In this document: positions 1 through 32,000 of the stretch, in pieces | Position numbering within the stretch: the stretch's first letter is position 1 | How the letters are laid out: each line of letters starts with the position of its first letter | NCBI RefSeq assembly: GCF_000008645.1 | Contig: NC_000916.1 | Coordinates: forward strand, 420,001 to 452,000 | DNA: 32,000 bases | Source: Methanothermobacter thermautotrophicus str. Delta H | GTDB lineage: Archaea > Methanobacteriota > Methanobacteria > Methanobacteriales > Methanothermobacteraceae | Reading direction: 5' to 3' | The notes under the pieces: model-generated | The model's input: only the letters and a program-made list of their open reading frames with translations | Database searches by the model: none | Told to the model about the DNA's origin: nothing | Position numbers and translations under genes: made by a program

Positions 1-694
1 GCAGTGATTTATCCTCTGTCAGGTAGGCCACGAGGGTTGTTCTGTTCCTGTAGGCGAGGTATGTCCCTGAATCTGTGAGTGCGTAGGCCTTCTTCTCGTT
101 TGCAACCCTCAGGGTGTCCGCCATTCCGCTTCCGGTCTCAATGTACCATGCTGATCCGTTGACGGTGCTGTTGTAGTCTGTTACGTTCTTCCATATCTTT
201 ATCTCCCTTGAGTTTGTGCCTGAGTTATCGCCCCTTGATACGAACTTGACCTTCTCAGGGTTCTTCTCTGCTCCTTCAAGTATCTTTCTGAAGGCATCCT
301 TCCCTGTTTTCGCATCTTTAATACCTGCGGGGTCATCAGCAGGTCCCACGATGTAGAAGTAGTTGTAGGCGAAGGGGTATCTCTTCACACCGTATCCATC
401 CTTTATGAATTCCTCTTCCCTCTTCTTATCGTGGACTATCAGGAGGTCTGCATCACCCCTCTTTCCGCGTTCAAGGGCTATCCCGGTTCCACCTGAAACT
501 ATCTGCACATCTATGTTGGGGTATTTCCGCTCGAAGGCTGCCTCAACATCCTCAAGGAGGCCGGTGTCCTCCAGGCTTGTTGTGGTGGATATTCTGAGTA
601 TTTCTCTATCTCCATTGCCTGAGATTGCGTAAAATGCTATTGCTATGATGATGACAGCTGCAATGGCTGCCAGTGCAATGTATTTCCTGTCCAT
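1..694 (-). CDS. tupA: Tungstate-type ABC transporter substrate-binding protein (TupA-like); 3' end runs off the window
   Basis: My own minus-strand translation from ATG (694-692) gives MDRKYIALAAIAAVIIIAIAFYAISGNGDREILRISTTTSLEDTGLLEDVEAAFERKYPNIDVQIVSGGTGIALERGKRGDADLLIVHD...FVSRGDNSGTNSREIKIW.... It has an N-terminal anchor helix plus the TTTS and SRGD-SGT motifs typical of the TupA family. A GGAGGT SD (plus 703-708) lies 8 nt upstream. It is absent from the ORF track because it is open at the window edge. Confidence 0.7.
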   Translation of the reverse strand, partial: MDRKYIALAAIAAVIIIAIAFYAISGNGDREILRISTTTSLEDTGLLEDVEAAFERKYPNIDVQIVSGGTGIALERGKRGDADLLIVHDKKREEEFIKDGYGVKRYPFAYNYFYIVGPADDPAGIKDAKTGKDAFRKILEGAEKNPEKVKFVSRGDNSGTNSREIKIWKNVTDYNSTVNGSAWYIETGSGMADTLRVANEKKAYALTDSGTYLAYRNRTTLVAYLTEDKSL

Positions 695-830
695 GGTCTT
701 TAACCTCCATTAACTCAGAACACCTATATCGACATGGACATATATACATATCGGTTCTGTGAAGGAATGAGAACATGGGATCGTCCTGAAAGATAAAGAA
801 GGACTACTCTGAGGGAGTTATTCCCAGAAC

Positions 831-1103
831 CTACTTCTTGTACTTCTTCTCAAACCTTCTCCAGGACTTTGCAATGTATGGTTCACACCTGTCAAGCTCG
901 GTCAGGAGACACGCCCGTATTGTATCGCTCTTTATCTCCTCTTCAACCTCTATCTTCTTTTTAACGGTCTCGTAGACCCTCTCGATGATCTCCCTCTTCT
1001 CCTCAGGACTGTAACCGGCATCAATGGCTGCCTTCTCCAGTGATGCCCTTATCTTGGATGGTTCATAGGGCTCCCTGAAACCCCTCCTCTTTATAACATT
1101 CAT
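831..1103 (-). CDS. ATP-cone domain protein (small, stand-alone)
   Basis: ORF 831..1151. The sequence MNVIKRRGFREPYEPSKIRASLEKA... is a typical ATP-cone N-terminus. The internal ATG at 1103 is preceded by GGTGAT (revcomp of 1107-1112) 3 nt upstream, so I prefer 1103 over 1151 as the start. Confidence 0.7.
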   Translation of the reverse strand: MNVIKRRGFREPYEPSKIRASLEKAAIDAGYSPEEKREIIERVYETVKKKIEVEEEIKSDTIRACLLTELDRCEPYIAKSWRRFEKKYKK

Positions 1104-1215
1104 GTTATCACCATTCCATATATCTCTCTCCCCAATAATGTATTTTTTCACTGAACATCAGATTCATGGACAAACTGATAAAGATATCCGGAAGATGCAA
1201 CATATGATAATGTTG

Positions 1216-2678
1216 ATGACCCGATGGAAGAATATATCAGAGATAAGAACGGAGGAGGTTCCTGATGAACTCGAAACATCCGTTAACGGCCTGAAAGAGG
1301 CTGAGATCAGAAAGAGGCTGAATATTCACGGTCCCAATGAGATCCTCTTTAAAAGGCCGATGGCTCTATTAAGATTTCTTAAGCAGTTTCAGAGCCTCCT
1401 AGTCTACGTCCTTCTTATGGTGGCGATATTCACAGCGGTTATAGGTGAATGGATTGACACCGTGGTAATAGCCAGAGTCGTGATCCTGAATTCCACAGTA
1501 GGATTCATACAGGAGGGAAAGGCCTCTGAAGCCATAGAGGCCCTCCAGAAGTTCACCTGGTCAGAATCCGCTGTAATCAGGGATGGTGAGAAGATCAGAA
1601 TCCCCTCAAGGCTCCTCGTACCCGGTGACATAATAATAACTGGTGGTGGAGAGCGATCTCCGGCCGATATAAGGATACTGGAATCAAAGAACCTCCTTGT
1701 GGACGAGTCAGCCCTCACAGAAGAATCAGTGCCTGTTGAAAAGGACTCTGATCCCCTCACCGATGAGGATATTGAGAGGGGTGAGTTCAGGAACATCCTC
1801 TTCAGCGGTACCCTCATAATGAAGGAGAGGGGCATGGGCGCTGTAATCTCAACAGGCCCGGAAACAGAGCCTGGAAGGATAGCAGAAACTGTACAGAAGG
1901 TTGAAGTCAAAACCCCTCTTCTTAAAAAAATTGACGAATTTTCACGCACCATAACCATTACAGTAATTATCCTTGCGACCCTTAACTTCACTGCAGCACT
2001 GATATTTGGTTATGAGACCGTTTTCTCATTCCTCACCTCAACATCCCTGGCCGTAGCACCCATACCTGAAGGTCTGCCTGCCGTGCTAACAGTGACCCTT
2101 GCCCTTGCAGTGAGGGCCATGGCTGAAAGAAATGCCATAGTTCGCAATCTACCATCCGTTGAAACCCGTGGGAGCGTTACAGTGATATGCTCAGATAAAA
2201 CAGGGACACTCACCAGGAATGAGATGACTGTAAAATGCATATACGCCGGGGGTGTCTTCTATGAAGTTGAAGGGACAGGATATGACCAGGAGGGCAAAAT
2301 AAAACGGAAAGGAGTGGAGATCACAGAGAATCCAGGACCCCTTGAAGATATTCTCACCTGTGCACTGAACTTTAACAATGCATCAGTTGAGGGGGGTGCT
2401 TCACGGTGACCCCACCAAGGGAGCCCTGGTGGTTGCAGCCCATAAGGGGAATAAGGACACTGAAGGAGAGAGCCGATGAAATACCCTTTGACTCATCAAG
2501 GAAGTACATGGCTGTCCTCACAGAGGATGGGACCATCTACACCAAGGGGGCTCCTGAAAGGATAACTGAGATGTGCAGCCATGAGGCTGGTGATGAGAAA
2601 AACGTGGAGATTGACAGAGAAAGGCTCATGGCAATAGAAATTGAGAAGTACCTTATGAGAAGGTGGAAACATGAATGA
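1216..2678 (+). pseudogene. Cation-transporting P-type ATPase, frameshifted and 3'-truncated
   Basis: ORF 1102..2409 contains TM helices, the actuator region and the phosphorylation motif ICSDKTGTLT. Its frame ends at 2407-2409. The expected GDPTKGALVVAAHKG continues in another frame, which stops after ~20 codons. EIPFDSSRKYMAVL...TKGAPERI continues in a third frame (ORF 2406..2678). The hinge/TGDN/GDGxND half and the C-terminal TM helices are missing. The likely original start is ATG 1216 (MTRWKNISEI...). Confidence 0.8.
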
Positions 2679-3276
2679 ATGCCCGGAGAACAGTTCATGG
2701 AAGCTGAAACTTCTAACATCGATCAGGATCCTTCTGGTGGTGATGGGTGTTATCATCGTGGTCTTTGGAGCGGGGGGTACCAGGGTCTTCGGACTCATAA
2801 CCCTCATCGCGGTTGCAGTTGTCTACCTCCCTCCCCTCAGGCACCCCCATGGTTTACGGGTCATCCCGGTGGAGATTGAGATACTCTTCCTCACGGTGGT
2901 TGCACTGGAGTACATCCTCGGCAACACATTAGGCCTCTACGGGAGGATAGCCTACTATGACAAGTTCATGCACTTCACCGTCCCATTCATAGTCGCACTG
3001 ATAGGCATGATGCTCATCTACACGGCCTACGTCTATGGAAAGATAAGGACCAGCCTCCTGATAATGGCCTTCCTCATAATCTTCGTGACCCTGGGACTCG
3101 GCGCCCTCCTGGAGCTTGTTGAGTACGGCTACGACCACTACCTCTATCAGCACATAGAGCATGTCCTGCCGACCGGTCCCACACAGGGGTCCCCTGTAAT
3201 GGATCCCCTCGCTGATACCATGTTCGACCTCCTCACAGACCTCCTGGGCGGGGTATTCGGGCCGTTACCGGCGTGA
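2671..3276 (+). CDS. Polytopic membrane protein, unknown function (possible C-terminal frameshift)
   Basis: The 201-aa ORF has several hydrophobic helices (LLVVMGVIIVVFGAGG, VPFIVALIGMMLIY, LIMAFLIIFVTLGLGALL). Its start overlaps the end of the ATPase remnant by 8 nt. From 3261 another frame reads AVTGVILVRRAERKNYCLEWVDGVARFEGIDEENNQN* (stop 3372-3374). This would complete a TM helix followed by a positive patch. Confidence 0.55.
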   Translation: MNECPENSSWKLKLLTSIRILLVVMGVIIVVFGAGGTRVFGLITLIAVAVVYLPPLRHPHGLRVIPVEIEILFLTVVALEYILGNTLGLYGRIAYYDKFMHFTVPFIVALIGMMLIYTAYVYGKIRTSLLIMAFLIIFVTLGLGALLELVEYGYDHYLYQHIEHVLPTGPTQGSPVMDPLADTMFDLLTDLLGGVFGPLPA

Positions 3277-3496
3277 TACTTGTCAGAAGAGCTGAAAGGA
3301 AAAACTACTGCCTTGAATGGGTTGATGGGGTGGCAAGGTTTGAGGGAATCGACGAAGAGAATAATCAGAATTAAGGTTGTCCTGTGAATACCTCTAGTAT
3401 GGCTGCTGCATGGACGTTGAGGTGTAATGGGACCATCCAACATCGCCAGATACATGAATCATTGCCTTCTCTTCACAGATCTCATCAGAAGAAGAA

Positions 3497-3778
3497 TTAG
3501 AGGGGCTTTAGAATGTCCCTTTTAAGTTCAAAGGAAGCTGCGAAGATGAATGCCATCATAACAGGGAGGAGGCATATCTTAACAACCTCAAGTTCTGGGA
3601 ATGGCAGAAATTCCTTTATGAGCCTCACAAAGAGGAGTATGCTGCCAGTCAGGAGGGCCATTGATACAAGAGCCCAGAGACCGGAGGCGAACCTTGTCAT
3701 GAAATAATTCTTCACCGAGAGTACAGCTGCAAGCAACATGAAGATGAAGGCCACGGTCTTCATGATTAAGATTATCAT
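3497..3778 (-). CDS. Small membrane protein (93 aa), unknown function
   Basis: The ORF-track protein MIILIMKTVAFIFMLLAAVLSV...LLTGSILLFVRLI...LLPVMMAFIFAASF has about 3 predicted TM helices. Confidence 0.55.
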   Translation of the reverse strand: MIILIMKTVAFIFMLLAAVLSVKNYFMTRFASGLWALVSMALLTGSILLFVRLIKEFLPFPELEVVKICLLPVMMAFIFAASFELKRDILKPL

Positions 3779-3864
3779 TTCTCAGCCCCCAGTTTTCTGT
3801 TTGAAATGAGGGCGGCATAGAAGAAAAGTAATGATGCTAACATTATGAAAAACCATTCAACCAT
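3775..3864 (-). CDS. Possible unannotated small hydrophobic ORF (29 aa from ATG; ~50 aa if TTG 3927 is used)
   Basis: My own translation gives (TTG)LFIASICGFLREISEFDVFR-MVEWFFIMLASLLFFYAALISNRKLGAEK*. Its TGA overlaps the ATG of the 93-aa gene in an ATGA junction (3775-3778), which suggests translational coupling. It is below the ORF-track length cutoff. Confidence 0.25.
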   Translation of the reverse strand: MVEWFFIMLASLLFFYAALISNRKLGAEK

Positions 3865-4412
3865 CCTGAAGACATCAAACTCTGATATCTCCCTCAGAAA
3901 ACCACAGATGCTCGCTATGAACAGCAAGAGTCATGTAGATCCATCTACTCTCCTGCATGGAGACCCTCAGCATGTAGATGGAACTCAGGCCTGTTATAAA
4001 CGCTGATATGAACTGGGCAACCTGAAATTCACGTCCAAAGGGTATCACACTACCACCAGGGATATATCTGCAATCAAGCTAATTTTTTGCCCAATACAGA
4101 ACCACATCACTGGAGGTTTTCAGGCCCACACCAGCTGACGCCTAATGGTCCTCATGCTCAGGTCCAGTGAGCTATGTGTTCCAGAGCCGAATACATGTTA
4201 AGGGCCTGTTTCCATCTACTGCATGAGTTACACCGCATCTCCTGACCGGAATTCAATCCATGCATCCTATCCAGGATAAGGTCTGTGAGGGACTGTTTAT
4301 GCGGTTGACGCCTTCATGTCTCTGGTAGATGAAAACTGTGGTCCAGTAACCCCCAAGATGATATGATTGAATGGGGGATTCATTTCAGCCCCCAGCTGTC
4401 TATTCCCCTAGA

Positions 4413-7400
4413 TCAGACGAACCTGACACCTTCATCATCAACCACAATTTCGCCCCGCCTTGCCATGTCCTCCATGACCCTCCTTATCCCAGAGGCCGTC
4501 CTCCTGCTGGTATTCTTAAAGCCGAAGATCCTCGATACACGTGTTATAACCTCATCCATATCAGAGGTTGACCTGAGGGCAATCCTCACCGCCTCCTCGA
4601 TCTCCATGGGGGATATGAGGGAGATGTCGATCCTTCCACTTCTCCTTCGAACCGTAACAGGCATTGAGTCTGAGAGGAGAGGAATTCACCGTTTCTCTTG
4701 ATGTTGCCATTGTTCTCTGCCATCTCAATGGCAGAGTTGATTATGCTCCTGACCCTCCTCCCGGCCCTCCTCAACCCGCATGACTCCCTTATACGCCTTA
4801 TAACCTCCTCCACGTGGATACGACCCTCCATGGATACTATCTCACTGACAACAGAGGATATTATGGGTGTGGGGCTCCGGTAGAGGTCATCCGGTTCCCT
4901 GAGCTTGTCGGTTTCATACTCAACATACTCTGCCGCTCCATCCATGGGGGGTTCCTGGTCAGGACCCCCTGACTCTCCCGTTACCTCAAGACCCCCGGAA
5001 TCATCAACCGCAGGTTCATCCACCTCATCAACAGCCTCTTCCATATCATCCGGTTCAACAGCCTCCTGTTCAGTTTCAGGAGTCTCAGGTGACTCCTGGC
5101 CATACGGGCTCCTCAACAATCTCCTCGAGTCTATCGGAGACCTTCCTCTGTGTCTCCTCACGGTTCCTGTACCAGTCAGAGGACCAGAGGTGTATGATCT
5201 TCCATCCGAGGTTCCGGAGGATCTCCTCCCTCAGCCGGTCCCGGTCCCTTGCAACCTCGGCCCGGCTGTACATCTCACCATCGGTGAGTATCCCTGCAAT
5301 GTACCTGCCCGGCTCATCAGGATCCTTCACCGCGAAGTCAACACGGAACCCGGCACATCCAACTCCCCTGTCAACCTCGAATCCCGCATCAACCAGGAAG
5401 TCATATACAGAGTCCTCAAACAGTCCCTGTGAGGTGTCAGTGGAGTCTGATTCCAGGAACCCTGTCTCAGCGTACCTGAGGAACCTCTTGAGGGCCCTGA
5501 CACCGAAGGGTGTCCCAGGCCCGGTTCTGAGGTCCGAGGACCTGAAGTTCGTGAAGACCACACACTTCTCACGGGCCCTGGTGATGAGGACGTTCAGCCT
5601 TCTCTCACCACCCTCCTGGTTGAGGGGCCCGAAGTTGAGGGACATGCGGCCCCTCTCGTCGAAGCCGTAGCCCACACTTATGAATATCACATCCCTCTCA
5701 TCCCCCTGTATGGTCTCCAGGTTCTTTATGAAGAAGGGCTCATCGGTCTCCTGGTTTATTATCCGTTCAAGTTCAGGGTTCTCCCTGAGGCGGGCCTCCA
5801 GGGCCTCCAGTATGGCGTTCATCTGGGCCACAGAGAATGTACCGACCCCGAGACTCCTTGAGGAACCGTACCTCATGAAGTGTTCCTCTATGGCGTCAAC
5901 CACCGCCGCGGCCTCCAGGGGATTGGATGACGTCCTCCCACGCTCATAGACCGTGTCCGGGAGGTAGACCAGGTGCAGTCCAAGTTCCTCGTCCTCCCTT
6001 GCAGGGGACGGATAGACCAGGAGCCTGTTATCATAGAACTCCTGGTTGGAGACCGCTATGAGGGATTCATGCCGGCTCCTGTAGTGCCACCTGAGCATCC
6101 TCACAGGGAAGCTCCTCTTGCAGAGGTGCAGTATGCTCTCAATGTCCGCAGCGGTAGCCACATCCTCTGAGTCTTCCTCCGCTGATATCATCTGGTCAAA
6201 GAAGCTTGTAGGTGGGAGCTGGTTGGTGTCACCCATCACCACGGCCGTCCTGGCCCTGAGGAATGCCCCCAGGGCGTCCTCGGGTTTAACCTGTGATGCC
6301 TCGTCAAAGATCACTACATCGAACTGAAGCTGGCTGCTTCTGGGGTCAAGGTACTGGGCTATCGAGAGGGGGCTCATCATGAAGCAGGGCTTTATCCTCT
6401 TTACAGTGCCGCCTGCAAGTTTCAGGAGCTTCCTTAGAGGCATATGACCCCTTTTACGTGTGAACTCCCCGCTGAGGATGCTCTCCTCTGAGTTGGGGGC
6501 CGCACCCCCAAATACCGTGGGCATGTTACTGTTGAGCTGGTGTATGAGCCTCTTCCTGTTGAGCTCGATTATCCTGGAGTCCAGCTCCCTGAACTCCCTT
6601 ATCTTGGCCTCGTGGAGGTCACCTATGAAGGTGTAAAGTGTGGGTATCTCCCTGAAGGCCCTCTCAAGGAGTGCATCTGCAAGGTTGCCCTCCATGGCAG
6701 GCCTTATATCATCCATGCGGATTATACCCGACTCTATTATGGGTATGAATGCAGCCCCCCGGGTCTTCATGCAGAGCCTCTTCTTCTCGAGGTACTGTGA
6801 CCAGAGGGGAAGGAGGTTGAGGGCCTCACTCCAGGCCTTCACCCTTGACCTCCAGGCCCTGAAGGGGACGTCCTCTGGCATGGAGTTGAAGAGGACATGG
6901 GCATGGGTGTTTATACCCTTCTGGAGCCTTGAGAGTTTGTCCTCAAGTTCATTGTAGATTTCCATAATCTCCTCAAACTCAGAGAGCAGTTTCTCACCAT
7001 CAAGGCCCCGGGAGATGCACTCAAGGGTCCTCTCTGATATCATTCCATCACTGTGGAGGTCCCTGAACCTCACTATCCACTCTGCGGTGGCCCTGAGGTC
7101 CTCGAGGGGTGGGTTCTCAGGGTTCCACATTGAACCGAAGAACCTCTCAGCAACCCCGCTGTACCTCTCAAGTTCCTCTCTCAGGCTCATGACGTCCATG
7201 AGGTTCTCAAGATCCTCAACAACCTCGTAGTCGTTCTCAGGGGCCCTGCCAACATACAGGGCGTCTATCTCATTCCTTATCTTCCTGTACCTTCCGCTCA
7301 GGAACTTTATGCGGCTGGATGACTCCTTCAGGTAGTCCCTCAGGAGGGCCTCCAGGTCCACTCCATGTACAGATTCATGGAACCTGTCCAGTATCTCACG

Positions 7401-9189
7401 CTTCCTGGTGTAGGACTCCAGTTTATCAAGCAGGGTGAATGCATCAGCCCTGTAGCGGTCCCATATACTGGATTCCAGAACCCCCAGGTCGAAGGGCCTT
7501 GACTCCGCAACCACAGAGACAACCTCCGCGAGTCCCCGGAGTTCGCCCGGGGTCTTAACCCTCATGAACCCGTATCTTTCCTGGAACTCCCTCAGGGATG
7601 CTGTTAACCTGTCAGCGGTCTTCATTATTGATTCAAGGAGTATTTCAAGTTCCCTGACATCTGAGGGTAGCATCATACCGGGATCGGTGCCGGACCAGGG
7701 GTTTTCCTGGAGTGGCGGGAGGAGTTCAGCCAGTTTCGCCAGGTTTCTGAGTTCAACCAGGGCCTCATCCCATTCATCGGGTGTTATGGTCTCGGGGGAT
7801 GGTATCCTGACAAAGGGGAGCTCACCGTTGAAGTACTTCTCTGCACGCTCCTTCATCCCGAATAGCTGGAAGGGTGAAAGCTGTATGCTGTACAGTGGTT
7901 CGTGAAGGGCGCGACGATACTCGTTGAGTTCATCACGGAGCCTCTCCATCCTCCTGAACTCCCTCTCTGCCTCGGGCCTATCTGCCTCTGCCTCCATGAG
8001 GGTGGCTTCCAGTTCATTGAGGACGTCCTTCTTACGTGCCTTGTGGGAGTGGAGTTCAAGGCAGAACCTCCCCAGTCCTATGGAGTCCAGCCTGCTCTTG
8101 ACAACCTCAAGGGCCGCCATCTTCTCACTCACAAAGAGGACCGTCTTGCCTGAGGCCATCAGCTCCGCTATGAGGTTCACTATGGTCTGGGACTTCCCGG
8201 TGCCTGGTGGGCCCTCAACCACAAGGTTCTTACCTGCCTTCACATCCTCTATGACCGCGATCTGGGATGAGTCAGCATCCACGACATGGTAGAGGTCCCT
8301 GTAGGGTATGCTGTCTATGTCCACCTCCTCGCTGTCATCGTCTATCTCAATGGAGAAGAGGGCCCTGAGGAGGGGTCTGTCCACTATCTCATCCCAGTTG
8401 GGATAGGAGGAGGGGTCCAGGTCCATGTACATGAGGAACTTGGTGAAGGAGAAGAATCCGAGCTGGACCTCATCGGTGACACCCCACCCCTCCATTGATG
8501 AGACAGCCCCCTCGACGCGTTTAAGGTAAGCTGAGACACCCCCCGGAGAGGAGGGCATGGTGAACTCTGGCAGCTCAACACCCTCCTCCCTGAGCCGTTG
8601 CCTGGAGGGACATGTTGGTTATGATCTCACTGCCATCCCAGCGGAGTGAGAAGGATGAACCCGCCCTCCTCCTCTCAAGTGACACGGGTACCAGGACCAG
8701 GGGTGCTCTTCTGATGTCCGGTTCCCCCTCTGTCCTCCACTCCAGGAAGCCAAGGGCGAGGTAGAGTATGTTGTAGCCCTGCTCCTGTATCATGGTCCTG
8801 GCCCTCTGGTTGATGTAGAATAGCCTCCTCTGGAGTTCGGCCTCTGTCAGGGCTGTCTGGAGTATGTTCTCATCCTCCACCTCCATCAGGTTCTCTTCAG
8901 GAGAGATACCCTCGGGGGGGACTTCCAGTTCATCGCTGGGGCTGTTCTCACAGAGGATGGGACCATCTGGATCCAGGGTTTCTTCCTCCTCAATGCGGGG
9001 TGCGAGCTTCATCTTTTTCCGGTTGAGGACAAGGTAGCTGTATATGTACTCAGGGTCATGGTTCACCACCTCAACCGTCCTGGACCTTGGTCTGAAGTTG
9101 AGGAGCTGGTTCCTCATTGTGAGGTCAAGGAGTTTCTCCCTCAGATTCTCAAATTCCCTTTCAATGATTTCCCTTGCAGATTGATCCAT
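4413..9189 (-). pseudogene. DUF4011 / SF1 (Upf1-like, AAA_11/AAA_12) helicase / REase-like (DUF559/MTES_1575-type) / DUF3320 protein, split by three frameshifts
   Basis: The N-terminal piece (8575..9189) begins MDQSAREIIEREFENLREKLLDLTMRNQLLNF, a DUF4011 signature. The core (5085..8558) carries GPPGTGKSQT (8161-8220 region), VIFDEASQV, GDTNQLPPT, WHYRSRHESLI, IQGDERDVIF and LNVLITRAREK. It then carries a Vsr/DUF559-like module (GFRVDFAV...LTDGEMY...LGWKIIHLW). The tail fragments 4586..5161 and 4413..4664 read like DUF3320 (VEEVIRRIRESCGLRRAG...; MPVTVRRRSG..ISPMEIEEAV). Frame changes lie near 8595-8605, 5090-5105 and 4664-4680. Confidence 0.8.
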
Positions 9190-9252
9190 TCAGATTCTCC
9201 CTCATTTCTGTTCCATAGAAGTCTTCAGGATGTTCACATTAAGGATTCTATC

Positions 9253-9579
9253 CTAGATATTCCTCTCCGCCGGCACCGTTACTGTGGCCACCCTGTAGAA
9301 TATGTAGACGAGCACAATGTCAATCAGCCATATCATGGCGGCGATGATCTCATCATTTCCCGGGATTGGCCAGAAGAGGTCTATGAGGTCCATCACCCTC
9401 GTCGCTGAGAATATTATCATTGAAACTGCGAATACGCTTATCAGGATGGCTGTTTCATCCATGTTAGAGAACAGCATCCCCAGGGCCGCCTCATCATATC
9501 GCAGATTGTTCATGAGTATCCTCGCTGAGAAGTAGAGCGACAGAATTGGAGGTATCATTACAATCCATTTCACATACAT
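9253..9579 (-). CDS. Small membrane protein, unknown function
   Basis: ORF 9253..9582 begins at a TTG. The adjacent ATG at 9579 (MYVKWIVMIPPILSLYF...) overlaps the upstream gene's TGA in a TGATG junction. About 3 hydrophobic helices. Confidence 0.5.
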   Translation of the reverse strand: MYVKWIVMIPPILSLYFSARILMNNLRYDEAALGMLFSNMDETAILISVFAVSMIIFSATRVMDLIDLFWPIPGNDEIIAAMIWLIDIVLVYIFYRVATVTVPAERNI

Positions 9580-9890
9580 CAAACATCACCACCCATCACT
9601 GAGGATAAGAGGAACACTGAAACCAGGAGGAAGAATGCGTTGAGGTTCAGGAAACACTCAACGACAGCCTCATCCTGCCCCGTGACAAAGGTGAAGCCGA
9701 CCAGTACCGTGAAGATTGATGCAAGGAACACTGATACACATATGAGCCTTGCGGTGCGTCTGTGGAGGAAAAGCATCGAGACTGCAAGTTCCCTGGCTCC
9801 TATCTGCCTGAGTATCCTGACACAGAACCCTATTATGAAAAGACCCATGAAAAGGCCTATCACCCTGTTTATCAGAACCAGCTGATCCAT
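9579..9890 (-). CDS. Small membrane protein, unknown function
   Basis: ORF 9579..10022. The hydrophobic body starts at ATG 9890 (MDQLVLINRVIGLFMGLFIIGFCV...). The W/R-rich N-terminal extension runs through the 31-bp repeats and looks non-coding. An A/T-rich AGATAAATAT box lies 35-45 nt upstream of 9890. Confidence 0.5.
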   Translation of the reverse strand: MDQLVLINRVIGLFMGLFIIGFCVRILRQIGARELAVSMLFLHRRTARLICVSVFLASIFTVLVGFTFVTGQDEAVVECFLNLNAFFLLVSVFLLSSVMGGDV

Positions 9891-9968
9891 ATAAACACCA
9901 TAGGTATTATGTTCAGGGGGATATTTATCTATTCCAGTCCCCCACCATGCCATCCATCTGGATACATG

Positions 9969-10045
9969 GGCCACACTCCAACATGCCATCCTCCTCAGCC
10001 ATGACATTACCCCTGGCCACACTCCAACATGCCATCCTCCTCAGC
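9969..10045. repeat. Exact 31-bp direct repeat, two copies 46 bp apart (9969-9999 and 10015-10045)
   Basis: GGCCACACTCCAACATGCCATCCTCCTCAGC is read twice with a 15-bp spacer (catgacattacccct). Copy 2 contains the last 2 nt and the stop codon of the MrfB-like gene. Confidence 0.95.
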
Positions 10046-10952
10046 AGATAGCAGAGGTCACATGGGGGATGAGGAGCGCCATGTTGATGATGTCCTCACG
10101 GTTGTGCTCAACCAGGGGGACCAGGGGCCCTGGGCTGCCGGTTGAGATGTAGGTCCTGTAGTAGTCCGGGACGTGTGAGCCGGGTATGTCAAGGTCCCTC
10201 TCAGCACCCAGGATATGCCTCTCCACCGTTGACAGTTTACAGTCAGGGAGTGTGTGCCCCCAGAGTCGCCTTGAAATATGGTATAGGTCCACGTGACAGT
10301 TTTCAAGACTGTTTTCAAGGCCATGGACGGCTGACCTCCTCCTTATGTAGGGGATGTCGAAGCTTGCACCGTTGAAGGTTACGATGATGGAGTCTGGTGG
10401 TATGTGGTGGTAGATCTCAAGGACAGCCCCCTCCATTTCAGGTGCCGGTGCCAGGCGCTGCCTCACATTCATCACCCCATCCTCAATCCATGCCATGCCT
10501 GTGAGTATGACCGGCGCCCCTCCAAGGCCCAGGGTCTCGATGTCCAGGAAGGTGAATCTCTCCTCATCCACAAGACCAAGCGCACCCAGAACCCTGTAAT
10601 CAGAGGATGAACAGTTCAGGTAGCCCCTGATCCCAGGGAAGTCCCCTGAATCAATGAGATCAAGGATGCGTGCTGCCTCCTCCCGGTAGATCTCATGTTC
10701 CAGGAGGTCCTCGATGGTATGGTAGCCCTCAGATTTCAGCATCCTTTCGGTTATGGAACCAACACCCCTCAGCAGTTTCAGATCAGAGAGGATGTGGGGT
10801 CTGACATCAGACCTCCTCAGCTTCACCCTCCTCTCATGGGATATCTCCAGGGCCTCAGAGCCTGCAGCGGTCACCCTGGACGCATCAAAGGTCTCCTCGA
10901 GTGATGCGCCATCATATTCTGTTACGAGATCCCATTTGAGTTTTTCAAGCAC
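10041..10952 (-). CDS. mrfB: RNase H-like/DnaQ-fold exonuclease with N-terminal HhH (YprB/MrfB-like)
   Basis: The motifs FLDIETLGL (Exo I), NGASFDIPYI (Exo II) and EHNREDIINM (Exo III-like), plus LRGVGSITERML (HhH), are present. The gene sits immediately downstream of the YprA/MrfA-like helicase with a 41-nt gap, as in the B. subtilis yprA-yprB arrangement. Confidence 0.7.
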   Translation of the reverse strand: MLEKLKWDLVTEYDGASLEETFDASRVTAAGSEALEISHERRVKLRRSDVRPHILSDLKLLRGVGSITERMLKSEGYHTIEDLLEHEIYREEAARILDLIDSGDFPGIRGYLNCSSSDYRVLGALGLVDEERFTFLDIETLGLGGAPVILTGMAWIEDGVMNVRQRLAPAPEMEGAVLEIYHHIPPDSIIVTFNGASFDIPYIRRRSAVHGLENSLENCHVDLYHISRRLWGHTLPDCKLSTVERHILGAERDLDIPGSHVPDYYRTYISTGSPGPLVPLVEHNREDIINMALLIPHVTSAIC

Positions 10953-10993
10953 ACTATACCTCCAGCATCATCCTTCAATTTTTCAGCCCCGGA

Positions 10994-13462
10994 CTATGAG
11001 CCGTTCATGGCCCTCTCATGGAAGTAGGCCGCCATCTCAACCTCCCCCTGCCTTCTGAGTATTTCCCCCATCAGGTAGCATGCCCCTGGATTTCCAGGGT
11101 CCCTCTCAAGGACCTCATGTAGCCTTAACTTGGCATCCAGGAGGTTACCCTCACTGCAGAGCTCCTCCACCCCTGCGAGGACATCCCCATCAACCTCACT
11201 GGCCTCCCTGACCTCACCCGAGGTCTGCTCCATGAGGTACTCCAGTATCTTCACCGTCGCATCCCTGTGGAGCGGCGAGTTCTCGTTGCCGCACTTTGGT
11301 GAGTAGATACATGATGGGCAGCCCTCGGTGCAGCTGCAGGATGATACAAGTTCAAGGGTCGATGCCAGGAGGTCCCCGAAGACCTCAACACCCTTCTCTG
11401 CAAGTCCTATTCCGCCCTCGAAGCCGTCATATATGAATATAGTGGCCTCCTGTGTGTCCGGGTGCATGGGTGTGGATATGCCCCCGATATCACTCCTGTC
11501 GCAGAGGACGTGGAGGGGGAAGAGGGATATGAGGGCGTCTTCAGCCCCATGTATTCCCCCGTGGAAGGCATCCCCACCGTACATCTCCTCAACCTCATCC
11601 CTGAGGGAGTCTGGGATGGTGAACCAGAGGGCCCTGGTCCTGAACCTGAGTGGTGGGAGGTCAAGTTCCCTTTTACCCAGGACCCTGCTGTAGCTCATTA
11701 CCCTGTATCCTGTGTAGTGCTCGGTCACCTCAACCTCGCCGAAGTTAACCTCAAGGTCCCCCAGTCTCCGCTGCCGGAGCTTCCTTATAATCCTGAGCTC
11801 GGTGTCCCTGAGGACACTGGTATGGTACTCAACGTCCCTCCTGTCAACGATTATCCTCCTGCCTTCAAGGTCAAAGTCCCGTACGGTGTAGGTGTTGCCG
11901 TGGTTCATGAGCACCGCACCCTCATGGGCCTCCCTGTAGGCCTGGGAGCGGCTCATGGTCTCAAGGACGCGGCCCTCACAGATGACCGTGAAGGTGTCCT
12001 GGGAGACGTCATCGAGGCCGTACCTGAACTGGGGGTCGCCGCTGCAGGTGAGACCATCTGGTGCCAGTTCAAGCTCCCCATCAGCAAGCATCTCCCCTGC
12101 AACACCCACGCTGAAGTCGTATTCCAGGAAGTCATCCAGGATTAAGGGCAGCTCGGAGGCCGCGCATGCAGTCTGGTTCCTCAGTATCAGCCTGTTCTGG
12201 AGGTCTATTATTGCATTCTCATGGGGCCTCTCAAAGATGAATGAGGGGTTCTTCATGATGTACTGGTCCAGGGGGTTCTCGAAGGCCACCAGGATCACCA
12301 TGGAGTCCTTCAGGTTCCTCCCGGCCCTCCCGGCCTGCTGCCAGGTCGATATCATGGTCCCGGGGTAACCAGATATTATGACGGCGTCCAGTGAACCTAT
12401 GTCTATGCCGAGCTCCAGGGCATTGGTTGCAGTGACACCCAGGAGCCTCCCCTCCTTGAGGTCGGCCTCTATCCTCCGCCTCTGCTCTGCAAGGTAACCT
12501 GCCCTGTAGGACGTCACCCTGTCAACGAGTTTGCGGTTCTCCCTATCAAGCTGCTCCCTCGTCCAGCGGGTTACAAGTTCAGCCATCTTCCTTGAGATGG
12601 TGAAGCAGAGGGTCTGCACGCCCCTCAGAACAAGGTATGAGAGTATGGCTGAGGTTTCAAGGTGCGCTGAGGGGTCACCCCTCTTCCTGTAGGGGTTGTA
12701 GAGTATGAAGTGCTTCGGACCTGAGGGTGAAGTGTCATCCGAGATCACCCTGAAGTCAAGGCCTGTGAGTTTACGTGAAAACTCGGCAGGGTTTGCCAGG
12801 GTTGCGCTTGCAAGGACGAACTGGGGCTCTGAGCCGTAGTACCTGCAGATCCTCCGCAGCCTCCTCAGGAGGAGGGCCACGTTGGAGCCGAAAACCCCCC
12901 TGTACTGGTGGGCCTCATCAATCACCACGTAGCGCAGGTTACTGTAGAACCGCCTCCACTGGTGATGCCAGGGGAGTATGCGGTGGAGCTGGTGGGGGTT
13001 GGTGAGTATCACCCTGGAGTTCTCTCTTATCCAGGGCCTCCGCTCCCTGGGTGTGTCACCATCATAGGTTGACGGGTTGAGTTTGAGTCCGAGCTCTGAC
13101 TCCAGCTCCTCCAGGACCCCGAGCTGGTCCCTTGAGAGGGCCTTGACAGGGTATATGTAGAGGGCCGTTGCATCAGGGTTGAGGGTGAGGGTCTCCATGA
13201 TGGGGAGATTGAAGGCCAGTGTCTTCCCGGAGGCCGTGGGGGTTGTTATGAGGATGTTCATCCCCTCCCTTATGGCGTCGAGGGCCTCCCTCTGGTGGCG
13301 GTAAAGCCTTATACCCCCTGCATCCAGGTAGTCCCGGATGTTATCAGGGATGTCTGTGGAGTCAGAGTACCTTGCTTCACGGCCAGGGATTGTCTCCACG
13401 TGTTCTATGGCATCCCTGAACCGCCAGTCCCTCCTGAACCTCTCAAGAACCCTTTTAACCAT
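10994..13462 (-). CDS. mrfA: DEAD/DEAH-box SF2 helicase with C-terminal DUF1998 (MrfA zinc-binding) domain and TPR-like tail (YprA/MrfA-like)
   Basis: Helicase motifs present are TPTASGKTLAF (I), VVIDEAHQYRG (II), SATL (III) and TNALELGIDIG...QQAGRAGR (V/VI). The DUF1998 cysteine cluster is CSCTEGCPSCIYSPKCGNENSPLHR. The C-terminus LLDAKLRLHEVLERDPGNPGACYLMGEILRRQGEVEMAAYFHERA is TPR-like. Confidence 0.85.
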   Translation of the reverse strand: MVKRVLERFRRDWRFRDAIEHVETIPGREARYSDSTDIPDNIRDYLDAGGIRLYRHQREALDAIREGMNILITTPTASGKTLAFNLPIMETLTLNPDATALYIYPVKALSRDQLGVLEELESELGLKLNPSTYDGDTPRERRPWIRENSRVILTNPHQLHRILPWHHQWRRFYSNLRYVVIDEAHQYRGVFGSNVALLLRRLRRICRYYGSEPQFVLASATLANPAEFSRKLTGLDFRVISDDTSPSGPKHFILYNPYRKRGDPSAHLETSAILSYLVLRGVQTLCFTISRKMAELVTRWTREQLDRENRKLVDRVTSYRAGYLAEQRRRIEADLKEGRLLGVTATNALELGIDIGSLDAVIISGYPGTMISTWQQAGRAGRNLKDSMVILVAFENPLDQYIMKNPSFIFERPHENAIIDLQNRLILRNQTACAASELPLILDDFLEYDFSVGVAGEMLADGELELAPDGLTCSGDPQFRYGLDDVSQDTFTVICEGRVLETMSRSQAYREAHEGAVLMNHGNTYTVRDFDLEGRRIIVDRRDVEYHTSVLRDTELRIIRKLRQRRLGDLEVNFGEVEVTEHYTGYRVMSYSRVLGKRELDLPPLRFRTRALWFTIPDSLRDEVEEMYGGDAFHGGIHGAEDALISLFPLHVLCDRSDIGGISTPMHPDTQEATIFIYDGFEGGIGLAEKGVEVFGDLLASTLELVSSCSCTEGCPSCIYSPKCGNENSPLHRDATVKILEYLMEQTSGEVREASEVDGDVLAGVEELCSEGNLLDAKLRLHEVLERDPGNPGACYLMGEILRRQGEVEMAAYFHERAMNGS

Positions 13463-13484
13463 GAAAATGAATTATGGTTTAATC

Positions 13485-13492
13485 TTATTTAA
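13485..13492 (-). promoter_or_regulatory. Candidate TATA box (TTAAATAA) for the MrfA-like gene; spacing implies a leaderless or very short-leader mRNA
   Basis: The minus strand reads caaTTAAATAAgattaaaccataattcattttcATG. The box lies 23-30 nt upstream of ATG 13462, and there is no SD between them. Confidence 0.3.
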
Positions 13493-13695
13493 TTGTTGTC
13501 CAGGGTGCAGAATATCCGTTTATTTAATCTCCAGACTGGCGAAACAGATTCCGGGCGTTACACTTTTCCTTCTGATGAACATAATATGATACAGTGTGTA
13601 TTAGGGTGTGTGACTTTAAGGAGATATGTGGCTGTGGCCATCATCATGGCCGGCCTGGTCCTGCAGCGGCCTATCTCTCAGGGGGTGGAGCCCCT

Positions 13696-14150
13696 GTGGA
13701 GGGTCGTGTGGCCCTGGTGGTCTTCGCGGACTAGGACCCGCATGAATTTGAAACTCAGCGCTGAGGTCACCGTGATAGGGGCGGGAGACCTCCCATCTGG
13801 CTACGATATCCGCATTGAGGATGTGAAGCCATCCTATATCAGGGGCCACGATGCAGTTATCTTCACAGGTGGAAGCGGCCTCTACAGGAGGGCGAAGTCC
13901 GGCCGGGTGGACCGGGACCTGGAGATGGCGGCCGATACAGCAGAATCAGCCAGCAGGAGTGATAGGATCATAGGCGCCATATGCGCTGCCCCGGCCATAC
14001 CAGCCATGGCCGGAATCATGAGGGGGTCAGAATGCTACCATATACCCCGGCCTTGAGGGTGTCCTCTCAGAGAACGGCGCCAGATACGTGAAGGGTGACG
14101 TCGTGGTTTCAGGGAGGATTGTAACGGTACCCGCCCCTGAATCCGCCTAA
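13696..14150 (+). pseudogene. DJ-1/PfpI-family protein, decayed (in-frame TAG plus at least 2 frameshifts)
   Basis: A GTG at 13696 follows a GGTGGAG SD and reads VEGRVALVVFAD-TAG(13732-13734)-DPHEFE. A second frame (ORF 13493..14056) continues with SAEVTVIGAG...HDAVIFTGGSG...RIIGAICAAPAIPAMAG, including the nucleophile-elbow Cys. A third frame from 14031 reads NATIYPGLEGVLSENGARYVKGDVVVSGRIVTVPAPESA* (stop 14148-14150). Confidence 0.65.
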
Positions 14151-14201
14151 ACTGAGGGATACCCTCAGGGAGATGATCAGGAAGAGATGAGGTGTGCATT
14201 C

Positions 14202-14708
14202 ATGAAGAAGTATATTTTAATTGTGATGCTTGCCCTGATGGTTGCGGGCTGCGTCTCTGAGGATGGTAACTACACATACAATGAGGGTGTCCAGGACAGC
14301 AATGTGGACAATCCTGTTAATGATTCATGGACCAGCGACTCCCAGGATAAGGTTAACGATACTGCTGAGAAAAAATCCAGTTATGAGGCATCAGGCAGCT
14401 GTTACCATGTGGTTGACGGTGACACCATAGACGTTGAGGGCGTCGGGAGGATACGCCTGGTAGGGGTTAACACCCCTGAACGTGGACAGCCAGGCTACAG
14501 GGAGGCGAAGGACTTCGTGAAGTCCATGTGCCTTGGAAGAACAGTCCAGCTGGACATCGATGATGCTAAAAGACACGACAGGTATGGGAGGGTCCTTGCA
14601 GTTGTCTACGTCGACGGTGTCAACCTCAACAGGGAGCTTCTCAGGCGCGGCTATGCCGAGGTAATGTACATACCACCCTCTGAGTTTAACCCATATGGGT
14701 GGACATAA
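14202..14708 (+). CDS. Secreted/lipoprotein staphylococcal-nuclease (SNase/thermonuclease) homologue
   Basis: MKKYILIVMLALMVAGC is a signal peptide with a lipobox-like Cys. The SNase core reads VVDGDTIDV...IRLVGVNTPE...EAKDFV...DRYGRVLAVVYVDGVNLNRELLRRGYA. A GAGGTG SD lies 8 nt upstream of ATG 14202, which I prefer over 14187. Confidence 0.8.
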   Translation: MKKYILIVMLALMVAGCVSEDGNYTYNEGVQDSNVDNPVNDSWTSDSQDKVNDTAEKKSSYEASGSCYHVVDGDTIDVEGVGRIRLVGVNTPERGQPGYREAKDFVKSMCLGRTVQLDIDDAKRHDRYGRVLAVVYVDGVNLNRELLRRGYAEVMYIPPSEFNPYGWT

Positions 14709-14709
14709 C

Positions 14710-14740
14710 AAAAAATAATTTAATGTGGTTAAGATAAATC
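14710..14740 (+). promoter_or_regulatory. Candidate promoter region (A/T-rich boxes AATAATTTAA and TTAAGATAAAT) for the methyltransferase operon
   Basis: These are the only A/T-rich TATA-like elements in the 65-nt gap. They lie 35-60 nt upstream of ATG 14774, and AGAGG lies 11 nt before the ATG. Confidence 0.3.
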
Positions 14741-14773
14741 ATCAATGACAGGTAACCAGAGGCAGGTTCGGCG

Positions 14774-16015
14774 ATGTCAGATGTTGTGTTGATTGACATA
14801 TTTGCAGGTGCGGGGGGGCTTACTGAAGGTTTCCTTCGGAGTGATTATACATTCGTTTCACATATTGAGATGGACAGGGATGCGATTCAGACACTGGAGA
14901 CAAGGGGACTCTATCATCACCTGCAGAGCGATGGTGACCCCGAGGATTACACCGAATACGTTAATGGTGAGATAGGACGTGAAGAACTATTCAGAAGATA
15001 TCCTGACTTTGACAGTGAACTGTACATGAACCTTGAACTCACAGAGGAAAACGTGGACAGGGTCATAGAGACCATCAGGTCAAAGATGAATGATATGGGG
15101 ACAGTTTCTGTTGATGGCATAATAGGTGGGCCTCCATGTCAGGCGTACTCATATGCTGGCAGATCCCGGAAGAACATGGAAAAGGACAGGAGAAACTACC
15201 TCTACCTCCTGTACATTAAATTCCTGAAAGAATTCCAGCCGGAATTCTTTGTATTCGAGAACGTCCCCGGGATGAAGTCAGCGCAAAGGGGCCACATACT
15301 ATCTGATTTCCAGAGGAAGGTAACAGACCTGGAATATAAACTTGACTTTGAAGTGCGTGATGCATATAACTTCGGGGTCCCTCAGAGGAGAAGGAGGATC
15401 ATAGTCATCGGCCACCGCATGGAAGATAAAAGGATACAGTTTGATGAGGAGAGGTATGCCGGTACAGTGAATGACATCCTATGTGATCTGCCCGCCCTTG
15501 AACCCGGCCAGGGCACAGACGGGCCCCAGGAATATAGATCCAGACCATCACGCCTCCTGAATGAGATGGGTATAAGGACAGAGAATGATATTCTCCGACA
15601 TCACCAGGCGCGAAGACACAACCCGCGGGACCGCGAAATTTACAGGAGAACAATTGACGCATGGAACTCAGAGAGGAGAAGATTAAAATATACAGAACTT
15701 CCACCGGAACTCAGGACACACAGGAACACCAGGAGCTTCCTTGACCGTTACAAGGTGGTTGCAGGGGACCTCCCCTATTCCCATACCATTGTCGCGCATA
15801 TATCAAAGGATGGACACTACTACATCCACCCCGACAGAGAACAGGCCCGTTCTCTGACCGTAAGGGAAGCTGCAAGGATCCAGTCCTTCCCGGATAACTA
15901 CATATTTGAAGGATCCATGACCTCAAAGTACCGGCAGATAGGAAACGCCGTGCCTCCACTAATGTCTGAGAAGATTGCCCGCAAACTTTATGAAATCTAC
16001 AGGGGGGACCTCTGA
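14774..16015 (+). CDS. drmMII: DNA (cytosine-5)-methyltransferase (Dcm family; DrmMII-like position)
   Basis: All core motifs are present: DIFAGAGGLTEGF (I), GGPPCQAYS (IV, 15125-15151), ENVPGM (VI), QRRRRIIVIG (VIII), RSLTVREAARIQSFPDNY (IX) and QIGNAVPP (X). A variable target-recognition region of roughly 120-130 aa lies between VIII and IX. Confidence 0.92.
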   Translation: MSDVVLIDIFAGAGGLTEGFLRSDYTFVSHIEMDRDAIQTLETRGLYHHLQSDGDPEDYTEYVNGEIGREELFRRYPDFDSELYMNLELTEENVDRVIETIRSKMNDMGTVSVDGIIGGPPCQAYSYAGRSRKNMEKDRRNYLYLLYIKFLKEFQPEFFVFENVPGMKSAQRGHILSDFQRKVTDLEYKLDFEVRDAYNFGVPQRRRRIIVIGHRMEDKRIQFDEERYAGTVNDILCDLPALEPGQGTDGPQEYRSRPSRLLNEMGIRTENDILRHHQARRHNPRDREIYRRTIDAWNSERRRLKYTELPPELRTHRNTRSFLDRYKVVAGDLPYSHTIVAHISKDGHYYIHPDREQARSLTVREAARIQSFPDNYIFEGSMTSKYRQIGNAVPPLMSEKIARKLYEIYRGDL

Positions 16016-16137
16016 TTTCTGAAAAGGATCTGCTGCTTGATATTCATACCAGAATCTGCGAATGGGGAAAAAAGAATTTAAGGAAATTTCCCTGGCGCGA
16101 AAGAAGAGATGACTATGGAATTCTGCTGGCTGAAATA

Positions 16138-16665
16138 ATGCTTCACAGAACACGCGCAGAACAGGTGCTTGAAATTTATGAAAACTTTGTTGAAAAATTT
16201 CCTGATTTTAAATCGGTGTGTGAAGCGGGACAGGAAACAATAGAAAAAGAAATGGAGTCCCTTGGTCTCAGATGGAGAGCCAGAAATCTCCATAAACTCG
16301 CATGTGAGATTGAAAGCAGACACGGGGGGGCTGTTCCAAAAAACAAAAATGATCTCCTTGAACTTCCAGGCATTGGGAACTACATTTCCTCGGCGTTTTT
16401 ATGTTTTTCCAAAAATATTCCAGAACCCCTTCTGGACACGAACACCGTCAGAATCATTGGTAGATTGTTTGATCTTGAGATCAGTGATTCATCCCGCAGA
16501 AAAAAGGATTTTGAAACAGTAATGAGGAAAATTCTTGAATTTGGTGACTGCAGACACCTTTCACTATCGATGATCGATTTCGGAGAGGCTGTGTGCAGAG
16601 CTAGCGATCCCCTCTGCCATGAATGTCCCCTGAAACTATCATGCAACTTTTACAGGAGATGTTAG
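16138..16665 (+). CDS. mig: HhH-GPD superfamily DNA glycosylase with [4Fe-4S] loop (EndoIII/MutY/Mig.Mth-like). Coordinates start at the first canonical start codon; the conserved frame is open from 15994.
   Basis: LLELPGIGNYISSAF is the HhH-GPD hairpin, LLDTNTVRIIGR matches vDtN..R with the catalytic Asp, and CRASDPLCHECPLKLSC is the Cx6Cx2Cx5C cluster. Upstream, in the same frame with no ATG/GTG/TTG, the sequence reads ..LISEKDLLLDIHTRICEWGKKNLRKFPWRERRDDYGILLAEIM-LHRTRAEQV. This is the conserved N-terminal helix region of this family. Confidence 0.85.
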   Translation: MLHRTRAEQVLEIYENFVEKFPDFKSVCEAGQETIEKEMESLGLRWRARNLHKLACEIESRHGGAVPKNKNDLLELPGIGNYISSAFLCFSKNIPEPLLDTNTVRIIGRLFDLEISDSSRRKKDFETVMRKILEFGDCRHLSLSMIDFGEAVCRASDPLCHECPLKLSCNFYRRC

Positions 16666-16666
16666 A

Positions 16667-19600
16667 ATGAGAAAAACAATGATTGAAGAGGTAATAAAGG
16701 AGGTGCTGGGACCACGAAGTGGCCCTGAGGAATCCATTAAAGGGGACCCCTACGATGAGTATATAACCGGTGTTATCATCCCCGCCGGATGGAGTCCCGC
16801 CATAGAAATGGGTGCTGCTGACCCCGATTCTGAAAATGTGAATACAGACATTGTTTCATCAGGAGAGGATGATGATTCTGATTATGAAAGCTCTGTATTA
16901 TCAGGACCATTCACACGGCCCAGATCATTTGGTATTTCATTCATGGCACCCGCCGGTGCAAAGGAAATGGATATCTGTGTCACGTGGGGTCGATACACCA
17001 GATCCGATGATGAGAAAATGTGGAAGAGAAAAGGCCATTTCTGCATCAAAAAATTTTCACTTGAGGAGGATAACACCCGTGAATGCATCTACCGGGAAGA
17101 TGATGGCAGCATAACGATCAATGTTATGATCAGGGAGGACGGAAACCGTAAAAACGTTAGGGTGATTCTTGTAAATGAACTTAAGGTCGCTCGAAGTGCT
17201 TACAGACCTGAAACAGCCTCCTGCATTTTTCAGCCATCCATTCGCATTAACGTTGAAGACCGTCCGGAAACTTCAGATGCCCCTGATGACTACAGAGATG
17301 AGATGAATTTCATTTACAGAAACAGAAAGATTGATGTGATGGGAATTCAATGCTCTGCAGTATCAAAATCATGTGAATACTCACATAACCTCAATGAGTC
17401 TATTTTATGGCCTGATGGTCTTAATCTGGCTGAAAAATTCCCTGAAATTGAAAATTTCAGAACTCCTGACTTCAGAACAGAATTTGTACCTCTCTATCCC
17501 AGTCCGATGCCATCCTTTGATGTGGAAGGGGTTGATGAACTTTCTGCAGAGAAACTTTCAGAGGCATGGAATTCCAGTTCAATTTCAGAGATAGTGAACC
17601 CCCTCATAGATGCATATGAAAGGTGGATAGAATGCAATAAAGGAATCCAGAAGTCAATGGATGGCAAAAATAAAAAATTTGCATCCGGTATAATCAAAAA
17701 ACAGGAAGAAGCGCTGAAAAGACTTAAAAATGGATTGGAAATCCTCATGGATAATGAGAAAGCAAGGCTCGCATTCTGTTTTGCAAACAGGGTCATATCA
17801 CTTCAGCATCAGTGGAGCCGGCAGGGTGATGATTTCCTCTGGAGACCATTCCAGCTCGCATTTTTTCTCATGAACATCGAACCCATATTCAATCCTGAAT
17901 CAGAATATCGTGATGTTCTGGATCTCCTCTGGATACCAACCGGGGGTGGGAAAACAGAGGCCTATCTTGCCATAATAGCATTTACGATGTCTCTTCGCCG
18001 TCTTAAAGGTTCCATCGGCTCAGAAAATATCCAGAGATGCTATGGAACAGCAGTTATATCAAGATACACCCTGCGCCTCCTCACCGTGCAGCAGTTCAGA
18101 AGGACCCTGAGAATGATAACAGCGGCGGAGTATCTGAGAGTTTTCATATGCGACAGCGGTCTCAGGGGATGGAGACCCTCCAACTGTGATATAAAAGAGG
18201 ACTGGTTATATGGTTCTGTGAGGTTCTCCGCTGGCCTATGGGTAGGTGGCGCCGTGTCTCCACTTCATCTGAGAATAAATAAAGGGGCCATTGACATCAT
18301 GACCTCCTCCGGGGATGGTGGGAATGAAAGTGAGCCGGCCCAGGTCATCAGGTGCCCCGCATGCAATTCATGGTTGAGTCTGCCGGATTCTTCAGAGAGC
18401 TCCCTGCCTGCCCATGATAACACAATAATCACCGTGGTCCAGAAAAAGAAGACAGACCTCAGCTTTGAGCCTTCAGAACTCAAAAAAATGTTTCCTGAAA
18501 TCAGAGAAATCAGAACTTGCAGGGACAACCTCAGGGAGAACCATGAAACACTCATCATAAAATTTGATGAAAGAGATATGGACATCCCCCGGATATCAGA
18601 GATCATGAAAGAACTTGAGAATCACTTTGAGTTCTCATCACTGAGCTGGAGAAGACCCGGCTACTTTGGAAGCTCCTTTGATAAAGGGAGGAGGAAAAAG
18701 AAATATTCAGACTTTGAAATATGGTGTCCCAATCCGGACTGTCCTCTGAATAAGGATGTTGACTGGGCGGAGGGTGTTCCCTCAGATGAGGAATCGGAGT
18801 TTCCCGATGGAAATGCCAGAAGAAAGTTTGAGAGTCCTTTTATAGAAAACAGAAGAATTCCTGTTCCTGCCTACACTGTTGATGAACAGGTATACTCAAG
18901 GTGCCCCACAGTTATAATAAGCACTGCTGATAAGATTGCGAGACTCTCCTTTGAGCCAAAGGCAGCAGCCATCTTCGGAAATGTTGATAAATTCAACATA
19001 TTTTATGGTTATCACAGGGATGGGCTATATCCCATAAACACGACAAAGAGTAGTGAAGCCCATGACACTGACGTGGAAGGGTTTCTGCCCCCTGAACTGA
19101 TAATACAGGACGAACTCCACCTCCTTGACGGTCCCCTCGGAAGCATCTTTGGAATCTATGAGGCATCCGTGGAATCTCTCATATGGCGTGGAGGGCTGAG
19201 ACCAAAATATCTTGCATCCACGGCAACGATAAACAACGCACATGATCAGGTCAGACTTCTCTTTGGAAGGGATCTGTTCCAGTTCCCGCCACACGGCCTT
19301 GAAATAGCAGACTCATTTTTTGTTAAGGAAGAGGATCCCGGTGATGCATGGGATGAACGGATTAGCGGAAGAATTTACATGGGAATCGCCGCACCCGGAA
19401 GAGGTCCGATAACTCCCCAGATAAGGCTATGGTCCCGTGTTCTCAAAACATCTGCGGAAAACACAGGCAACGAAGCCATCAGATATTACTGGACCGTTGT
19501 CGGATACTATAATTCCCTGAGGGAACTTGGAGGTGGGATTGCATTTTACAGGGAGGACGTTGTTGAGAGGTTAAAGGAGATTTCCGTGGATGATCCTCGT

Positions 19601-20374
19601 GATATAGATCCCGACCCGCTGGAACTTTCAAGCAGGATTGATTCAACTGCCCTGCCCCTTGTACTTGACAGAATAGAACGCGACGGAGAACAGCCGGGAG
19701 TCCCGGCATATGATGCCATTTTCACAACATCAATGTTCGGTACCGGTGTGGATGTGCCTCACCTTTCACTCATGATTGTCAGCGGTCAGCCAAAGACAAC
19801 AGGATCCTACATTCAGGCCACAGGGAGGATCGGGCGAAGACGGGGAGGTCTTGTCCTGACATTTCTGAATGCTTCAAGACCCCGGGACATGAACCACTAT
19901 GAAATGTTCATGAGGTATCATGCGAGAATTCATGAAAGCGTTGAATCTGTTTCAGTTTCACCCTATTCCGATGGGGCATTAAATAGAGCCCTTGGACCAG
20001 CGACCGTCGCATTTCTCAGAAACATGCCACTGGCCCGTGTTAACTGGACAGAAGAAGATGGTAAGGTCATATTATCCGGAGAATCCTCTGAAGATATTCA
20101 TTATCTGCAGGAATCCCTCACAAACCGGCTTGATAAAATATTTAACAGAAAAGAGGATGTGGAAATAATTGAAAATTTCCTTGAAGAGTGCATCAAAAAA
20201 TGGAGATCTGTTGCGGAAGAAGTCAATGAACTCCGATTTTCAGAGTACATAACCAGACAACACAACGTGGTCCTTGGCACTCCATCGCATGAATATAAAA
20301 ACCTCAAGACAGTTTTCAGAAATGCTCCAAATTCACTGAGGGATATTGAGGAAACAACAGGTTTCAGGGTGTAA
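16667..20374 (+). CDS. drmA: DISARM DrmA-like large SF2 helicase (1235 aa)
   Basis: Helicase motifs are WIPTGGGKTEAYL (motif I, 17936-17959), IIQDELHLL (DExH, 19109-19120), STAT, and FGTGVDVPHLSLMIVSGQPKTTGSYIQATGRIGRR (V/VI). There is a long N-terminal region and split zinc-ribbon-like pairs CPAC (~18350) and CPNPDC (~18725). AGGAGA lies 8 nt upstream, 1 nt separates it from the glycosylase stop, and a DUF1998 gene follows immediately. Confidence 0.8.
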   Translation: MRKTMIEEVIKEVLGPRSGPEESIKGDPYDEYITGVIIPAGWSPAIEMGAADPDSENVNTDIVSSGEDDDSDYESSVLSGPFTRPRSFGISFMAPAGAKEMDICVTWGRYTRSDDEKMWKRKGHFCIKKFSLEEDNTRECIYREDDGSITINVMIREDGNRKNVRVILVNELKVARSAYRPETASCIFQPSIRINVEDRPETSDAPDDYRDEMNFIYRNRKIDVMGIQCSAVSKSCEYSHNLNESILWPDGLNLAEKFPEIENFRTPDFRTEFVPLYPSPMPSFDVEGVDELSAEKLSEAWNSSSISEIVNPLIDAYERWIECNKGIQKSMDGKNKKFASGIIKKQEEALKRLKNGLEILMDNEKARLAFCFANRVISLQHQWSRQGDDFLWRPFQLAFFLMNIEPIFNPESEYRDVLDLLWIPTGGGKTEAYLAIIAFTMSLRRLKGSIGSENIQRCYGTAVISRYTLRLLTVQQFRRTLRMITAAEYLRVFICDSGLRGWRPSNCDIKEDWLYGSVRFSAGLWVGGAVSPLHLRINKGAIDIMTSSGDGGNESEPAQVIRCPACNSWLSLPDSSESSLPAHDNTIITVVQKKKTDLSFEPSELKKMFPEIREIRTCRDNLRENHETLIIKFDERDMDIPRISEIMKELENHFEFSSLSWRRPGYFGSSFDKGRRKKKYSDFEIWCPNPDCPLNKDVDWAEGVPSDEESEFPDGNARRKFESPFIENRRIPVPAYTVDEQVYSRCPTVIISTADKIARLSFEPKAAAIFGNVDKFNIFYGYHRDGLYPINTTKSSEAHDTDVEGFLPPELIIQDELHLLDGPLGSIFGIYEASVESLIWRGGLRPKYLASTATINNAHDQVRLLFGRDLFQFPPHGLEIADSFFVKEEDPGDAWDERISGRIYMGIAAPGRGPITPQIRLWSRVLKTSAENTGNEAIRYYWTVVGYYNSLRELGGGIAFYREDVVERLKEISVDDPRDIDPDPLELSSRIDSTALPLVLDRIERDGEQPGVPAYDAIFTTSMFGTGVDVPHLSLMIVSGQPKTTGSYIQATGRIGRRRGGLVLTFLNASRPRDMNHYEMFMRYHARIHESVESVSVSPYSDGALNRALGPATVAFLRNMPLARVNWTEEDGKVILSGESSEDIHYLQESLTNRLDKIFNRKEDVEIIENFLEECIKKWRSVAEEVNELRFSEYITRQHNVVLGTPSHEYKNLKTVFRNAPNSLRDIEETTGFRV

Positions 20375-20376
20375 AT

Positions 20377-22113
20377 ATGATGAATAACGTGCAGCATCTT
20401 AGAAGATCCCAGTTCATATTCACCTATGGACCTGGAGCCATACTGGAGGGAAAGAACGGGCCCGTGATGATCCCTTCACTCAACGACGGCCTGGGAAACT
20501 ATTTTGGAATAGAATATCTTGAGAAGTTTGAGATTAAGGATAGCAGGCTTTCAGAGTTTCTCCGGAAAAATAAAGAGATTGATGGAACCATACGGCTATT
20601 TTCACTGCCCACCAATGCCGCCCTCTCCCTTGATGAAAACCGTCACATCTACAATACATGGCGGTTTCCCCGCTGGAAAATATGCTATGGAAGAACAGAA
20701 GGGGGACACCAGAATCCCGTCCTTTATTATGAACGTGAAGGGAAAGGCTGCCCCATATGCGGGTCAAGGAATGCCTCAGCCACCCGATTTGTGGCTGCGT
20801 GTCCTGACGGACATCTTGATGATCTGCCATGGAAATATCTCGTTCACAGTAAAGAAACCGGGTGCAATCCAGAATACTTTCACTGGAAAATTGAGGGACC
20901 ATCAATTGCGGATATAATAATTAAATGTCCGGAATGTGGACAATCATCTTCCATGAGATATATTTACAGAAAAAAATTCCGCTGCACAGGCAGACTTCCT
21001 GAAAGATCAGGGCTCCGTTCAAAGGAATCATGTGAACTTGAAATGAAGATTCTTCAGAGACAGTCAACCTCCCTCAGAATACCCGTAACACTGACCCTTC
21101 TGAAAATTCCCTATAAAACCAAACTGGATGAAATACTGGAGAACGATCCAGAATTCAGGGGTAACCTGCGCGGTATTATAAACCATGCAAATAAAGAAAA
21201 TCTGCTTTCAGACGTTAAGCAGAACAAAAGAAAATATTATGACACCGTTAAAGGGAGTATTGAGGACATGGGTTACAGAAGATTCTGTGAACATGTAATG
21301 GGATTCAATAGCAGGATGATAGCAGATCCCCTTGGAGATGAATTCCGGGCCCTCAGAGAAATGCGAACATCTGAAACACTATCAGTGGGAGAGCCTGTGA
21401 AATTTTCTGTTGATTCTCAGATTACCCTCAAAATTGTTCCTGTTGAAAAATTGAAGCTTACAACTGCTCAGATTGGATACTACAGGAGCCCTTATCTTAA
21501 AAAGGACGAAAATTCAGAGATAATTCCGTCAAATATTGTGAGTACAGGTGAAAGGGAAGCAATTTCCGAGTCATGGTGGTATCCTGCGTTTGAGAGTATG
21601 GGAGAGGGTCTGTTCATAACAGCGGATAGAATAGCCCCGGAATCTTCATCCTTAAATGCGCTGCAGGAGTGGGATGAAAGAAAATTGATTCATGACGAAA
21701 TTCTGAGACAGAACACACCTGTGAGTCCAGAATTTGTGTGGTGGCATACACTTTCACATTCCATTATACAGGCCCTCTCGTTATATGCAGGCTATTCATC
21801 ACCCTCAATAAGAGAAAGAATTTACACAGACTCCGGAGGCGCCGGTGGCATTCTCCTTTATTCATCATCGATTGGAGATGATTGCAGTATGGGAGGTCTC
21901 TCTGGATGTGCTTCAGAATCAAAATTTAAGGAGATATGGAAAATAGCAATGAATAATATTGAATTCTGCTCCAACGATCCGATATGTCATCAGAATCGGA
22001 TTTCAGATGGAAATTACAACGGATCCGCATGCCACCGCTGCCTGATGCTATCAGAGACATCATGTGAACACAGGAACAGGTGGCTGGATAGGCATGCTGT
22101 TCTTGGAGATTGA
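20377..22113 (+). CDS. drmB: DISARM DrmB-like DUF1998 protein (578 aa)
   Basis: The N-terminus RRSQFIFTYGPGAILEG is typical of DUF1998 proteins. Internal cysteine pairs are CPICG...CPDGH and CPECG. The C-terminal DUF1998 cluster is CSNDPICHQ...GSACHRCLMLSETSCEHRNRWLDR (21967-22071). It starts 2 nt after the DrmA-like stop. Confidence 0.8.
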   Translation: MMNNVQHLRRSQFIFTYGPGAILEGKNGPVMIPSLNDGLGNYFGIEYLEKFEIKDSRLSEFLRKNKEIDGTIRLFSLPTNAALSLDENRHIYNTWRFPRWKICYGRTEGGHQNPVLYYEREGKGCPICGSRNASATRFVAACPDGHLDDLPWKYLVHSKETGCNPEYFHWKIEGPSIADIIIKCPECGQSSSMRYIYRKKFRCTGRLPERSGLRSKESCELEMKILQRQSTSLRIPVTLTLLKIPYKTKLDEILENDPEFRGNLRGIINHANKENLLSDVKQNKRKYYDTVKGSIEDMGYRRFCEHVMGFNSRMIADPLGDEFRALREMRTSETLSVGEPVKFSVDSQITLKIVPVEKLKLTTAQIGYYRSPYLKKDENSEIIPSNIVSTGEREAISESWWYPAFESMGEGLFITADRIAPESSSLNALQEWDERKLIHDEILRQNTPVSPEFVWWHTLSHSIIQALSLYAGYSSPSIRERIYTDSGGAGGILLYSSSIGDDCSMGGLSGCASESKFKEIWKIAMNNIEFCSNDPICHQNRISDGNYNGSACHRCLMLSETSCEHRNRWLDRHAVLGD

Positions 22114-22146
22114 GGATCTGAACTGATCAGAAATGGTGGTGAATAG

Positions 22147-25062
22147 ATGGAGCCTGCATATTACTATCATGATTATCCCGTGTGTCCAAACTGCAAAGAA
22201 CCTGTGATCACAGGAGCTCCCCTGCTGATTGAGGATGATGGAACATTTAGGTGTTCCTCCTGCGACGCCTTTTTCAGTCCTGCGGTGCATCTTCCGGAAA
22301 ATGAAGGGGTACATGAATTCCTGACGAAAAATCTGAAAGAACCTCCCAGTGAGGAACTGCCCCTTATCTGGCCCATAAAAAATAACGTGATTGAAAAATC
22401 ATATCTCAGCTGGCTTCCCAATATCAGTGAAGGAAAGTACCTGATAACATGGCCATGGAGGAATATCAGGTTCCTCCCAGTTCTAATCTGCGAGTGCCTC
22501 AGGGTTAAAGGAGATGCCAAGATCGTTGTGATCGGTGAGATCAATACCGGTGAAAGTAAAAATGAGCTGGGTTTTCCTGACCCCTTTTCAGCGCTCGGAA
22601 GCCTCCAATACATTGAAGATATGTCTAAGATGGATTCAGGTGATCTCAGAAATCTTAGAAGATTATTAAAAATAGACAGAAAAAATGTATTCAAAAAGAA
22701 AAAAAAGATCCATTACAGAATAAAGGATTCAAAGAACAGACATACGACAGAAATATCAGTATACAGACCAGAAATGACCATTAGAAAATGCATAAACCGC
22801 ATTTTAAAGTACTATAAGAATTTATATGGAATGAATGCTGTAAGGAGTATAACCCAGAAGGATGGGAAGGGTGATAAAAGAATTAAAAAACTGAAGGATG
22901 AAGGAATAATCGCCATAAGCATTGAAGAAAGGGAAGAATGGACGGGCAAAAAACTCAATTTTCCGGTATCTGACCTTTTTCATGTAATACTGAATTATGA
23001 TAACTTAACACGTTTTAAAGATCACTTTAAGTATGATTGCATAACAGATGTCAGGGATACAGATACTTCAGACAGTTCCGTGGTTTTTATCTCACAGACC
23101 CTGGAACCAGAAAAACTCTTTGGCATCGTTGAAGAATGCAACCCAGATATTGTATTTTTCACAGATTCAGATTATTTCGTCAATGAAAGGCTTTTCAACG
23201 GTAGGAGGTGGCAAAAATTCAGAGAATTTCTTCGTTCAACAGAGTGTACTGTTCTGATGTTTTCACTCAGACCCGACAGCAGACACCTGTACAGAGACCT
23301 TCAGGACAGCTTCACATGGCACACCTGGGATTGCATACCCATTCTTGACATACTGACCGGAGATGAAGATCATTCAAGACCATCCCCATTTTCATCATCA
23401 TTCAGTGAAATATCTGTCCCGGGGATTAATGCTGAGATAGAGTACATCCATCTCGAGGAGATTGATAGAATAGAAGAAATCTCCGAAAAGATCCTGAAAA
23501 TAGATAACGGTAAAAATGTGCGCCGTTATCTAAAATATCTTCCTCAGACACCTCTCAAGCTCCGCGGCCCACACAATTATTCAAATGGTGGCTGGGTCAT
23601 TGATAACATTCTGAATCAGATCCTGGATACACCAATCTTTGACGAGGTGAAAAACACATTCGAAGAGGTTTATTCAATTTCATCGGGCCCCCAGAGAAAC
23701 CCCATACTGAACTCCGTGAAAGAAATCATTGAAGCGGAACTTTCAGAGGATGACAGAAAATCTATATTCATAGCTTTAAGATCATCGCGGGAAACAAAGA
23801 GCCTGAAAAAAACTTTTGAAATTGATGAAGAGAATCCTGATGTGCTTGATGCTGTTGATATATGCACCTGGAATGATCTCCCCACCCACCATGGGGAAGG
23901 TCCCTCAGTGGTAATAGCAACTTCATATCCACCCATCGGATACTCTCTGAATGATACAGATATAGATAAATTTTACTTCATAGGAGGATCAACAGCCATT
24001 GAAAAAATAAAATCAGTAGTTAACAACAGAATCACAGAGCAGATTACAAAACCTCTTCACATTCCATCAAGAAAAGAAAGAGCGCCCGAACTTCTCTTTG
24101 AGATTACAGGAAAAATTCATGTTCCTGAAACCGTTAAAGAAGATATCCTAGAGTTTGAAAGATCCATTGAATCAGGATCATATTCAAAGATATCGAATTC
24201 GTATGGGAAAACCTATAAAAAGCGTGCGAGAACAATAAGAGCAGGCACTGAATGTGTGCTTGTGATCAATGAAATGAATTGTGGAATGTTCATACCATCC
24301 CACAGGCTTCTTTTCTTTAAGGATGAAACTGTCGACAGGATCGAACACATCAGAGCCGGTGATAAACCTGAAAATCTTCAGAACAGGACTCTTTTACTGG
24401 ATGAACATGGATTCTATACATCATTCAAAGTCCTTTTCACCAGATTCATGATAGAAATTGCCCCAAACCTGAAAATAAAACGTTCCTACTACACCTGGAA
24501 CGGCTTCAAAGAACTTGTGGATGACTCATATGAATGGTTAAGGAACATCCGAAATGCCATGAAGAAGCTTATGGATGCCCGTGACTGGAATGAAAACAGG
24601 GCAAAGGATTACCTATCAGAATATCTTGTTAAATATGATCTCAACGCCAGAAACCCCGAGTATATAAGAGATCACTGGCTGTCGGATCCAGATATCATAC
24701 TGACGTCGGAGGGTCATGTTCCAGTTTTTGATGTCGAGCACCCCAAGGGAATTTCAGATGTTGAAAAAATATACAGGGCTCTGGATGAACTATTTCCTGA
24801 AATGTGTCTTGATGATGAAAAAGCAAGAAGATCATACATTGCATCACGGACTCTTCAGAAACTGAGAAGAAAATTTTTAACTGATGAAAAGCAATCGCTG
24901 CATCAACGGTACCACAGATTCCATGACGAGCTCTGGAAAGAAATAAATTACGTCCTTAAACGTTCCGATAAATTTAAAATAAAGGATGCCAGAATTGTTA
25001 AGGTCAAGATAGATTCGCCATCCATGAAAATACTTCAAGATTATAAGAGGTATATAACATGA
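22147..25062 (+). CDS. Large uncharacterised protein (971 aa) with N-terminal zinc ribbon; last gene of the DISARM-like operon
   Basis: The intact 971-aa ORF has a GGTGGTGA SD 5 nt upstream and starts 33 nt after the DrmB-like stop. CPNC-x20-CSSC forms a zinc ribbon at residues ~13-40. Two alpha/beta-looking regions follow (KIVVIGEI, VVFISQT, DIVFFTDSDY, TVLMFS; later SIFIALRS, VVIATSYP, FYFIGGS), with no Walker A and no HKD motif. The C-terminus is helical and K/R/E-rich. I recognise no family. Confidence 0.75.
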   Translation: MEPAYYYHDYPVCPNCKEPVITGAPLLIEDDGTFRCSSCDAFFSPAVHLPENEGVHEFLTKNLKEPPSEELPLIWPIKNNVIEKSYLSWLPNISEGKYLITWPWRNIRFLPVLICECLRVKGDAKIVVIGEINTGESKNELGFPDPFSALGSLQYIEDMSKMDSGDLRNLRRLLKIDRKNVFKKKKKIHYRIKDSKNRHTTEISVYRPEMTIRKCINRILKYYKNLYGMNAVRSITQKDGKGDKRIKKLKDEGIIAISIEEREEWTGKKLNFPVSDLFHVILNYDNLTRFKDHFKYDCITDVRDTDTSDSSVVFISQTLEPEKLFGIVEECNPDIVFFTDSDYFVNERLFNGRRWQKFREFLRSTECTVLMFSLRPDSRHLYRDLQDSFTWHTWDCIPILDILTGDEDHSRPSPFSSSFSEISVPGINAEIEYIHLEEIDRIEEISEKILKIDNGKNVRRYLKYLPQTPLKLRGPHNYSNGGWVIDNILNQILDTPIFDEVKNTFEEVYSISSGPQRNPILNSVKEIIEAELSEDDRKSIFIALRSSRETKSLKKTFEIDEENPDVLDAVDICTWNDLPTHHGEGPSVVIATSYPPIGYSLNDTDIDKFYFIGGSTAIEKIKSVVNNRITEQITKPLHIPSRKERAPELLFEITGKIHVPETVKEDILEFERSIESGSYSKISNSYGKTYKKRARTIRAGTECVLVINEMNCGMFIPSHRLLFFKDETVDRIEHIRAGDKPENLQNRTLLLDEHGFYTSFKVLFTRFMIEIAPNLKIKRSYYTWNGFKELVDDSYEWLRNIRNAMKKLMDARDWNENRAKDYLSEYLVKYDLNARNPEYIRDHWLSDPDIILTSEGHVPVFDVEHPKGISDVEKIYRALDELFPEMCLDDEKARRSYIASRTLQKLRRKFLTDEKQSLHQRYHRFHDELWKEINYVLKRSDKFKIKDARIVKVKIDSPSMKILQDYKRYIT

Positions 25063-25072
25063 GAGTACGAAG

Positions 25073-26824
25073 TCACTTCCACCCCTCAATGATCCTCTGT
25101 TTCAGTATGCGGAACTCCTCATCCTCAAGCAACCTTCCATTCTTTACTATATGCCCCCTGAGGGTCCTCAGAATGAATGATACCACAGCATGACCTATCA
25201 TGTCACCCTTAAGACCATATGGGGGCATGGAGAGGAATTTCATCTCATCCACCGGATCAAAGTCGCCCCTTGAAAATTTTTCAACTGTCACATCCACCAT
25301 GGTCTTAACTGGGTGGTAGACATCTGGAAGGAGGTTAAGGTTCTCATCAACTATCCAGTCACCCCCGGGGCCCCTGAGGATGTGGGCGATGAACCATAAT
25401 AATCCACTCCCTGTTTTCTTTTTGAACTCTTCAAGATTCTCAGAGAAGAATATTTCAAAGACCTTCGGGTAATTTCCAGTCTTCCAGAGGTTTCTGTTTC
25501 CACGTATCACAGGGAGGTTCTCAGGGCCAGAGTGGAAGATCCTCCTTGAAAGCTCACTGTTTATCAGCTCGCTGAGACCATAAAGCCTATCCCCCCTCCC
25601 TGATTCACCATTGAGGTACCACTGGAAACCTGATGCCATCAGATCCCCGACCCACGCCGACACCATCCTCCCTGCAGCATCACTGTGCTCAGGGTCATCT
25701 GAACTCAGCGCAAGGGTCATGTGGTCGAGGAGGATCTCATAGTCCTCAGCAGCCATTGAGGCGTCAGGGAATACCATGAGAACGTTATCAGGTCCTTGGA
25801 GGGTCGGGGCGGGCATCCCCTCATGGGTTCTAAGTATGAGGGCCACAAGGATATCTGATCCTCTGCCATGGAAGTCATCAGCTGAGACCTCAGGATTCAG
25901 TGTGGAAGCATACCCTATTCGGAGCTCCCTGAGTGAGGAACCCCTCAGGAACCCCTCAAGGTCATCCCTTCTTTCACCAAAAAGTTTATCAGGTTCATTT
26001 ATTATTAATTCTCCCAGTCTATCCCTGAATTCCAGATCTTCAGAGCCCAAGTGAGGCCTTTCATCGATCTTAACCCTGAATGAGGAGATATAGCTGTCAA
26101 GTATCTCATCCGAGGATGTATCATCAAGATGGATGACACCGTCGTCCAGGGTGATTGATGGGGACTCCTGCAGTTTAACTGCGATTGATTCCATGGTGGT
26201 CCCGAAAAGTCTGAGGGGGCCCCCCGGGCATTCATCACCGTAAAGGTATTCCAGTCCAATCTCCCGGGAACCGATATCCTCTGCAAGCCTGTAGAGGGAG
26301 TAGGCCACCACATGGTGGTCCAGGTCATCCAGATGTATCCTTTTAACCAATGAGCTCCGTCCCCTCTTCCTCATGGATACGATGGCACCCAGACGCGAGT
26401 TATCAAACATGTTGATGAGGGCTGAGACAGGATTTTCCACTGTGGAGTCCTTAATATCACCGAGATCCGGCCTTATGGCCTCCATGATCCCCTTCTTATC
26501 GAGGTACTCATCGAATCCCACATTGTCACAGAAGAGATTAACGATGGGGGATCCATGGTACATGCTGACCCAGAGGATCTGCCATGCTGCCACGGGTTCC
26601 ATGAAGTAGAGGTCCCTGATCCTGCCAAAGAGTGGGGTTACTTTTTCCTTAACAATGAGGCCTGCATCGGCCAGCCAGGACCCGACGGCCTTCACCTGTA
26701 CCGGACCCAGATTGTTCCTTTCATGCCATCTTTCCTCATGGGTGAAGATTAATGGCATCCATTCATCCCTGAGGCCAAAGGTGGAGTACCTGTCAATTCC
26801 ATTTAACTTTCTGGCTCTCATCAT
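25073..26824 (-). CDS. Uncharacterised protein (583 aa), convergent with the DISARM-like operon and divergent from the McrB-like gene
   Basis: The ORF is intact, with no NTPase or nuclease motif recognised by eye. The N-terminal ~200 aa (STFGLRDEWM...LGPVQVKAVGSWLADAGLIV...WQILWVSMYH...) loosely resemble the DUF4007 pattern. That resemblance is unverified. Confidence 0.7.
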   Translation of the reverse strand: MMRARKLNGIDRYSTFGLRDEWMPLIFTHEERWHERNNLGPVQVKAVGSWLADAGLIVKEKVTPLFGRIRDLYFMEPVAAWQILWVSMYHGSPIVNLFCDNVGFDEYLDKKGIMEAIRPDLGDIKDSTVENPVSALINMFDNSRLGAIVSMRKRGRSSLVKRIHLDDLDHHVVAYSLYRLAEDIGSREIGLEYLYGDECPGGPLRLFGTTMESIAVKLQESPSITLDDGVIHLDDTSSDEILDSYISSFRVKIDERPHLGSEDLEFRDRLGELIINEPDKLFGERRDDLEGFLRGSSLRELRIGYASTLNPEVSADDFHGRGSDILVALILRTHEGMPAPTLQGPDNVLMVFPDASMAAEDYEILLDHMTLALSSDDPEHSDAAGRMVSAWVGDLMASGFQWYLNGESGRGDRLYGLSELINSELSRRIFHSGPENLPVIRGNRNLWKTGNYPKVFEIFFSENLEEFKKKTGSGLLWFIAHILRGPGGDWIVDENLNLLPDVYHPVKTMVDVTVEKFSRGDFDPVDEMKFLSMPPYGLKGDMIGHAVVSFILRTLRGHIVKNGRLLEDEEFRILKQRIIEGWK

Positions 26825-26864
26825 AAACTAAATATTGAGATGGGGATAAATAAGGCTGTGGGGT

Positions 26865-28505
26865 GTGAACTTGATCAGATACGTTAATCTCAGAATAATA
26901 TCAGACAGGGATGAGATAGAATCTCAGCAGAAAAGGCTGGAAAATATTCTGAAGGAGAGAGCAGATAAGGTCGTTGAGGGGGGTGCCGGTTTTCAGGGGG
27001 GTGAGGAGAAGGGTAAGGTATACTGGATGTCTGACCTTGGCATATGGTACATGACCCGATTCATAGAGGGGAGCAGGTACTGGAATGGCTTCGGGACAGA
27101 GGAGCCAGAGGAGGGAGGTAACAGGACAATCGTGTGTGAGATAAACTTTCCCCCGGAGGGTATAAACCGTAGGGTTGGGGCTGCTATAGCGCGTGATCCC
27201 ACAGGAAACTACTATGTGGTGCACAGGGGCAAACTAGGTGGGAATTACAGTAAAAGAATATTTGAGGAGAACTACCACGGTGAATGGACAACAGTCATTG
27301 ACGGTGATCGGCAAGAAAAGGTTGTGGTCATAGGAAAAATTGATGAGACAATCCCTGAGAAAATAAGGAACTTTGTATATGAGGTCCAGAGGATAAAGGG
27401 CATGAAAGCCGATTCTAATCTTGAAGAAAATTTTAAGAAAGAAAGTGGGACAGACATTTACCAGCATCTTGACAAAGGAACAGGAACAGACTTTTACCAG
27501 TACCTGCAGATTCATGGTTATCACTTCAGACCGGAACTCGTTGAGAACTTCCTCCTCTCCCTCAAGGTCAAGCCCTTCGTGATACTGACCGGTAACTCGG
27601 GTACAGGTAAGACGAAGCTTGCACAGCTCTACGGCAGTTACATATCCACAGAGAATGACAAAAGGTACCTGGTCGTCCCGGTGGGTGCCAACTGGACCGA
27701 GACGAGGCACATCTTCGGCTACCTCAACATAATGACGGGGGAATACCAGAGCACCCCGGCCCTGGACTTCATCATGAGGGCCTCCAGGGACCCTGACAAC
27801 CCCTACATCCTGATACTCGATGAGATGAACCTATCACACGTTGAACGCTACTTCTCTGACTTCCTCTCAGCCATGGAGAGCGGCGAACCAGTACCACTCC
27901 ATGATGACCCCAACTCTGAGTTCCCATCCATGATAGAGATACCCGAGAACCTCAGGGTCGTGGGAACAGTCAACGTGGATGAGACCACCTACATGTTCTC
28001 ACCGAAGGTCCTTGACCGGGCAAACACCATAGAATTCGAAACCCTCAGGCCAGGGGAGTATCTTAACGGCACCCCCCACGACCAGGGCCCAGCAGGGGAC
28101 ACAGAATTCCTTGAAGACATCATGGAATACAGCAATGATAACATGAAGGACGACCTCCACATGGTATGGGATGAACTTGTGGCTGAACTTGACTTCTTCC
28201 ATGAAACCCTCACAACCCCAGGATTCGACTTCGGCTTCAGGGTGACAGATGAGATCCTCAGATTCATGCATGCAGCCTGGATCTACGAGAAAAGACCCCG
28301 GGAATGGGAAAACTGGGAGCGCTACCTTGACGCCCAGATCAAACAGAAGATCCTCCCCAAGATCCACGGCCCCGAAAGACTCCTCAGGGACACACTCGAT
28401 AAACTCAAAGAACACTGCCAGGGCAGATTCCCTGAATCAGAGAAGAAGCTTGAGGAGATGCAGAACACCCTGAAAACCCAGCGCTACGCCTCCTTCATCA
28501 GGTAG
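26865..28505 (+). CDS. mcrB: McrB-like AAA+ (AAA_5) GTPase subunit of a type IV restriction system, with an unrecognised N-terminal domain
   Basis: Motifs are FVILTGNSGTGKTKLA (Walker A, 27591-27614), YILILDEMNLSHVERYF (Walker B) and VVGTVNVDETTYMFSPKVLDRANTIEF (McrB-signature MNxxD-type segment). The ORF-track start is a GTG. ATG 27027 (MSDLGIWYM) is an alternative start. Confidence 0.85.
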   Translation: MNLIRYVNLRIISDRDEIESQQKRLENILKERADKVVEGGAGFQGGEEKGKVYWMSDLGIWYMTRFIEGSRYWNGFGTEEPEEGGNRTIVCEINFPPEGINRRVGAAIARDPTGNYYVVHRGKLGGNYSKRIFEENYHGEWTTVIDGDRQEKVVVIGKIDETIPEKIRNFVYEVQRIKGMKADSNLEENFKKESGTDIYQHLDKGTGTDFYQYLQIHGYHFRPELVENFLLSLKVKPFVILTGNSGTGKTKLAQLYGSYISTENDKRYLVVPVGANWTETRHIFGYLNIMTGEYQSTPALDFIMRASRDPDNPYILILDEMNLSHVERYFSDFLSAMESGEPVPLHDDPNSEFPSMIEIPENLRVVGTVNVDETTYMFSPKVLDRANTIEFETLRPGEYLNGTPHDQGPAGDTEFLEDIMEYSNDNMKDDLHMVWDELVAELDFFHETLTTPGFDFGFRVTDEILRFMHAAWIYEKRPREWENWERYLDAQIKQKILPKIHGPERLLRDTLDKLKEHCQGRFPESEKKLEEMQNTLKTQRYASFIR

Positions 28506-28514
28506 TGATCACCG

Positions 28515-30218
28515 ATGGACCAGGAGATAATCATAGAATTCAGGGCAGGGAGACTGAGGATAAATGGGGGTCCAGCGCCCATTGAAGTACCTCCCAGGAT
28601 GGTGAGGGTCAGCGGCCACCCCTTAACACTCATAAACGTCCCCCTGGTTGACAGGCCCGGACTTAACCCCATCGAACACTGCCCCTACTACGACAACCTC
28701 AGTGAAATAATGCTCCTGGAGGAGACAGAATACCAGGTCCTCTTCGAAACTGAAGGATCCCTCAAGGATGTGAAGGTCCTCCCCCATGCAGATGAACTCT
28801 TCAGGAGGATACGATTCAAATTCAGGGACAGAGTGGCGGGTATACTCAACTTCAGGAGCTACGCCGGCAAATCCTTCCTCGACATCGAGACACCCGGGGG
28901 CCATGAATCCATACCCATCGAGGTGAGGTCAAAGAAGATAGACTACCATGAACAGTACCCTGCAATGCTGGCAGACCTCTCAGAGGAGATCACATCCATC
29001 ATCCTCGAGGCTGACTCCTCCATATTCCAGACCTTCACCCCCTCAGGTGAGGATGACAGGACACTCTACGAGGACTTTCTTTTACTGGAGTACCTCTTCA
29101 GACCCGAGAACCTCCCGGCTGCAGCTGAACGCATAAATCACAGCTTCTATTCCGGACTTAAACGTGAGGTCCAGGTTGTACCCGCAGGCCTGGCCTCAGT
29201 GGTGGACCCCAACGGACTGGTGGGTGTGCTGTCAGACCCGGCCAGCATGGATGCAGATGGGAACATAAGGAACCTCCCGCAGCTGAACCTGCGGGAGACG
29301 CCTGACACTCCAGAGAACCGCTTCTACAGGTACTTCCTGGAATCACTGGAGGACAGGATACTCTCGCTCCATGAATCAGCCCCCGAGGGTTACATCAGGG
29401 ACTCCCTGGAGGGATTCCTGGATGAGGTGAACCTCCTCCTCTCTGCAGGGTGGCTGATGGATGTTGGTGAACTCCAGGTCCTCCCCCTGAACTCACAGGT
29501 ACTCCAGAAGAGGGAGGGCTACAGGGACGTTCTCAGGTACTTCTTCATCCTTGACCTCGCACTCAGGTTCACCTGGGAGGGGCTTGAGGACAGTATCAGG
29601 GGATTTGAGAGGAGGCTCAGTGAACTCTATGAGTACTGGTGCTACTTCAGGATCCTCAGGATCCTGGAGGACATAACCGGGGATAGAGTTAACCCCCGGG
29701 ACATATTCGTCAGGGATGGCTGGAGGGTCCGTCTGAGGACCGGGAACTCCATACTCAGGTTCAGCATGGATGACACCGAGATAGCCCTCTCCTACAATGG
29801 AAGGTTCGCCGGGGACACCCCCTGCAGGTCCTATTCACTCCCCTTCAAACCTGACTACTCCATACTCGTGGCTGTGGATGAGTGCACCTGCTTCATACAC
29901 CTGGATGCAAAGTACCGGTCCACTGTGAGGCCAGATGACCTCTATGAGAGTATCGACATGAGGGACTCTGAGGAGGAACTTGAGAGGAGGTTCAGGGATG
30001 GTGATGTTTACAAGATGCACAGCTACAAGGATGCCATACTGCGCAGTGTGGGGGCCTACATACTCTACCCCGGGGATGAGGATGTTTTATTCAGTGAGGG
30101 AGGCGGTGAGGTGCCATCGGTTGGTGCATTTCCACTGAGGCCCGGCGAATCCCATGTGGATGAGAGGAGACTGCGTGACTTTATAGAGAGGGCTATTCTG
30201 AATATAATCGAAGGGTAA
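28515..30218 (+). CDS. mcrC: McrC-like / DUF2357-type PD-(D/E)xK nuclease partner of the McrB-like GTPase
   Basis: It starts 9 nt after the McrB-like stop. The C-terminal nuclease core is KPDYSILVAV...CFIHLDAKYR (D...D-x-K) followed by VYKMHSYKDAI...GAYILYPG. This is the pattern seen in McrC/DUF2357 partners. Confidence 0.8.
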   Translation: MDQEIIIEFRAGRLRINGGPAPIEVPPRMVRVSGHPLTLINVPLVDRPGLNPIEHCPYYDNLSEIMLLEETEYQVLFETEGSLKDVKVLPHADELFRRIRFKFRDRVAGILNFRSYAGKSFLDIETPGGHESIPIEVRSKKIDYHEQYPAMLADLSEEITSIILEADSSIFQTFTPSGEDDRTLYEDFLLLEYLFRPENLPAAAERINHSFYSGLKREVQVVPAGLASVVDPNGLVGVLSDPASMDADGNIRNLPQLNLRETPDTPENRFYRYFLESLEDRILSLHESAPEGYIRDSLEGFLDEVNLLLSAGWLMDVGELQVLPLNSQVLQKREGYRDVLRYFFILDLALRFTWEGLEDSIRGFERRLSELYEYWCYFRILRILEDITGDRVNPRDIFVRDGWRVRLRTGNSILRFSMDDTEIALSYNGRFAGDTPCRSYSLPFKPDYSILVAVDECTCFIHLDAKYRSTVRPDDLYESIDMRDSEEELERRFRDGDVYKMHSYKDAILRSVGAYILYPGDEDVLFSEGGGEVPSVGAFPLRPGESHVDERRLRDFIERAILNIIEG

Positions 30219-30306
30219 TAACCTTTTATACATGGAATCCCCCCAGAGAACTCACCGGGAGATCAGGAATTTAGAAGAAAGAATCAGCGCAGAACTTCTC
30301 CACATC

Positions 30307-30313
30307 AAAAAAA
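30307..30313 (-). terminator. Oligo-T (T7) archaeal-type terminator after the roadblock gene
   Basis: The minus strand reads TAAattcTTTTTTTgatg. The T7 run begins 4 nt after stop codon 30318-30320. Confidence 0.45.
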
Positions 30314-30317
30314 GAAT

Positions 30318-30641
30318 TTACCCGAGAAGGTCACTGACCCTCTCGGAGCTCCTCTTCATCTCTATCCTTATCATACCCAGGTTCACATCAACATCCGTTA
30401 TGACAACGAGGATCCCCTCCCCTGCATCTATCATGAGGGTCTTACCACGTTTACCCTCAATCATGACCTGCTCGAGGGGCTCATGTTTTATCTCCTCGGC
30501 TGACCTCTCGGCTGTACCGAAGACCGCTGATGCCATGGCAGCCACGAGTTCAGCGTCAATGTCACCCGGGACTTCACTCTCTATTATGAGACCATCCTTA
30601 CCCACAACAAGTGAGCCGTTAACACCGTTGAATCCTTCCAA
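30318..30641 (-). CDS. Roadblock/LC7 (MglB-like) domain protein
   Basis: The 107-aa protein reads [46 protein letters not shown]...[28 protein letters not shown]. This is a classic roadblock/LC7 pattern. Confidence 0.8.
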
Positions 30642-30677
30642 GGTCCTTCAGTATCCTCCCTATCAACCTGAAACCCC

Positions 30678-31703
30678 CTATTCAAACATCTTCCTCATGC
30701 ATCTCCTTATGGTACCCTCAGCTGCACGGTCACCAATGACGGTCTTCAGTTCACCTGTAAGGGCCTGTGCAGCCACCAGGTCAGTGTGGTTAACCTCTGC
30801 CCCCTCAATCCACTTCATGACGTCATCGTTGAGGTCTGAGATCTTCTTGAGGGCTGCGTCGAGTTCCTCCTGCTCATCCAGCAGGTGCATCGACCTTGCA
30901 CTTTTTACGAGCAGCTCAGGGTTGATGGCGGCTGCCATCCCGTCAACACCTGATGTCTCAACCAGGGACGCCATTGTCTGGAGTGTCATGAGTATCTGCT
31001 TCTCAACCATCTCCTCGGGGGCCTTTATGATCTGTGTACCCACATAGTAGTAGTCCAGTACACCTGCAAGTGCCACCGCTGTGACCAGTGACCCCATATC
31101 GGCCACCGCTGAGGTCACATCTGCCGGTACTATGTAGGCCTTCTTGCCTGTGCTCTCTGCCAGTTCAGCGCACCTTGATACCTGTTCATCGGTTGCCATG
31201 TCCAGTTCAGCTGTGGGTCTCCCGCCGATGACGTAGTGGCCATGCTGTGGTGTCCCTGGCACGGCTGCCGGGTGCATGGAGGATACCCCCACGTCGGTCC
31301 TCTCCAGTTTGAGTTCCTTCTCAAGGACGTAGTAGAGGACCACCGGTGATACCGTGCATGTGTTGGCTATGACTGAGCCCTCAGGGAGTTCAGGGAGTAT
31401 CTCCCTGGCTATACTGAAGGTACCCTTACCGAAGGGGGTGAAGAGCACTGCCACTTCAGCCTCACTGGCGGCCTCCTTATCGTTATCTGTTACCGTTACA
31501 CCGGCCTCCTCGACCATGCTCCACTGCTCATCGTCCAGGAATTCCCTTGAAGGTTCCGCCAGTATAACATCATGTCCGGCCATTGCAAACTCCATGGCCA
31601 TCCTGCTTCCACCGTAGGGTGCCTCCCCACCATACCTTTCAGGGAGGTTCAGTTCATCGGTATATAACTTCTGATTACCAGCACCGTAGACTGTCACCTT
31701 CAT
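30678..31703 (-). CDS. Hmd paralogue (HmdII/HmdIII-type, H2-forming methylene-H4MPT dehydrogenase-related protein)
   Basis: MKVTVYGAGNQKLYTDELNLPERYGGEAPYGGSRMAMEFAMAGHDVILAEP...SSMHPAAVPGTP...TPADV..AVADMGSLVTAVALAGVLDYY matches the HmdII/III pattern of methanogens. The ORF-track start 31721 is a GTG. ATG 31703 is preceded by GAGTGAT and is preferred. Confidence 0.85.
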   Translation of the reverse strand: MKVTVYGAGNQKLYTDELNLPERYGGEAPYGGSRMAMEFAMAGHDVILAEPSREFLDDEQWSMVEEAGVTVTDNDKEAASEAEVAVLFTPFGKGTFSIAREILPELPEGSVIANTCTVSPVVLYYVLEKELKLERTDVGVSSMHPAAVPGTPQHGHYVIGGRPTAELDMATDEQVSRCAELAESTGKKAYIVPADVTSAVADMGSLVTAVALAGVLDYYYVGTQIIKAPEEMVEKQILMTLQTMASLVETSGVDGMAAAINPELLVKSARSMHLLDEQEELDAALKKISDLNDDVMKWIEGAEVNHTDLVAAQALTGELKTVIGDRAAEGTIRRCMRKMFE

Positions 31704-31765
31704 TGCTATCACTCTTTTCACATTGGAAATCTACAGAAGAAAAGTTTAGTTCTGGAGCCTCACCC

Positions 31766-31780
31766 TATTAAAGTTTTTTC
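31766..31780 (-). promoter_or_regulatory. Candidate BRE/TATA (GAAAAAA-CTTTAATA) for the Hmd-paralogue gene
   Basis: The minus strand reads ggaaaaaactttaatagggtg. A purine-rich BRE-like run lies directly 5' of the TTTAATA box, 63-77 nt upstream of ATG 31703. Confidence 0.4.
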
Positions 31781-31797
31781 CTGATTGGGGATTTTAT

Positions 31798-31823
31798 GGG
31801 CCCTGTTATTAACTTCAGGGCCC
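31798..31823. promoter_or_regulatory. Perfect 8-bp inverted repeat GGGCCCTG-N10-CAGGGCCC in the intergenic region upstream of the Hmd paralogue
   Basis: Read directly from the sequence: gggccctg ttattaactt cagggccc, followed by ttt. It could be an operator-type palindrome or an RNA hairpin. Confidence 0.3.
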
Positions 31824-32000
31824 TTTGAATGCTTCTAGTGTCTGAAAATATTTCAGACCATCATGGGGTGGTTATAAATAATCATCTCGACAGATAGTAA
31901 TTCTGGTTCATGATTCCAGAGGTGGGGGTTTTGCCGTGAAAGATCTTCAGTCAGGGCTGAGGGTATTATTTGAGGTGGTATTCCTTGCTGTGCTGGGCCT

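What the first reader, a model, noticed from the sequence alone, without database searches (positions are those of the whole stretch)
14774..25062. Non-canonical DISARM-like operon: m5C MTase, Mig-type glycosylase, DrmA, DrmB and a 971-aa orphan, with no PLD DrmC
Five co-directional genes are packed with an overlap and gaps of 1, 2 and 33 nt, consistent with a single operon. The DExH helicase (PTGGGKTE / DELH / QATGRIGRR) is followed directly by a separate DUF1998 protein, and a C5-cytosine methyltransferase lies in the same operon. That combination is the DISARM class-2 signature (Ofir et al. 2018). The expected PLD-nuclease DrmC is absent, since I found no HxKx4D motif in any ORF of the island. 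No recognisable DrmE is present either. A HhH-GPD glycosylase is inserted between the MTase and DrmA, and a 971-aa zinc-ribbon protein occupies the effector position. To my knowledge DISARM has only been characterised in bacteria, so a thermophilic archaeal variant with different accessory genes may work differently.
Basis: partly seen in the sequence, partly recalled or inferred. Interest (0 to 1): 0.85.

Follow-up and report, generated by a model that had tools for sequence, protein, structure and literature searches.

The report
Archaeal DISARM defence operon variant
This is a real five-gene anti-virus operon of the known DISARM type in the archaeon Methanothermobacter thermautotrophicus Delta H; it belongs to a mostly archaeal sub-type that carries its own DNA-repair enzyme and a very divergent version of the "DrmE" protein, and this lineage has lost the dispensable nuclease DrmC.

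Summary
The window is M. thermautotrophicus Delta H. Five co-directional genes lie at the stated coordinates. They are an m5C methyltransferase (DrmMII), a Mig-type HhH-GPD glycosylase, DrmA, DrmB and a 971-aa protein. DrmA and DrmB pass NCBI's curated DISARM cut-offs, and RefSeq already names this protein DrmA.

No PLD gene or remnant of one is in the window.

The 971-aa protein is not an orphan. Its family has 176 representatives and follows DrmA-DrmB in all 48 related loci that hold the junction. In 39 of those 48 a ~150-aa PLD DrmC sits between DrmB and it. DrmC is missing only in Methanothermobacter and a few other lineages.

No curated DrmE model hits the 971-aa protein. Profile-profile comparison links its C-terminal ~55% to the DrmE C-terminal domain (81-90% probability; reversed controls 0.1%). 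Independently predicted secondary structures are collinear. Its predicted fold is SF2-helicase-like, without a Walker A motif.

The glycosylase travels with the methyltransferase. Vsr replaces it in a deltaproteobacterial relative, so it is most likely the T:G repair partner of 5mC methylation.

Verdict: a new variant of class-2 DISARM, of moderate interest. All functions are inferred from sequence, context and models.

The parts
14774..16015 (+). DrmMII, a C5-cytosine DNA methyltransferase (413 aa), presumed to mark self DNA
   Evidence: Pfam PF00145, E=1.1e-60. PADLOC DrmMII PDLC02649, 536.8 bits over the full length. dN/dS is 0.08-0.10. RefSeq WP_010876134 'DNA cytosine methyltransferase'.
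16001..16015 (+). MTase/glycosylase junction: a Shine-Dalgarno-like AGGGGGG run, a 4-nt spacer, then CTG 16012 overlapping the MTase stop TGA 16013-16015. This is the proposed non-canonical start, translationally coupled to the MTase.
   Evidence: Sequence read. The junction is conserved in three genomes. The G-run length varies between strains (G5, G6, G7). The start codon itself is inferred, not shown.
16012..16665 (+). Mig-type HhH-GPD/[4Fe-4S] mismatch glycosylase (217 aa from CTG 16012; databases call only 16138-16665, 175 aa)
   Evidence: Pfam HhH-GPD. PADLOC PDLC03398, E=1.7e-27, aligned from profile position 44, so the ATG-started product is truncated. PDB 1KEA (Mig.MthI) E=1.6e-37, residues 13-217 against 15-219 of 221; MutY catalytic domains score about equally. 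The C-X6-C-X2-C-X5-C cluster loop and an LPGIG hairpin are visible in the translation. The N-terminal extension has dN/dS 0.09-0.15.
16667..20374 (+). DrmA, the DISARM SF2/YprA-family helicase (1235 aa, 'long' form)
   Evidence: NCBIfam NF038326 DISARM_DrmAL, 1417.7 bits against a cut-off of 999. PADLOC PDLC02571, 1493 bits over the full length. Walker A PTGGGKTE, DELH and QATGRIGRR are present. RefSeq name is 'DISARM system helicase DrmA'.
20377..22113 (+). DrmB, the DUF1998/MZB zinc-binding partner of DrmA (578 aa)
   Evidence: NCBIfam NF038324 DrmB_fam, 438.8 bits against a cut-off of 240. PADLOC PDLC02583, 567.9 bits. Pfam MZB at residues 459-556.
22147..25062 (+). 971-aa DrmE-like protein ('X971'). 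It has an N-terminal CPxC...CxxC zinc ribbon and two RecA-like lobes without a Walker A motif. A beta-barrel plus helical C-terminal region, together with the second lobe, is collinear with DrmE_C.
   Evidence: No Pfam, PADLOC or NCBIfam hit. The family has 176 representatives. It is always next to DrmB or DrmC. hhalign against DrmE_C gives 80.7% probability (E=1.3e-5) and 90.4% (E=1.4e-6), with reversed controls at 0.1%. Secondary-structure agreement is 61% against 28-45% when shifted. The AF2 model has pLDDT 73. Foldseek returns RIG-I/Hef/SNF2-like helicases at E of 1e-5 to 4e-6. No G-x4-GK[ST] motif occurs in any of the 155 family members checked. dN/dS is 0.18-0.39.

Best explanation
The locus is a class-2-type DISARM anti-virus and anti-plasmid system. 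It belongs to a distinct, mostly archaeal clade with the architecture [m5C MTase + T:G repair enzyme] - DrmA(long) - DrmB - (short PLD DrmC) - DrmE-like 971-aa protein.

Proposed working, with each step marked as shown, inferred or known elsewhere:
1. DrmMII methylates a short motif on host DNA and so marks self. This is inferred from family membership; the motif is unknown.
2. 5mC deaminates to T, quickly at this thermophile's growth temperature. The Mig-type glycosylase is translationally coupled to the MTase through an overlapping CUG start. It removes T from the resulting T:G mismatches and keeps the methylated sites from mutating away. This is inferred from homology to Mig.MthI and from its replacement by Vsr in a bacterial sister locus.
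3. The DrmA-DrmB helicase complex loads on ssDNA 5' ends of unmethylated invader DNA and blocks its replication. This was shown for bacterial DISARM and is inferred here.
4. The 971-aa protein is the counterpart of DrmE, which is essential in Bacillus class 2. It is predicted to be an ATPase-dead SF2-helicase-like scaffold with a zinc ribbon. It probably binds DNA and/or DrmAB rather than hydrolysing ATP. This step is inferred from models and motifs.
5. DrmC was deleted in the Methanothermobacter lineage. Because DrmC is dispensable in both tested bacterial DISARM classes, the system is expected to remain functional.
For: Identity of the core genes:
- Curated cut-offs are passed for DrmA and DrmB, and the MTase has a strong DrmMII hit.

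Conserved architecture:
- It is found in about 50 loci, some redundant. Hosts are Methanobacterium, Methanobacteriaceae, Bathyarchaeota, Thermoplasmata, Heimdallarchaeota, Syntrophaceae and Desulfuromonas.
- Counting the window, DrmC is present at 39 of 49 DrmB-X971 junctions.
- It is absent in the four Methanothermobacter sequences (the window, L007, L008, L025), in Thermoplasmata L019, in a gut-metagenome group (L046-48, L057) and in L049.

Selection:
- All five genes are under purifying selection, with dN/dS 0.08-0.39.

Link between X971 and DrmE:
- hhalign gives 81% and 90% probability with two different X971 sub-alignments. Reversed controls give 0.1%, E about 0.6.
- The global alignment maps the whole of DrmE_C onto X971 residues ~400-971.
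- Independently predicted secondary structures agree at 61%, against 28-45% for shifted registers.

Mig as a repair partner:
- There is a full-length match to Mig.MthI.
- The MTase-Mig module stays together even when it is inverted or when the MTase is of a different type (L002, L005/6, L016, L021).
- Vsr (E=4.4e-24 to PDB 1CW0) takes Mig's place in Syntrophaceae L039/L020.
- Vsr also lies next to Bacillota DrmE-type DISARM.
- The literature holds that Mig enzymes evolved to counter 5mC deamination (PMC1636421).

Literature on DISARM function:
- drmC is dispensable, drmA/B/E are essential and loss of drmMII is deleterious in class 2 (10.1101/2021.12.28.474362).
- DrmAB is activated by 5' ssDNA overhangs (PMC9142583).
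Against: - No curated DrmE model (NF038316, PF24957, PADLOC) hits X971 or any of 41 relatives.
- HMM-to-sequence searches between the two families are not significant.
- The N-terminal ~45% of X971 shows no similarity to the DrmE N-terminal protein.
- Gene order differs: DrmE lies upstream of DrmA in Bacillota, while X971 lies downstream of DrmC here.
- The fold assignment rests on a model built from only 8 sequences (pTM 0.44), and the Foldseek TM-scores are low (0.13-0.31).
- The DrmE_C model alone gives no significant PDB match.
- The glycosylase scores as well against MutY catalytic domains as against Mig. T:G specificity is therefore not established.
- Nothing here shows methylation, expression or defence activity in Delta H.
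- In Methanothermobacter sp. DP the DrmA gene is split, so the system can decay in this genus.
Confidence: 0.75

Rival explanations
1. The 971-aa protein is not a DrmE homologue. It is an unrelated component that defines a separate DISARM class, for example a sensor or effector that works with or instead of the PLD nuclease.
For: - All curated DrmE models miss it.
- The N-terminal half, including a zinc ribbon that DrmE_N lacks, shows no similarity to DrmE_N.
- Its position in the operon is different.
- The hhalign probability is 81-90%, not above 95%.
Against: - The profile-profile signal was reproduced with two sub-alignments and vanishes in reversed controls.
- The order of secondary-structure elements is collinear over ~440 aligned residues.
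- DrmE and X971 are mutually exclusive partners of DrmMII-DrmA-DrmB operons in every locus inspected.
Confidence: 0.2
2. The glycosylase is part of the restriction mechanism. It would make abasic sites or nicks in invader DNA that give DrmAB its ssDNA entry point, compensating for the missing DrmC.
For: - Its stop is 1 nt from the DrmA start, inside the operon.
- PADLOC's best match is a REBASE-derived 'type II nicking endonuclease' model.
- DrmAB needs ssDNA 5' ends.
Against: - Mig is also present in the 39 loci that keep DrmC, so it does not replace DrmC.
- It segregates with the MTase, not with DrmAB, when the modules are inverted.
- It is exchangeable with Vsr, a dedicated T:G repair nuclease.
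- The Mig family is known as a repair enzyme.
Confidence: 0.08
3. The Delta H operon is an inactive, decaying remnant: the nuclease is lost, the glycosylase start codon is lost, and only the methyltransferase is still useful.
For: - DrmC is absent.
- The glycosylase has no canonical start codon.
- DrmA is split in the related strain sp. DP.
Against: - All five reading frames are intact in Delta H.
- dN/dS is 0.08-0.39 for every gene and for the 42-codon N-terminal extension.
- DrmC is dispensable in tested DISARM systems.
- The same DrmC-less arrangement is kept in four divergent Methanothermobacter sequences.
Confidence: 0.07

Closest known systems
Class 2 DISARM of Bacillus paralicheniformis 9945a (drmE-drmA-drmB-drmC-drmMII; Ofir et al. 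2018, as summarised in 10.1101/2021.12.28.474362)
   Same: Both have a C5 MTase of the DrmMII type, a DrmA helicase with a separate DUF1998 DrmB, and a large extra protein of unknown function whose C-terminal domain is remotely homologous.
   Different: - The gene order differs: here the MTase comes first and the DrmE-like gene last.
- DrmC is absent here.
- A repair glycosylase sits inside the operon.
- DrmA is the 'long' form (NF038326).
- X971 fails the curated DrmE models and has an N-terminal zinc ribbon.
- The host is an archaeon.
Bacillota split-DrmE DISARM loci (L010, L058-L061: DrmE_N ~326 aa + DrmE_C ~507 aa, then DrmA, then DrmB)
   Same: - No DrmC follows DrmB.
- An m5C MTase is nearby.
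- A T:G repair enzyme (Vsr) lies next door in L010 and L060.
   Different: - DrmE is split and lies upstream of DrmA.
- Type II restriction enzyme genes (HaeIII-, NgoFVII- and AspBHI-like) accompany the MTase.
- The repair enzyme is Vsr rather than Mig.
Class 1 DISARM (Serratia sp. SCBI; DrmD-DrmMI-DrmA-DrmB-DrmC)
   Same: The DrmA/DrmB core is shared. The accessory protein has a helicase fold: DrmD is an SNF2 helicase, and X971 is predicted to be SF2/SNF2-like.
   Different: - Class 1 uses an N6-adenine MTase.
- DrmD is an active ATPase family, whereas X971 lacks a Walker A motif.
- No sequence similarity between X971 and DrmD was detected.
Mig.MthI / M.MthTI of Methanothermobacter plasmid pFV1 (Horst & Fritz 1996, cited in PMC1636421; structure 1KEA)
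   Same: Both are ~220-aa HhH-GPD/[4Fe-4S] glycosylases encoded next to an m5C MTase in a thermophilic methanogen.
   Different: Here the pair is embedded in a DISARM operon rather than a type II R-M system. The gene uses a non-canonical overlapping start. Activity is untested.
Vsr/Dcm very-short-patch repair of E. coli
   Same: The logic is the same: a T:G mismatch repair enzyme is co-inherited with a C5 MTase, often with overlapping genes. Vsr substitutes for Mig in sister locus L039.
   Different: Vsr is an endonuclease of an unrelated fold; Mig is a glycosylase.

Membership tests
DISARM (core) | DrmA: SF2/YprA-family helicase of the DrmA clade | tested here: met
   NF038326, 1417.7 bits against a cut-off of 999. 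PADLOC PDLC02571, 1493 bits. Helicase motifs are intact.
DISARM (core) | DrmB: DUF1998/MZB protein encoded as a separate gene directly after DrmA | tested here: met
   NF038324, 438.8 bits against a cut-off of 240. The gap to DrmA is 2 nt.
DISARM (core) | DrmC: PLD-family nuclease (HxKx4D) after DrmB | tested here: not met
   No motif, no Pfam or PADLOC hit and no tblastn remnant anywhere in the 32-kb window. It is present in 39 of 48 sister loci. PADLOC's type II definition requires DrmC, so automated tools would not call this a complete system.
DISARM class 2 | DrmMII: C5-cytosine methyltransferase in the operon | tested here: met
   PF00145, E=1.1e-60. PADLOC DrmMII PDLC02649, 536.8 bits.
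DISARM class 2 | DrmE family protein (NF038316 / PF24957) | tested here: inconclusive
   No HMM hit for X971 or for 41 relatives. Profile-profile probability to DrmE_C is 81-90%, with clean reversed controls and collinear predicted secondary structure. The N-terminal half is not similar.
DISARM | Protects against phage or virus and plasmid DNA, with methylation marking self | not testable with these tools
   This needs methylome mapping and challenge experiments. It is known only for the bacterial systems.
Mig-type T:G mismatch glycosylase (Mig.MthI) | HhH-GPD fold with a C-X6-C-X2-C-X5-C iron-sulfur loop, ~220 aa, no MutY C-terminal domain | tested here: met
   Full-length alignment to 1KEA, E=1.6e-37. 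The cysteine spacing and the 217-aa length were read from the translation.
Mig-type T:G mismatch glycosylase (Mig.MthI) | Genetic linkage to an m5C methyltransferase | tested here: met
   It overlaps the MTase stop codon here. It is adjacent to an MTase in at least 20 related loci, in either orientation.
Mig-type T:G mismatch glycosylase (Mig.MthI) | Excises T (and U) opposite G | not testable with these tools
   Sequence scores against MutY catalytic domains are equally good. The TIGR01084 mutY score of 168.5 is below its cut-off of 286.5.
SF2 helicases | Two RecA-like lobes with Walker A/B and an arginine finger, giving an active ATPase (applied to X971) | tested here: not met
   Fold-level matches only (Foldseek E of 1e-5 to 4e-6). 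No Walker A motif occurs in any of 155 family members. The position is an invariant 'ITWPW'. X971 therefore looks like a helicase but should not be filed as one.

The most novel reading that the evidence does not exclude
DrmE and the 971-aa family are catalytically dead descendants of an SF2/SNF2-type helicase. On this reading class 2 DISARM carries an inactivated counterpart of the class 1 SNF2 helicase DrmD. In the DrmC-less archaeal systems, the operon-encoded glycosylase would do double duty: it repairs host T:G mismatches and also creates the nicks or ssDNA ends on invader DNA that switch DrmAB on.
Probability: 0.1. Interest if true: 0.7.

Novelty: new variant of a known kind. Interest (0 to 1): 0.4.

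Why it matters
DrmE is essential for class-2 DISARM, yet it has no known fold or function. This work adds a second, very divergent branch of the family: 176 representatives, mostly from archaea and anaerobes. It also provides a predicted helicase-like, ATPase-dead architecture. Together these give structural biologists conserved residues and domain boundaries to test.

The locus also shows that T:G repair enzymes (Mig or Vsr) are recurrent built-in accessories of 5mC-based DISARM. Recurrent natural loss of DrmC agrees with its experimental dispensability.

Defence-finding tools that require DrmC and a DrmE HMM hit, as PADLOC's type II definition does, will under-call this sub-type.

Finally, M. 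thermautotrophicus Delta H is a cultivated model methanogen. An archaeal DISARM could therefore in principle be tested in its native host.

Tried and rejected
X971 against curated and sequence-level searches:
- Pfam, PADLOC and NCBIfam scans of X971, of 10 distant relatives and of 41 family members found no DrmE, DrmC or DrmD hit. Only zinc-ribbon noise appeared.
- A profile search of the X971 family against PDB sequences returned only zinc fingers.
- HMM-to-sequence searches between the X971 and DrmE_C sets were not significant.
- The word-indexed homologue search with the alignment added no members beyond the first eight. The exhaustive search was needed.

Searching for a usable DrmE:
- The 801-aa protein in the DrmE position of a Lactiplantibacillus plasmid matched neither DrmE_C, DrmE_N nor X971, so it was dropped as a bridge.
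- The DrmE N-terminal protein against the X971 N-terminal half showed no signal, even with a 6-sequence profile.

Structure:
- The DrmE_C model against the PDB gave nothing significant.

Neighbours and mobility:
- The staphylococcal-nuclease gene upstream (14187-14708) was considered as a substitute nuclease. It was rejected because it has a lipoprotein-like signal peptide and is syntenic only within Methanothermobacter.
- The DUF4007/BrxP-like gene downstream was considered as a sixth component. It is likewise found only in Methanothermobacter.
- No relatives were found on viral contigs.
- No tRNA genes or flanking att-like repeats delimit the island.
- A PLD fusion inside X971 relatives, suggested by one weak DpdK hit, was not borne out by motif search.

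Literature:
- No paper in the held library links DISARM with a glycosylase or mentions MTH495-499.
- The Ofir 2018 and Horst & Fritz 1996 papers were not available to read. Statements about them come from papers that cite them.

Full report
**1. Source and observation**

The 971-aa product is 100% identical to a protein of Methanothermobacter thermautotrophicus str. Delta H. Exact look-ups give GenBank AAB85001-AAB85006 for the six consecutive genes.

- 14774-16015
- 16138-16665, or 16012-16665 with the start discussed in section 3
- 16667-20374
- 20377-22113
- 22147-25062

All are on the + strand, with gaps of 1, 2 and 33 nt. G+C falls to 0.39-0.44 across 16-25 kb, against 0.55-0.58 to the left. 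That is compatible with horizontal acquisition.

**2. Identity of the four recognisable genes**

- **MTase.** The first gene is a C5-cytosine methyltransferase. It hits PF00145 at 1.1e-60 and the PADLOC DrmMII model at 536.8 bits over its full length.
- **DrmA.** It scores 1417.7 bits on NCBIfam NF038326 'DISARM system helicase DrmA' (cut-off 999). It scores 1493 bits on a PADLOC DrmA model end to end.
- **DrmB.** It scores 438.8 bits on NF038324 (cut-off 240).
- **Existing annotation.** RefSeq already names the helicase 'DISARM system helicase DrmA'.

**3. The glycosylase and its start**

From its first ATG the gene gives 175 aa. That product aligns only from position 44 of a 221-position PADLOC profile.

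The frame is open for 48 more codons, and none of them is ATG, GTG or TTG. The 42 codons from CTG 16012 behave as coding sequence:
- They are conserved as protein in Methanothermobacter sp. DP and KEPCO 2.
- Their dN/dS is 0.09-0.15, indistinguishable from the core of the gene.
- They complete a full-length match to Mig.MthI (1KEA; residues 13-217 against 15-219 of 221; E=1.6e-37).

CTG 16012 overlaps the MTase stop (cTGA). A purine run, AGGGGGG, ends 4 nt upstream of it. I read this as a translationally coupled, non-canonical start. This is an inference. ATT 16015 is an alternative start.

The G-run differs between strains (G5, G6, G7). In one metagenomic contig the G5 version puts an upstream ATG in frame.

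The protein has the C-X6-C-X2-C-X5-C iron-sulfur loop and lacks a MutY C-terminal domain. MutY catalytic domains score as well as Mig does. The T:G specificity is therefore inferred from context, not shown.

**4. The 971-aa protein ('X971')**

*Family size.* Pfam, PADLOC and NCBIfam give nothing, even at E of 10 or below. The word-indexed search finds only eight relatives. The exhaustive profile search finds 176 representatives, of which 133 have E of 1e-30 or below.

*Genomic context.* Context is decisive. Forty-nine loci, counting the window and with some redundancy, hold the junction upstream of the X971 gene. In every one the gene directly follows DrmA-DrmB. In 39 of them a ~150-aa PLD protein with a canonical HxKx4D...GSxN motif lies between DrmB and X971.

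Named hosts are Methanobacterium, Methanobacteriaceae, Bathyarchaeota, two Thermoplasmata, a Heimdallarchaeon, a Syntrophaceae bacterium and Desulfuromonas.

DrmC is missing in:
- four Methanothermobacter sequences (the window, L007, L008, L025)
- Thermoplasmata L019
- a gut-metagenome group (L046-48, L057)
- L049

This points to several independent losses.

*Is X971 a DrmE?* I recovered genuine DrmE material from a Bacillus plasmid. There DrmE is split into a 326-aa and a 507-aa protein. The 507-aa part hits NF038316 (E=3e-19), and its relatives carry PF24957 DrmE_C.

The comparison gave these results:
- hhalign of a 41-sequence X971 profile against a 15-sequence DrmE_C profile gives 80.7% probability, E=1.3e-5.
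- Reversing one side drops this to 0.1%, E about 0.6.
- The global mode aligns the whole of DrmE_C to X971 from about residue 400 to the end.
- A second profile made only of the 11 most divergent X971 relatives gives 90.4%, E=1.4e-6, over 367 columns. Its reversed control is again 0.1%.
- AlphaFold models were made independently for X971 (pLDDT 73) and DrmE_C (pLDDT 81). Their secondary structures agree at 61% of 441 aligned residues, against 28-45% for shifted registers. The order of elements is the same: strand, helical bundle, four-stranded alpha/beta unit, five-stranded barrel, long helices, terminal hairpin.
- The N-terminal ~45% of X971 (zinc ribbon plus an alpha/beta lobe with a beta-rich insertion) shows no similarity to the DrmE N-terminal protein, even with a six-sequence profile.

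I conclude, at roughly 75-80%, that X971 is a very divergent DrmE counterpart. It does not meet the curated family definitions.

*Fold.* Foldseek places the X971 model among SF2 helicases:
- RIG-I, MDA5, LGP2 and Hef in the PDB (E about 1e-5, probability up to 1.0)
- SNF2/DEAD-like helicases in BFVD (E down to 3.6e-6)

TM-scores are low (0.13-0.31) and the model's pTM is 0.44. None of the 155 family members checked has a Walker A motif. The corresponding strand-loop is an almost invariant 'ITWPW'. The best reading is a helicase-shaped, ATPase-dead protein with an N-terminal zinc ribbon.

**5. Why the glycosylase is there**

- The MTase-Mig pair behaves as one module. It sits upstream on the same strand, upstream on the opposite strand, or downstream on the opposite strand.
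- It stays paired when the MTase belongs to a different sub-type, at 21-31% identity.
- In the Syntrophaceae version the slot holds a Vsr endonuclease (E=4.4e-24 to E. coli Vsr) instead of Mig.
- Vsr genes also flank Bacillota DrmE-type DISARM.
- Mig enzymes are regarded as having evolved to counter 5-methylcytosine deamination (PMC1636421).

The simplest reading is mutation avoidance at the methylated self-marks, not a role in restriction.

**6. DrmC**

DrmC is dispensable in both experimentally studied DISARM classes. It does not co-purify with DrmAB (10.1101/2021.12.28.474362; PMC9142583).

Seven Bacillota DrmE-type loci that I inspected also show no PLD gene after DrmB. For three of these the evidence is PLSDB's incomplete gene table.

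Loss of DrmC in Methanothermobacter is thus unsurprising. All five genes remain under purifying selection, with dN/dS 0.08-0.39.

PADLOC's type II definition requires DrmC and DrmE. Such loci would therefore be missed or labelled incomplete.

**7. What is known, and novelty**

- DISARM has been characterised experimentally only in bacteria.
- It has been detected by sequence analysis in archaea, for example in Freyarchaeia, whose DrmA groups with Euryarchaeota.
- A recent survey of YprA helicases notes 'many uncharacterized DISARM-like classes' and DISARM-like cassettes next to McrBC operons.
- I found no paper linking DISARM with a glycosylase or mentioning these Delta H genes.

The locus is therefore a new variant of a known kind, not a new kind. 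The modestly new elements are:
- the X971 branch of DrmE and its predicted dead-helicase fold
- the built-in Mig/Vsr repair companion
- recurrent DrmC loss
- the mis-annotated glycosylase start

Interest: 0.4.

**8. Limits**

All functional statements are inferences from homology, context and models. The following remain untested:
- the methylation motif
- expression of the operon
- the glycosylase specificity
- the start codon
- any defence phenotype

Noticed in passing
window 15994-16137 (junction 16001-16015): GenBank and RefSeq call the glycosylase as 175 aa from ATG 16138. The 42 codons upstream are conserved and under purifying selection, but they contain no ATG, GTG or TTG. The likely start is CUG 16012, overlapping the MTase stop, behind an AGGGGGG Shine-Dalgarno-like run. 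The G-run length differs between strains (G5, G6, G7), which changes the MTase C-terminus and which start codons are in frame.
   Followed up: yes
window 26865-30218; L016/L044 13-711; L027 9839-10492; L028 12071-12724: A McrBC-like pair lies next to the DISARM operon: an AAA_5 GTPase-like protein of 546 aa, plus a DUF2357/PD-(D/E)xK protein of 567 aa. McrC-like homologues also flank the DISARM cluster in Methanobacterium loci. This echoes a published remark that DISARM-like cassettes are often associated with McrBC operons.
   Followed up: partly
window 10041-13462 (- strand): A DEAD-box helicase with a fused MZB/DUF1998 domain (822 aa) lies just upstream of the DISARM operon. It is followed by an RNase-H-fold exonuclease (303 aa). 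This is a MrfA/MrfB (YprA/YprB)-like pair, and so a second YprA-family helicase in the same island.
   Followed up: no
window 5085-9189 (- strand): An 1157-aa helicase matches PADLOC candidate PDC-S37 (1362 bits) and Hhe. It is preceded by a separate 204-aa DUF4011 protein. This looks like a further defence gene, split or two-part.
   Followed up: no
window 25073-26824 (- strand): A 583-aa protein converges on the 971-aa gene with a 10-nt gap. UniRef names it DUF4007, and it has partial PADLOC BrxP and BrxC hits. It is syntenic only within Methanothermobacter, so it is probably not part of DISARM.
   Followed up: partly
L007 4504-8233 (Methanothermobacter sp. DP): DrmA is called as two proteins (586 + 632 aa) in this strain. 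This suggests a frameshift or early decay of the system in a close relative.
   Followed up: no
L039 744-1157 (- strand); L060 16063-16479; L010 2024-2440: Vsr very-short-patch repair endonuclease genes sit beside DISARM operons in a Syntrophaceae contig, where Vsr replaces Mig, and in two Bacillota DrmE-type loci.
   Followed up: yes
L058-L061, L010, L015: In Bacillota, DrmE is commonly split into a ~326-aa N-terminal protein and a ~507-aa C-terminal protein (PF24957), upstream of DrmA-DrmB. No DrmC follows. Type II restriction enzyme genes (HaeIII-, NgoFVII- and AspBHI-like) accompany the m5C MTase.
   Followed up: partly
window 2510-2548, 8940-8978, 14057-14095: Three copies of a 39-nt direct repeat (72-87% identity to the reference). 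The first lies in a frame-shifted P-type ATPase fragment (1102-2678). The third lies just after a disrupted DJ-1/PfpI-like ORF (13493-14056). All sit near boundaries between defence modules. Their origin is unexplained and may be chance or relics of rearrangement.
   Followed up: partly
window 9969-10045: A perfect 31-nt tandem direct repeat, with copies 46 nt apart, spans the junction between ORFs 9579-10022 and 10041-10952 on the minus strand.
   Followed up: no
window 14187-14708: A staphylococcal-nuclease-fold protein (173 aa) with a lipoprotein-like signal peptide ends 65 nt upstream of the MTase start. It is conserved in that position only in Methanothermobacter and is probably a secreted thermonuclease unrelated to DISARM.
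   Followed up: partly

Follow-up and report, generated by a model that had tools for sequence, protein, structure and literature searches.

Translation of the glycosylase gene that follows the m5C methyltransferase gene in a predicted class 2 DISARM operon of Methanothermobacter thermautotrophicus deltaH probably starts at a near-cognate codon, AUU at 16015 or CUG at 16012, with an upstream run of G residues acting as Shine-Dalgarno (SD) sequence and with initiation coupled to termination on the methyltransferase gene. The product would most likely be a separate protein of 216-217 aa (approximately 25 kDa), neither the 175-aa product found in databases nor a fusion to the methyltransferase. 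The initial annotation had listed initiation at CTG 16012 or ATT 16015 only as an outcome that would contradict a frameshift; conservation, SD pairing and the position of the homologues' Met make it the best-supported explanation. Positions below are those of the window, the whole stretch of 32,000 nucleotides that was analysed, and the features concerned are the following.

14774..16015, + strand: DrmMII-type C5 cytosine DNA methyltransferase (MTase), 413 aa, approximately 48.6 kDa, stop TGA at 16013-16015
15990..15992, + strand: ATG in the MTase tail (tATGaaa), out of the glycosylase frame in deltaH, from the junction comparison
16002..16007, + strand: G6 run inside the MTase coding tail, read as putative SD of the glycosylase from its anti-SD duplex
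16012..16014, + strand: CTG, candidate near-cognate start, overlapping the MTase stop as C-TGA, invariant in seven of seven variants
16015..16017, + strand: ATT, replaced by ATC in the KEPCO2/K4/DP clade; candidate near-cognate start, 6-7 nt downstream of the G-run in every variant
16012..16665, + strand: full-length Mig/MutY-type HhH-GPD DNA glycosylase, 216-217 aa, approximately 25.3 kDa, predicted from PF00730, PADLOC, 1KEA, AF2 and Foldseek
16015..16137, + strand: segment of 41 codons upstream of the annotated start, translated as judged by dN/dS
16138..16140, + strand: annotated ATG (175 aa, 20.2 kDa, N-terminus MLHRT; AAB85002.1 / WP_010876135.1), probably not the functional start
16667..20374, + strand: DrmA, 1235 aa, the next operon gene after the glycosylase (PADLOC DrmA, E = 0, 1493 bits)
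20377..22113, + strand: DrmB, 578 aa, DUF1998/MZB (PADLOC DrmB, 9.5e-171)
22147-25062: ORF of 971 aa, in the place expected for a further DISARM component

The genes of the operon are arranged in the order SNase-like gene, DrmMII m5C methyltransferase, Mig/MutY-type HhH-GPD glycosylase, DrmA, DrmB and the 971-aa ORF. The deltaH locus tags are presumably MTH495/496. The MTase matched Pfam PF00145 (1e-60), the PADLOC DrmMII model (9.2e-162) and the NCBIfam dcm model (9e-51), and PADLOC placed the DrmA helicase, DrmB (DUF1998) and the DrmMII C5 MTase together in one locus. PF09369 was found for DrmB in orthologous loci. The 971-aa ORF gave no PADLOC match, DrmE included, even at E = 10, and no NCBIfam match at the default E of 0.001. 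No PLD/DrmC protein was found among the ORFs tested.

The glycosylase matched PF00730, the HhH-GPD domain, beyond the cut-off (1.5e-11), and the PADLOC 'nicking/V-type' model PDLC03398 (2e-37). By sequence it matched PDB 1KEA (Mig.MthI; 1.7e-37) and MutY (2e-39), both aligning from query residue 19-20. It fell below the cut-offs of the MutY equivalog models (168.5 vs 286.5 bits) and is without the MutT-like C-terminal domain (217 aa vs 350-370 aa for MutY). An AF2 model of the protein (pLDDT 95.8) has N-terminal helices at residues 4-22, 27-30 and 34-44, and was aligned end to end with 1KEA by Foldseek (TM 0.90/0.90, 210 columns, rmsd 1.6 Å, 32% identity). Family alignments contain the helix-hairpin-helix LPGIG and an invariant catalytic Asp, D142, in LLDTNTVR. 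The iron-sulphur [4Fe-4S] loop, C-X6-C-X2-C-X5-C, is intact (C195, C202, C205 and C211; CRASDPLCHECPLKLSC), with C195, C205 and C211 invariant in the alignments and C202 nearly so (90% or more). In the model, the complete two-domain fold including the N-terminal helices is obtained only with the 216-217-aa reading, and the 175-aa form would be without them. Homology to Mig.MthI suggests a Mig-type role, and T:G specificity is predicted on that ground.

The glycosylase frame is open from 15994, just after a TGA at 15991-15993, overlaps the MTase gene by 22 nt and reads NLQGGPLISEKDLLLDIHTRICEWGKKNLRKFPWRERRDDYGILLAEIMLHRT. The initial annotation had described this open frame, the GGGGGG run at 16002-16007 upstream of the MTase stop, and the lack of any in-frame ATG, GTG or TTG before ATG 16138, and all of this was confirmed on the coordinates. 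It had also placed a conserved family N-terminus in the open segment; this is borne out by homologues 217-235 aa long, whose alignments span 91-96% of the 223-aa frame. The upstream residues are ISEKDLLLDIHTR...GILLAEI. Over the 41 codons from 16015 to 16137 dN/dS was 0.12-0.19, compared with 0.11-0.12 in the remaining gene, at a dS of approximately 0.8-1.0. In the other two frames of the same codons dN/dS was 0.87 or more and stops were present. Among the lineages this segment contains no indels and no stops in the glycosylase frame, while several indels were found in the 12 nt around the G-run. The pattern of substitution thus shows these codons to be translated in the glycosylase frame. A start at 16138 would, as had been claimed, delete the conserved segment, and in the model it removes helices 4-22 and 27-30 and most of 34-44. 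Translation of the 41 upstream codons, together with the three helices of the Mig.MthI-like fold, argues that the public 175/182-aa models are truncated.

A stretch of 47 codons with no internal ATG, GTG or TTG is by itself only mildly unusual (approximately 9% by a hand estimate), and a G6 run is not unusual (19 matches in the window, against 44.6 +/- 9.4 in dinucleotide-preserving shuffles). Two features go beyond chance: that a gene under purifying selection has no start codon at its N-terminus, and that seven diverged junction variants all keep a G5-G7 run at a constant distance from CTG-ATT/ATC.

These variants came from orthologous loci gathered by exact-protein look-ups and by an alignment-based scan of metagenomes. 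A single-protein scan of genome contigs returned just two distant bacterial loci. A canonical start (ATG, GTG or TTG) is absent from all seven junction variants, which represent 29 Methanothermobacter assemblies. The length of the run differs among strains (G5, G6 or G7), and the run is kept in every variant while its flanks and the MTase frame vary. Its 3' edge lies 6-7 nt from ATT/ATC throughout, despite differing spacer sequences. The frame relation of MTase to glycosylase is not conserved: it is -1 in five variants, deltaH, Z-245-type, K4 and DP among them, and +1 in the other two, KEPCO2/L007 and L093, and it flips even inside one clade whose glycosylases are 90% or more identical. The indels responsible are confined to approximately 12 nt around the G-run and change the MTase tail only (RGDL*, MGGF*, RGVSDL*, KGGL*), as would be expected if decoding of the glycosylase starts at CTG/ATT.

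One extra G in the run would, according to the initial annotation, fuse the two genes in frame. Eight independent assemblies, complete genomes and several metagenomes among them, have an identical deltaH junction, and seven share the Z-245-type junction; other variants with more than one assembly are likewise identical across assemblies. G6 is therefore not a sequencing error. Homopolymers are error-prone on some platforms, but an assembly or sequencing error hiding an ordinary gene structure has a negligible probability here, given this agreement. Moreover, no single-base change in the run gives a canonical in-frame start except by way of ATG 15990, which the other lineages exclude.

To assess the G-run as an SD we used the anti-SD sequence GAUCACCUCCU, which we assume for this organism and which is validated solely by the SD motifs of the neighbouring genes. 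The duplex has a free energy of -10.0 kcal/mol, which is within the top 4.3% of window positions and better than 11 of 16 annotated starts. Pairing upstream of ATG 16138 (-3.6 kcal/mol) is at background level. The distance from the G-run is just 3-4 nt for CTG 16012. Aligned SD spacing, read by hand from the sequences, is 13-14 for ATT/ATC, and 13 for DrmA, DrmB, ORF 22147 and the homologues L011, L015, L016 and L018. ATT 16015 shares its A with the MTase stop (TGATT), comparable to TGATG/TAATG in homologues. A conserved G-run is also predicted by slippage, and the ATT to ATC change between clades resembles a synonymous change in a sense codon.

Outside the genus, each of approximately 75 homologous loci has an ATG, GTG or TTG candidate near the expected N-terminus. 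Where a C5 MTase gene lies upstream, the start in most cases touches the MTase stop codon or overlaps it, as in TAATG/TGATG and ATGA/TTGA; the two genes share 1, 4, 8 or 11 nt or are separated by a few nt. The possibility that orthologues have ordinary ATG-type starts, raised in the initial annotation, thus holds for these loci and fails for the 29 Methanothermobacter assemblies. The Met of the closest homologues (P0013 and P0020; loci L014-L016) aligns without gaps to CTG 16012. SD spacing favours AUU/AUC, while the alignment of the homologues' Met and strict conservation favour CUG. Either way, a near-cognate codon is conserved where homologues start, an SD lies at a functional distance from it, and a canonical codon that could take its place is absent. 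Initiation at such codons is plausible in Archaea, since profiling of translation initiation sites (TIS) in Haloferax volcanii found approximately 30% of putative alternative initiation sites to be near-cognate (PMC7261190).

The initial annotation had favoured a -1 frameshift at G6 that would fuse the MTase to the glycosylase, and this proposal found no support. Ribosomal or transcriptional slippage on the G-run would move ribosomes from the MTase frame into that of the glycosylase, giving in deltaH a product ...KLYEIYRGGPLISEKDLLLDIH of 630 aa and 73.8 kDa with the junction peptide EIYRGGPLISEK. The run before the MTase stop is conserved as G5-G7 in every lineage, tRNA-Gly can re-pair in either direction on it, and the 0-frame heptamer of the Z-245-type, G GGG GGC, formally fits X XXY YYZ. 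Since the two frames are never identical, a fusion would always need some shift. The shift needed, however, is -1 in deltaH, Z-245-type, K4 and DP and +1 in KEPCO2/L007 and L093. In deltaH, where the MTase gene ends ...TAC AGG GGG GAC CTC TGA, the 0-frame heptamer G GGG GAC is no tandem-slippage site and fails at the A site. Neither a stable nor a conserved structure was found downstream (MFE z-scores of +0.92, -0.23, +1.00 and +0.12 for segments from deltaH, Z-245-type and KEPCO2, with differing folds), and there was no Rfam match. A run of six G residues is also short for transcriptional slippage. In-frame MTase-glycosylase fusions were found in none of 80 related loci, and no protein of fusion size was present among the best 150 representatives (162-497 aa). 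When a synthetic fusion was used as query, the top matches were all stand-alone MTases, 406-497 aa long, that covered 63-66% of it. The bacterial dnaX gene is an example of programmed -1 ribosomal frameshifting. The deltaH junction resembles dnaX-type sites in having a homopolymer shortly before the 0-frame stop and an open -1 frame coding for a genuine domain; it differs in that it has neither a valid heptamer nor a stimulatory structure at 5-9 nt downstream, and in that the direction of the shift is not conserved among close relatives. An alignment of orthologous loci, which had been proposed as a check, showed no fusion and, within the genus, no canonical start codon; of the three outcomes that had been named, the genus shows only conservation of the G-run. 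The orthologue junctions thus settle the frameshift question, and we regard a slippage fusion as unlikely. We give little credence also to a direction-agnostic recoding site, at which tRNA-Gly or RNA polymerase would slip by +1 or -1 according to strain. If it were true, some of the ribosomes on the MTase gene would continue to make a bifunctional methylate-and-repair fusion in an archaeon, beside the free MTase.

Other starts for a separate protein are also unlikely. Several in-frame near-cognate codons lie further inside the open frame (CTG 16030/16033 and ATT 16042), and a leaderless or short-leader transcript could arise from an internal archaeal promoter, for which there is a putative TATA-like element, TTTATGAA, at 15987-15994; this A/T-rich box lies approximately 20-28 nt upstream, roughly the distance that would suit a transcript start near 16012-16018. 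Use of such a start is improbable: the KEPCO2 clade has CGG and CTC in place of CTG 16030 and 16033, ATT 16042 is preceded by no SD-like element, and every lineage retains the LISEK residues. The TATA-like motif is under the further constraint of coding for the MTase, and its sequence is different in KEPCO2. Production of only the 175-aa, 20.2-kDa protein from ATG 16138, or decay of the gene, with the upstream frame as a relic, is very unlikely. No canonical start precedes this ATG, all lineages have it and every public annotation uses it, but the upstream codons are under equal purifying selection and free of stops and indels at this dS, the short product is predicted to lose three helices of a fold that is compact and aligns with Mig.MthI over its whole length, and no SD is found before the codon. 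A decaying remnant is further contradicted by intact catalytic and cluster residues. Both the pseudogene and the short form were rejected on the dN/dS and fold results. It is highly improbable that ATG 15990 is the true start, with the length of the G-run setting the frame either as a phase-variable switch (G5 = ON) or through a +1 shift in G6 strains. In the G5 metagenomic variant L093 this ATG is in frame (MKSTGGLLISEK...) and is called as the start of a 231-aa protein, P0122, and run length does vary from G5 to G7 between strains. However, the L093 contig starts exactly at ATG 15990, so that this is an edge call and no evidence of use. The codon is in frame in KEPCO2/L007 but followed by TAA three codons later, is GTG in strain DP, is out of frame in deltaH, Z-245-type and K4, and has no SD upstream. 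Because the same G6 is found in all eight deltaH-type and seven Z-245-type assemblies, there is no sign of switching. ATG 15990 was rejected as a start because it is mostly out of frame, blocked in KEPCO2 and replaced in DP.

We return to near-cognate initiation, for which the choice between the two codons, the dependence on MTase translation, the T:G specificity and the rationale of dosage are inferred. The ancestral gene would have had an ATG or TTG start on or against the MTase stop, as relatives still have, and a near-cognate codon would have replaced it in the Methanothermobacter lineage. Translation probably now begins at one of two neighbouring codons, AUU 16015 (in some species AUC) or CUG 16012, each overlapping the stop (C-UGA-UU). 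The G-run at 16002-16007 would serve as SD, with 7 nt between it and AUU or 4 nt between it and CUG, and ribosomes terminating on the MTase gene probably feed initiation on the glycosylase gene by translational coupling. A weak, MTase-coupled start could keep a potentially mutagenic T:G/U:G glycosylase low and tied to the enzyme that creates its substrate, which would arise from 5-methylcytosine, quickly deaminated at 65 °C.

Bacterial infC, which starts at AUU, is a gene with a conserved near-cognate start. The glycosylase gene would resemble genes of the infC type in having a near-cognate codon conserved where homologues have AUG, a good SD upstream and a plausible need for low dosage. It differs in the archaeal initiation machinery, in the absence of a known autoregulatory logic, and in that initiation at AUU/AUC/CUG is deduced.

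The E. coli dcm-vsr gene pair was reportedly described by Sohail et al. in 1990 and by Dar and Bhagwat in 1993. The vsr frame overlaps the 3' end of dcm, and vsr expression is regarded as low and linked to translation of the MTase. The coupling of the dcm/vsr type suggested in the initial annotation is upheld as an analogy: in both operons the gene that comes after the m5C MTase gene is of the T:G mismatch repair type and overlaps the MTase 3' end. In deltaH the MTase stop at 16013-16015 overlaps both CTG 16012 and ATT 16015, and the repair role is predicted from homology to Mig.MthI. The differences are that the deltaH protein is an HhH-GPD iron-sulphur glycosylase and not a Vsr endonuclease, which acts in very-short-patch repair (PMC2715241), that the overlap at the candidate start is 1-4 nt, that the start is non-canonical, and that the genes lie in an archaeal DISARM operon. 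A second related case is Mig.MthI, a thymine-DNA mismatch glycosylase encoded on plasmid pFV1 of M. thermautotrophicus THF and linked to the GGCC m5C system MthTI (PDB 1KEA; PMC2926615). The two proteins share genus, fold, length class (approximately 217-221 aa), absence of the MutT-like C-terminal domain and linkage to an m5C MTase. They are only 32% identical, however, and T:G activity of the deltaH glycosylase is a prediction; Mig.MthI belongs to a plasmid type II R-M system, whereas the deltaH gene is chromosomal, within DISARM, and without a canonical start codon.

Class 2 DISARM consists of DrmMII, DrmA, DrmB and DrmE, with or without DrmC, according to Ofir et al. 2018 as cited in PMC10273834 and PMC9142583. 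The deltaH locus agrees with this in that DrmMII, DrmA and DrmB are full-length against the PADLOC models and lie in a co-oriented, tightly packed operon. It departs from it in the glycosylase gene between drmMII and drmA, in the 971-aa ORF with no DrmE match, and in that PLD/DrmC was undetected among the tested ORFs. The glycosylase-DISARM arrangement is a recurrent one: in at least 26 of 61 homologous loci DrmA is encoded immediately after the glycosylase. A literature search returned nothing on the deltaH locus, on DISARM in Methanothermobacter or on DISARM-linked glycosylases, and a search for proteomic and ribosome-profiling data on the deltaH glycosylase gene found none that could be used.

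It appears that every public Methanothermobacter genome, that of deltaH included, carries a truncated 175/182-aa model of a protein whose likely length is 216-217 aa. The junction also shows that a homopolymer before a stop, together with an open -1 frame, is insufficient evidence for a programmed frameshift. In this genus a gene under purifying selection has persisted with no AUG, GUG or UUG start across a dS of approximately 1, and this retention makes it a clean candidate for sustained near-cognate initiation with stop-start coupling in an archaeon, one for which a shuttle vector for strain deltaH is described in a preprint (bioRxiv 10.1101/2021.04.20.440605). The m5C-based DISARM system of this 65 °C organism seems to carry its own Mig-type glycosylase between drmMII and drmA. 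Many DISARM loci of uncultured archaea and bacteria contain the MTase-glycosylase module as well, which suggests that a remedy for the mutagenic effect of m5C is part of the system.

The C5 cytosine methyltransferase (MTase; PF00145, 1e-60) matched the PADLOC DrmMII model at 9e-162, and the two ORFs following the glycosylase matched full-length DrmA (E = 0) and DrmB (1e-170) in PADLOC. Because of these three matches the locus is identified, at the level of protein models, as a class 2 DISARM operon. The features of the region are as follows.

Features of the operon and its surroundings
10994-13462, minus strand: 822-aa DEAD/Helicase_C protein with a C-terminal MZB (DUF1998-type) domain, divergent and 5′ of the operon; kept at that place in all Methanothermobacter loci
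14187-25062, plus strand: complete-looking DISARM operon (SNase-like gene, DrmMII, glycosylase, DrmA, DrmB, 971-aa ORF)
14774-16015, plus strand: MTase ORF, 3′ end TAC AGG GGG GAC CTC TGA, stop at 16013-16015
22147-25062: 971-aa ORF, no match among PADLOC or NCBIfam models; candidate divergent DrmE
25073-26824, minus strand: 582-aa ORF, BrxP (4e-42) over the N-terminal 218 aa and BrxC/PglY (2e-23) over the C-terminal part; resembles a BREX remnant, fused or fragmentary, adjoining DISARM, as in a defence island

The glycosylase ORF is an HhH-GPD protein (PF00730) related to MutY (2e-39) and to Mig.MthI, the Methanothermobacter plasmid glycosylase (PDB 1KEA, 1.7e-37). It also matched a REBASE-derived 'nicking/V-type' PADLOC model (2e-37), scored far under the cut-offs of the MutY equivalog models and has no MutT-like C-terminal domain. 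The 175-aa protein read from ATG 16138 is identical to AAB85002.1 / WP_010876135.1 of M. thermautotrophicus Delta H. A CAG to TAG change at 16663-16665 makes the Delta H glycosylase seven residues shorter (...FYRRC*); in all other lineages it runs on as QNEKNND* or HDETDND*, overlapping the DrmA start by ~20 nt. In strain DP (L107, CP113501.1, 2527-4549) the DrmA call is split in two (586 + 632 aa), and two KEPCO2-type assemblies (L094, L096) have it as 882-883 aa, versus 1242 aa; some strains may carry an inactivated DISARM.

The initial annotation had described a glycosylase frame that overlaps the MTase stop at a G6 run and has no canonical start, and each of these points was confirmed in the window sequence. 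The frame, which translates as NLQGGPLISEKDLLLDIHTRICEWGKKNLRKFPWRERRDDYGILLAEIMLHRT, is open from 15994, immediately 3′ of TGA 15991-15993, and holds no ATG, GTG or TTG before ATG 16138; GGGGGG lies at 16002-16007. The hypothetical -1 product (...KLYEIYRGGPLISEK...) was reproduced on recomputation, with 630 aa and 73.8 kDa. G6 runs are rarer in the window than expected (19, against 44.6 +/- 9.4 in shuffles), and one such run is by itself unremarkable. Two coding G7 runs occur at 14812-14818, near the MTase 5′ end, and at 16324-16330, inside the glycosylase (...RHGGAV...). An A/T-rich stretch at 15987-15996, TTTATGAAAT, resembles an archaeal TATA box 20-28 nt 5′ of the candidate start codons CTG 16012 and ATT 16015, and could be an internal promoter; it is also under MTase coding constraint (L-Y-E-I).

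Translation begins upstream of ATG 16138, and 91-96% of the 223-aa open frame is covered by homologues 217-235 aa long. In the comparison of Delta H with the KEPCO2/K4/L007 lineages, at a dS of about 0.8-1.0, dN/dS was 0.12-0.19 over the 41 codons at 16015-16137 and 0.11-0.12 over the remaining gene; the other two frames contain stops and gave values of at least 0.87. The 217-aa form, modelled with AlphaFold (pLDDT 95.8), has helices at residues 4-22, 27-30 and 34-44, Met 16138 being residue 43, and superposes on Mig.MthI over 210 columns (TM 0.90/0.90, rmsd 1.6 A). In the alignments the catalytic Asp is intact, as are all four cluster cysteines. Homologue coverage, selection, fold and catalytic residues therefore indicate that the 175- and 182-aa database models are truncated and that the gene is no pseudogene.

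Exact-protein look-ups and a metagenome scan yielded 29 Methanothermobacter assemblies with seven different junctions, none of which contains a canonical start 5′ of MLHRT.

MTase-glycosylase junctions in Methanothermobacter
Delta H type, 8 assemblies: ACA-G6-ACCT-CTG-ATT
Z-245 type, 7 assemblies: ACAT-G6-CTT-CTG-ATT
L093, 1 assembly: ACA-G5-ACTC-CTG-ATT
KEPCO2/L007, 5 assemblies: TTAA-G6-TCT-CTG-ATC
K4 and two metagenomes, 4 assemblies: TTAAA-G6-TCT-CTG-ATC
Strain DP, 1 assembly: TTAA-G7-TCT-CTG-ATC

Indels are limited to ~12 nt surrounding the run, and because of them the frame relation of MTase to glycosylase flips from -1 (Delta H, Z-245, K4, DP) to +1 (KEPCO2/L007, L093), even inside a single clade with glycosylases at least 90% identical. 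All junctions share a G5-G7 run, a distance of 6-7 nt between it and ATT/ATC (3-4 nt to CTG), and CTG-AT(T/C)-TCT-GAA-AA. In locus L093 (JGI Ga0451664_016680, 1-40), G5 in place of G6 brings ATG 15990 in frame (MKSTGGLLISEK), and the protein is called as 231 aa.

We take the archaeal 16S 3′ end to be GAUCACCUCCU (anti-Shine-Dalgarno), and the Shine-Dalgarno (SD) motifs of neighbouring genes corroborate this. The G-run region pairs with it at -10.0 kcal/mol, which is within the top 4.3% of window positions and stronger than 11 of the 16 annotated starts; the region 5′ of ATG 16138 reaches -3.6 kcal/mol, a background level. Aligned by hand, SD-to-start spacing was 13 for DrmA, DrmB, ORF 22147 and the homologous loci L011, L015, L016 and L018. 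In every junction variant the aligned spacing is 13-14 to ATT/ATC and 10-11 to CTG, and a distance of 13 is kept by both L093 (G5 + 7 nt) and KEPCO2 (G6 + 6 nt).

Slippage on the G-run, proposed in the initial annotation, would fuse MTase and glycosylase into a ~74 kDa (73.8 kDa) product with the junction peptide EIYRGGPLISEK, and the conserved run is the sole point that keeps this reading alive. The Delta H 0-frame heptamer, G GGG GAC, is however incompatible with tandem slippage; RNA folds of 73-81-nt segments following or spanning the run gave z values of +0.92, -0.23, +1.00 and +0.12 and differ between lineages; there was no Rfam match; and the direction of the required shift flips. An in-frame fusion was present in none of the homologous loci examined, the best 150 representatives of 1.8 billion clusters were 162-497 aa long, and a synthetic 630-aa fusion query retrieved stand-alone MTases only, at 63-66% query coverage. 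A frameshift fusion is thus unsupported, and we consider it improbable. The same low probability attaches to initiation at a different internal near-cognate codon or on an internal leaderless transcript, both of which lack conserved features.

Slightly less probable again is that only a short form is made from ATG 16138 (beginning MLHRTR, 20.2 kDa) or that the gene is decaying, both at odds with the selection and fold data. Initiation at ATG 15990 with switching by run length, suggested by L093 alone, is a shade more doubtful still: the L093 contig starts precisely at that ATG, with no sequence 5′ of it, and TAA, GTG and out-of-frame states elsewhere in the genus contradict it. A sequencing error at the run is hardly credible, since independent assemblies agree on the junctions.

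Alignment of orthologous loci revealed no fusion, while the G-run is retained as G5-G7 and a canonical start is missing throughout the genus; ~75 loci outside it, with glycosylases 38-57% identical, have an ATG, GTG or TTG candidate start near the expected N-terminus. Where a C5 MTase lies upstream, this start usually abuts or overlaps the MTase stop (TAG|ATG, TAATG/TGATG, ATGA, TTGA, or overlaps of 8 or 11 nt), so that the dcm/vsr-like coupling suggested initially is an apt analogy. The initiator Met of the closest homologues (P0013, P0020; loci L014-L016) aligns gap-free to CTG 16012, and TAATG of L011 occupies the position of the Delta H TGATT in the nucleotide alignment.

Near-cognate initiation at AUU/AUC 16015 or CUG 16012 is the most economical account of these sequence comparisons. 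The glycosylase gene would already have been translationally coupled to the MTase when a Methanothermobacter ancestor lost the canonical start (ATGA to CTGA, or TGATG to TGATT), and would since have been expressed from one of these codons. Initiation would be directed by the G-rich SD inside the MTase tail, probably assisted by ribosomes terminating at UGA 16013-15, to give (M)ISEKDLLLDIHTR or (M)SEKDLLLDIHTR (25.3 and 25.2 kDa). Such a start would account for purifying selection 5′ of ATG 16138, for the constant distance from run to codon, for the freely varying sequence between MTase tail and CTG, frame-changing indels included, and for the lack of fusions in the family. Spacing favours AUU/AUC, and homologue alignment and invariance favour CUG. 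A TIS-profiling study reported near-cognate initiation sites in one archaeon (PMC7261190).

Of 61 homologous metagenomic loci, at least 26 have DrmA directly 3′ of the glycosylase. It therefore seems that m5C-based DISARM commonly has a Mig-type glycosylase as an accessory; a literature search found no paper describing this. The MTase-glycosylase pair recurs with DrmA in L010, L017-L026, L031-L033, L039 and others. An MTase with a coupled deamination-repair gene is a known arrangement; what is unusual here is a start that is non-canonical genus-wide in an archaeon. The finding implies that the glycosylase gene is systematically mis-annotated. A weak, MTase-coupled start would hold a putative T:G/U:G glycosylase at low levels, in proportion to the enzyme that makes m5C, the same dosage logic by which E. 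coli dcm/vsr may tie a repair enzyme to its MTase.

What the first reader, a model, noticed from the sequence alone, without database searches (positions are those of the whole stretch)
16138..16665. Mig/EndoIII-type glycosylase inside a defence operon: 5mC-deamination repair or anti-viral effector?
The protein has the HhH-GPD hairpin, the vDtN..R catalytic segment and the Cx6Cx2Cx5C iron-sulfur loop. It resembles in layout the T/G-mismatch glycosylase Mig.MthI of Methanobacterium thermoautotrophicum THF plasmid pFV1. That enzyme is encoded next to the GGCC m5C R-M system MthTI and counteracts 5mC deamination at high temperature (Horst and Fritz 1996). Linkage to a DISARM-type MTase would extend that 'MTase brings its own repair' logic to DISARM. 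An alternative is that the glycosylase acts on invader DNA, because glycosylases such as Brig1 are now known to act as defence effectors.
Basis: partly seen in the sequence, partly recalled or inferred. Interest (0 to 1): 0.65.

Follow-up and report, generated by a model that had tools for sequence, protein, structure and literature searches.

The report
Methylase-linked T:G mismatch repair glycosylase
A small DNA-repair enzyme sits directly behind the cytosine methylase of an archaeal anti-virus (DISARM) operon, most likely to fix the C-to-T damage that methylation causes; this is a known logic in a context where I found no report of it, and the gene's start is mis-annotated.

Summary
The glycosylase is real, but its coordinates are short. 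The window is Methanothermobacter thermautotrophicus Delta H, where this gene is annotated as a 175-aa "endonuclease III-like protein". The homologous coding region starts at least 126 nt upstream, at about 16012/16015. Those 42 codons are under the same purifying selection as the rest (dN/dS 0.135 vs 0.121), hold pocket residues (F26, R29, E41), and contain no ATG, GTG or TTG.

The protein is neither EndoIII nor MutY. It is a single-domain iron-sulfur HhH-GPD enzyme carrying the Mig.MthI specificity residues. A family profile matches Mig.MthI (1kea) best among solved structures.

In every related locus where the neighbouring gene is visible, the glycosylase abuts or overlaps a C5 cytosine methylase. 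That pair occurs in DISARM operons with or without the DrmC nuclease, in GHKL-Z1-DUF4420-AIPR cassettes, and near Type II restriction-modification genes on plasmids. Other DISARM loci have a Vsr endonuclease beside the methylase instead. No DrmA locus without a visible C5 methylase has the glycosylase, apart from two cut at a contig end.

This favours repair of 5-methylcytosine deamination over an anti-viral effector role, and it is not limited to thermophiles. No activity was tested. It is a new member of a known kind, of moderate interest.

The parts
14774..16015 (+). DrmMII, the C5 cytosine DNA methyltransferase of the DISARM operon (413 aa). Its stop TGA lies at 16013-16015.
   Evidence: Pfam DNA_methylase 1.1e-60. 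PADLOC DrmMII 9.2e-162 over the full length. The exact sequence is AAB85001.1 of M. thermautotrophicus Delta H.
15990..16017 (+). Methylase/glycosylase junction. It holds an ATG at 15990-15992 that is 1 nt out of frame with the glycosylase, a G6 run at 16002-16007 (AGGGGGGA, Shine-Dalgarno-like), and the candidate near-cognate starts CTG 16012-16014 and ATT 16015-16017. The ATT shares its A with the methylase stop codon.
   Evidence: Sequence read. Strain alignment: G6 in Delta H, T plus G6 in CP064337-type strains, G5 in contig L115. With G5 the ATG is in frame and gives a 231-aa protein, MKSTGGLLISEK.... In other lineages an ATG sits at or within a few nt of the methylase stop.
16012..16665 (+). 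Mig-like HhH-GPD/[4Fe-4S] DNA glycosylase. This is the full homologous coding region, about 217 aa, with stop TAG at 16663-16665. The annotated 175-aa product starts at ATG 16138.
   Evidence: N-terminal homology. (dN/dS 0.135 upstream, 0.121 downstream). (1kea and MutY matches). (mutY 168 bits against cutoff 286; nth 65 bits against cutoff 212).
16087..16158 (+). N-terminal pocket segment: FPWR (F26, R29; 16087-16098) and EIMLHRTRA (E41, R46, A49; 16132-16158). F26, R29 and E41 lie upstream of the annotated Met.
   Evidence: Residue mapping onto Mig.MthI F27, R30, E42, R47 and A50. Roles of these residues are taken from PMC2714593.
16363..16452 (+). HhH hairpin LPGIGNY, with Y124 in the position of the EndoIII catalytic Lys, followed by the Asp loop LLDTNTVR (D142, N144).
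   Evidence: Y, D and N are invariant in 34 of 34 family members.
16564..16644 (+). L185, which corresponds to Mig L187 and MutY Q182, followed by the iron-sulfur loop C195-x6-C202-x2-C205-x5-C211.
16667..20374 (+). DrmA, long form (1235 aa). It starts 1 nt after the glycosylase stop.
   Evidence: NCBIfam NF038326 at 1417.7 bits (cutoff 999). PADLOC DrmA E = 0.
20377..22113 (+). DrmB (578 aa, MZB/DUF1998 zinc-binding domain).
   Evidence: NCBIfam NF038324 at 438.8 bits (cutoff 240). PADLOC DrmB 9.5e-171.
22147..25062 (+). Conserved 971-aa protein of unknown family. It is the last gene of the operon and is found after DrmB or DrmC in related loci.
   Evidence: No Pfam, NCBIfam or PADLOC match. 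Homologues occupy the same position in L001, L008, L009, L011, L012, L018, L019 and L026. An AlphaFold model (pLDDT 74) resembles RIG-I/Hef-type SF2 helicase cores only weakly (E 6e-5, TM at most 0.29) and shows no recognised nuclease fold.

Best explanation
The gene encodes a monofunctional, iron-sulfur HhH-GPD DNA glycosylase of the Mig type.

**Proposed mechanism (inferred, not shown).** The DISARM methylase DrmMII makes 5-methylcytosine in host DNA. 5-methylcytosine deaminates to thymine, faster at 65 C, and leaves T:G mismatches. Because thymine is a normal base, this needs a dedicated enzyme. The glycosylase would flip out and excise the T, or a U, opposite G. Host AP endonuclease, polymerase and ligase would then restore C:G. 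The enzyme would therefore pay the mutational cost of carrying a cytosine-methylating defence system, as Vsr does for Dcm and Mig.MthI does for M.MthTI.

**Gene organisation (shown by comparative genomics).** The methylase and glycosylase form a two-gene module with overlapping or abutting reading frames. This module is exchanged between different restriction cassettes.

**The Delta H allele (expression route inferred and unresolved).** The full-length enzyme of about 217 aa has no canonical start. I infer that it is made at a low level by one of two routes:
- Coupled re-initiation at ATT 16015 or CTG 16012, behind the G-rich Shine-Dalgarno-like run.
- Slippage on the G6 run.
For: **1. Family.**
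- A profile of the family matches Mig.MthI (1kea) at 2.5e-60 and 207 bits, ahead of MutY at 183 bits and EndoIII at 91 bits or less.
- The protein has a single domain and stops 1 nt before drmA, so there is no MutY C-terminal domain.

**2. Specificity residues.** PMC2714593 names these as the residues separating T/G from A/G preference:
- Window A49 and L185 correspond to Mig A50 and L187; MutY has V and Q/E.
- F26 and R46 correspond to Mig F27 and R47; MutY has L and Q.
- Y124, E41, D142 and N144 are conserved.
- Across 34 family members: R46 34/34, Y124 34/34, A49 31/34, and position 185 always hydrophobic.

**3. Linkage to the methylase.**
- 16 of 16 genome loci with a glycosylase at least 40% identical have a C5 methylase immediately upstream.
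- 4 of 4 further contigs show the same.
- Among 80 DrmA loci from metagenomes, 16 carry the glycosylase next to a C5 methylase. The gap is -24 to 156 nt, and in L033 the gene in between is a second C5 methylase.
- Start and stop codons overlap or lie within 9 nt in 15 of 17 lineages.

**4. Modularity.**
- The pair stays together when it sits after DrmC or on the other strand (L038, L057, L058, L072, L100).
- In L010, L013, L015, L016 and L020 the same gene layout follows the pair, and in L020, the one scanned, it is HATPase_c_3 - Z1 - DUF4420 - AIPR instead of DrmAB.
- On plasmids, mig lies near the MthTI restriction-modification genes (pFV1), and a homologue sits beside a C5 methylase and a PLD restriction enzyme (pCALKR01).

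**5. Displacement by a different repair enzyme.**
- Vsr sits next to the C5 methylase in DISARM loci L032, L042 and L047.
- Vsr sits elsewhere in L069, L071 and L105.
- The E. coli dcm and vsr genes overlap in the same way.

**6. Restriction to C5 methylases.** None of the DrmA loci without a visible C5 methylase has the glycosylase, apart from two where it lies at a contig end.

**7. Independence from DrmC.** The glycosylase co-occurs with the PLD nuclease in L026, L027, L030, L035, L036 and others, so it does not stand in for a missing nuclease.
Against: - No activity was measured. T:G specificity is inferred from residues, and PMC2714593 itself shows that swapping these residues into MutY does not create T:G activity.
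- The NJ tree does not resolve whether the family is closer to Mig.MthI or to MutY. Family monophyly has 63% bootstrap, and family plus Mig has 4%.
- The target sequence of this DrmMII is unknown.
- Many Bacillus- or gut-type DISARM loci have a DrmMII 47-49% identical with neither Mig nor Vsr. A repair partner is therefore optional.
- In Delta H the canonical ATG is out of frame. The allele could be weakly expressed or off.
Confidence: 0.75

Rival explanations
1. The glycosylase is a defence effector or sensor. It would excise bases from invading DNA, either unmethylated or carrying modified bases, creating abasic sites that block replication or recruit DrmAB. This would resemble Brig1 or the PabI restriction glycosylases.
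For: - The Delta H operon has no DrmC/PLD nuclease and no other recognised nuclease.
- Glycosylases are established defence effectors, and inactivated EndoIII domains serve as sensors in END nucleases (PMC12191111 and its reference 60; PMC10273834).
- The gene is tightly embedded between drmMII and drmA.
Against: - The gene tracks the methylase, not DrmAB. It also occurs with a different cassette (GHKL-Z1-DUF4420-AIPR) and near Type II restriction-modification genes.
- It co-occurs with DrmC in many loci.
- It is replaced by Vsr, a pure repair nickase, in sister loci.
- Its pocket residues are those of a mismatch-specific enzyme, and such an enzyme has no evident way to tell invader DNA from host DNA.
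Confidence: 0.08
2. In strain Delta H, and in most sequenced Methanothermobacter strains, the gene is an off or decaying allele. A 1-nt change at the G-run has disconnected the ATG, so only the 175-aa N-terminally truncated protein, or nothing, is made. That product lacks F26, R29 and E41 and is probably inactive.
For: - There is no ATG, GTG or TTG between the upstream stop and Met 16138.
- A sibling contig with G5 instead of G6 restores an ATG-initiated 231-aa ORF.
- Three different junction states exist among strains.
- There is no frameshift-stimulating RNA structure downstream (z = +0.65).
Against: - The 42 upstream codons have dN/dS 0.135 over dS 0.89, between lineages that both lack the in-frame ATG. 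That is not expected for long-untranslated sequence.
- The clusters of the two ATG-less annotated products list 83 contig records, against 1 for the G5 form. The G5 contig begins exactly at that ATG, where assembly errors are common.
- CTG-AT(T/C) preceded by a G-run of at least 5 is conserved in all four versions.
- A Heimdallarchaeota homologue also lacks a canonical start.
Confidence: 0.15
3. It is a housekeeping EndoIII or MutY base-excision enzyme that happens to lie in a defence island.
For: The public annotation calls it "endonuclease III-like protein" or "A/G-specific adenine glycosylase". The best NCBIfam hit is mutY.
Against: - It falls below both curated cutoffs: mutY 168 bits against 286, and nth 65 bits against 212.
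- It has no MutY C-terminal domain.
- It has Tyr rather than Lys at the EndoIII catalytic position, and Ala/Leu rather than Val/Gln at the MutY specificity positions.
- Adjacency to C5 methylases holds across at least ten phyla.
Confidence: 0.02

Closest known systems
Mig.MthI, the T/U:G mismatch glycosylase of Methanothermobacter plasmid pFV1 (PDB 1kea; Horst and Fritz 1996)
   Same: - Single domain of about 220 aa with an HhH-GPD fold and a C-x6-C-x2-C-x5-C cluster.
- Same pocket residues: F27, E42, R47, A50, Y126, D144, N146, L187.
- Encoded near a C5 cytosine methylase of a defence system.
- Same host genus.
   Different: - Only 31-33% identical.
- It does not group specifically with the new family in the NJ tree.
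- mig is on a plasmid, separated from the GGCC Type II restriction-modification genes by another ORF and on the opposite strand. Here the gene is chromosomal and translationally coupled to the methylase inside a DISARM operon.
Vsr very-short-patch repair endonuclease with Dcm (E. coli)
   Same: - Same proposed job, repair of T:G from 5-methylcytosine deamination.
- Same gene logic, a small gene overlapping the 3' end of the C5 methylase.
- Vsr occupies the equivalent place in other DISARM loci and in GHKL/AIPR restriction-like operons (PMC2292703).
   Different: The fold and chemistry are unrelated. Vsr is a restriction-endonuclease-fold nickase that cuts 5' of the T. The protein here is a base-excision glycosylase.
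MutY adenine glycosylase
   Same: The catalytic domain is 25-31% identical, with the same fold, iron-sulfur cluster and Asp/Asn/Glu residues.
   Different: It has no C-terminal 8-oxoG-recognition domain. The V45 and Q182 equivalents are Ala and Leu. It falls below the TIGR01084 cutoff.
Class 2 DISARM (DrmMII, DrmA, DrmB, DrmC, DrmE; Ofir et al. 2018)
   Same: DrmMII, DrmA and DrmB are full-length matches to the curated models.
   Different: - It carries an extra glycosylase gene.
- DrmA is the long form.
- There is no DrmC in Delta H.
- The 971-aa last gene matches no PADLOC model at all.
- I found no paper that mentions a glycosylase in DISARM. The Ofir paper itself could not be read here.

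Membership tests
Mig-type T/U:G mismatch glycosylase (Mig.MthI-like) | Single-domain HhH-GPD fold of about 220 aa with a C-terminal [4Fe-4S] loop and no extra domain | tested here: met
   About 217 aa. Pfam HhH-GPD. C-x6-C-x2-C-x5-C at 16594-16644. 1kea aligns over residues 5-219.
Mig-type T/U:G mismatch glycosylase (Mig.MthI-like) | Specificity residues A50 and L187, plus F27, R47, Y126, E42 and D144 | tested here: met
   The window has A49, L185, F26, R46, Y124, E41 and D142, which are conserved across 34 relatives. Roles are taken from PMC2714593.
Mig-type T/U:G mismatch glycosylase (Mig.MthI-like) | Genetic linkage to a C5 cytosine methyltransferase | tested here: met
   Adjacent in all informative loci.
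Mig-type T/U:G mismatch glycosylase (Mig.MthI-like) | Specific phylogenetic grouping with Mig.MthI | tested here: inconclusive
   The profile prefers 1kea (207 vs 183 bits). The NJ bootstrap for family plus Mig is only 4%, and deep nodes are unresolved.
Mig-type T/U:G mismatch glycosylase (Mig.MthI-like) | Excision of T and U opposite G, without AP-lyase activity | not testable with these tools
   This needs enzyme assays. The absence of a Lys at the Y124 position predicts a monofunctional enzyme.
MutY (A/G-specific adenine glycosylase) | C-terminal NUDIX-like 8-oxoG domain, V45/Q182-type pocket, and a score above the TIGR01084 cutoff | tested here: not met
   The protein ends at residue 217, and drmA starts 1 nt later. 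It has Ala and Leu at the two positions. It scores 168 bits against a cutoff of 286.5.
Endonuclease III (Nth) | Catalytic Lys in the HhH motif (bifunctional lyase) and a score above the TIGR01083 cutoff | tested here: not met
   It has Tyr at that position. It scores 64.6 bits against a cutoff of 211.7 and is 19% identical to E. coli Nth.
DISARM class 2 operon component | Encoded in one operon with DrmMII, DrmA and DrmB, and conserved there across lineages | tested here: met
   Gene gaps in the window are -4 to 33 nt. The glycosylase is present in 10 of 16 genome loci with DrmAB. It is present in 15 of the 24 metagenomic loci whose DrmA matched the query full-length at E = 0. These 15 include one weak hit at a contig end (L031) and the L053 fusion. 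It is not universal in DISARM and not exclusive to it.
REBASE/PADLOC 'Type II nicking endonuclease' model PDLC03398 | Full-length match to the profile | tested here: met
   2e-37, residues 26-223 against profile positions 21-219 of 221. I could not check which sequences the model was built from.

The most novel reading that the evidence does not exclude
The methylase/glycosylase junction may be a recoding or switch site. The conserved G-run, where three reading frames meet, would set how much full-length glycosylase is made. Candidate routes are near-cognate re-initiation, +1 slippage from ATG 15990, or -1 slippage from the methylase frame, which would give a methylase-glycosylase fusion of about 73 kDa. 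This would tune a potentially mutagenic repair enzyme to the methylase level. A natural HhH-GPD/C5-methylase fusion next to DrmA (L053) shows that physically coupled forms exist.
Probability: 0.2. Interest if true: 0.6.

Novelty: new member of a known kind. Interest (0 to 1): 0.42.

Why it matters
**A hidden cost of defence.** Defence systems that mark host DNA with 5-methylcytosine raise the C-to-T mutation rate. The data suggest that a large branch of DISARM carries its own T:G repair gene: at least 18 of the 24 loci closest to this DrmA have either this glycosylase or Vsr. The methylase-plus-repair pair also moves between different restriction cassettes. Tools such as PADLOC could count the gene as an accessory component of DISARM.

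**Annotation.** In M. thermautotrophicus Delta H the gene has been annotated as a truncated "endonuclease III-like" protein. The likely full-length product lacks a canonical start codon. That is a concrete test case for non-canonical initiation or slippage in a methanogen that, from memory, now has genetic tools.

Tried and rejected
- **Conserved programmed frameshift from the methylase.** Rejected as a general mechanism. The glycosylase frame is -1 relative to the methylase in Delta H and CP064337, but +1 in L001 and L115. No structured RNA follows the G-run.
- **Thermophile-only association.** Rejected on the host list.
- **Glycosylase as a substitute for the missing DrmC nuclease.** Rejected, because the two co-occur in many loci.
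- **Phylogeny.** An NJ tree with Mig, MutY, Nth and crenarchaeal homologues separated EndoIII clearly. It left the Mig/MutY/family branching unresolved. A first bootstrap run timed out.
- **Methylase target prediction.** PDB matches cover only the catalytic core, as in M.HaeIII and DNMT1, so nothing can be said about specificity.
- **The 971-aa protein.** It has no family hits even at E = 5. The fold search gave only weak SF2-helicase-like matches.
- **Literature.** No paper held here links DISARM with a glycosylase, and nothing mentions MTH495 or MTH496. Ofir et al. 2018 and Makarova et al. 2011 could not be read.
Full report
**Source and context**

The window is from Methanothermobacter thermautotrophicus strain Delta H.
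- The 971-aa ORF is 100% identical to a Delta H protein.
- The methylase, glycosylase and helicase products are AAB85001.1, AAB85002.1 and AAB85003.1.

The finding lies in a defence island. Its genes, in order:

| Coordinates | Strand | Gene |
|---|---|---|
| 5085-9189 | - | split DUF4011/AAA_11/AAA_12/MTES_1575 helicase-nuclease |
| 10041-13462 | - | MrfB-like and MrfA-like genes |
| 14187-14708 | + | secreted-type SNase |
| 14774-16015 | + | DrmMII C5 methylase |
| about 16012-16665 | + | the glycosylase |
| 16667-20374 | + | DrmA, long form |
| 20377-22113 | + | DrmB |
| 22147-25062 | + | conserved 971-aa protein of unknown family |
| 25073-26824 | - | 583-aa protein with BrxP/BrxC-like segments |
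| 26865-30218 | + | McrBC-like pair |

Gaps between the genes from the methylase to the 971-aa protein are -4 to 33 nt, so they form one operon.

**Checking the observation**

The HhH hairpin, the LLDTNTVR Asp loop and the four-cysteine loop are all present at the stated place. The ORF has clear homology and is under purifying selection.

The start coordinate is wrong.
- The frame is open from 15994.
- The 42 codons before Met 16138 align with the N-termini of homologues that are 215-240 aa long.
- Against an 83%-identical relative (L001), these 42 codons have dN/dS 0.135 at dS 0.89. The rest of the gene has 0.121.
- Differences concentrate at third codon positions (4/5/16). The excess of synonymous change has P = 1.5e-4.
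- Only the first codon or two overlap the methylase, so dual coding does not explain this.

The upstream stretch encodes F26, R29 and E41. These are the counterparts of Mig.MthI F27, R30 and E42, which line the base pocket. The annotated 175-aa product would lack them.

**The start problem**

Between the upstream stop and Met 16138 there is no ATG, GTG or TTG.
- All Methanothermobacter versions conserve a G-run of at least 5, followed by (N)3-4-CTG-AT(T/C).
- In Delta H the methylase stop TGA (16013-16015) shares its A with ATT 16015.
- In L008, L012 and L020 an ATG shares one base with the methylase stop in the same way; in L009 and L018 it follows within 1 nt. Other lineages have ATGA overlaps or gaps of at most 9 nt.
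- The run AGGGGGGA lies 7 nt before ATT. It could pair with the CCUCC anti-Shine-Dalgarno sequence. This is my inference, not a tested result.
- An ATG at 15990 is 1 nt out of frame in Delta H and gives MKSTGGTSDF*.
- In one JGI contig with G5 instead of G6, that ATG is in frame and gives a 231-aa protein. That contig starts exactly at the ATG, so an assembly error at the contig end cannot be excluded.
- The clusters of the two ATG-less annotated products list 83 contig records, against 1 for the G5 form.
- The frame relation to the methylase differs between strains, and there is no downstream RNA structure (z = +0.65). A classical programmed frameshift is therefore unlikely.
- A Heimdallarchaeota homologue also lacks a canonical start. 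It follows the methylase TAG in the same frame.

I conclude that the N-terminal extension is coding. How it is initiated in Delta H is unresolved.

**What the protein is**

- NCBIfam places it below the curated cutoffs for both MutY (168 vs 286.5 bits) and EndoIII (64.6 vs 211.7 bits).
- As a single sequence it matches Bacillus MutY (2e-39) and Mig.MthI (1.6e-37) about equally.
- A profile of 11 family members prefers Mig.MthI: 207 bits, against 183 for MutY and 91 or less for EndoIII.
- The protein ends 1 nt before drmA, so it has no MutY C-terminal domain.

Residue mapping, with the roles summarised in PMC2714593:

| Mig.MthI residue | This window | MutY | EndoIII | Conservation in 34 relatives |
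|---|---|---|---|---|
| A50 | A49 | Val | | 31/34 Ala |
| L187 | L185 | Gln/Glu | | always hydrophobic |
| F27 | F26 | Leu | | F or Y |
| R47 | R46 | Gln | | 34/34 |
| Y126 | Y124 | Ser (E. coli), Tyr (Bacillus) | Lys | 34/34 |
| E42, D144, N146 | E41, D142, N144 | same residues | | invariant |

The absence of a Lys at the Y124 position predicts a monofunctional glycosylase.

In an NJ tree the 34 methylase-linked sequences form one clade with 63% bootstrap. They are clearly separate from EndoIII (19% identity). The order of Mig.MthI, MutY and this clade is unresolved.

**Comparative genomics: loci found through the glycosylase**

- A scan of one genome per species returned 16 loci with a glycosylase at least 40% identical.
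- All 16 have a C5 methylase immediately upstream. Ten also have DrmA and DrmB.
- Hosts span Methanobacteria, Methanoperedens, ANME-1, Methanosarcina, Bathyarchaeota, Heimdallarchaeota, Thermoplasmatota, Archaeoglobales and Chloroflexota. Many are mesophiles or cold-adapted.
- Four more contigs show the same adjacency. Two of them are complete DISARM operons that also contain the DrmC PLD nuclease.
- In five "pair-only" loci the same gene layout follows the pair. In L020, the one scanned, it is HATPase_c_3 - Z1 - DUF4420 - AIPR. Operons with GHKL ATPases and AIPR proteins were reported to contain cytosine methylases and Vsr-superfamily endonucleases (PMC2292703). Z1 and DUF4420 genes have also been described next to a Dcm-like methylase (PMC5379612).

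**Comparative genomics: loci found through DrmA**

I scanned metagenomes with a DrmA alignment and kept 80 loci.
- 41 loci show a C5 methylase.
- 16 of these have the Mig-like gene adjacent. The pair stays together even when it is relocated after DrmC or onto the other strand.
- One locus has an EndoIII-like HhH-GPD domain fused to the methylase in a single 666-aa ORF (L053).
- Three have Vsr adjacent to the methylase. Three more have Vsr elsewhere in the locus.
- The rest, mainly loci in which DrmMII is followed by an SNF2 helicase, have neither.
- No locus without a visible C5 methylase has the glycosylase, except two where it lies at the contig end.
- Among the 24 loci whose DrmA matched the query full-length at E = 0, 15 have an HhH glycosylase. 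These 15 include one weak hit at a contig end (L031) and the L053 fusion. Three more have Vsr.

On plasmids, mig of pFV1 lies near the MthTI methylase and restriction genes. A Caldicellulosiruptor plasmid has a homologue beside a C5 methylase and a PLD restriction enzyme.

**Interpretation**

The glycosylase follows the C5 methylase, not the helicase or nuclease part of the system.
- It co-occurs with DrmC rather than replacing it.
- An unrelated T:G repair enzyme, Vsr, takes its place in sister loci.
- Its pocket is of the Mig type.

This points to repair of 5-methylcytosine deamination at the methylase's own sites. The methylase and repair gene form a mobile two-gene module. The overlap of the two genes mirrors dcm-vsr in E. 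coli.

An effector or sensor role cannot be excluded without experiments. It is somewhat more thinkable in Delta H, whose operon has no recognised nuclease:
- There is no DrmC or Vsr homologue in the window.
- The 971-aa protein models (pLDDT 74) as a weak SF2-helicase-like fold.

Even so, the distribution data argue against it.

**Novelty**

The principle dates from Mig.MthI/M.MthTI and Vsr/Dcm. PADLOC already carries a matching profile, labelled as a Type II "nicking endonuclease".

I did not find the following in the literature available here:
- That a large branch of class-2-like DISARM carries this glycosylase.
- That the same module serves GHKL-Z1-DUF4420-AIPR cassettes.
- That the Delta H gene is mis-annotated at its 5' end.

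I rate it a new member of a known kind, of moderate interest. The junction and start question is the most unusual element.

Noticed in passing
window 15990-16017; L115 1-40; L002 9853-9880: A G-run at the methylase/glycosylase junction differs between strains: G6 in Delta H, T plus G6 in CP064337-type strains, G5 in one JGI contig. It decides whether ATG 15990 is in frame with the glycosylase. This may be a slippage or phase switch, or the G5 may be an assembly error at a contig end.
   Followed up: partly
L053 5922-7922: A single 666-aa ORF fuses an EndoIII-like HhH-GPD/iron-sulfur domain, with Lys at the catalytic position, to a C5 methylase. It sits directly upstream of DrmA in a DISARM locus. 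This is an independent, physically fused version of the glycosylase-methylase pairing.
   Followed up: partly
L020 8556-15845 (same gene layout in L010, L013, L015, L016): A methylase-glycosylase pair about 50% identical to the window's is followed in L020 by HATPase_c_3, Z1, DUF4420 (PD-(D/E)XK) and AIPR genes instead of DrmAB. The four other loci show ORFs of the same sizes and order but were not scanned. The pair is therefore shared between two different defence cassettes.
   Followed up: partly
L014 4440-4560: In a Heimdallarchaeota genome bin the glycosylase ORF follows the methylase TAG stop in the same frame, with no canonical start codon. A GGAGGAG lies just upstream. This could be read-through, a non-canonical start, or an assembly error.
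   Followed up: no
window 22147-25062: A conserved 971-aa last gene of the operon has no Pfam, NCBIfam or PADLOC match, even at E = 5. Only 8 homologues turned up in 5.8 billion proteins by word search. An AlphaFold model (pLDDT 74) gives only weak RIG-I/Hef-like SF2 helicase matches. It takes the place after DrmB or DrmC in related loci.
   Followed up: partly
window 20377-25062: The Delta H DISARM operon has no DrmC (PLD) gene between DrmB and the 971-aa gene. Relatives L026, L027, L030 and L051 have one there.
   Followed up: yes
window 5085-9189 (- strand): The DUF4011/AAA_11/AAA_12/MTES_1575 helicase-nuclease is split into 204-aa and 1157-aa ORFs in this window. In strain CP064337 and in a metagenome contig it is a single ORF of about 1591 aa. 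A frameshift or stop in Delta H is likely.
   Followed up: no
window 14187-14708: A staphylococcal-nuclease homologue with a lipoprotein-type signal (MKKYILIVMLALMVAGC) lies just upstream of drmMII. It is conserved there in Methanothermobacter strains but not in other lineages.
   Followed up: no
window 26865-30218; L009 10761-13999: A McrB-like AAA_5 protein plus a DUF2357/PDDEXK_7 McrC-like pair lies next to the DISARM operon, both here and in a Methanobacterium bog genome bin. This fits the reported association of DISARM-like cassettes with McrBC (PMC12458937).
   Followed up: no
window 16663-16690: In the CP064337-type allele the glycosylase stop TAG is CAG. The ORF runs 7 codons further (QNEKNND) and overlaps the drmA start.
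   Followed up: no

What the first reader, a model, noticed from the sequence alone, without database searches (positions are those of the whole stretch)
22147..25062. 971-aa zinc-ribbon orphan in the effector slot of the DISARM-like operon
This intact, SD-preceded ORF is translationally close to drmB. It has an N-terminal CPNC-x20-CSSC ribbon. Two regions show beta-strand/Asp patterns reminiscent of degenerate RecA-like lobes (DIVFFTDSDY, TVLMFS, VVIATSYP), but there is no Walker A. A long helical, basic C-terminus follows. I could not see any nuclease, PLD, methylase or ATPase motif. It occupies the position where DISARM systems carry DrmC or DrmE, so it is a candidate novel sensor or effector subunit. 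Zinc-ribbon motifs recur in all three large proteins (DrmA CPAC/CPNPDC, DrmB CPIC/CPEC, this one).
Basis: inference. Interest (0 to 1): 0.8.

Follow-up and report, generated by a model that had tools for sequence, protein, structure and literature searches.

The report
Dead-helicase accessory subunit of archaeal DISARM
The 971-aa gene is a real, conserved last gene of an archaeal-type class 2 DISARM anti-virus operon, and it most likely encodes an ATPase-dead, zinc-ribbon-bearing helicase look-alike that fills the role of the poorly understood DrmE subunit.

Summary
The ORF (22147-25062, +) is real. It is 100% identical to hypothetical protein AAB85005.1 (O26599) of Methanothermobacter thermautotrophicus Delta H and is under purifying selection (dN/dS 0.16).

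It is not an orphan. A profile search finds 176 clusters (50% identity) of ~1000-aa relatives. Every one of 16 related loci examined, from six archaeal and bacterial lineages, places it next to DISARM genes. Where the flanks are present, the order is C5-methylase + HhH-GPD glycosylase, DrmA, DrmB, small PLD DrmC, then X. So X sits in an extra slot after DrmC, which Methanothermobacter has lost.

No Pfam, PADLOC or NCBIfam model recognises it, including both DrmE models. A confident AlphaFold model (pLDDT 88, pTM 0.84) matches only SF2 helicases (RIG-I, Hef, Snf2/RapA). The Walker A position is a conserved T-W-P-W, so this is a pseudo-helicase with an N-terminal Cys4 ribbon.

Against bona fide DrmE proteins found here, profile-profile comparison gives a C-terminal match of about 95 aligned columns (X residues 786-910). 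It scores P 6e-5, score 50.8, against at most 22.8 in 45 shuffled decoys.

Verdict: a very divergent DrmE-like subunit, probably a DNA-binding sensor or adaptor for DrmAB and not a nuclease. It is a new variant of a known system, of moderate interest.

The parts
14774..16015 (+). DrmMII, the C5 cytosine DNA methyltransferase (first DISARM gene of the operon)
   Evidence: Pfam DNA_methylase E 1e-60. PADLOC DrmMII PDLC02649 E 9e-162.
16138..16665 (+). HhH-GPD glycosylase / nicking-enzyme homologue, the conserved companion of the methylase
   Evidence: Pfam HhH-GPD E 2e-10. PADLOC type II nicking endonuclease E 2e-27. Present next to the methylase in 11 related loci.
16667..20374 (+). DrmA, a YprA-type SF2 helicase with intact GGGKTE and DELH motifs
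   Evidence: PADLOC DrmA PDLC02571 full length, E=0. Sequence.
20377..22113 (+). DrmB (DUF1998 / MZB zinc-binding partner of DrmA)
   Evidence: PADLOC DrmB E 1e-170 and Pfam MZB.
22135..22141 (+). Shine-Dalgarno-like GGTGGTG, 5 nt before the start codon. The gap after drmB is only 33 nt, so X is co-transcribed.
   Evidence: Sequence.
22147..25062 (+). X: the 971-aa DrmE-slot protein (AAB85005.1 / O26599), last gene of the operon
   Evidence: dN/dS 0.16 against Methanothermobacter sp. DP.
22183..22263 (+). N-terminal Cys4 zinc ribbon (C13, C16, C36, C39)
   Evidence: Cysteines 93-97% conserved in 74 relatives. Weak Zn-ribbon and Zn-finger hits.
22354..23436 (+). RecA1-like lobe (about residues 70-130 and 311-430), interrupted by a beta-rich insertion domain (about residues 131-310)
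   Evidence: AF2 secondary structure. Foldseek SF2 helicase matches. Domain limits are inferred from topology.
22447..22458 (+). T101-W102-P103-W104, at the position of helicase motif I (Walker A). The P-loop is absent.
   Evidence: T 91%, W 98%, P 98%, W 86% in 74 sequences. No GK[ST] here. The motif assignment is inferred from the strand-loop-helix topology.
23164..23178 (+). D340-S-D342-Y-F344 after strand 335-338, at the position of motif II. Only D342 is well conserved.
   Evidence: D342 87%, F344 majority residue.
23260..23331 (+). F372-S373...R379 (motif III position) and H392-T-W-D395, the strongest family signatures in lobe 1
   Evidence: F 97%, S 94%, R 94%, H 93%, D 93%.
23437..24066 (+). 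RecA2-like lobe (about residues 431-640). A five-helix insertion (437-534) follows its first strand, a Hel2i-like topology as in RIG-I and Hef.
   Evidence: secondary structure. RIG-I and Hef among the best fold matches. Hef 1wp9 is the only non-zinc-finger sequence hint, at profile positions 516-583, E 0.33.
24136..24225 (+). Low-confidence, charged linker (residues 664-693)
   Evidence: pLDDT below 50.
24232..25059 (+). C-terminal module (residues 696-971): a small five-stranded barrel, then a helical domain with invariant W797 and W844
24502..24876 (+). Segment (residues 786-910) with remote similarity to the C-terminal domain of bona fide DrmE proteins
   Evidence: hhalign P 1.7e-4, 1.5e-4 and 5.9e-5. 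Score 50.8 against at most 22.8 in 45 column-shuffled decoys. DrmE HMM hits on X-family members at the same place.

Best explanation
X is the DrmE-equivalent accessory subunit of an archaeal-type class 2 DISARM system. That system consists of DrmMII plus a mismatch glycosylase, DrmA, DrmB, DrmC (lost in Methanothermobacter), and X.

X is built on a superfamily-2 helicase scaffold with two RecA-like lobes and a RIG-I/Hef-like helical insertion. The scaffold has lost its ATP-binding P-loop. It has gained an N-terminal Cys4 zinc ribbon, a beta-rich insertion in lobe 1, and a C-terminal barrel-plus-helical module distantly related to the C-terminus of DrmE.

The most likely mechanism is inferred, not shown. 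X binds DNA without translocating and works in a complex with the DrmAB motor. It would act as the sensor or adaptor that recruits or licenses DrmAB on invading, unmethylated DNA. It would not act as a nuclease.
For: Shown:
- Real, selected gene: dN/dS 0.16.
- The family has 176 clusters.
- All 16 related loci examined, beyond the window itself, place X next to DISARM genes. Where the upstream sequence is present it directly follows DrmA-DrmB(-DrmC). Start codons often overlap the upstream stop. The loci come from Methanobacteriaceae, Bathyarchaeota, Thermoplasmata, Heimdallarchaeota, Syntrophaceae and Desulfuromonas.
- AF2 model: pLDDT 88.3, pTM 0.84.
- All 79 significant PDB fold matches and 38 viral ones are SF2 helicases: RIG-I 2.5e-7, ISW1, Chd1, RapA, MDA5, Hef.
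- Motif I is replaced by a conserved TWPW, and there is no Walker A anywhere.
- The zinc-ribbon cysteines are 93-97% conserved.
- The C-terminal similarity to genuine DrmE is far above decoys (DrmE proteins identified).

From the literature:
- drmE is required for class 2 DISARM defence, while drmC is dispensable (bioRxiv 10.1101/2021.12.28.474362, citing Ofir 2018). This matches retention of X and loss of DrmC here and in locus L015.
- DrmAB is triggered by DNA structure rather than sequence, and the roles of DrmD and DrmE are open (PMC9142583).
Against: - No biochemical or genetic data exist for X.
- The fold assignment rests on a predicted model, and TM-scores are low (0.15-0.2) because the domains are arranged differently.
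- Motif assignments come from topology, not from a residue-level superposition.
- The DrmE link is limited to about 95 aligned columns, with hhalign probability 49-65%.
- Neither X nor subgroup consensus sequences reach any DrmE HMM.
- DNA binding and complex formation with DrmAB are inferred only from fold and synteny.
- D342 (the motif II position) is conserved, so some nucleotide- or metal-dependent activity cannot be excluded.
Confidence: 0.6

Rival explanations
1. X is the nuclease or toxic effector of the system, with a cryptic active site. On this view it replaces DrmC in Methanothermobacter.
For: - The Methanothermobacter operon has no recognisable intracellular nuclease.
- The neighbouring SNase carries a lipoprotein signal peptide and is probably extracellular.
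- X has conserved acidic and histidine residues: D342, H392, D395, E864, D871.
Against: - No nuclease family or motif is detected by Pfam, PADLOC or NCBIfam, and there is no HxK motif.
- All fold matches are helicases.
- In 13 of 16 related loci X co-occurs with DrmC rather than replacing it.
Confidence: 0.12
2. X is an independently recruited pseudo-helicase that is not homologous to DrmE. It would be a different protein occupying the same functional slot and would define a separate, mainly archaeal, DISARM class.
For: - No DrmE HMM hit for X, for 47 of 49 relatives, or for any subgroup consensus.
- The gene position differs: after DrmC, rather than before DrmA as in loci L027 and L028.
- The DrmE of L027, the one tested, carries an Mfd-RID-like domain that is not detected in X.
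- Another class 2 operon (L. plantarum plasmid) carries yet another unrecognised 801-aa protein in this slot.
Against: - The hhalign match of the C-terminal domains is reproducible with two X-side profiles. It scores 50.8, against at most 22.8 in 45 decoys and 19 for a reversed control.
- DrmE HMMs hit several divergent X-family members at the same co-linear place.
- A greedy alignment is co-linear over about 700 columns.
Confidence: 0.22
3. X is an active but non-canonical ATPase or translocase, a second motor comparable to DrmD of class 1 DISARM.
For: - SF2 fold with Snf2/RapA-type matches.
- An acidic residue is conserved at the motif II position.
- Class 1 DISARM uses an active Snf2-like DrmD.
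Against: - Motif I is a conserved TWPW that offers no Gly-Lys-Ser/Thr for the phosphates.
- No Helicase_C, ResIII or SNF2 Pfam signal appears in any of the 49 members scanned.
- hhalign against DrmD finds nothing.
Confidence: 0.06

Closest known systems
DrmE of class 2 DISARM (NCBIfam NF038316 DrmE_fam, NF038323 DISARM_DrmE)
   Same: - It is a large (800-1000 aa) protein of unknown function.
- It is encoded in the same operon as DrmA, DrmB and a C5 methylase.
- Its C-terminal domain of about 95-125 residues shares the conserved W...W...P..D...A...R pattern (hhalign P 6e-5 to 2e-4).
   Different: - X scores below every DrmE model.
- X lies at the 3' end of the operon after DrmC, instead of upstream of DrmA.
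- X has an N-terminal zinc ribbon that the DrmE proteins found here lack.
- The DrmE of L027 has an Mfd-RID-like domain that is not detected in X.
RIG-I-like receptors and Hef/FANCM-type SF2 helicases
   Same: - Best fold matches.
- Two RecA-like lobes, with a helical insertion after the first strand of lobe 2.
- A zinc-binding accessory domain and a role in immunity as a nucleic-acid sensor (a functional analogy only).
   Different: - X lacks the Walker A loop.
- Its zinc module is N-terminal, not a C-terminal regulatory domain.
- There is no detectable sequence similarity (Hef E 0.33).
- TM-scores are only 0.15-0.3.
DrmD (Snf2/RapA-like helicase of class 1 DISARM)
   Same: - It is an accessory SF2-fold subunit of a DISARM operon.
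- RapA and other Snf2 ATPases are among the fold matches.
   Different: - DrmD keeps its ATPase motifs and is recognised by standard models.
- hhalign of the X family against a DrmD gives no match.
- DrmD goes with the N6-adenine methylase class.
801-aa DrmE-slot protein of the Lactiplantibacillus plantarum plasmid class 2 DISARM (L022:3500-5905)
   Same: - It is an unannotated large protein between DrmMII and DrmA in a class 2 operon.
- It is likewise missed by NCBIfam and PADLOC.
   Different: - It shows no significant similarity to X (hhalign probability 3%).
- It shows a weak, co-linear similarity to DrmE instead (P 7e-4).

Membership tests
DISARM class 2 / type II system (PADLOC definition: DrmA, DrmB, DrmC, DrmE, DrmMII; PMC9252829) | DrmA helicase present | tested here: met
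   PADLOC PDLC02571, full length, E=0.
DISARM class 2 / type II system | DrmB (DUF1998/MZB) present, adjacent to DrmA | tested here: met
   PADLOC PDLC02583 E 1e-170 and Pfam MZB.
DISARM class 2 / type II system | DrmMII C5 cytosine methylase present | tested here: met
   PADLOC PDLC02649 E 9e-162.
DISARM class 2 / type II system | DrmC PLD nuclease present | tested here: not met
   No PLD ORF in the operon, and only 33 nt separate DrmB from X. DrmC is present in 13 related loci.
DISARM class 2 / type II system | DrmE recognised by the system's profile models | tested here: not met
   PADLOC gives no hit at E up to 10. NCBIfam gives no hit at E up to 1.
DrmE family (NF038316 / NF038323) | Scores above the curated cut-off of the family model (80 / 250 bits) | tested here: not met
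   X: no hit. Of 49 relatives, 2 give weak hits (20 and 16 bits). Subgroup consensus sequences: no hit. Positive controls L027 and L028 score 444 and 367 bits.
DrmE family | Homology detectable by profile-profile comparison with bona fide DrmE | tested here: inconclusive
   Only the C-terminal 95 or so columns match confidently: probability 49-65%, P 6e-5 to 2e-4, score 50.8 against at most 22.8 in 45 decoys. A co-linear extension over about 700 columns appears only in greedy mode.
DrmE family | Encoded in one operon with drmA, drmB and drmMII | tested here: met
   The window and 16 related loci.
DrmE family | Required for DISARM defence (genetic definition, Ofir 2018 as cited in 10.1101/2021.12.28.474362) | not testable with these tools
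   Needs deletion and complementation in a defence assay.
SF2 helicases (RIG-I/Hef/Snf2-like) | Two tandem RecA-like lobes | tested here: met
   AF2 model with pLDDT 88. 79 PDB and 38 viral Foldseek matches at E up to 1e-3, all SF2 helicases.
SF2 helicases | Motif I / Walker A GxGK[ST] | tested here: not met
   No such pattern. The equivalent position is a conserved TWPW.
SF2 helicases | Motif II DExx and the motif VI arginine finger | tested here: inconclusive
   D342 is 87% conserved but its neighbours vary. R628 is 78% conserved, with no QxxGRxxR pattern. No residue-level superposition was available.
SF2 helicases | ATP hydrolysis coupled to nucleic-acid binding | not testable with these tools
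   Needs a biochemical assay.
DrmD (Snf2-like, class 1 DISARM) | Sequence similarity to DrmD/SNF2 models | tested here: not met
   No PADLOC or Pfam hit. hhalign against a DrmD gives probability 0.3%.
DrmC / PLD nucleases | HxK(x4)D motif or PLDc domain | tested here: not met
   No motif and no Pfam hit.

The most novel reading that the evidence does not exclude
DrmE-slot proteins, including this archaeal family, are inactivated RIG-I/Hef-like helicases that serve as the nucleic-acid pattern sensor of class 2 DISARM. On this reading the zinc-ribbon-bearing X family defines a distinct, mainly archaeal DISARM class (DrmMII + mismatch glycosylase + DrmAB(C) + X) that current detection tools miss. 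This would be a prokaryotic parallel to sensing by helicase-derived receptors in eukaryotic innate immunity.
Probability: 0.3. Interest if true: 0.7.

Novelty: new variant of a known kind. Interest (0 to 1): 0.5.

Why it matters
DrmE is genetically essential for class 2 DISARM, yet it has no known fold or function, and how DISARM senses foreign DNA is unresolved.

This work yields four things:
- a previously unannotated family of 176 clusters that fills the DrmE slot in archaeal and some bacterial DISARM operons;
- a confident structural hypothesis for it: a P-loop-less SF2 helicase scaffold with a zinc ribbon;
- a tentative evolutionary bridge to DrmE;
- natural 'experiments' in which DrmC was lost while X was kept.

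In practice, PADLOC- and NCBIfam-type tools lack a model for this component. Systems like the one in the model methanogen M. thermautotrophicus Delta H therefore have no recognised DrmE, and the Delta H system also lacks DrmC, so it does not meet PADLOC's five-gene type II definition. The finding also gives concrete targets for testing: the zinc-ribbon cysteines, TWPW, D342, H392/D395 and W797/W844.

Tried and rejected
- **Direct HMM searches.** X was scanned against Pfam, PADLOC (E up to 10) and NCBIfam. Nothing was found.
- **Family-wide HMM searches.** Scanning 49 family members and 7 consensus sequences against NCBIfam and Pfam gave only zinc-ribbon noise and two weak DrmE_fam hits. One consensus gave a spurious Spo0A hit at E 1e-4, which shows that single weak hits here are unreliable.
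- **Word-index homologue search.** It returned only 8 relatives, and only 7 with the 74-sequence alignment. The exhaustive profile search was needed to see the family.
- **PDB sequence search with the family profile.** Only zinc fingers matched, plus Hef at E 0.33.
- **tblastn against plasmids.** X and relative P0104 gave no match.
- **Hunt for DrmE among plasmid DrmAB loci.** These turned out to be class 1 systems or other DrmAB-containing systems.
- **L. plantarum DrmE-slot protein.** It is not similar to X.
- **hhalign against DrmD.** Negative.
- **SNase as a DrmC substitute.** Rejected because it has a lipoprotein signal peptide.
- **Further DrmE sequences.** Extra scans for more DrmE sequences found only self-hits plus one metagenomic relative.
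- **Literature.** Nothing was found on MTH495-499 or O26599.
Full report
**The observation**

ORF 22147-25062 (+) is intact: ATG start, 971 codons. A GGTGGTG Shine-Dalgarno-like site lies 5 nt upstream, and the gap after the DrmB stop codon is 33 nt.

The protein is 100% identical to 'unknown' protein AAB85005.1 / WP_010876138.1 / O26599 of Methanothermobacter thermautotrophicus Delta H. Against its orthologue in Methanothermobacter sp. DP (66% identity), dN/dS is 0.16, comparable to DrmB (0.22) and the methylase (0.08). So this is a selected, functional gene and not a chance ORF.

**The operon**

PADLOC and Pfam identify the upstream genes:
- DrmMII, a C5 methylase (14774-16015);
- an HhH-GPD glycosylase or nicking-enzyme homologue (16138-16665);
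- DrmA (16667-20374; full-length match, E=0);
- DrmB (20377-22113; E 1e-170).

The genes are separated by 1-2 nt (glycosylase to DrmA, DrmA to DrmB) or 33 nt (DrmB to X). X is the last gene, and the next ORF is convergent. The operon from about 16 kb to 25 kb is 39-46% G+C, against 49-58% in the flanks. X itself is 39.6%. This suggests a horizontally acquired cassette in a defence island. McrBC-like genes, a BrxP/BrxC-like ORF, a ProA/Hhe-like helicase and a YprA-type helicase are all nearby.

**Not an orphan**

The word-indexed search gave only 8 relatives. An exhaustive profile search of 1.84 billion representatives gave 176 clusters at 50% identity, 133 of them at E below 1e-30 and most of them 950-1040 aa long.

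I examined 16 related loci, and every one places X next to DISARM genes. Where the flanks are present, the order is [C5 methylase + HhH-GPD] - DrmA - DrmB - small PLD DrmC (about 153 aa) - X. The X start codon often overlaps the DrmC stop. These loci come from Methanobacterium/Methanobacteriaceae, Bathyarchaeota, Thermoplasmata, Heimdallarchaeota, Syntrophaceae and Desulfuromonas MAGs and from metagenomes.

DrmC is missing only in the Methanothermobacter loci examined (the window and sp. DP) and in one Thermoplasmata locus. X therefore does not occupy the DrmC slot. It is an additional, strictly DISARM-linked component, and DrmC has been lost at least twice while X was kept. This mirrors the published genetics of class 2 DISARM, in which drmE is essential and drmC dispensable.

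**What it looks like**

No Pfam, PADLOC or NCBIfam model matches X or, beyond zinc-ribbon noise, 49 of its relatives.

With a 74-sequence alignment, AlphaFold2 gives a confident model (mean pLDDT 88.3, pTM 0.84). The only disordered part is a linker at residues 664-693. Foldseek finds 79 PDB matches at E up to 1e-3, and all are SF2 helicases: RIG-I (2.5e-7), ISW1/ISWI, Chd1, INO80, RapA, MDA5/LGP2 and Hef. The viral structure library gives the same picture. TM-scores are low (0.15-0.3), as expected when multi-domain proteins differ in lobe orientation and insertions.

Reading the topology (an inference), the domains are:
- residues 1-60, a Cys4 zinc ribbon (C13, C16, C36, C39; 93-97% conserved);
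- about 70-430, RecA-like lobe 1, with a beta-rich insertion at about 131-310;
- about 431-640, RecA-like lobe 2, with a five-helix insertion after its first strand, as in the Hel2i domain of RIG-I and Hef;
- 696-971, a small barrel followed by a helical domain.

At the position of the Walker A loop the family has T-W-P-W (91/98/98/86% conserved). No GxxxxGK[ST] occurs in X, and it occurs only by chance in 3 of 88 long relatives. D342 (motif II position, 87%), F372-S373 (motif III position), R379, H392/D395 and the invariant W797 and W844 are the main signatures. X is best described as a pseudo-helicase.

**Relation to DrmE**

I first had to find genuine DrmE proteins. Scanning viral contigs with a class 2 DrmA alignment gave two loci. 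Their large ORFs upstream of DrmA score 444 and 367 bits on NCBIfam DrmE_fam, and the second also hits DISARM_DrmE. One metagenomic relative and two disrupted Nostoc plasmid copies were added.

X itself, 47 of 49 relatives and all subgroup consensus sequences fail to reach these models. By the family's own criterion, X is not a member.

Profile-profile comparison nevertheless gives the same local match every time. X residues 786-910 align with DrmE residues about 703-803, and the conserved W, W, P..D and A...R positions line up.
- Probability 49%, P 1.7e-4 with the 74-sequence profile.
- Probability 51%, P 1.5e-4 with an independent divergent subgroup.
- Probability 65%, P 5.9e-5 with a cleaned DrmE alignment.

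The score is 50.8. A reversed control scores 19, and 45 column-shuffled decoys reach at most 22.8, with a median of 15.9.

A small DrmE HMM also hits four divergent X-family members at the co-linear position, with scores of 9-20 bits. Three of them score above the best of 310 decoys (8.8 bits). NCBIfam DrmE_fam hits two of the divergent members there as well. In greedy mode the alignment extends co-linearly from the start of lobe 1 of X to near the DrmE C-terminus, but I do not regard that extension as established.

I conclude that the C-terminal domains are probably homologous (about 80%) and that X is most likely a very divergent DrmE-like protein. Independent recruitment of the rest of the protein is not excluded.

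The DrmE slot is evidently fast-evolving. A Lactiplantibacillus plasmid class 2 operon carries yet another 801-aa protein there. It is invisible to all models, unrelated to X by hhalign (probability 3%), and only weakly similar to DrmE.

**Mechanism**

Shown:
- strict operonic linkage to DrmAB;
- purifying selection;
- an SF2-like fold without a P-loop;
- a conserved zinc ribbon;
- no nuclease, methylase or ATPase signature, apart from two weak sub-threshold AAA matches among the 49 relatives scanned.

Inferred: X binds nucleic acid through the helicase-like cleft and the ribbon without translocating. It forms a complex with DrmAB, and with DrmC where present. It acts as a sensor or adaptor that recruits or licenses the DrmAB motor on foreign DNA. 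Published work shows that DrmAB is activated by DNA structure and only modulated by methylation, and it leaves the role of DrmE open (PMC9142583). A P-loop-less helicase scaffold fits a passive recognition module.

I give this composite explanation 0.6:
- membership of the DISARM system, about 0.95;
- pseudo-helicase fold, about 0.85;
- sensor or adaptor role, about 0.45.

The rivals are a cryptic nuclease (0.12), a non-homologous analogue of DrmE (0.22; this affects ancestry, not function) and an active non-canonical motor (0.06).

**Novelty and score**

The system type (class 2 DISARM) and the existence of an enigmatic extra subunit are known. What is new:
- the subunit family itself, which is unannotated, mainly archaeal, and missed by current defence-finding models;
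- its predicted pseudo-helicase architecture with a zinc ribbon;
- its position after DrmC;
- the constant pairing of the methylase with an HhH-GPD glycosylase;
- natural DrmC-less variants.

I rate it a new variant of a known kind, with interest 0.5. It is useful and testable for people working on DISARM and on archaeal immunity, but it would not overturn expectations.

Noticed in passing
L027:7361-9973 (bona fide DrmE), residues about 87-142: A genuine DrmE protein carries a segment matching the RNA-polymerase-interacting (Tudor-like) domain of Mfd/TRCF: NCBIfam mfd E 1.5e-6, PDB 6yhz RID E 0.012. Class 1 DrmD is RapA-like, so both DISARM accessory subunits may have an RNA-polymerase-associated ancestry. 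No such segment was detected in X.
   Followed up: partly
window 16000-25000: The DISARM operon is 39-46% G+C (X is 39.6%), against 49-58% in the flanks. This suggests horizontal acquisition from a lower-GC lineage.
   Followed up: partly
window 14187-14708 (+): A staphylococcal-nuclease homologue lies directly upstream of drmMII and is conserved there in M. sp. DP. It has a lipoprotein-type signal peptide (MKKYILIVMLALMVAGC), so it is probably extracellular and not a DrmC replacement.
   Followed up: partly
window 26865-28505 and 28515-30218 (+): A McrB-like AAA_5 protein and a McrC-like DUF2357 + PD-(D/E)xK protein lie immediately downstream of the DISARM operon. The same pair follows it in M. 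sp. DP.
   Followed up: no
window 25073-26824 (-): A 583-aa ORF convergent with X gives partial PADLOC matches to BrxP (E 3.5e-42, N-terminal part) and BrxC/PglY (E 2e-23, C-terminal part) but has no Pfam domain. It is conserved in M. sp. DP.
   Followed up: no
window 5085-8558 (-) and 10994-13462 (-): Two more defence-type helicases are present. One is a ProA/Hhe-like protein that matches only positions 560-1709 of the 1903-position model. The other is a YprA/MrfA-type DECH helicase (TIGR03817).
   Followed up: no
L008:4504-8233: In Methanothermobacter sp. DP the drmA gene is split into two ORFs (586 + 632 aa), while drmB and X are intact. The system may be decaying there.
   Followed up: no
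L022:3500-5905 (L. plantarum plasmid CP096865.1): A class 2 DISARM operon (DrmMII, DrmA, DrmB) carries an 801-aa protein in the DrmE position that no NCBIfam or PADLOC model recognises. It has only 8 relatives, in lactobacilli, and a weak co-linear hhalign match to DrmE (P 7e-4).
   Followed up: partly
L042:8386-9837, and L043:4112-5113 with L043:5110-6678 (Nostoc sp. HK-01 plasmids): DrmE-like genes are truncated next to a transposase in one plasmid and split into two ORFs in the other.
   Followed up: no
X-family members P0123, P0139, P0143, P0144 (N-terminal halves) and P0129, P0131, P0132, P0135, P0138, P0140, P0142 (C-terminal halves): In one divergent subgroup the protein occurs as separate pieces of about 355-404 aa and about 431-689 aa, broken near the boundary between the two RecA-like lobes. 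These may be genuine split genes or contig and gene-calling fragments.
   Followed up: no
L024:4833-10016: One relative of X (P0128, 842 aa) follows a fused DrmA-DrmB protein of 1727 aa, with the methylase downstream instead of upstream.
   Followed up: no
L025, L026, L020 (plasmid loci): DrmA/DrmB-like pairs occur with quite different partners: an AAA ATPase plus a hypothetical protein, a NERD protein plus a UvrD-like helicase, and small hypothetical proteins. This shows modular reuse of the DrmAB core.
   Followed up: no

What the first reader, a model, noticed from the sequence alone, without database searches (positions are those of the whole stretch)
25073..26824. 583-aa orphan wedged between the DISARM-like operon and McrBC, possibly with a DUF4007-like N-terminus
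The gene is convergent with the 971-aa gene (10-bp gap) and divergent from the McrB-like gene (40-bp gap). It is intact in a region where several neighbours are decayed. The N-terminal ~200 aa (STFGLRDEWM..., LGPVQVKAVGSWLADAGLIV, WQILWVSMYH) recall, from memory, the DUF4007 pattern found in DNA-phosphorothioation and BREX-related clusters, including an SspB-like role. I cannot verify this without an HMM search. The C-terminal ~350 aa carry no motif I recognise. It may be a third defence component or a specificity/regulatory partner of McrBC.
Basis: inference. Interest (0 to 1): 0.65.

Follow-up and report, generated by a model that had tools for sequence, protein, structure and literature searches.

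The report
Headless BREX DNA-reader gene beside McrBC
This intact archaeal gene encodes only the DNA-recognition parts of a type 4 BREX/Ssp phage-defence system, with no enzymatic parts; it is kept by selection next to a McrBC-type restriction operon, and its own role has not been tested.

Summary
The 583-aa ORF at 25073-26824 (-) is real, intact and under purifying selection (dN/dS about 0.25-0.33).

Pfam does not hit this protein. A 55-sequence profile of the N-terminal domain finds only SspB in the PDB, 35 of 55 relatives hit PF13182, and a pLDDT-92.6 model matches only the SspB crystal structures.

The "motif-less" C-terminal half is the post-ATPase DNA-binding arm of BrxC/PglY: connector, alpha+beta domain and wHTH. 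It lacks the AAA+ ATPase and the coiled-coil. The protein is therefore a non-catalytic "headless" reader derived from type 4 BREX/Ssp.

Full-length relatives occur only in Methanothermobacter, always at this locus and always divergent from a McrBC-type operon. The DISARM operon is variable cargo, present in 3 of about 10 lineages. In one strain (L039) a complete brxP-brxC-pglZ-brxL operon has replaced the gene, leaving a 73-codon stub. An Aquificota protein with the same layout sits alone.

The gene evolves about twice as fast as McrBC, with conserved ends and a hypervariable centre.

Most likely it is a DNA-binding sensor, adaptor or regulator for the adjacent restriction operon. That link rests only on synteny within one genus. 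I class it as a new variant of a known kind, of moderate interest.

The parts
25073..26824 (-). Whole CDS, 583 aa plus stop: the 'headless' BREX-4/Ssp reader protein
   Evidence: ORF list and translation. Orthologues at 45-98% identity. dN/dS 0.25-0.33. AF2 mean pLDDT 92.6, pTM 0.90.
26069..26824 (-). Residues 1-252: divergent DUF4007/SspB-type module made of an HTH and two wHTH units
   Evidence: PADLOC BrxP PDLC02510 positions 520-739, E=3.5e-42. 37% identity to BrxP residues 523-771 of L039. A2 profile finds SspB 6juf/6lb9, E=6e-4. 35/55 relatives hit PF13182. Foldseek finds SspB, E=2.6e-5, TM 0.55.
26759..26797 (-). Invariant signature motif IDRYSTFGLRDEW (residues 10-22)
   Evidence: Invariant in all 11 family members. 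Shared with BrxP C-termini. Aligned to SspB 'RHETFAPRFGWL'.
25076..26068 (-). Residues 253-583: BrxC/PglY post-ATPase arm (bi-helical connector, alpha/beta/alpha domain, C-terminal wHTH), with no AAA+ ATPase and no coiled-coil
   Evidence: PADLOC BrxC PDLC02472 positions 672-859, E=2e-23. Profile hits to BrxC positions about 490-890. 27% identity to L039 BrxC residues 622-849. Secondary structure fits the published BrxC domain map. No Walker motifs.
25211..25225 (-). Conserved PPYGL motif (residues 534-538) in the C-terminal wHTH, shared with BrxC proteins
   Evidence: Invariant in the family. Present as FLSxPP[YF]G[LVF] in the BrxC fragments.
26825..26870 (.). Divergent intergenic region of 40-46 bp shared with the McrB-like gene. 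A TATA-like TTATTTAT at 26846-26853 lies 22-29 nt upstream of the target's ATG.
   Evidence: Sequence. An A/T-rich TATA-like element lies at the same distance from the ATG in the seven strains aligned, including strains with a different upstream neighbour. Promoter function is inferred, not shown.
26865..28505 (+). McrB-like AAA_5 GTPase (546 aa); always the first or a downstream gene of the operon divergent from the target
   Evidence: Pfam AAA_5, PADLOC PDC-M26A E=2.6e-48, NCBIfam McrB E=3.8e-7. Synteny.
28515..30218 (+). McrC-like nuclease (DUF2357 + PDDEXK_7)
   Evidence: Pfam E=1.9e-67 and 8.8e-44.
14774..25062 (+). DISARM-type cargo (DrmMII, HhH-GPD, DrmA, DrmB, a 971-aa unknown) inserted downstream of the target; not part of the feature
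   Evidence: PADLOC. Present only in the window, L011 and L091; absent from L001, L004, L006, L009, L012 and L039.

Best explanation
The gene encodes a non-catalytic protein built entirely from DNA-recognition modules. A SspB/DUF4007-type triple (w)HTH unit (residues about 1-250) is fused to the post-ATPase DNA-binding arm of BrxC/SspC (residues about 255-583). It is, in effect, the 'reader' of a type 4 BREX/Ssp phosphorothioation system with the ATPase, PAPS reductase, PglZ and BrxL removed.

Shown: the domain identities; the absence of NTPase motifs; purifying selection; fast evolution with a hypervariable centre; a fixed position head-to-head with a McrBC-type operon; and mutual exclusivity with a full BREX-4 operon at this site.

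Inferred: it binds DNA without modifying it, and it acts as a sensor, adaptor or transcriptional regulator for the divergently transcribed restriction operon. That operon is McrBC alone here, and TGT/NurA/HerA plus McrBC in some strains. The variable central wHTH and alpha/beta surfaces would contact DNA or invader features, and the conserved termini would provide the framework or a partner interface.

Confidence for each step: architecture about 0.9, DNA binding about 0.7, functional link to the McrBC-side operon about 0.3.
For: N-terminal domain: BrxP C-terminus E=3.5e-42. SspB is the only PDB sequence hit of the A2 profile. 35/55 relatives hit PF13182. SspB is the only significant Foldseek hit.

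C-terminal half: BrxC E=2e-23. Profile hits to BrxC positions about 490-890. [quoted passage not shown]

Natural DUF4007-BrxC fusion: P0015 lies in a BREX-4 operon. This supports the two modules working together.

Selection: dN/dS is 0.25-0.33 in both halves. The gene is intact in more than 10 lineages. It is 52% identical between the window and L011, against 71-74% for McrB/McrC and 89% for HMD. Residues 1-100 and 400-560 are conserved and residues 100-400 are hypervariable. There is a recombination mosaic with L006.

Synteny: it is always divergent from an operon containing McrBC. In L001 and L004, HerA ends 3 nt from McrB, so the target still faces a single operon. A TATA-like element is conserved upstream.
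Against: There are no experimental data. The McrBC adjacency is seen in one genus with conserved synteny, so the roughly 10 contexts are not independent.

The Aquificota protein with the same layout (P0014) lies between an enolase-like gene and a creatininase gene, with no McrBC or BREX genes nearby.

McrB has its own N-terminal reader-type domains (MrcB_N, DUF1802 or a repeated genus-specific domain), so it does not obviously need an external reader.

McrB is split in several strains where the target is intact (L006, L012, L091).

The gene is dispensable: it was replaced in L039 and is frameshifted in L034.

At 583 aa, and with no recognisable ligand-sensing domain, it is unusually large for a simple repressor.
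Confidence: 0.45

Rival explanations
1. It is an autonomous DNA-binding protein whose function has nothing to do with its neighbours. Examples would be a stand-alone invader-DNA sensor or decoy, a nucleoid-associated factor, or a partner of unlinked genes. On this view it merely marks one edge of a defence-island insertion hotspot.
For: The Aquificota homologue with the same layout is solitary. Cargo on both sides of the gene changes between strains: DISARM, an AriA/GajA-like gene, DUF2085, the TGT/HerA operon and BREX-4. It appears to carry its own TATA-like element whatever the upstream gene is.
Against: No enzymatic or effector domain is present, so a lone defence role is hard to picture. 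The head-to-head arrangement with the McrBC-containing operon is kept in every lineage, even after a 10-kb insertion.
Confidence: 0.22
2. It is a functionless relic of a decayed brxP-brxC operon. The end of brxP and the middle of brxC happen to be joined in frame, and the gene is drifting toward loss.
For: The domain order is collinear with the brxP-brxC gene order. A full BREX-4 operon occupies the same site and orientation in L039. This is the fastest-evolving gene in the neighbourhood. It has been lost in L039 and is frameshifted in L034.
Against: The reading frame of about 580 codons is intact across lineages that are only 45-50% identical, with dS saturated. dN/dS is 0.25-0.33 in both halves at unsaturated distances. 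There are 200 or more invariant columns. The predicted fold is compact and confident (pTM 0.90). Identity to L039 BrxP and BrxC is only 37% and 27%, so it is not a recent deletion product.
Confidence: 0.1
3. It is a working SspB-like nickase that takes part in phosphorothioate modification together with PAPS reductase, ATPase and cysteine desulfurase genes encoded elsewhere in the genome.
For: It is homologous in sequence and fold to SspB, which is reported to nick DNA during PT installation. The invariant acidic and basic N-terminal motif IDRYSTFGLRDEW could form part of an active site.
Against: The 32-kb window contains no PAPS reductase, BrxC/SspC ATPase, PglZ or BrxL. Where a full BREX-4 system is present (L039), the gene has been destroyed, and BrxP there carries its own DUF4007. 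Comparative analyses treat DUF4007 as a DNA-binding triple-wHTH recognition unit rather than a nuclease fold. The rest of the genome could not be searched.
Confidence: 0.07
4. It is a third component of the DISARM-like operon with which it converges.
For: There is a 10-bp convergent gap to the 971-aa gene in the window. The same arrangement, with overlapping 3' ends, occurs in L011 and L091.
Against: DISARM is absent from most lineages that keep the gene (L001, L004, L006, L009, L012, L033). The gene is on the opposite strand. Known DISARM classes include no DUF4007 or BrxC component (PADLOC models).
Confidence: 0.03

Closest known systems
SspB / DUF4007 (PF13182), the DNA-recognition and reported nickase subunit of SspABCD; also the C-terminal domain of BrxP in type 4 BREX
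   Same: Residues 1-250 share the signature N-terminal motif, two collinear profile matches to SspB, and a fold matched only by SspB structures. Identity to BrxP C-termini is 30-39%.
   Different: It falls below Pfam's threshold (no hit at all for this protein). It is not encoded with SspC/SspD or with BrxC/PglZ/BrxL. It is fused to a BrxC fragment rather than standing alone or being fused to a PAPS reductase. Nickase residues could not be checked.
BrxC/PglY (SspC-like ORC/Cdc6 AAA+ ATPase of BREX; DUF499/DUF6079)
   Same: Residues about 255-583 are homologous to BrxC's connector, alpha+beta domain and wHTH region (model positions about 490-890), including the NRNxW, EIFxF, HP and FLSxPPYGL motifs.
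   Different: It lacks the defining N-terminal AAA+ ATPase (no Walker A/B) and the C-terminal coiled-coil of 250-500 residues. It therefore cannot be the oligomeric ATP-driven scaffold that BrxC is thought to be.
DUF4007-BrxC fusion proteins of type 4 BREX (for example P0015, 1399 aa, in L028)
   Same: The same two modules occur in the same order in one polypeptide.
   Different: P0015 keeps the whole BrxC (ATPase and coiled-coil) and sits in an operon with a gene in the PglZ position and BrxL. The target is the 'headless, tailless' version and has no such operon.
P0014 family (Aquificota, 694 aa)
   Same: The same ATPase-less layout: DUF4007 plus BrxC positions 527-900. It is found as a 692-694-aa protein in five assemblies.
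   Different: It is only about 27% identical and much closer to canonical BrxC (E=2e-148). It sits alone between housekeeping-type genes, not beside McrBC. Whether it shares the truncation event with the target or arose independently is unresolved.
BrxA / DndG / FokI-type triple-(w)HTH recognition modules, and the 'rapidly evolving 2-4 wHTH protein' of the HerA/FtsK-ORC/Cdc6 capture systems (NAR 2024; BRC systems, NAR 2026)
   Same: It is a fast-evolving, non-catalytic multi-wHTH protein encoded next to NTPase-nuclease defence operons. In L001 and L004 the divergent operon contains a TGT-like gene, a large AAA_22 ATPase, NurA and HerA.
   Different: The described BRC system needs PglZ, DUF6079 and a STAND NTPase, which are absent here. 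The target persists in strains that lack the HerA operon altogether.

Membership tests
DUF4007 (Pfam PF13182) / SspB | Match to the PF13182 HMM at or above the gathering score (27 bits) | tested here: not met
   There is no hit for the window protein or for its N-terminal 249-255 aa, even at E<=10. Orthologues P0007, P0008 and P0009 reach 25.6, 21.4 and 15.2 bits.
DUF4007 (Pfam PF13182) / SspB | Profile-level homology to proven DUF4007 proteins | tested here: met
   The A2 profile (55 sequences) finds only SspB (6juf/6lb9, 'DUF4007 domain-containing protein'), E=6e-4, in two collinear stretches. 35 of 55 relatives hit PF13182, best E=1.7e-11.
DUF4007 (Pfam PF13182) / SspB | SspB-like fold made of three (w)HTH units | tested here: met
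   For model m7b03ad29dee4 (pLDDT 92.6), Foldseek returns 6juf_A, 6juf_B and 6lb9_A as the only hits with E<1e-3. Probability is 1.0, about 310 columns align, and TM is 0.55 normalised to SspB.
DUF4007 (Pfam PF13182) / SspB | Mg-dependent nicking activity, catalytic residues and dimer-interface residues of SspB | not testable with these tools
   The primary SspB paper is not held. Secondary sources give no residue numbers.
SspABCD / type 4 BREX system (brxP-brxC-pglZ-brxL) | Co-encoded PAPS reductase, BrxC/SspC ATPase, PglZ and BrxL | tested here: not met
   None of these is in the 32-kb window. The full set is present in L039, where it replaces this gene. The rest of the genome could not be searched.
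BrxC/PglY | N-terminal ORC/Cdc6-type AAA+ ATPase with Walker A/B motifs | tested here: not met
   There are no Walker A or B motifs. All matches to BrxC models begin at model position about 490 or later.
BrxC/PglY | Post-ATPase connector, alpha+beta domain and wHTH | tested here: met
   PDLC02472 E=2e-23. Target residues 219-584 match P0048 residues 487-879 and similar regions of other BrxC proteins. The secondary-structure order matches the published description.
BrxC/PglY | C-terminal coiled-coil of 250-500 residues | tested here: not met
   The protein ends at the equivalent of BrxC position about 880-900 of 1115-1183.
McrBC accessory subunit (hypothetical) | Association with McrBC-type pairs beyond a single syntenic lineage | tested here: inconclusive
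   It is adjacent in every Methanothermobacter context. The only out-of-genus relative with this layout has no McrBC within its 3-4 kb contigs. McrB's N-terminal region is itself specific to the genus.
DISARM | Consistent co-occurrence with drmA and drmB | tested here: not met
   DISARM flanks the gene only in the window, L011 and L091, and is absent from at least six other lineages that keep the gene.

The most novel reading that the evidence does not exclude
A BREX-4/Ssp DNA-reader module, stripped of its modification and ATPase machinery, has been co-opted in Methanothermobacter as the targeting or licensing subunit of a McrBC-type GTPase-nuclease. In some strains this extends to a TGT/NurA/HerA-McrBC super-operon. 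The result would be a hybrid 'BREX reader plus Type IV effector' defence system that has not been described before. Its hypervariable central surfaces would set what is recognised.
Probability: 0.18. Interest if true: 0.75.

Novelty: new variant of a known kind. Interest (0 to 1): 0.45.

Why it matters
How DUF4007/SspB and the non-ATPase part of BrxC recognise DNA is an open question for BREX and Ssp systems. Here nature has produced both modules in one 583-aa polypeptide, without the ATPase, the modification enzymes or the effectors. That supports the idea that the two modules act as one recognition unit, and it offers a small, thermostable and confidently modelled protein for biochemical and structural work on that unit.

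The locus also shows alternative alleles at one archaeal defence hotspot: the mini reader gene in most strains, and a complete type 4 BREX operon in another. This is a clear natural example of cassette replacement.

If the protein does feed into McrBC, it would be a new way of giving a Type IV restriction enzyme its specificity.

Tried and rejected
1. Direct family scans of the protein (Pfam, NCBIfam) and a phmmer search against PDB sequences gave nothing. Only PADLOC and the profile and structure routes worked.

2. The first AF2 model, from 11 close orthologues, was mediocre (pLDDT 69) and gave only a marginal SspB hit. It was superseded by the model from the 53-sequence alignment.

3. I tested whether the 10-kb operon of L001 and L004 holds the 'missing' BrxC. 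It has no BrxC or SspC hits. It has only a faint BrxC_BrxD hit (E=0.015) and one marginal wHTH similarity: target residues 492-568 against ATPase residues 811-883, E=0.019. I rejected it as an obligatory partner because most strains lack it.

4. A loose PD-(D/E)xK regex match at residues 500-529 falls on residues that vary among orthologues, so I rejected it as a nuclease motif.

5. The mobile-element or viral origin checks were negative. BFVD has no structural relatives. The phage and plasmid collections hold only matches to BrxP-type N-domains.

6. I searched for relatives of McrB's N-terminal region of about 180 aa, hoping for out-of-genus contexts. All hits were from Methanothermobacter, so the search was uninformative.

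7. Cluster look-ups of the nearest BrxP and BrxC relatives gave no taxonomy.

8. A literature search for MTH499-504 locus tags found nothing. The primary SspB structure paper is not held.

9. The sigma-70 promoter scanner was not used because it does not apply to archaea.
Full report
OBSERVATION

It converges on the 971-aa gene with a 10-bp gap. It diverges from the McrB-like ORF with a 40-bp gap; alignment with orthologues suggests the real McrB start is the TTG at 26871, which makes the gap 46 bp.

PADLOC and Pfam confirm the flanks. On one side are DrmMII, an HhH-GPD gene, DrmA, DrmB and an unassigned 971-aa gene. On the other are an AAA_5 McrB-like gene, a DUF2357+PDDEXK_7 McrC-like gene and then an Hmd paralogue, which marks the organism as a methanogen.

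The protein shares a 90% cluster with AAB85006.1 of Methanothermobacter thermautotrophicus Delta H, which UniRef already labels 'DUF4007 family protein'. It is therefore not an orphan in the strict sense.

WHAT THE PROTEIN IS

Direct scans against Pfam, NCBIfam and PDB sequences find nothing. PADLOC splits the protein into two parts. Residues 5-219 match the C-terminal part of BrxP (E=3.5e-42). Residues 383-564 match an internal part of BrxC/PglY (E=2e-23).

An exhaustive profile search over 1.84 billion representative proteins gives the same picture, with 439 hits. Residues 1 to about 250 match standalone proteins of about 255 aa and the C-termini of BrxP proteins of about 780 aa. Residues from about 220-260 to 584 match positions about 490-890 of BrxC proteins of 1100-1400 aa.

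The N-terminal domain is a divergent DUF4007. Three orthologues score just below Pfam's cut-off. 35 of 55 domain relatives hit PF13182. A profile of those 55 sequences finds only SspB in the PDB, E=6e-4, in two collinear stretches that include the RYSTFGLRxEW / RHETFAPRFGW motif.

A first structural model from 11 orthologues was mediocre (pLDDT 69). A 53-sequence two-domain alignment raised this to pLDDT 92.6 and pTM 0.90. For that model the only significant PDB matches are the three SspB chains (E=2.6e-5 to 1.1e-4, probability 1.0, about 310 aligned columns, TM 0.55). All other matches are weak and to generic wHTH regulators. There are no viral relatives.

The second half has two connector helices, an alpha/beta core with two long helices, a beta-hairpin, further helices and a terminal wHTH. 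This is the order published for the post-ATPase region of BrxC. That paper describes the alpha+beta domain as a fold without known relatives and proposes that the region binds DNA.

There are no Walker A/B, HNH or CxxC motifs. The single loose PD-(D/E)xK match lies on non-conserved residues.

The protein is therefore a 'headless and tailless' BrxC arm fused to a DUF4007/SspB module. It consists only of recognition modules and has no enzyme domain.

RELATED LAYOUTS

P0015 (1399 aa) is a natural fusion of DUF4007 to a complete BrxC. It lies in an operon followed by a gene in the PglZ position and then BrxL. The two modules are therefore joined in genuine type 4 BREX systems.

P0014 (694 aa, Aquificota, seen in five assemblies) has the same ATPase-less layout as the target. 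It sits alone between an enolase-like gene and a creatininase gene.

[quoted passage not shown] It does not describe this truncated fusion, and it reports no link to McrBC.

GENOMIC CONTEXT

Full-length relatives were found only in Methanothermobacter. They are always at the same chromosomal site: Hmd, Roadblock, McrC, McrB, then the target transcribed divergently, then variable cargo, then SNase, DJ-1 and a DEAD/MZB helicase.

The cargo downstream of the target varies. It is DISARM in the window, L011 and KEPCO 2 (L091). It is an AriA/GajA-like ATPase in L006, DUF2085 in L009, and nothing in L001. DISARM is therefore unrelated cargo.

In L001, L004 and L032, an operon of about 10 kb lies between the target and McrB. 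It encodes a 254-aa protein, DUF5591, a TGT-like protein, a 262-aa protein, an 1111-aa AAA_22 ATPase, a 177-aa protein, NurA and HerA. HerA ends 3 nt from McrB, so the target still faces one long operon that ends in McrBC.

An A/T-rich TATA-like element lies 22-29 nt upstream of the target's ATG in all seven strains aligned, whatever the upstream gene is. That it acts as a promoter is an inference.

THE KEY LOCUS

L039 and L038 have an orthologous backbone: Hmd 94.5% identical, McrC 84%, and SNase 98% immediately after BrxL. In the target's place, and in the same orientation, they carry a complete brxP-brxC-pglZ-brxL operon (PADLOC E-values from 1e-171 to 0).

Between McrB and brxP lies a 73-codon stub of the target (MESSKKGIDRYSTFGLRDEW...RELYFL*, 85% identical). 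Homology ends abruptly after it. In that lineage a BREX-4 cassette replaced the gene from about codon 74 through to SNase.

The target's two halves align collinearly to the end of that BrxP (37% identity) and the middle of that BrxC (27% identity). The order is what a brxP-brxC origin would predict. The divergence is too great for a recent deletion at this site.

A Methanosphaera megaplasmid carries a similar BrxP, which would be a plausible vehicle for spreading BREX-4.

SELECTION

At unsaturated distances (dS 0.23-0.44), dN/dS is 0.25-0.33 in both halves. The frame is intact across lineages that are only 45-50% identical.

It is the fastest-evolving gene in the neighbourhood. Between the window and L011 it is 52% identical, against 74% for McrB, 71% for McrC and 89% for Hmd.

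Residues 1-100 and 400-560 are conserved. Residues 100-400 are hypervariable; they cover wHTH2, wHTH3, the connector and the first part of the alpha/beta core.

Against L006 there is a recombination mosaic. The target's 5' end, the intergenic region and the 5' end of McrB are 99-100% identical. The McrB core and McrC are about 100% identical. The body of the target is only 69-91% identical.

The gene is dispensable. It has been replaced in L039 and is frameshifted in L034, although the latter could be an assembly error.

HOW IT MOST LIKELY WORKS

What is shown is a selectively maintained, non-catalytic fusion of two DNA-recognition modules from type 4 BREX/Ssp, fixed head-to-head with a McrBC-type operon.

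What is inferred is that it binds DNA and serves the adjacent restriction operon as a sensor, adaptor or regulator. The variable centre would be the recognition surface and the conserved ends the framework or partner interface. I give this 0.45 overall: architecture about 0.9, DNA binding about 0.7, link to McrBC about 0.3.

Several points count against the McrBC link. All contexts come from one genus. The Aquificota analogue is solitary. McrB carries its own reader-type N-terminal domains. McrB is split in strains where the target is intact.

The rivals are:
- an autonomous DNA-binding role (0.22);
- a functionless relic (0.10), contradicted by the selection data;
- an SspB-like nickase working with unlinked PT genes (0.07), for which no partners are visible and which is hard to square with the gene's destruction where BREX-4 is present;
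- a DISARM component (0.03), contradicted by synteny.

COMPARISON WITH KNOWN SYSTEMS, AND VERDICT

The protein works most like the recognition subunits of BREX, Ssp and Dnd systems (BrxA, SspB, DndG, and the BrxC arm).

As for membership: it is a divergent DUF4007 by profile and by fold, though not by Pfam's threshold. It is not a BrxC, because it has no ATPase and no coiled-coil. It is not part of a BREX-4, Ssp or DISARM system in this genome window.

I class it as a new variant of a known kind: a previously undescribed domain layout and genomic association built from known modules. Interest is moderate (0.45).

The most novel reading still open is a hybrid 'BREX reader plus McrBC effector' system. 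I give that a probability of about 0.18 and an interest of about 0.75 if true.

Noticed in passing
window 26865-28505; L006 7751-9960; L011 7813-9951; L091 9965-12591: The McrB-like gene has a modular, unstable N-terminus. Strains with the DISARM C5-methyltransferase (window, L011, L091) lack the 5mC-reading MrcB_N domain. Instead they have one to three copies of a genus-specific domain of about 180 aa, which hits DUF1802 in L011. Strains without DISARM (L001, L004, L006, L009) carry MrcB_N. This may be a way of avoiding self-restriction of 5mC DNA. A 650-bp indel separates the window from L006 at 27397-27477.
   Followed up: partly
L039 8049-17915 (also L038): A complete type 4 BREX operon (brxP, brxC, pglZ, brxL) sits in a Methanothermobacter backbone. 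It replaces the target from about codon 74 up to the SNase gene and leaves a 73-codon stub. McrB is split (308 + 279 aa) in the same strain.
   Followed up: yes
L001 87-9890; L004 60-9824; L032 73-9875: An eight-gene operon (254-aa protein, DUF5591, TGT-like, 262-aa protein, 1111-aa AAA_22 ATPase, 177-aa protein, NurA, HerA) lies immediately upstream of McrBC, 3 nt from it, and is apparently co-transcribed with it. It resembles the HerA-anchored 'capture' and BRC systems with a possible 7-deazaguanine module, but it has NurA and no PglZ. In L032 the ATPase is split.
   Followed up: partly
window 22147-25062 (+): A 971-aa gene follows DrmB. It has no Pfam, NCBIfam or PADLOC hit apart from a faint N-terminal zinc ribbon. 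It is conserved after DrmAB in L011 (67% identity) and in L091. It may be an undescribed DISARM component standing in for DrmC, DrmD or DrmE.
   Followed up: no
window 16138-16665 (+): An HhH-GPD glycosylase-type gene lies between the C5 methyltransferase and DrmA. PADLOC matches it to a 'Type II nicking endonuclease' model (E=1.7e-27). It is likely a Mig/Vsr-like T:G mismatch repair function that offsets 5mC deamination.
   Followed up: no
window 5085-9189 (-): The DUF4011/AAA_11/AAA_12/MTES_1575 helicase-nuclease is about 1591-1601 aa in other strains. Here it is split into ORFs of 204 aa and 1157 aa, so it is probably a pseudogene.
   Followed up: partly
window 30232-31047 (+) and 30318-30641 (-): The 271-aa plus-strand ORF overlaps the 3' end of the Hmd paralogue and is probably spurious. 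Other strains annotate a 115-aa Roadblock/LC7 gene on the opposite strand at this position.
   Followed up: partly
window 1102-2409 (+): This 435-aa ORF has only the N-terminal and actuator (E1-E2_ATPase) domains of a P-type ATPase. It looks truncated.
   Followed up: no
L034 10001-11733: The target orthologue of the L009 lineage has a frameshift after about residue 95, on a 532-kb metagenomic contig. This is either a real pseudogene or an assembly error.
   Followed up: no
plasmid NZ_CP118754 (Methanosphaera sp. ISO3-F5), about 96.7 kb: A 174-kb Methanosphaera plasmid encodes a BrxP whose DUF4007 domain is 37% identical to the target's N-terminal domain. Type 4 BREX is therefore carried on plasmids in Methanobacteriales.
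   Followed up: no
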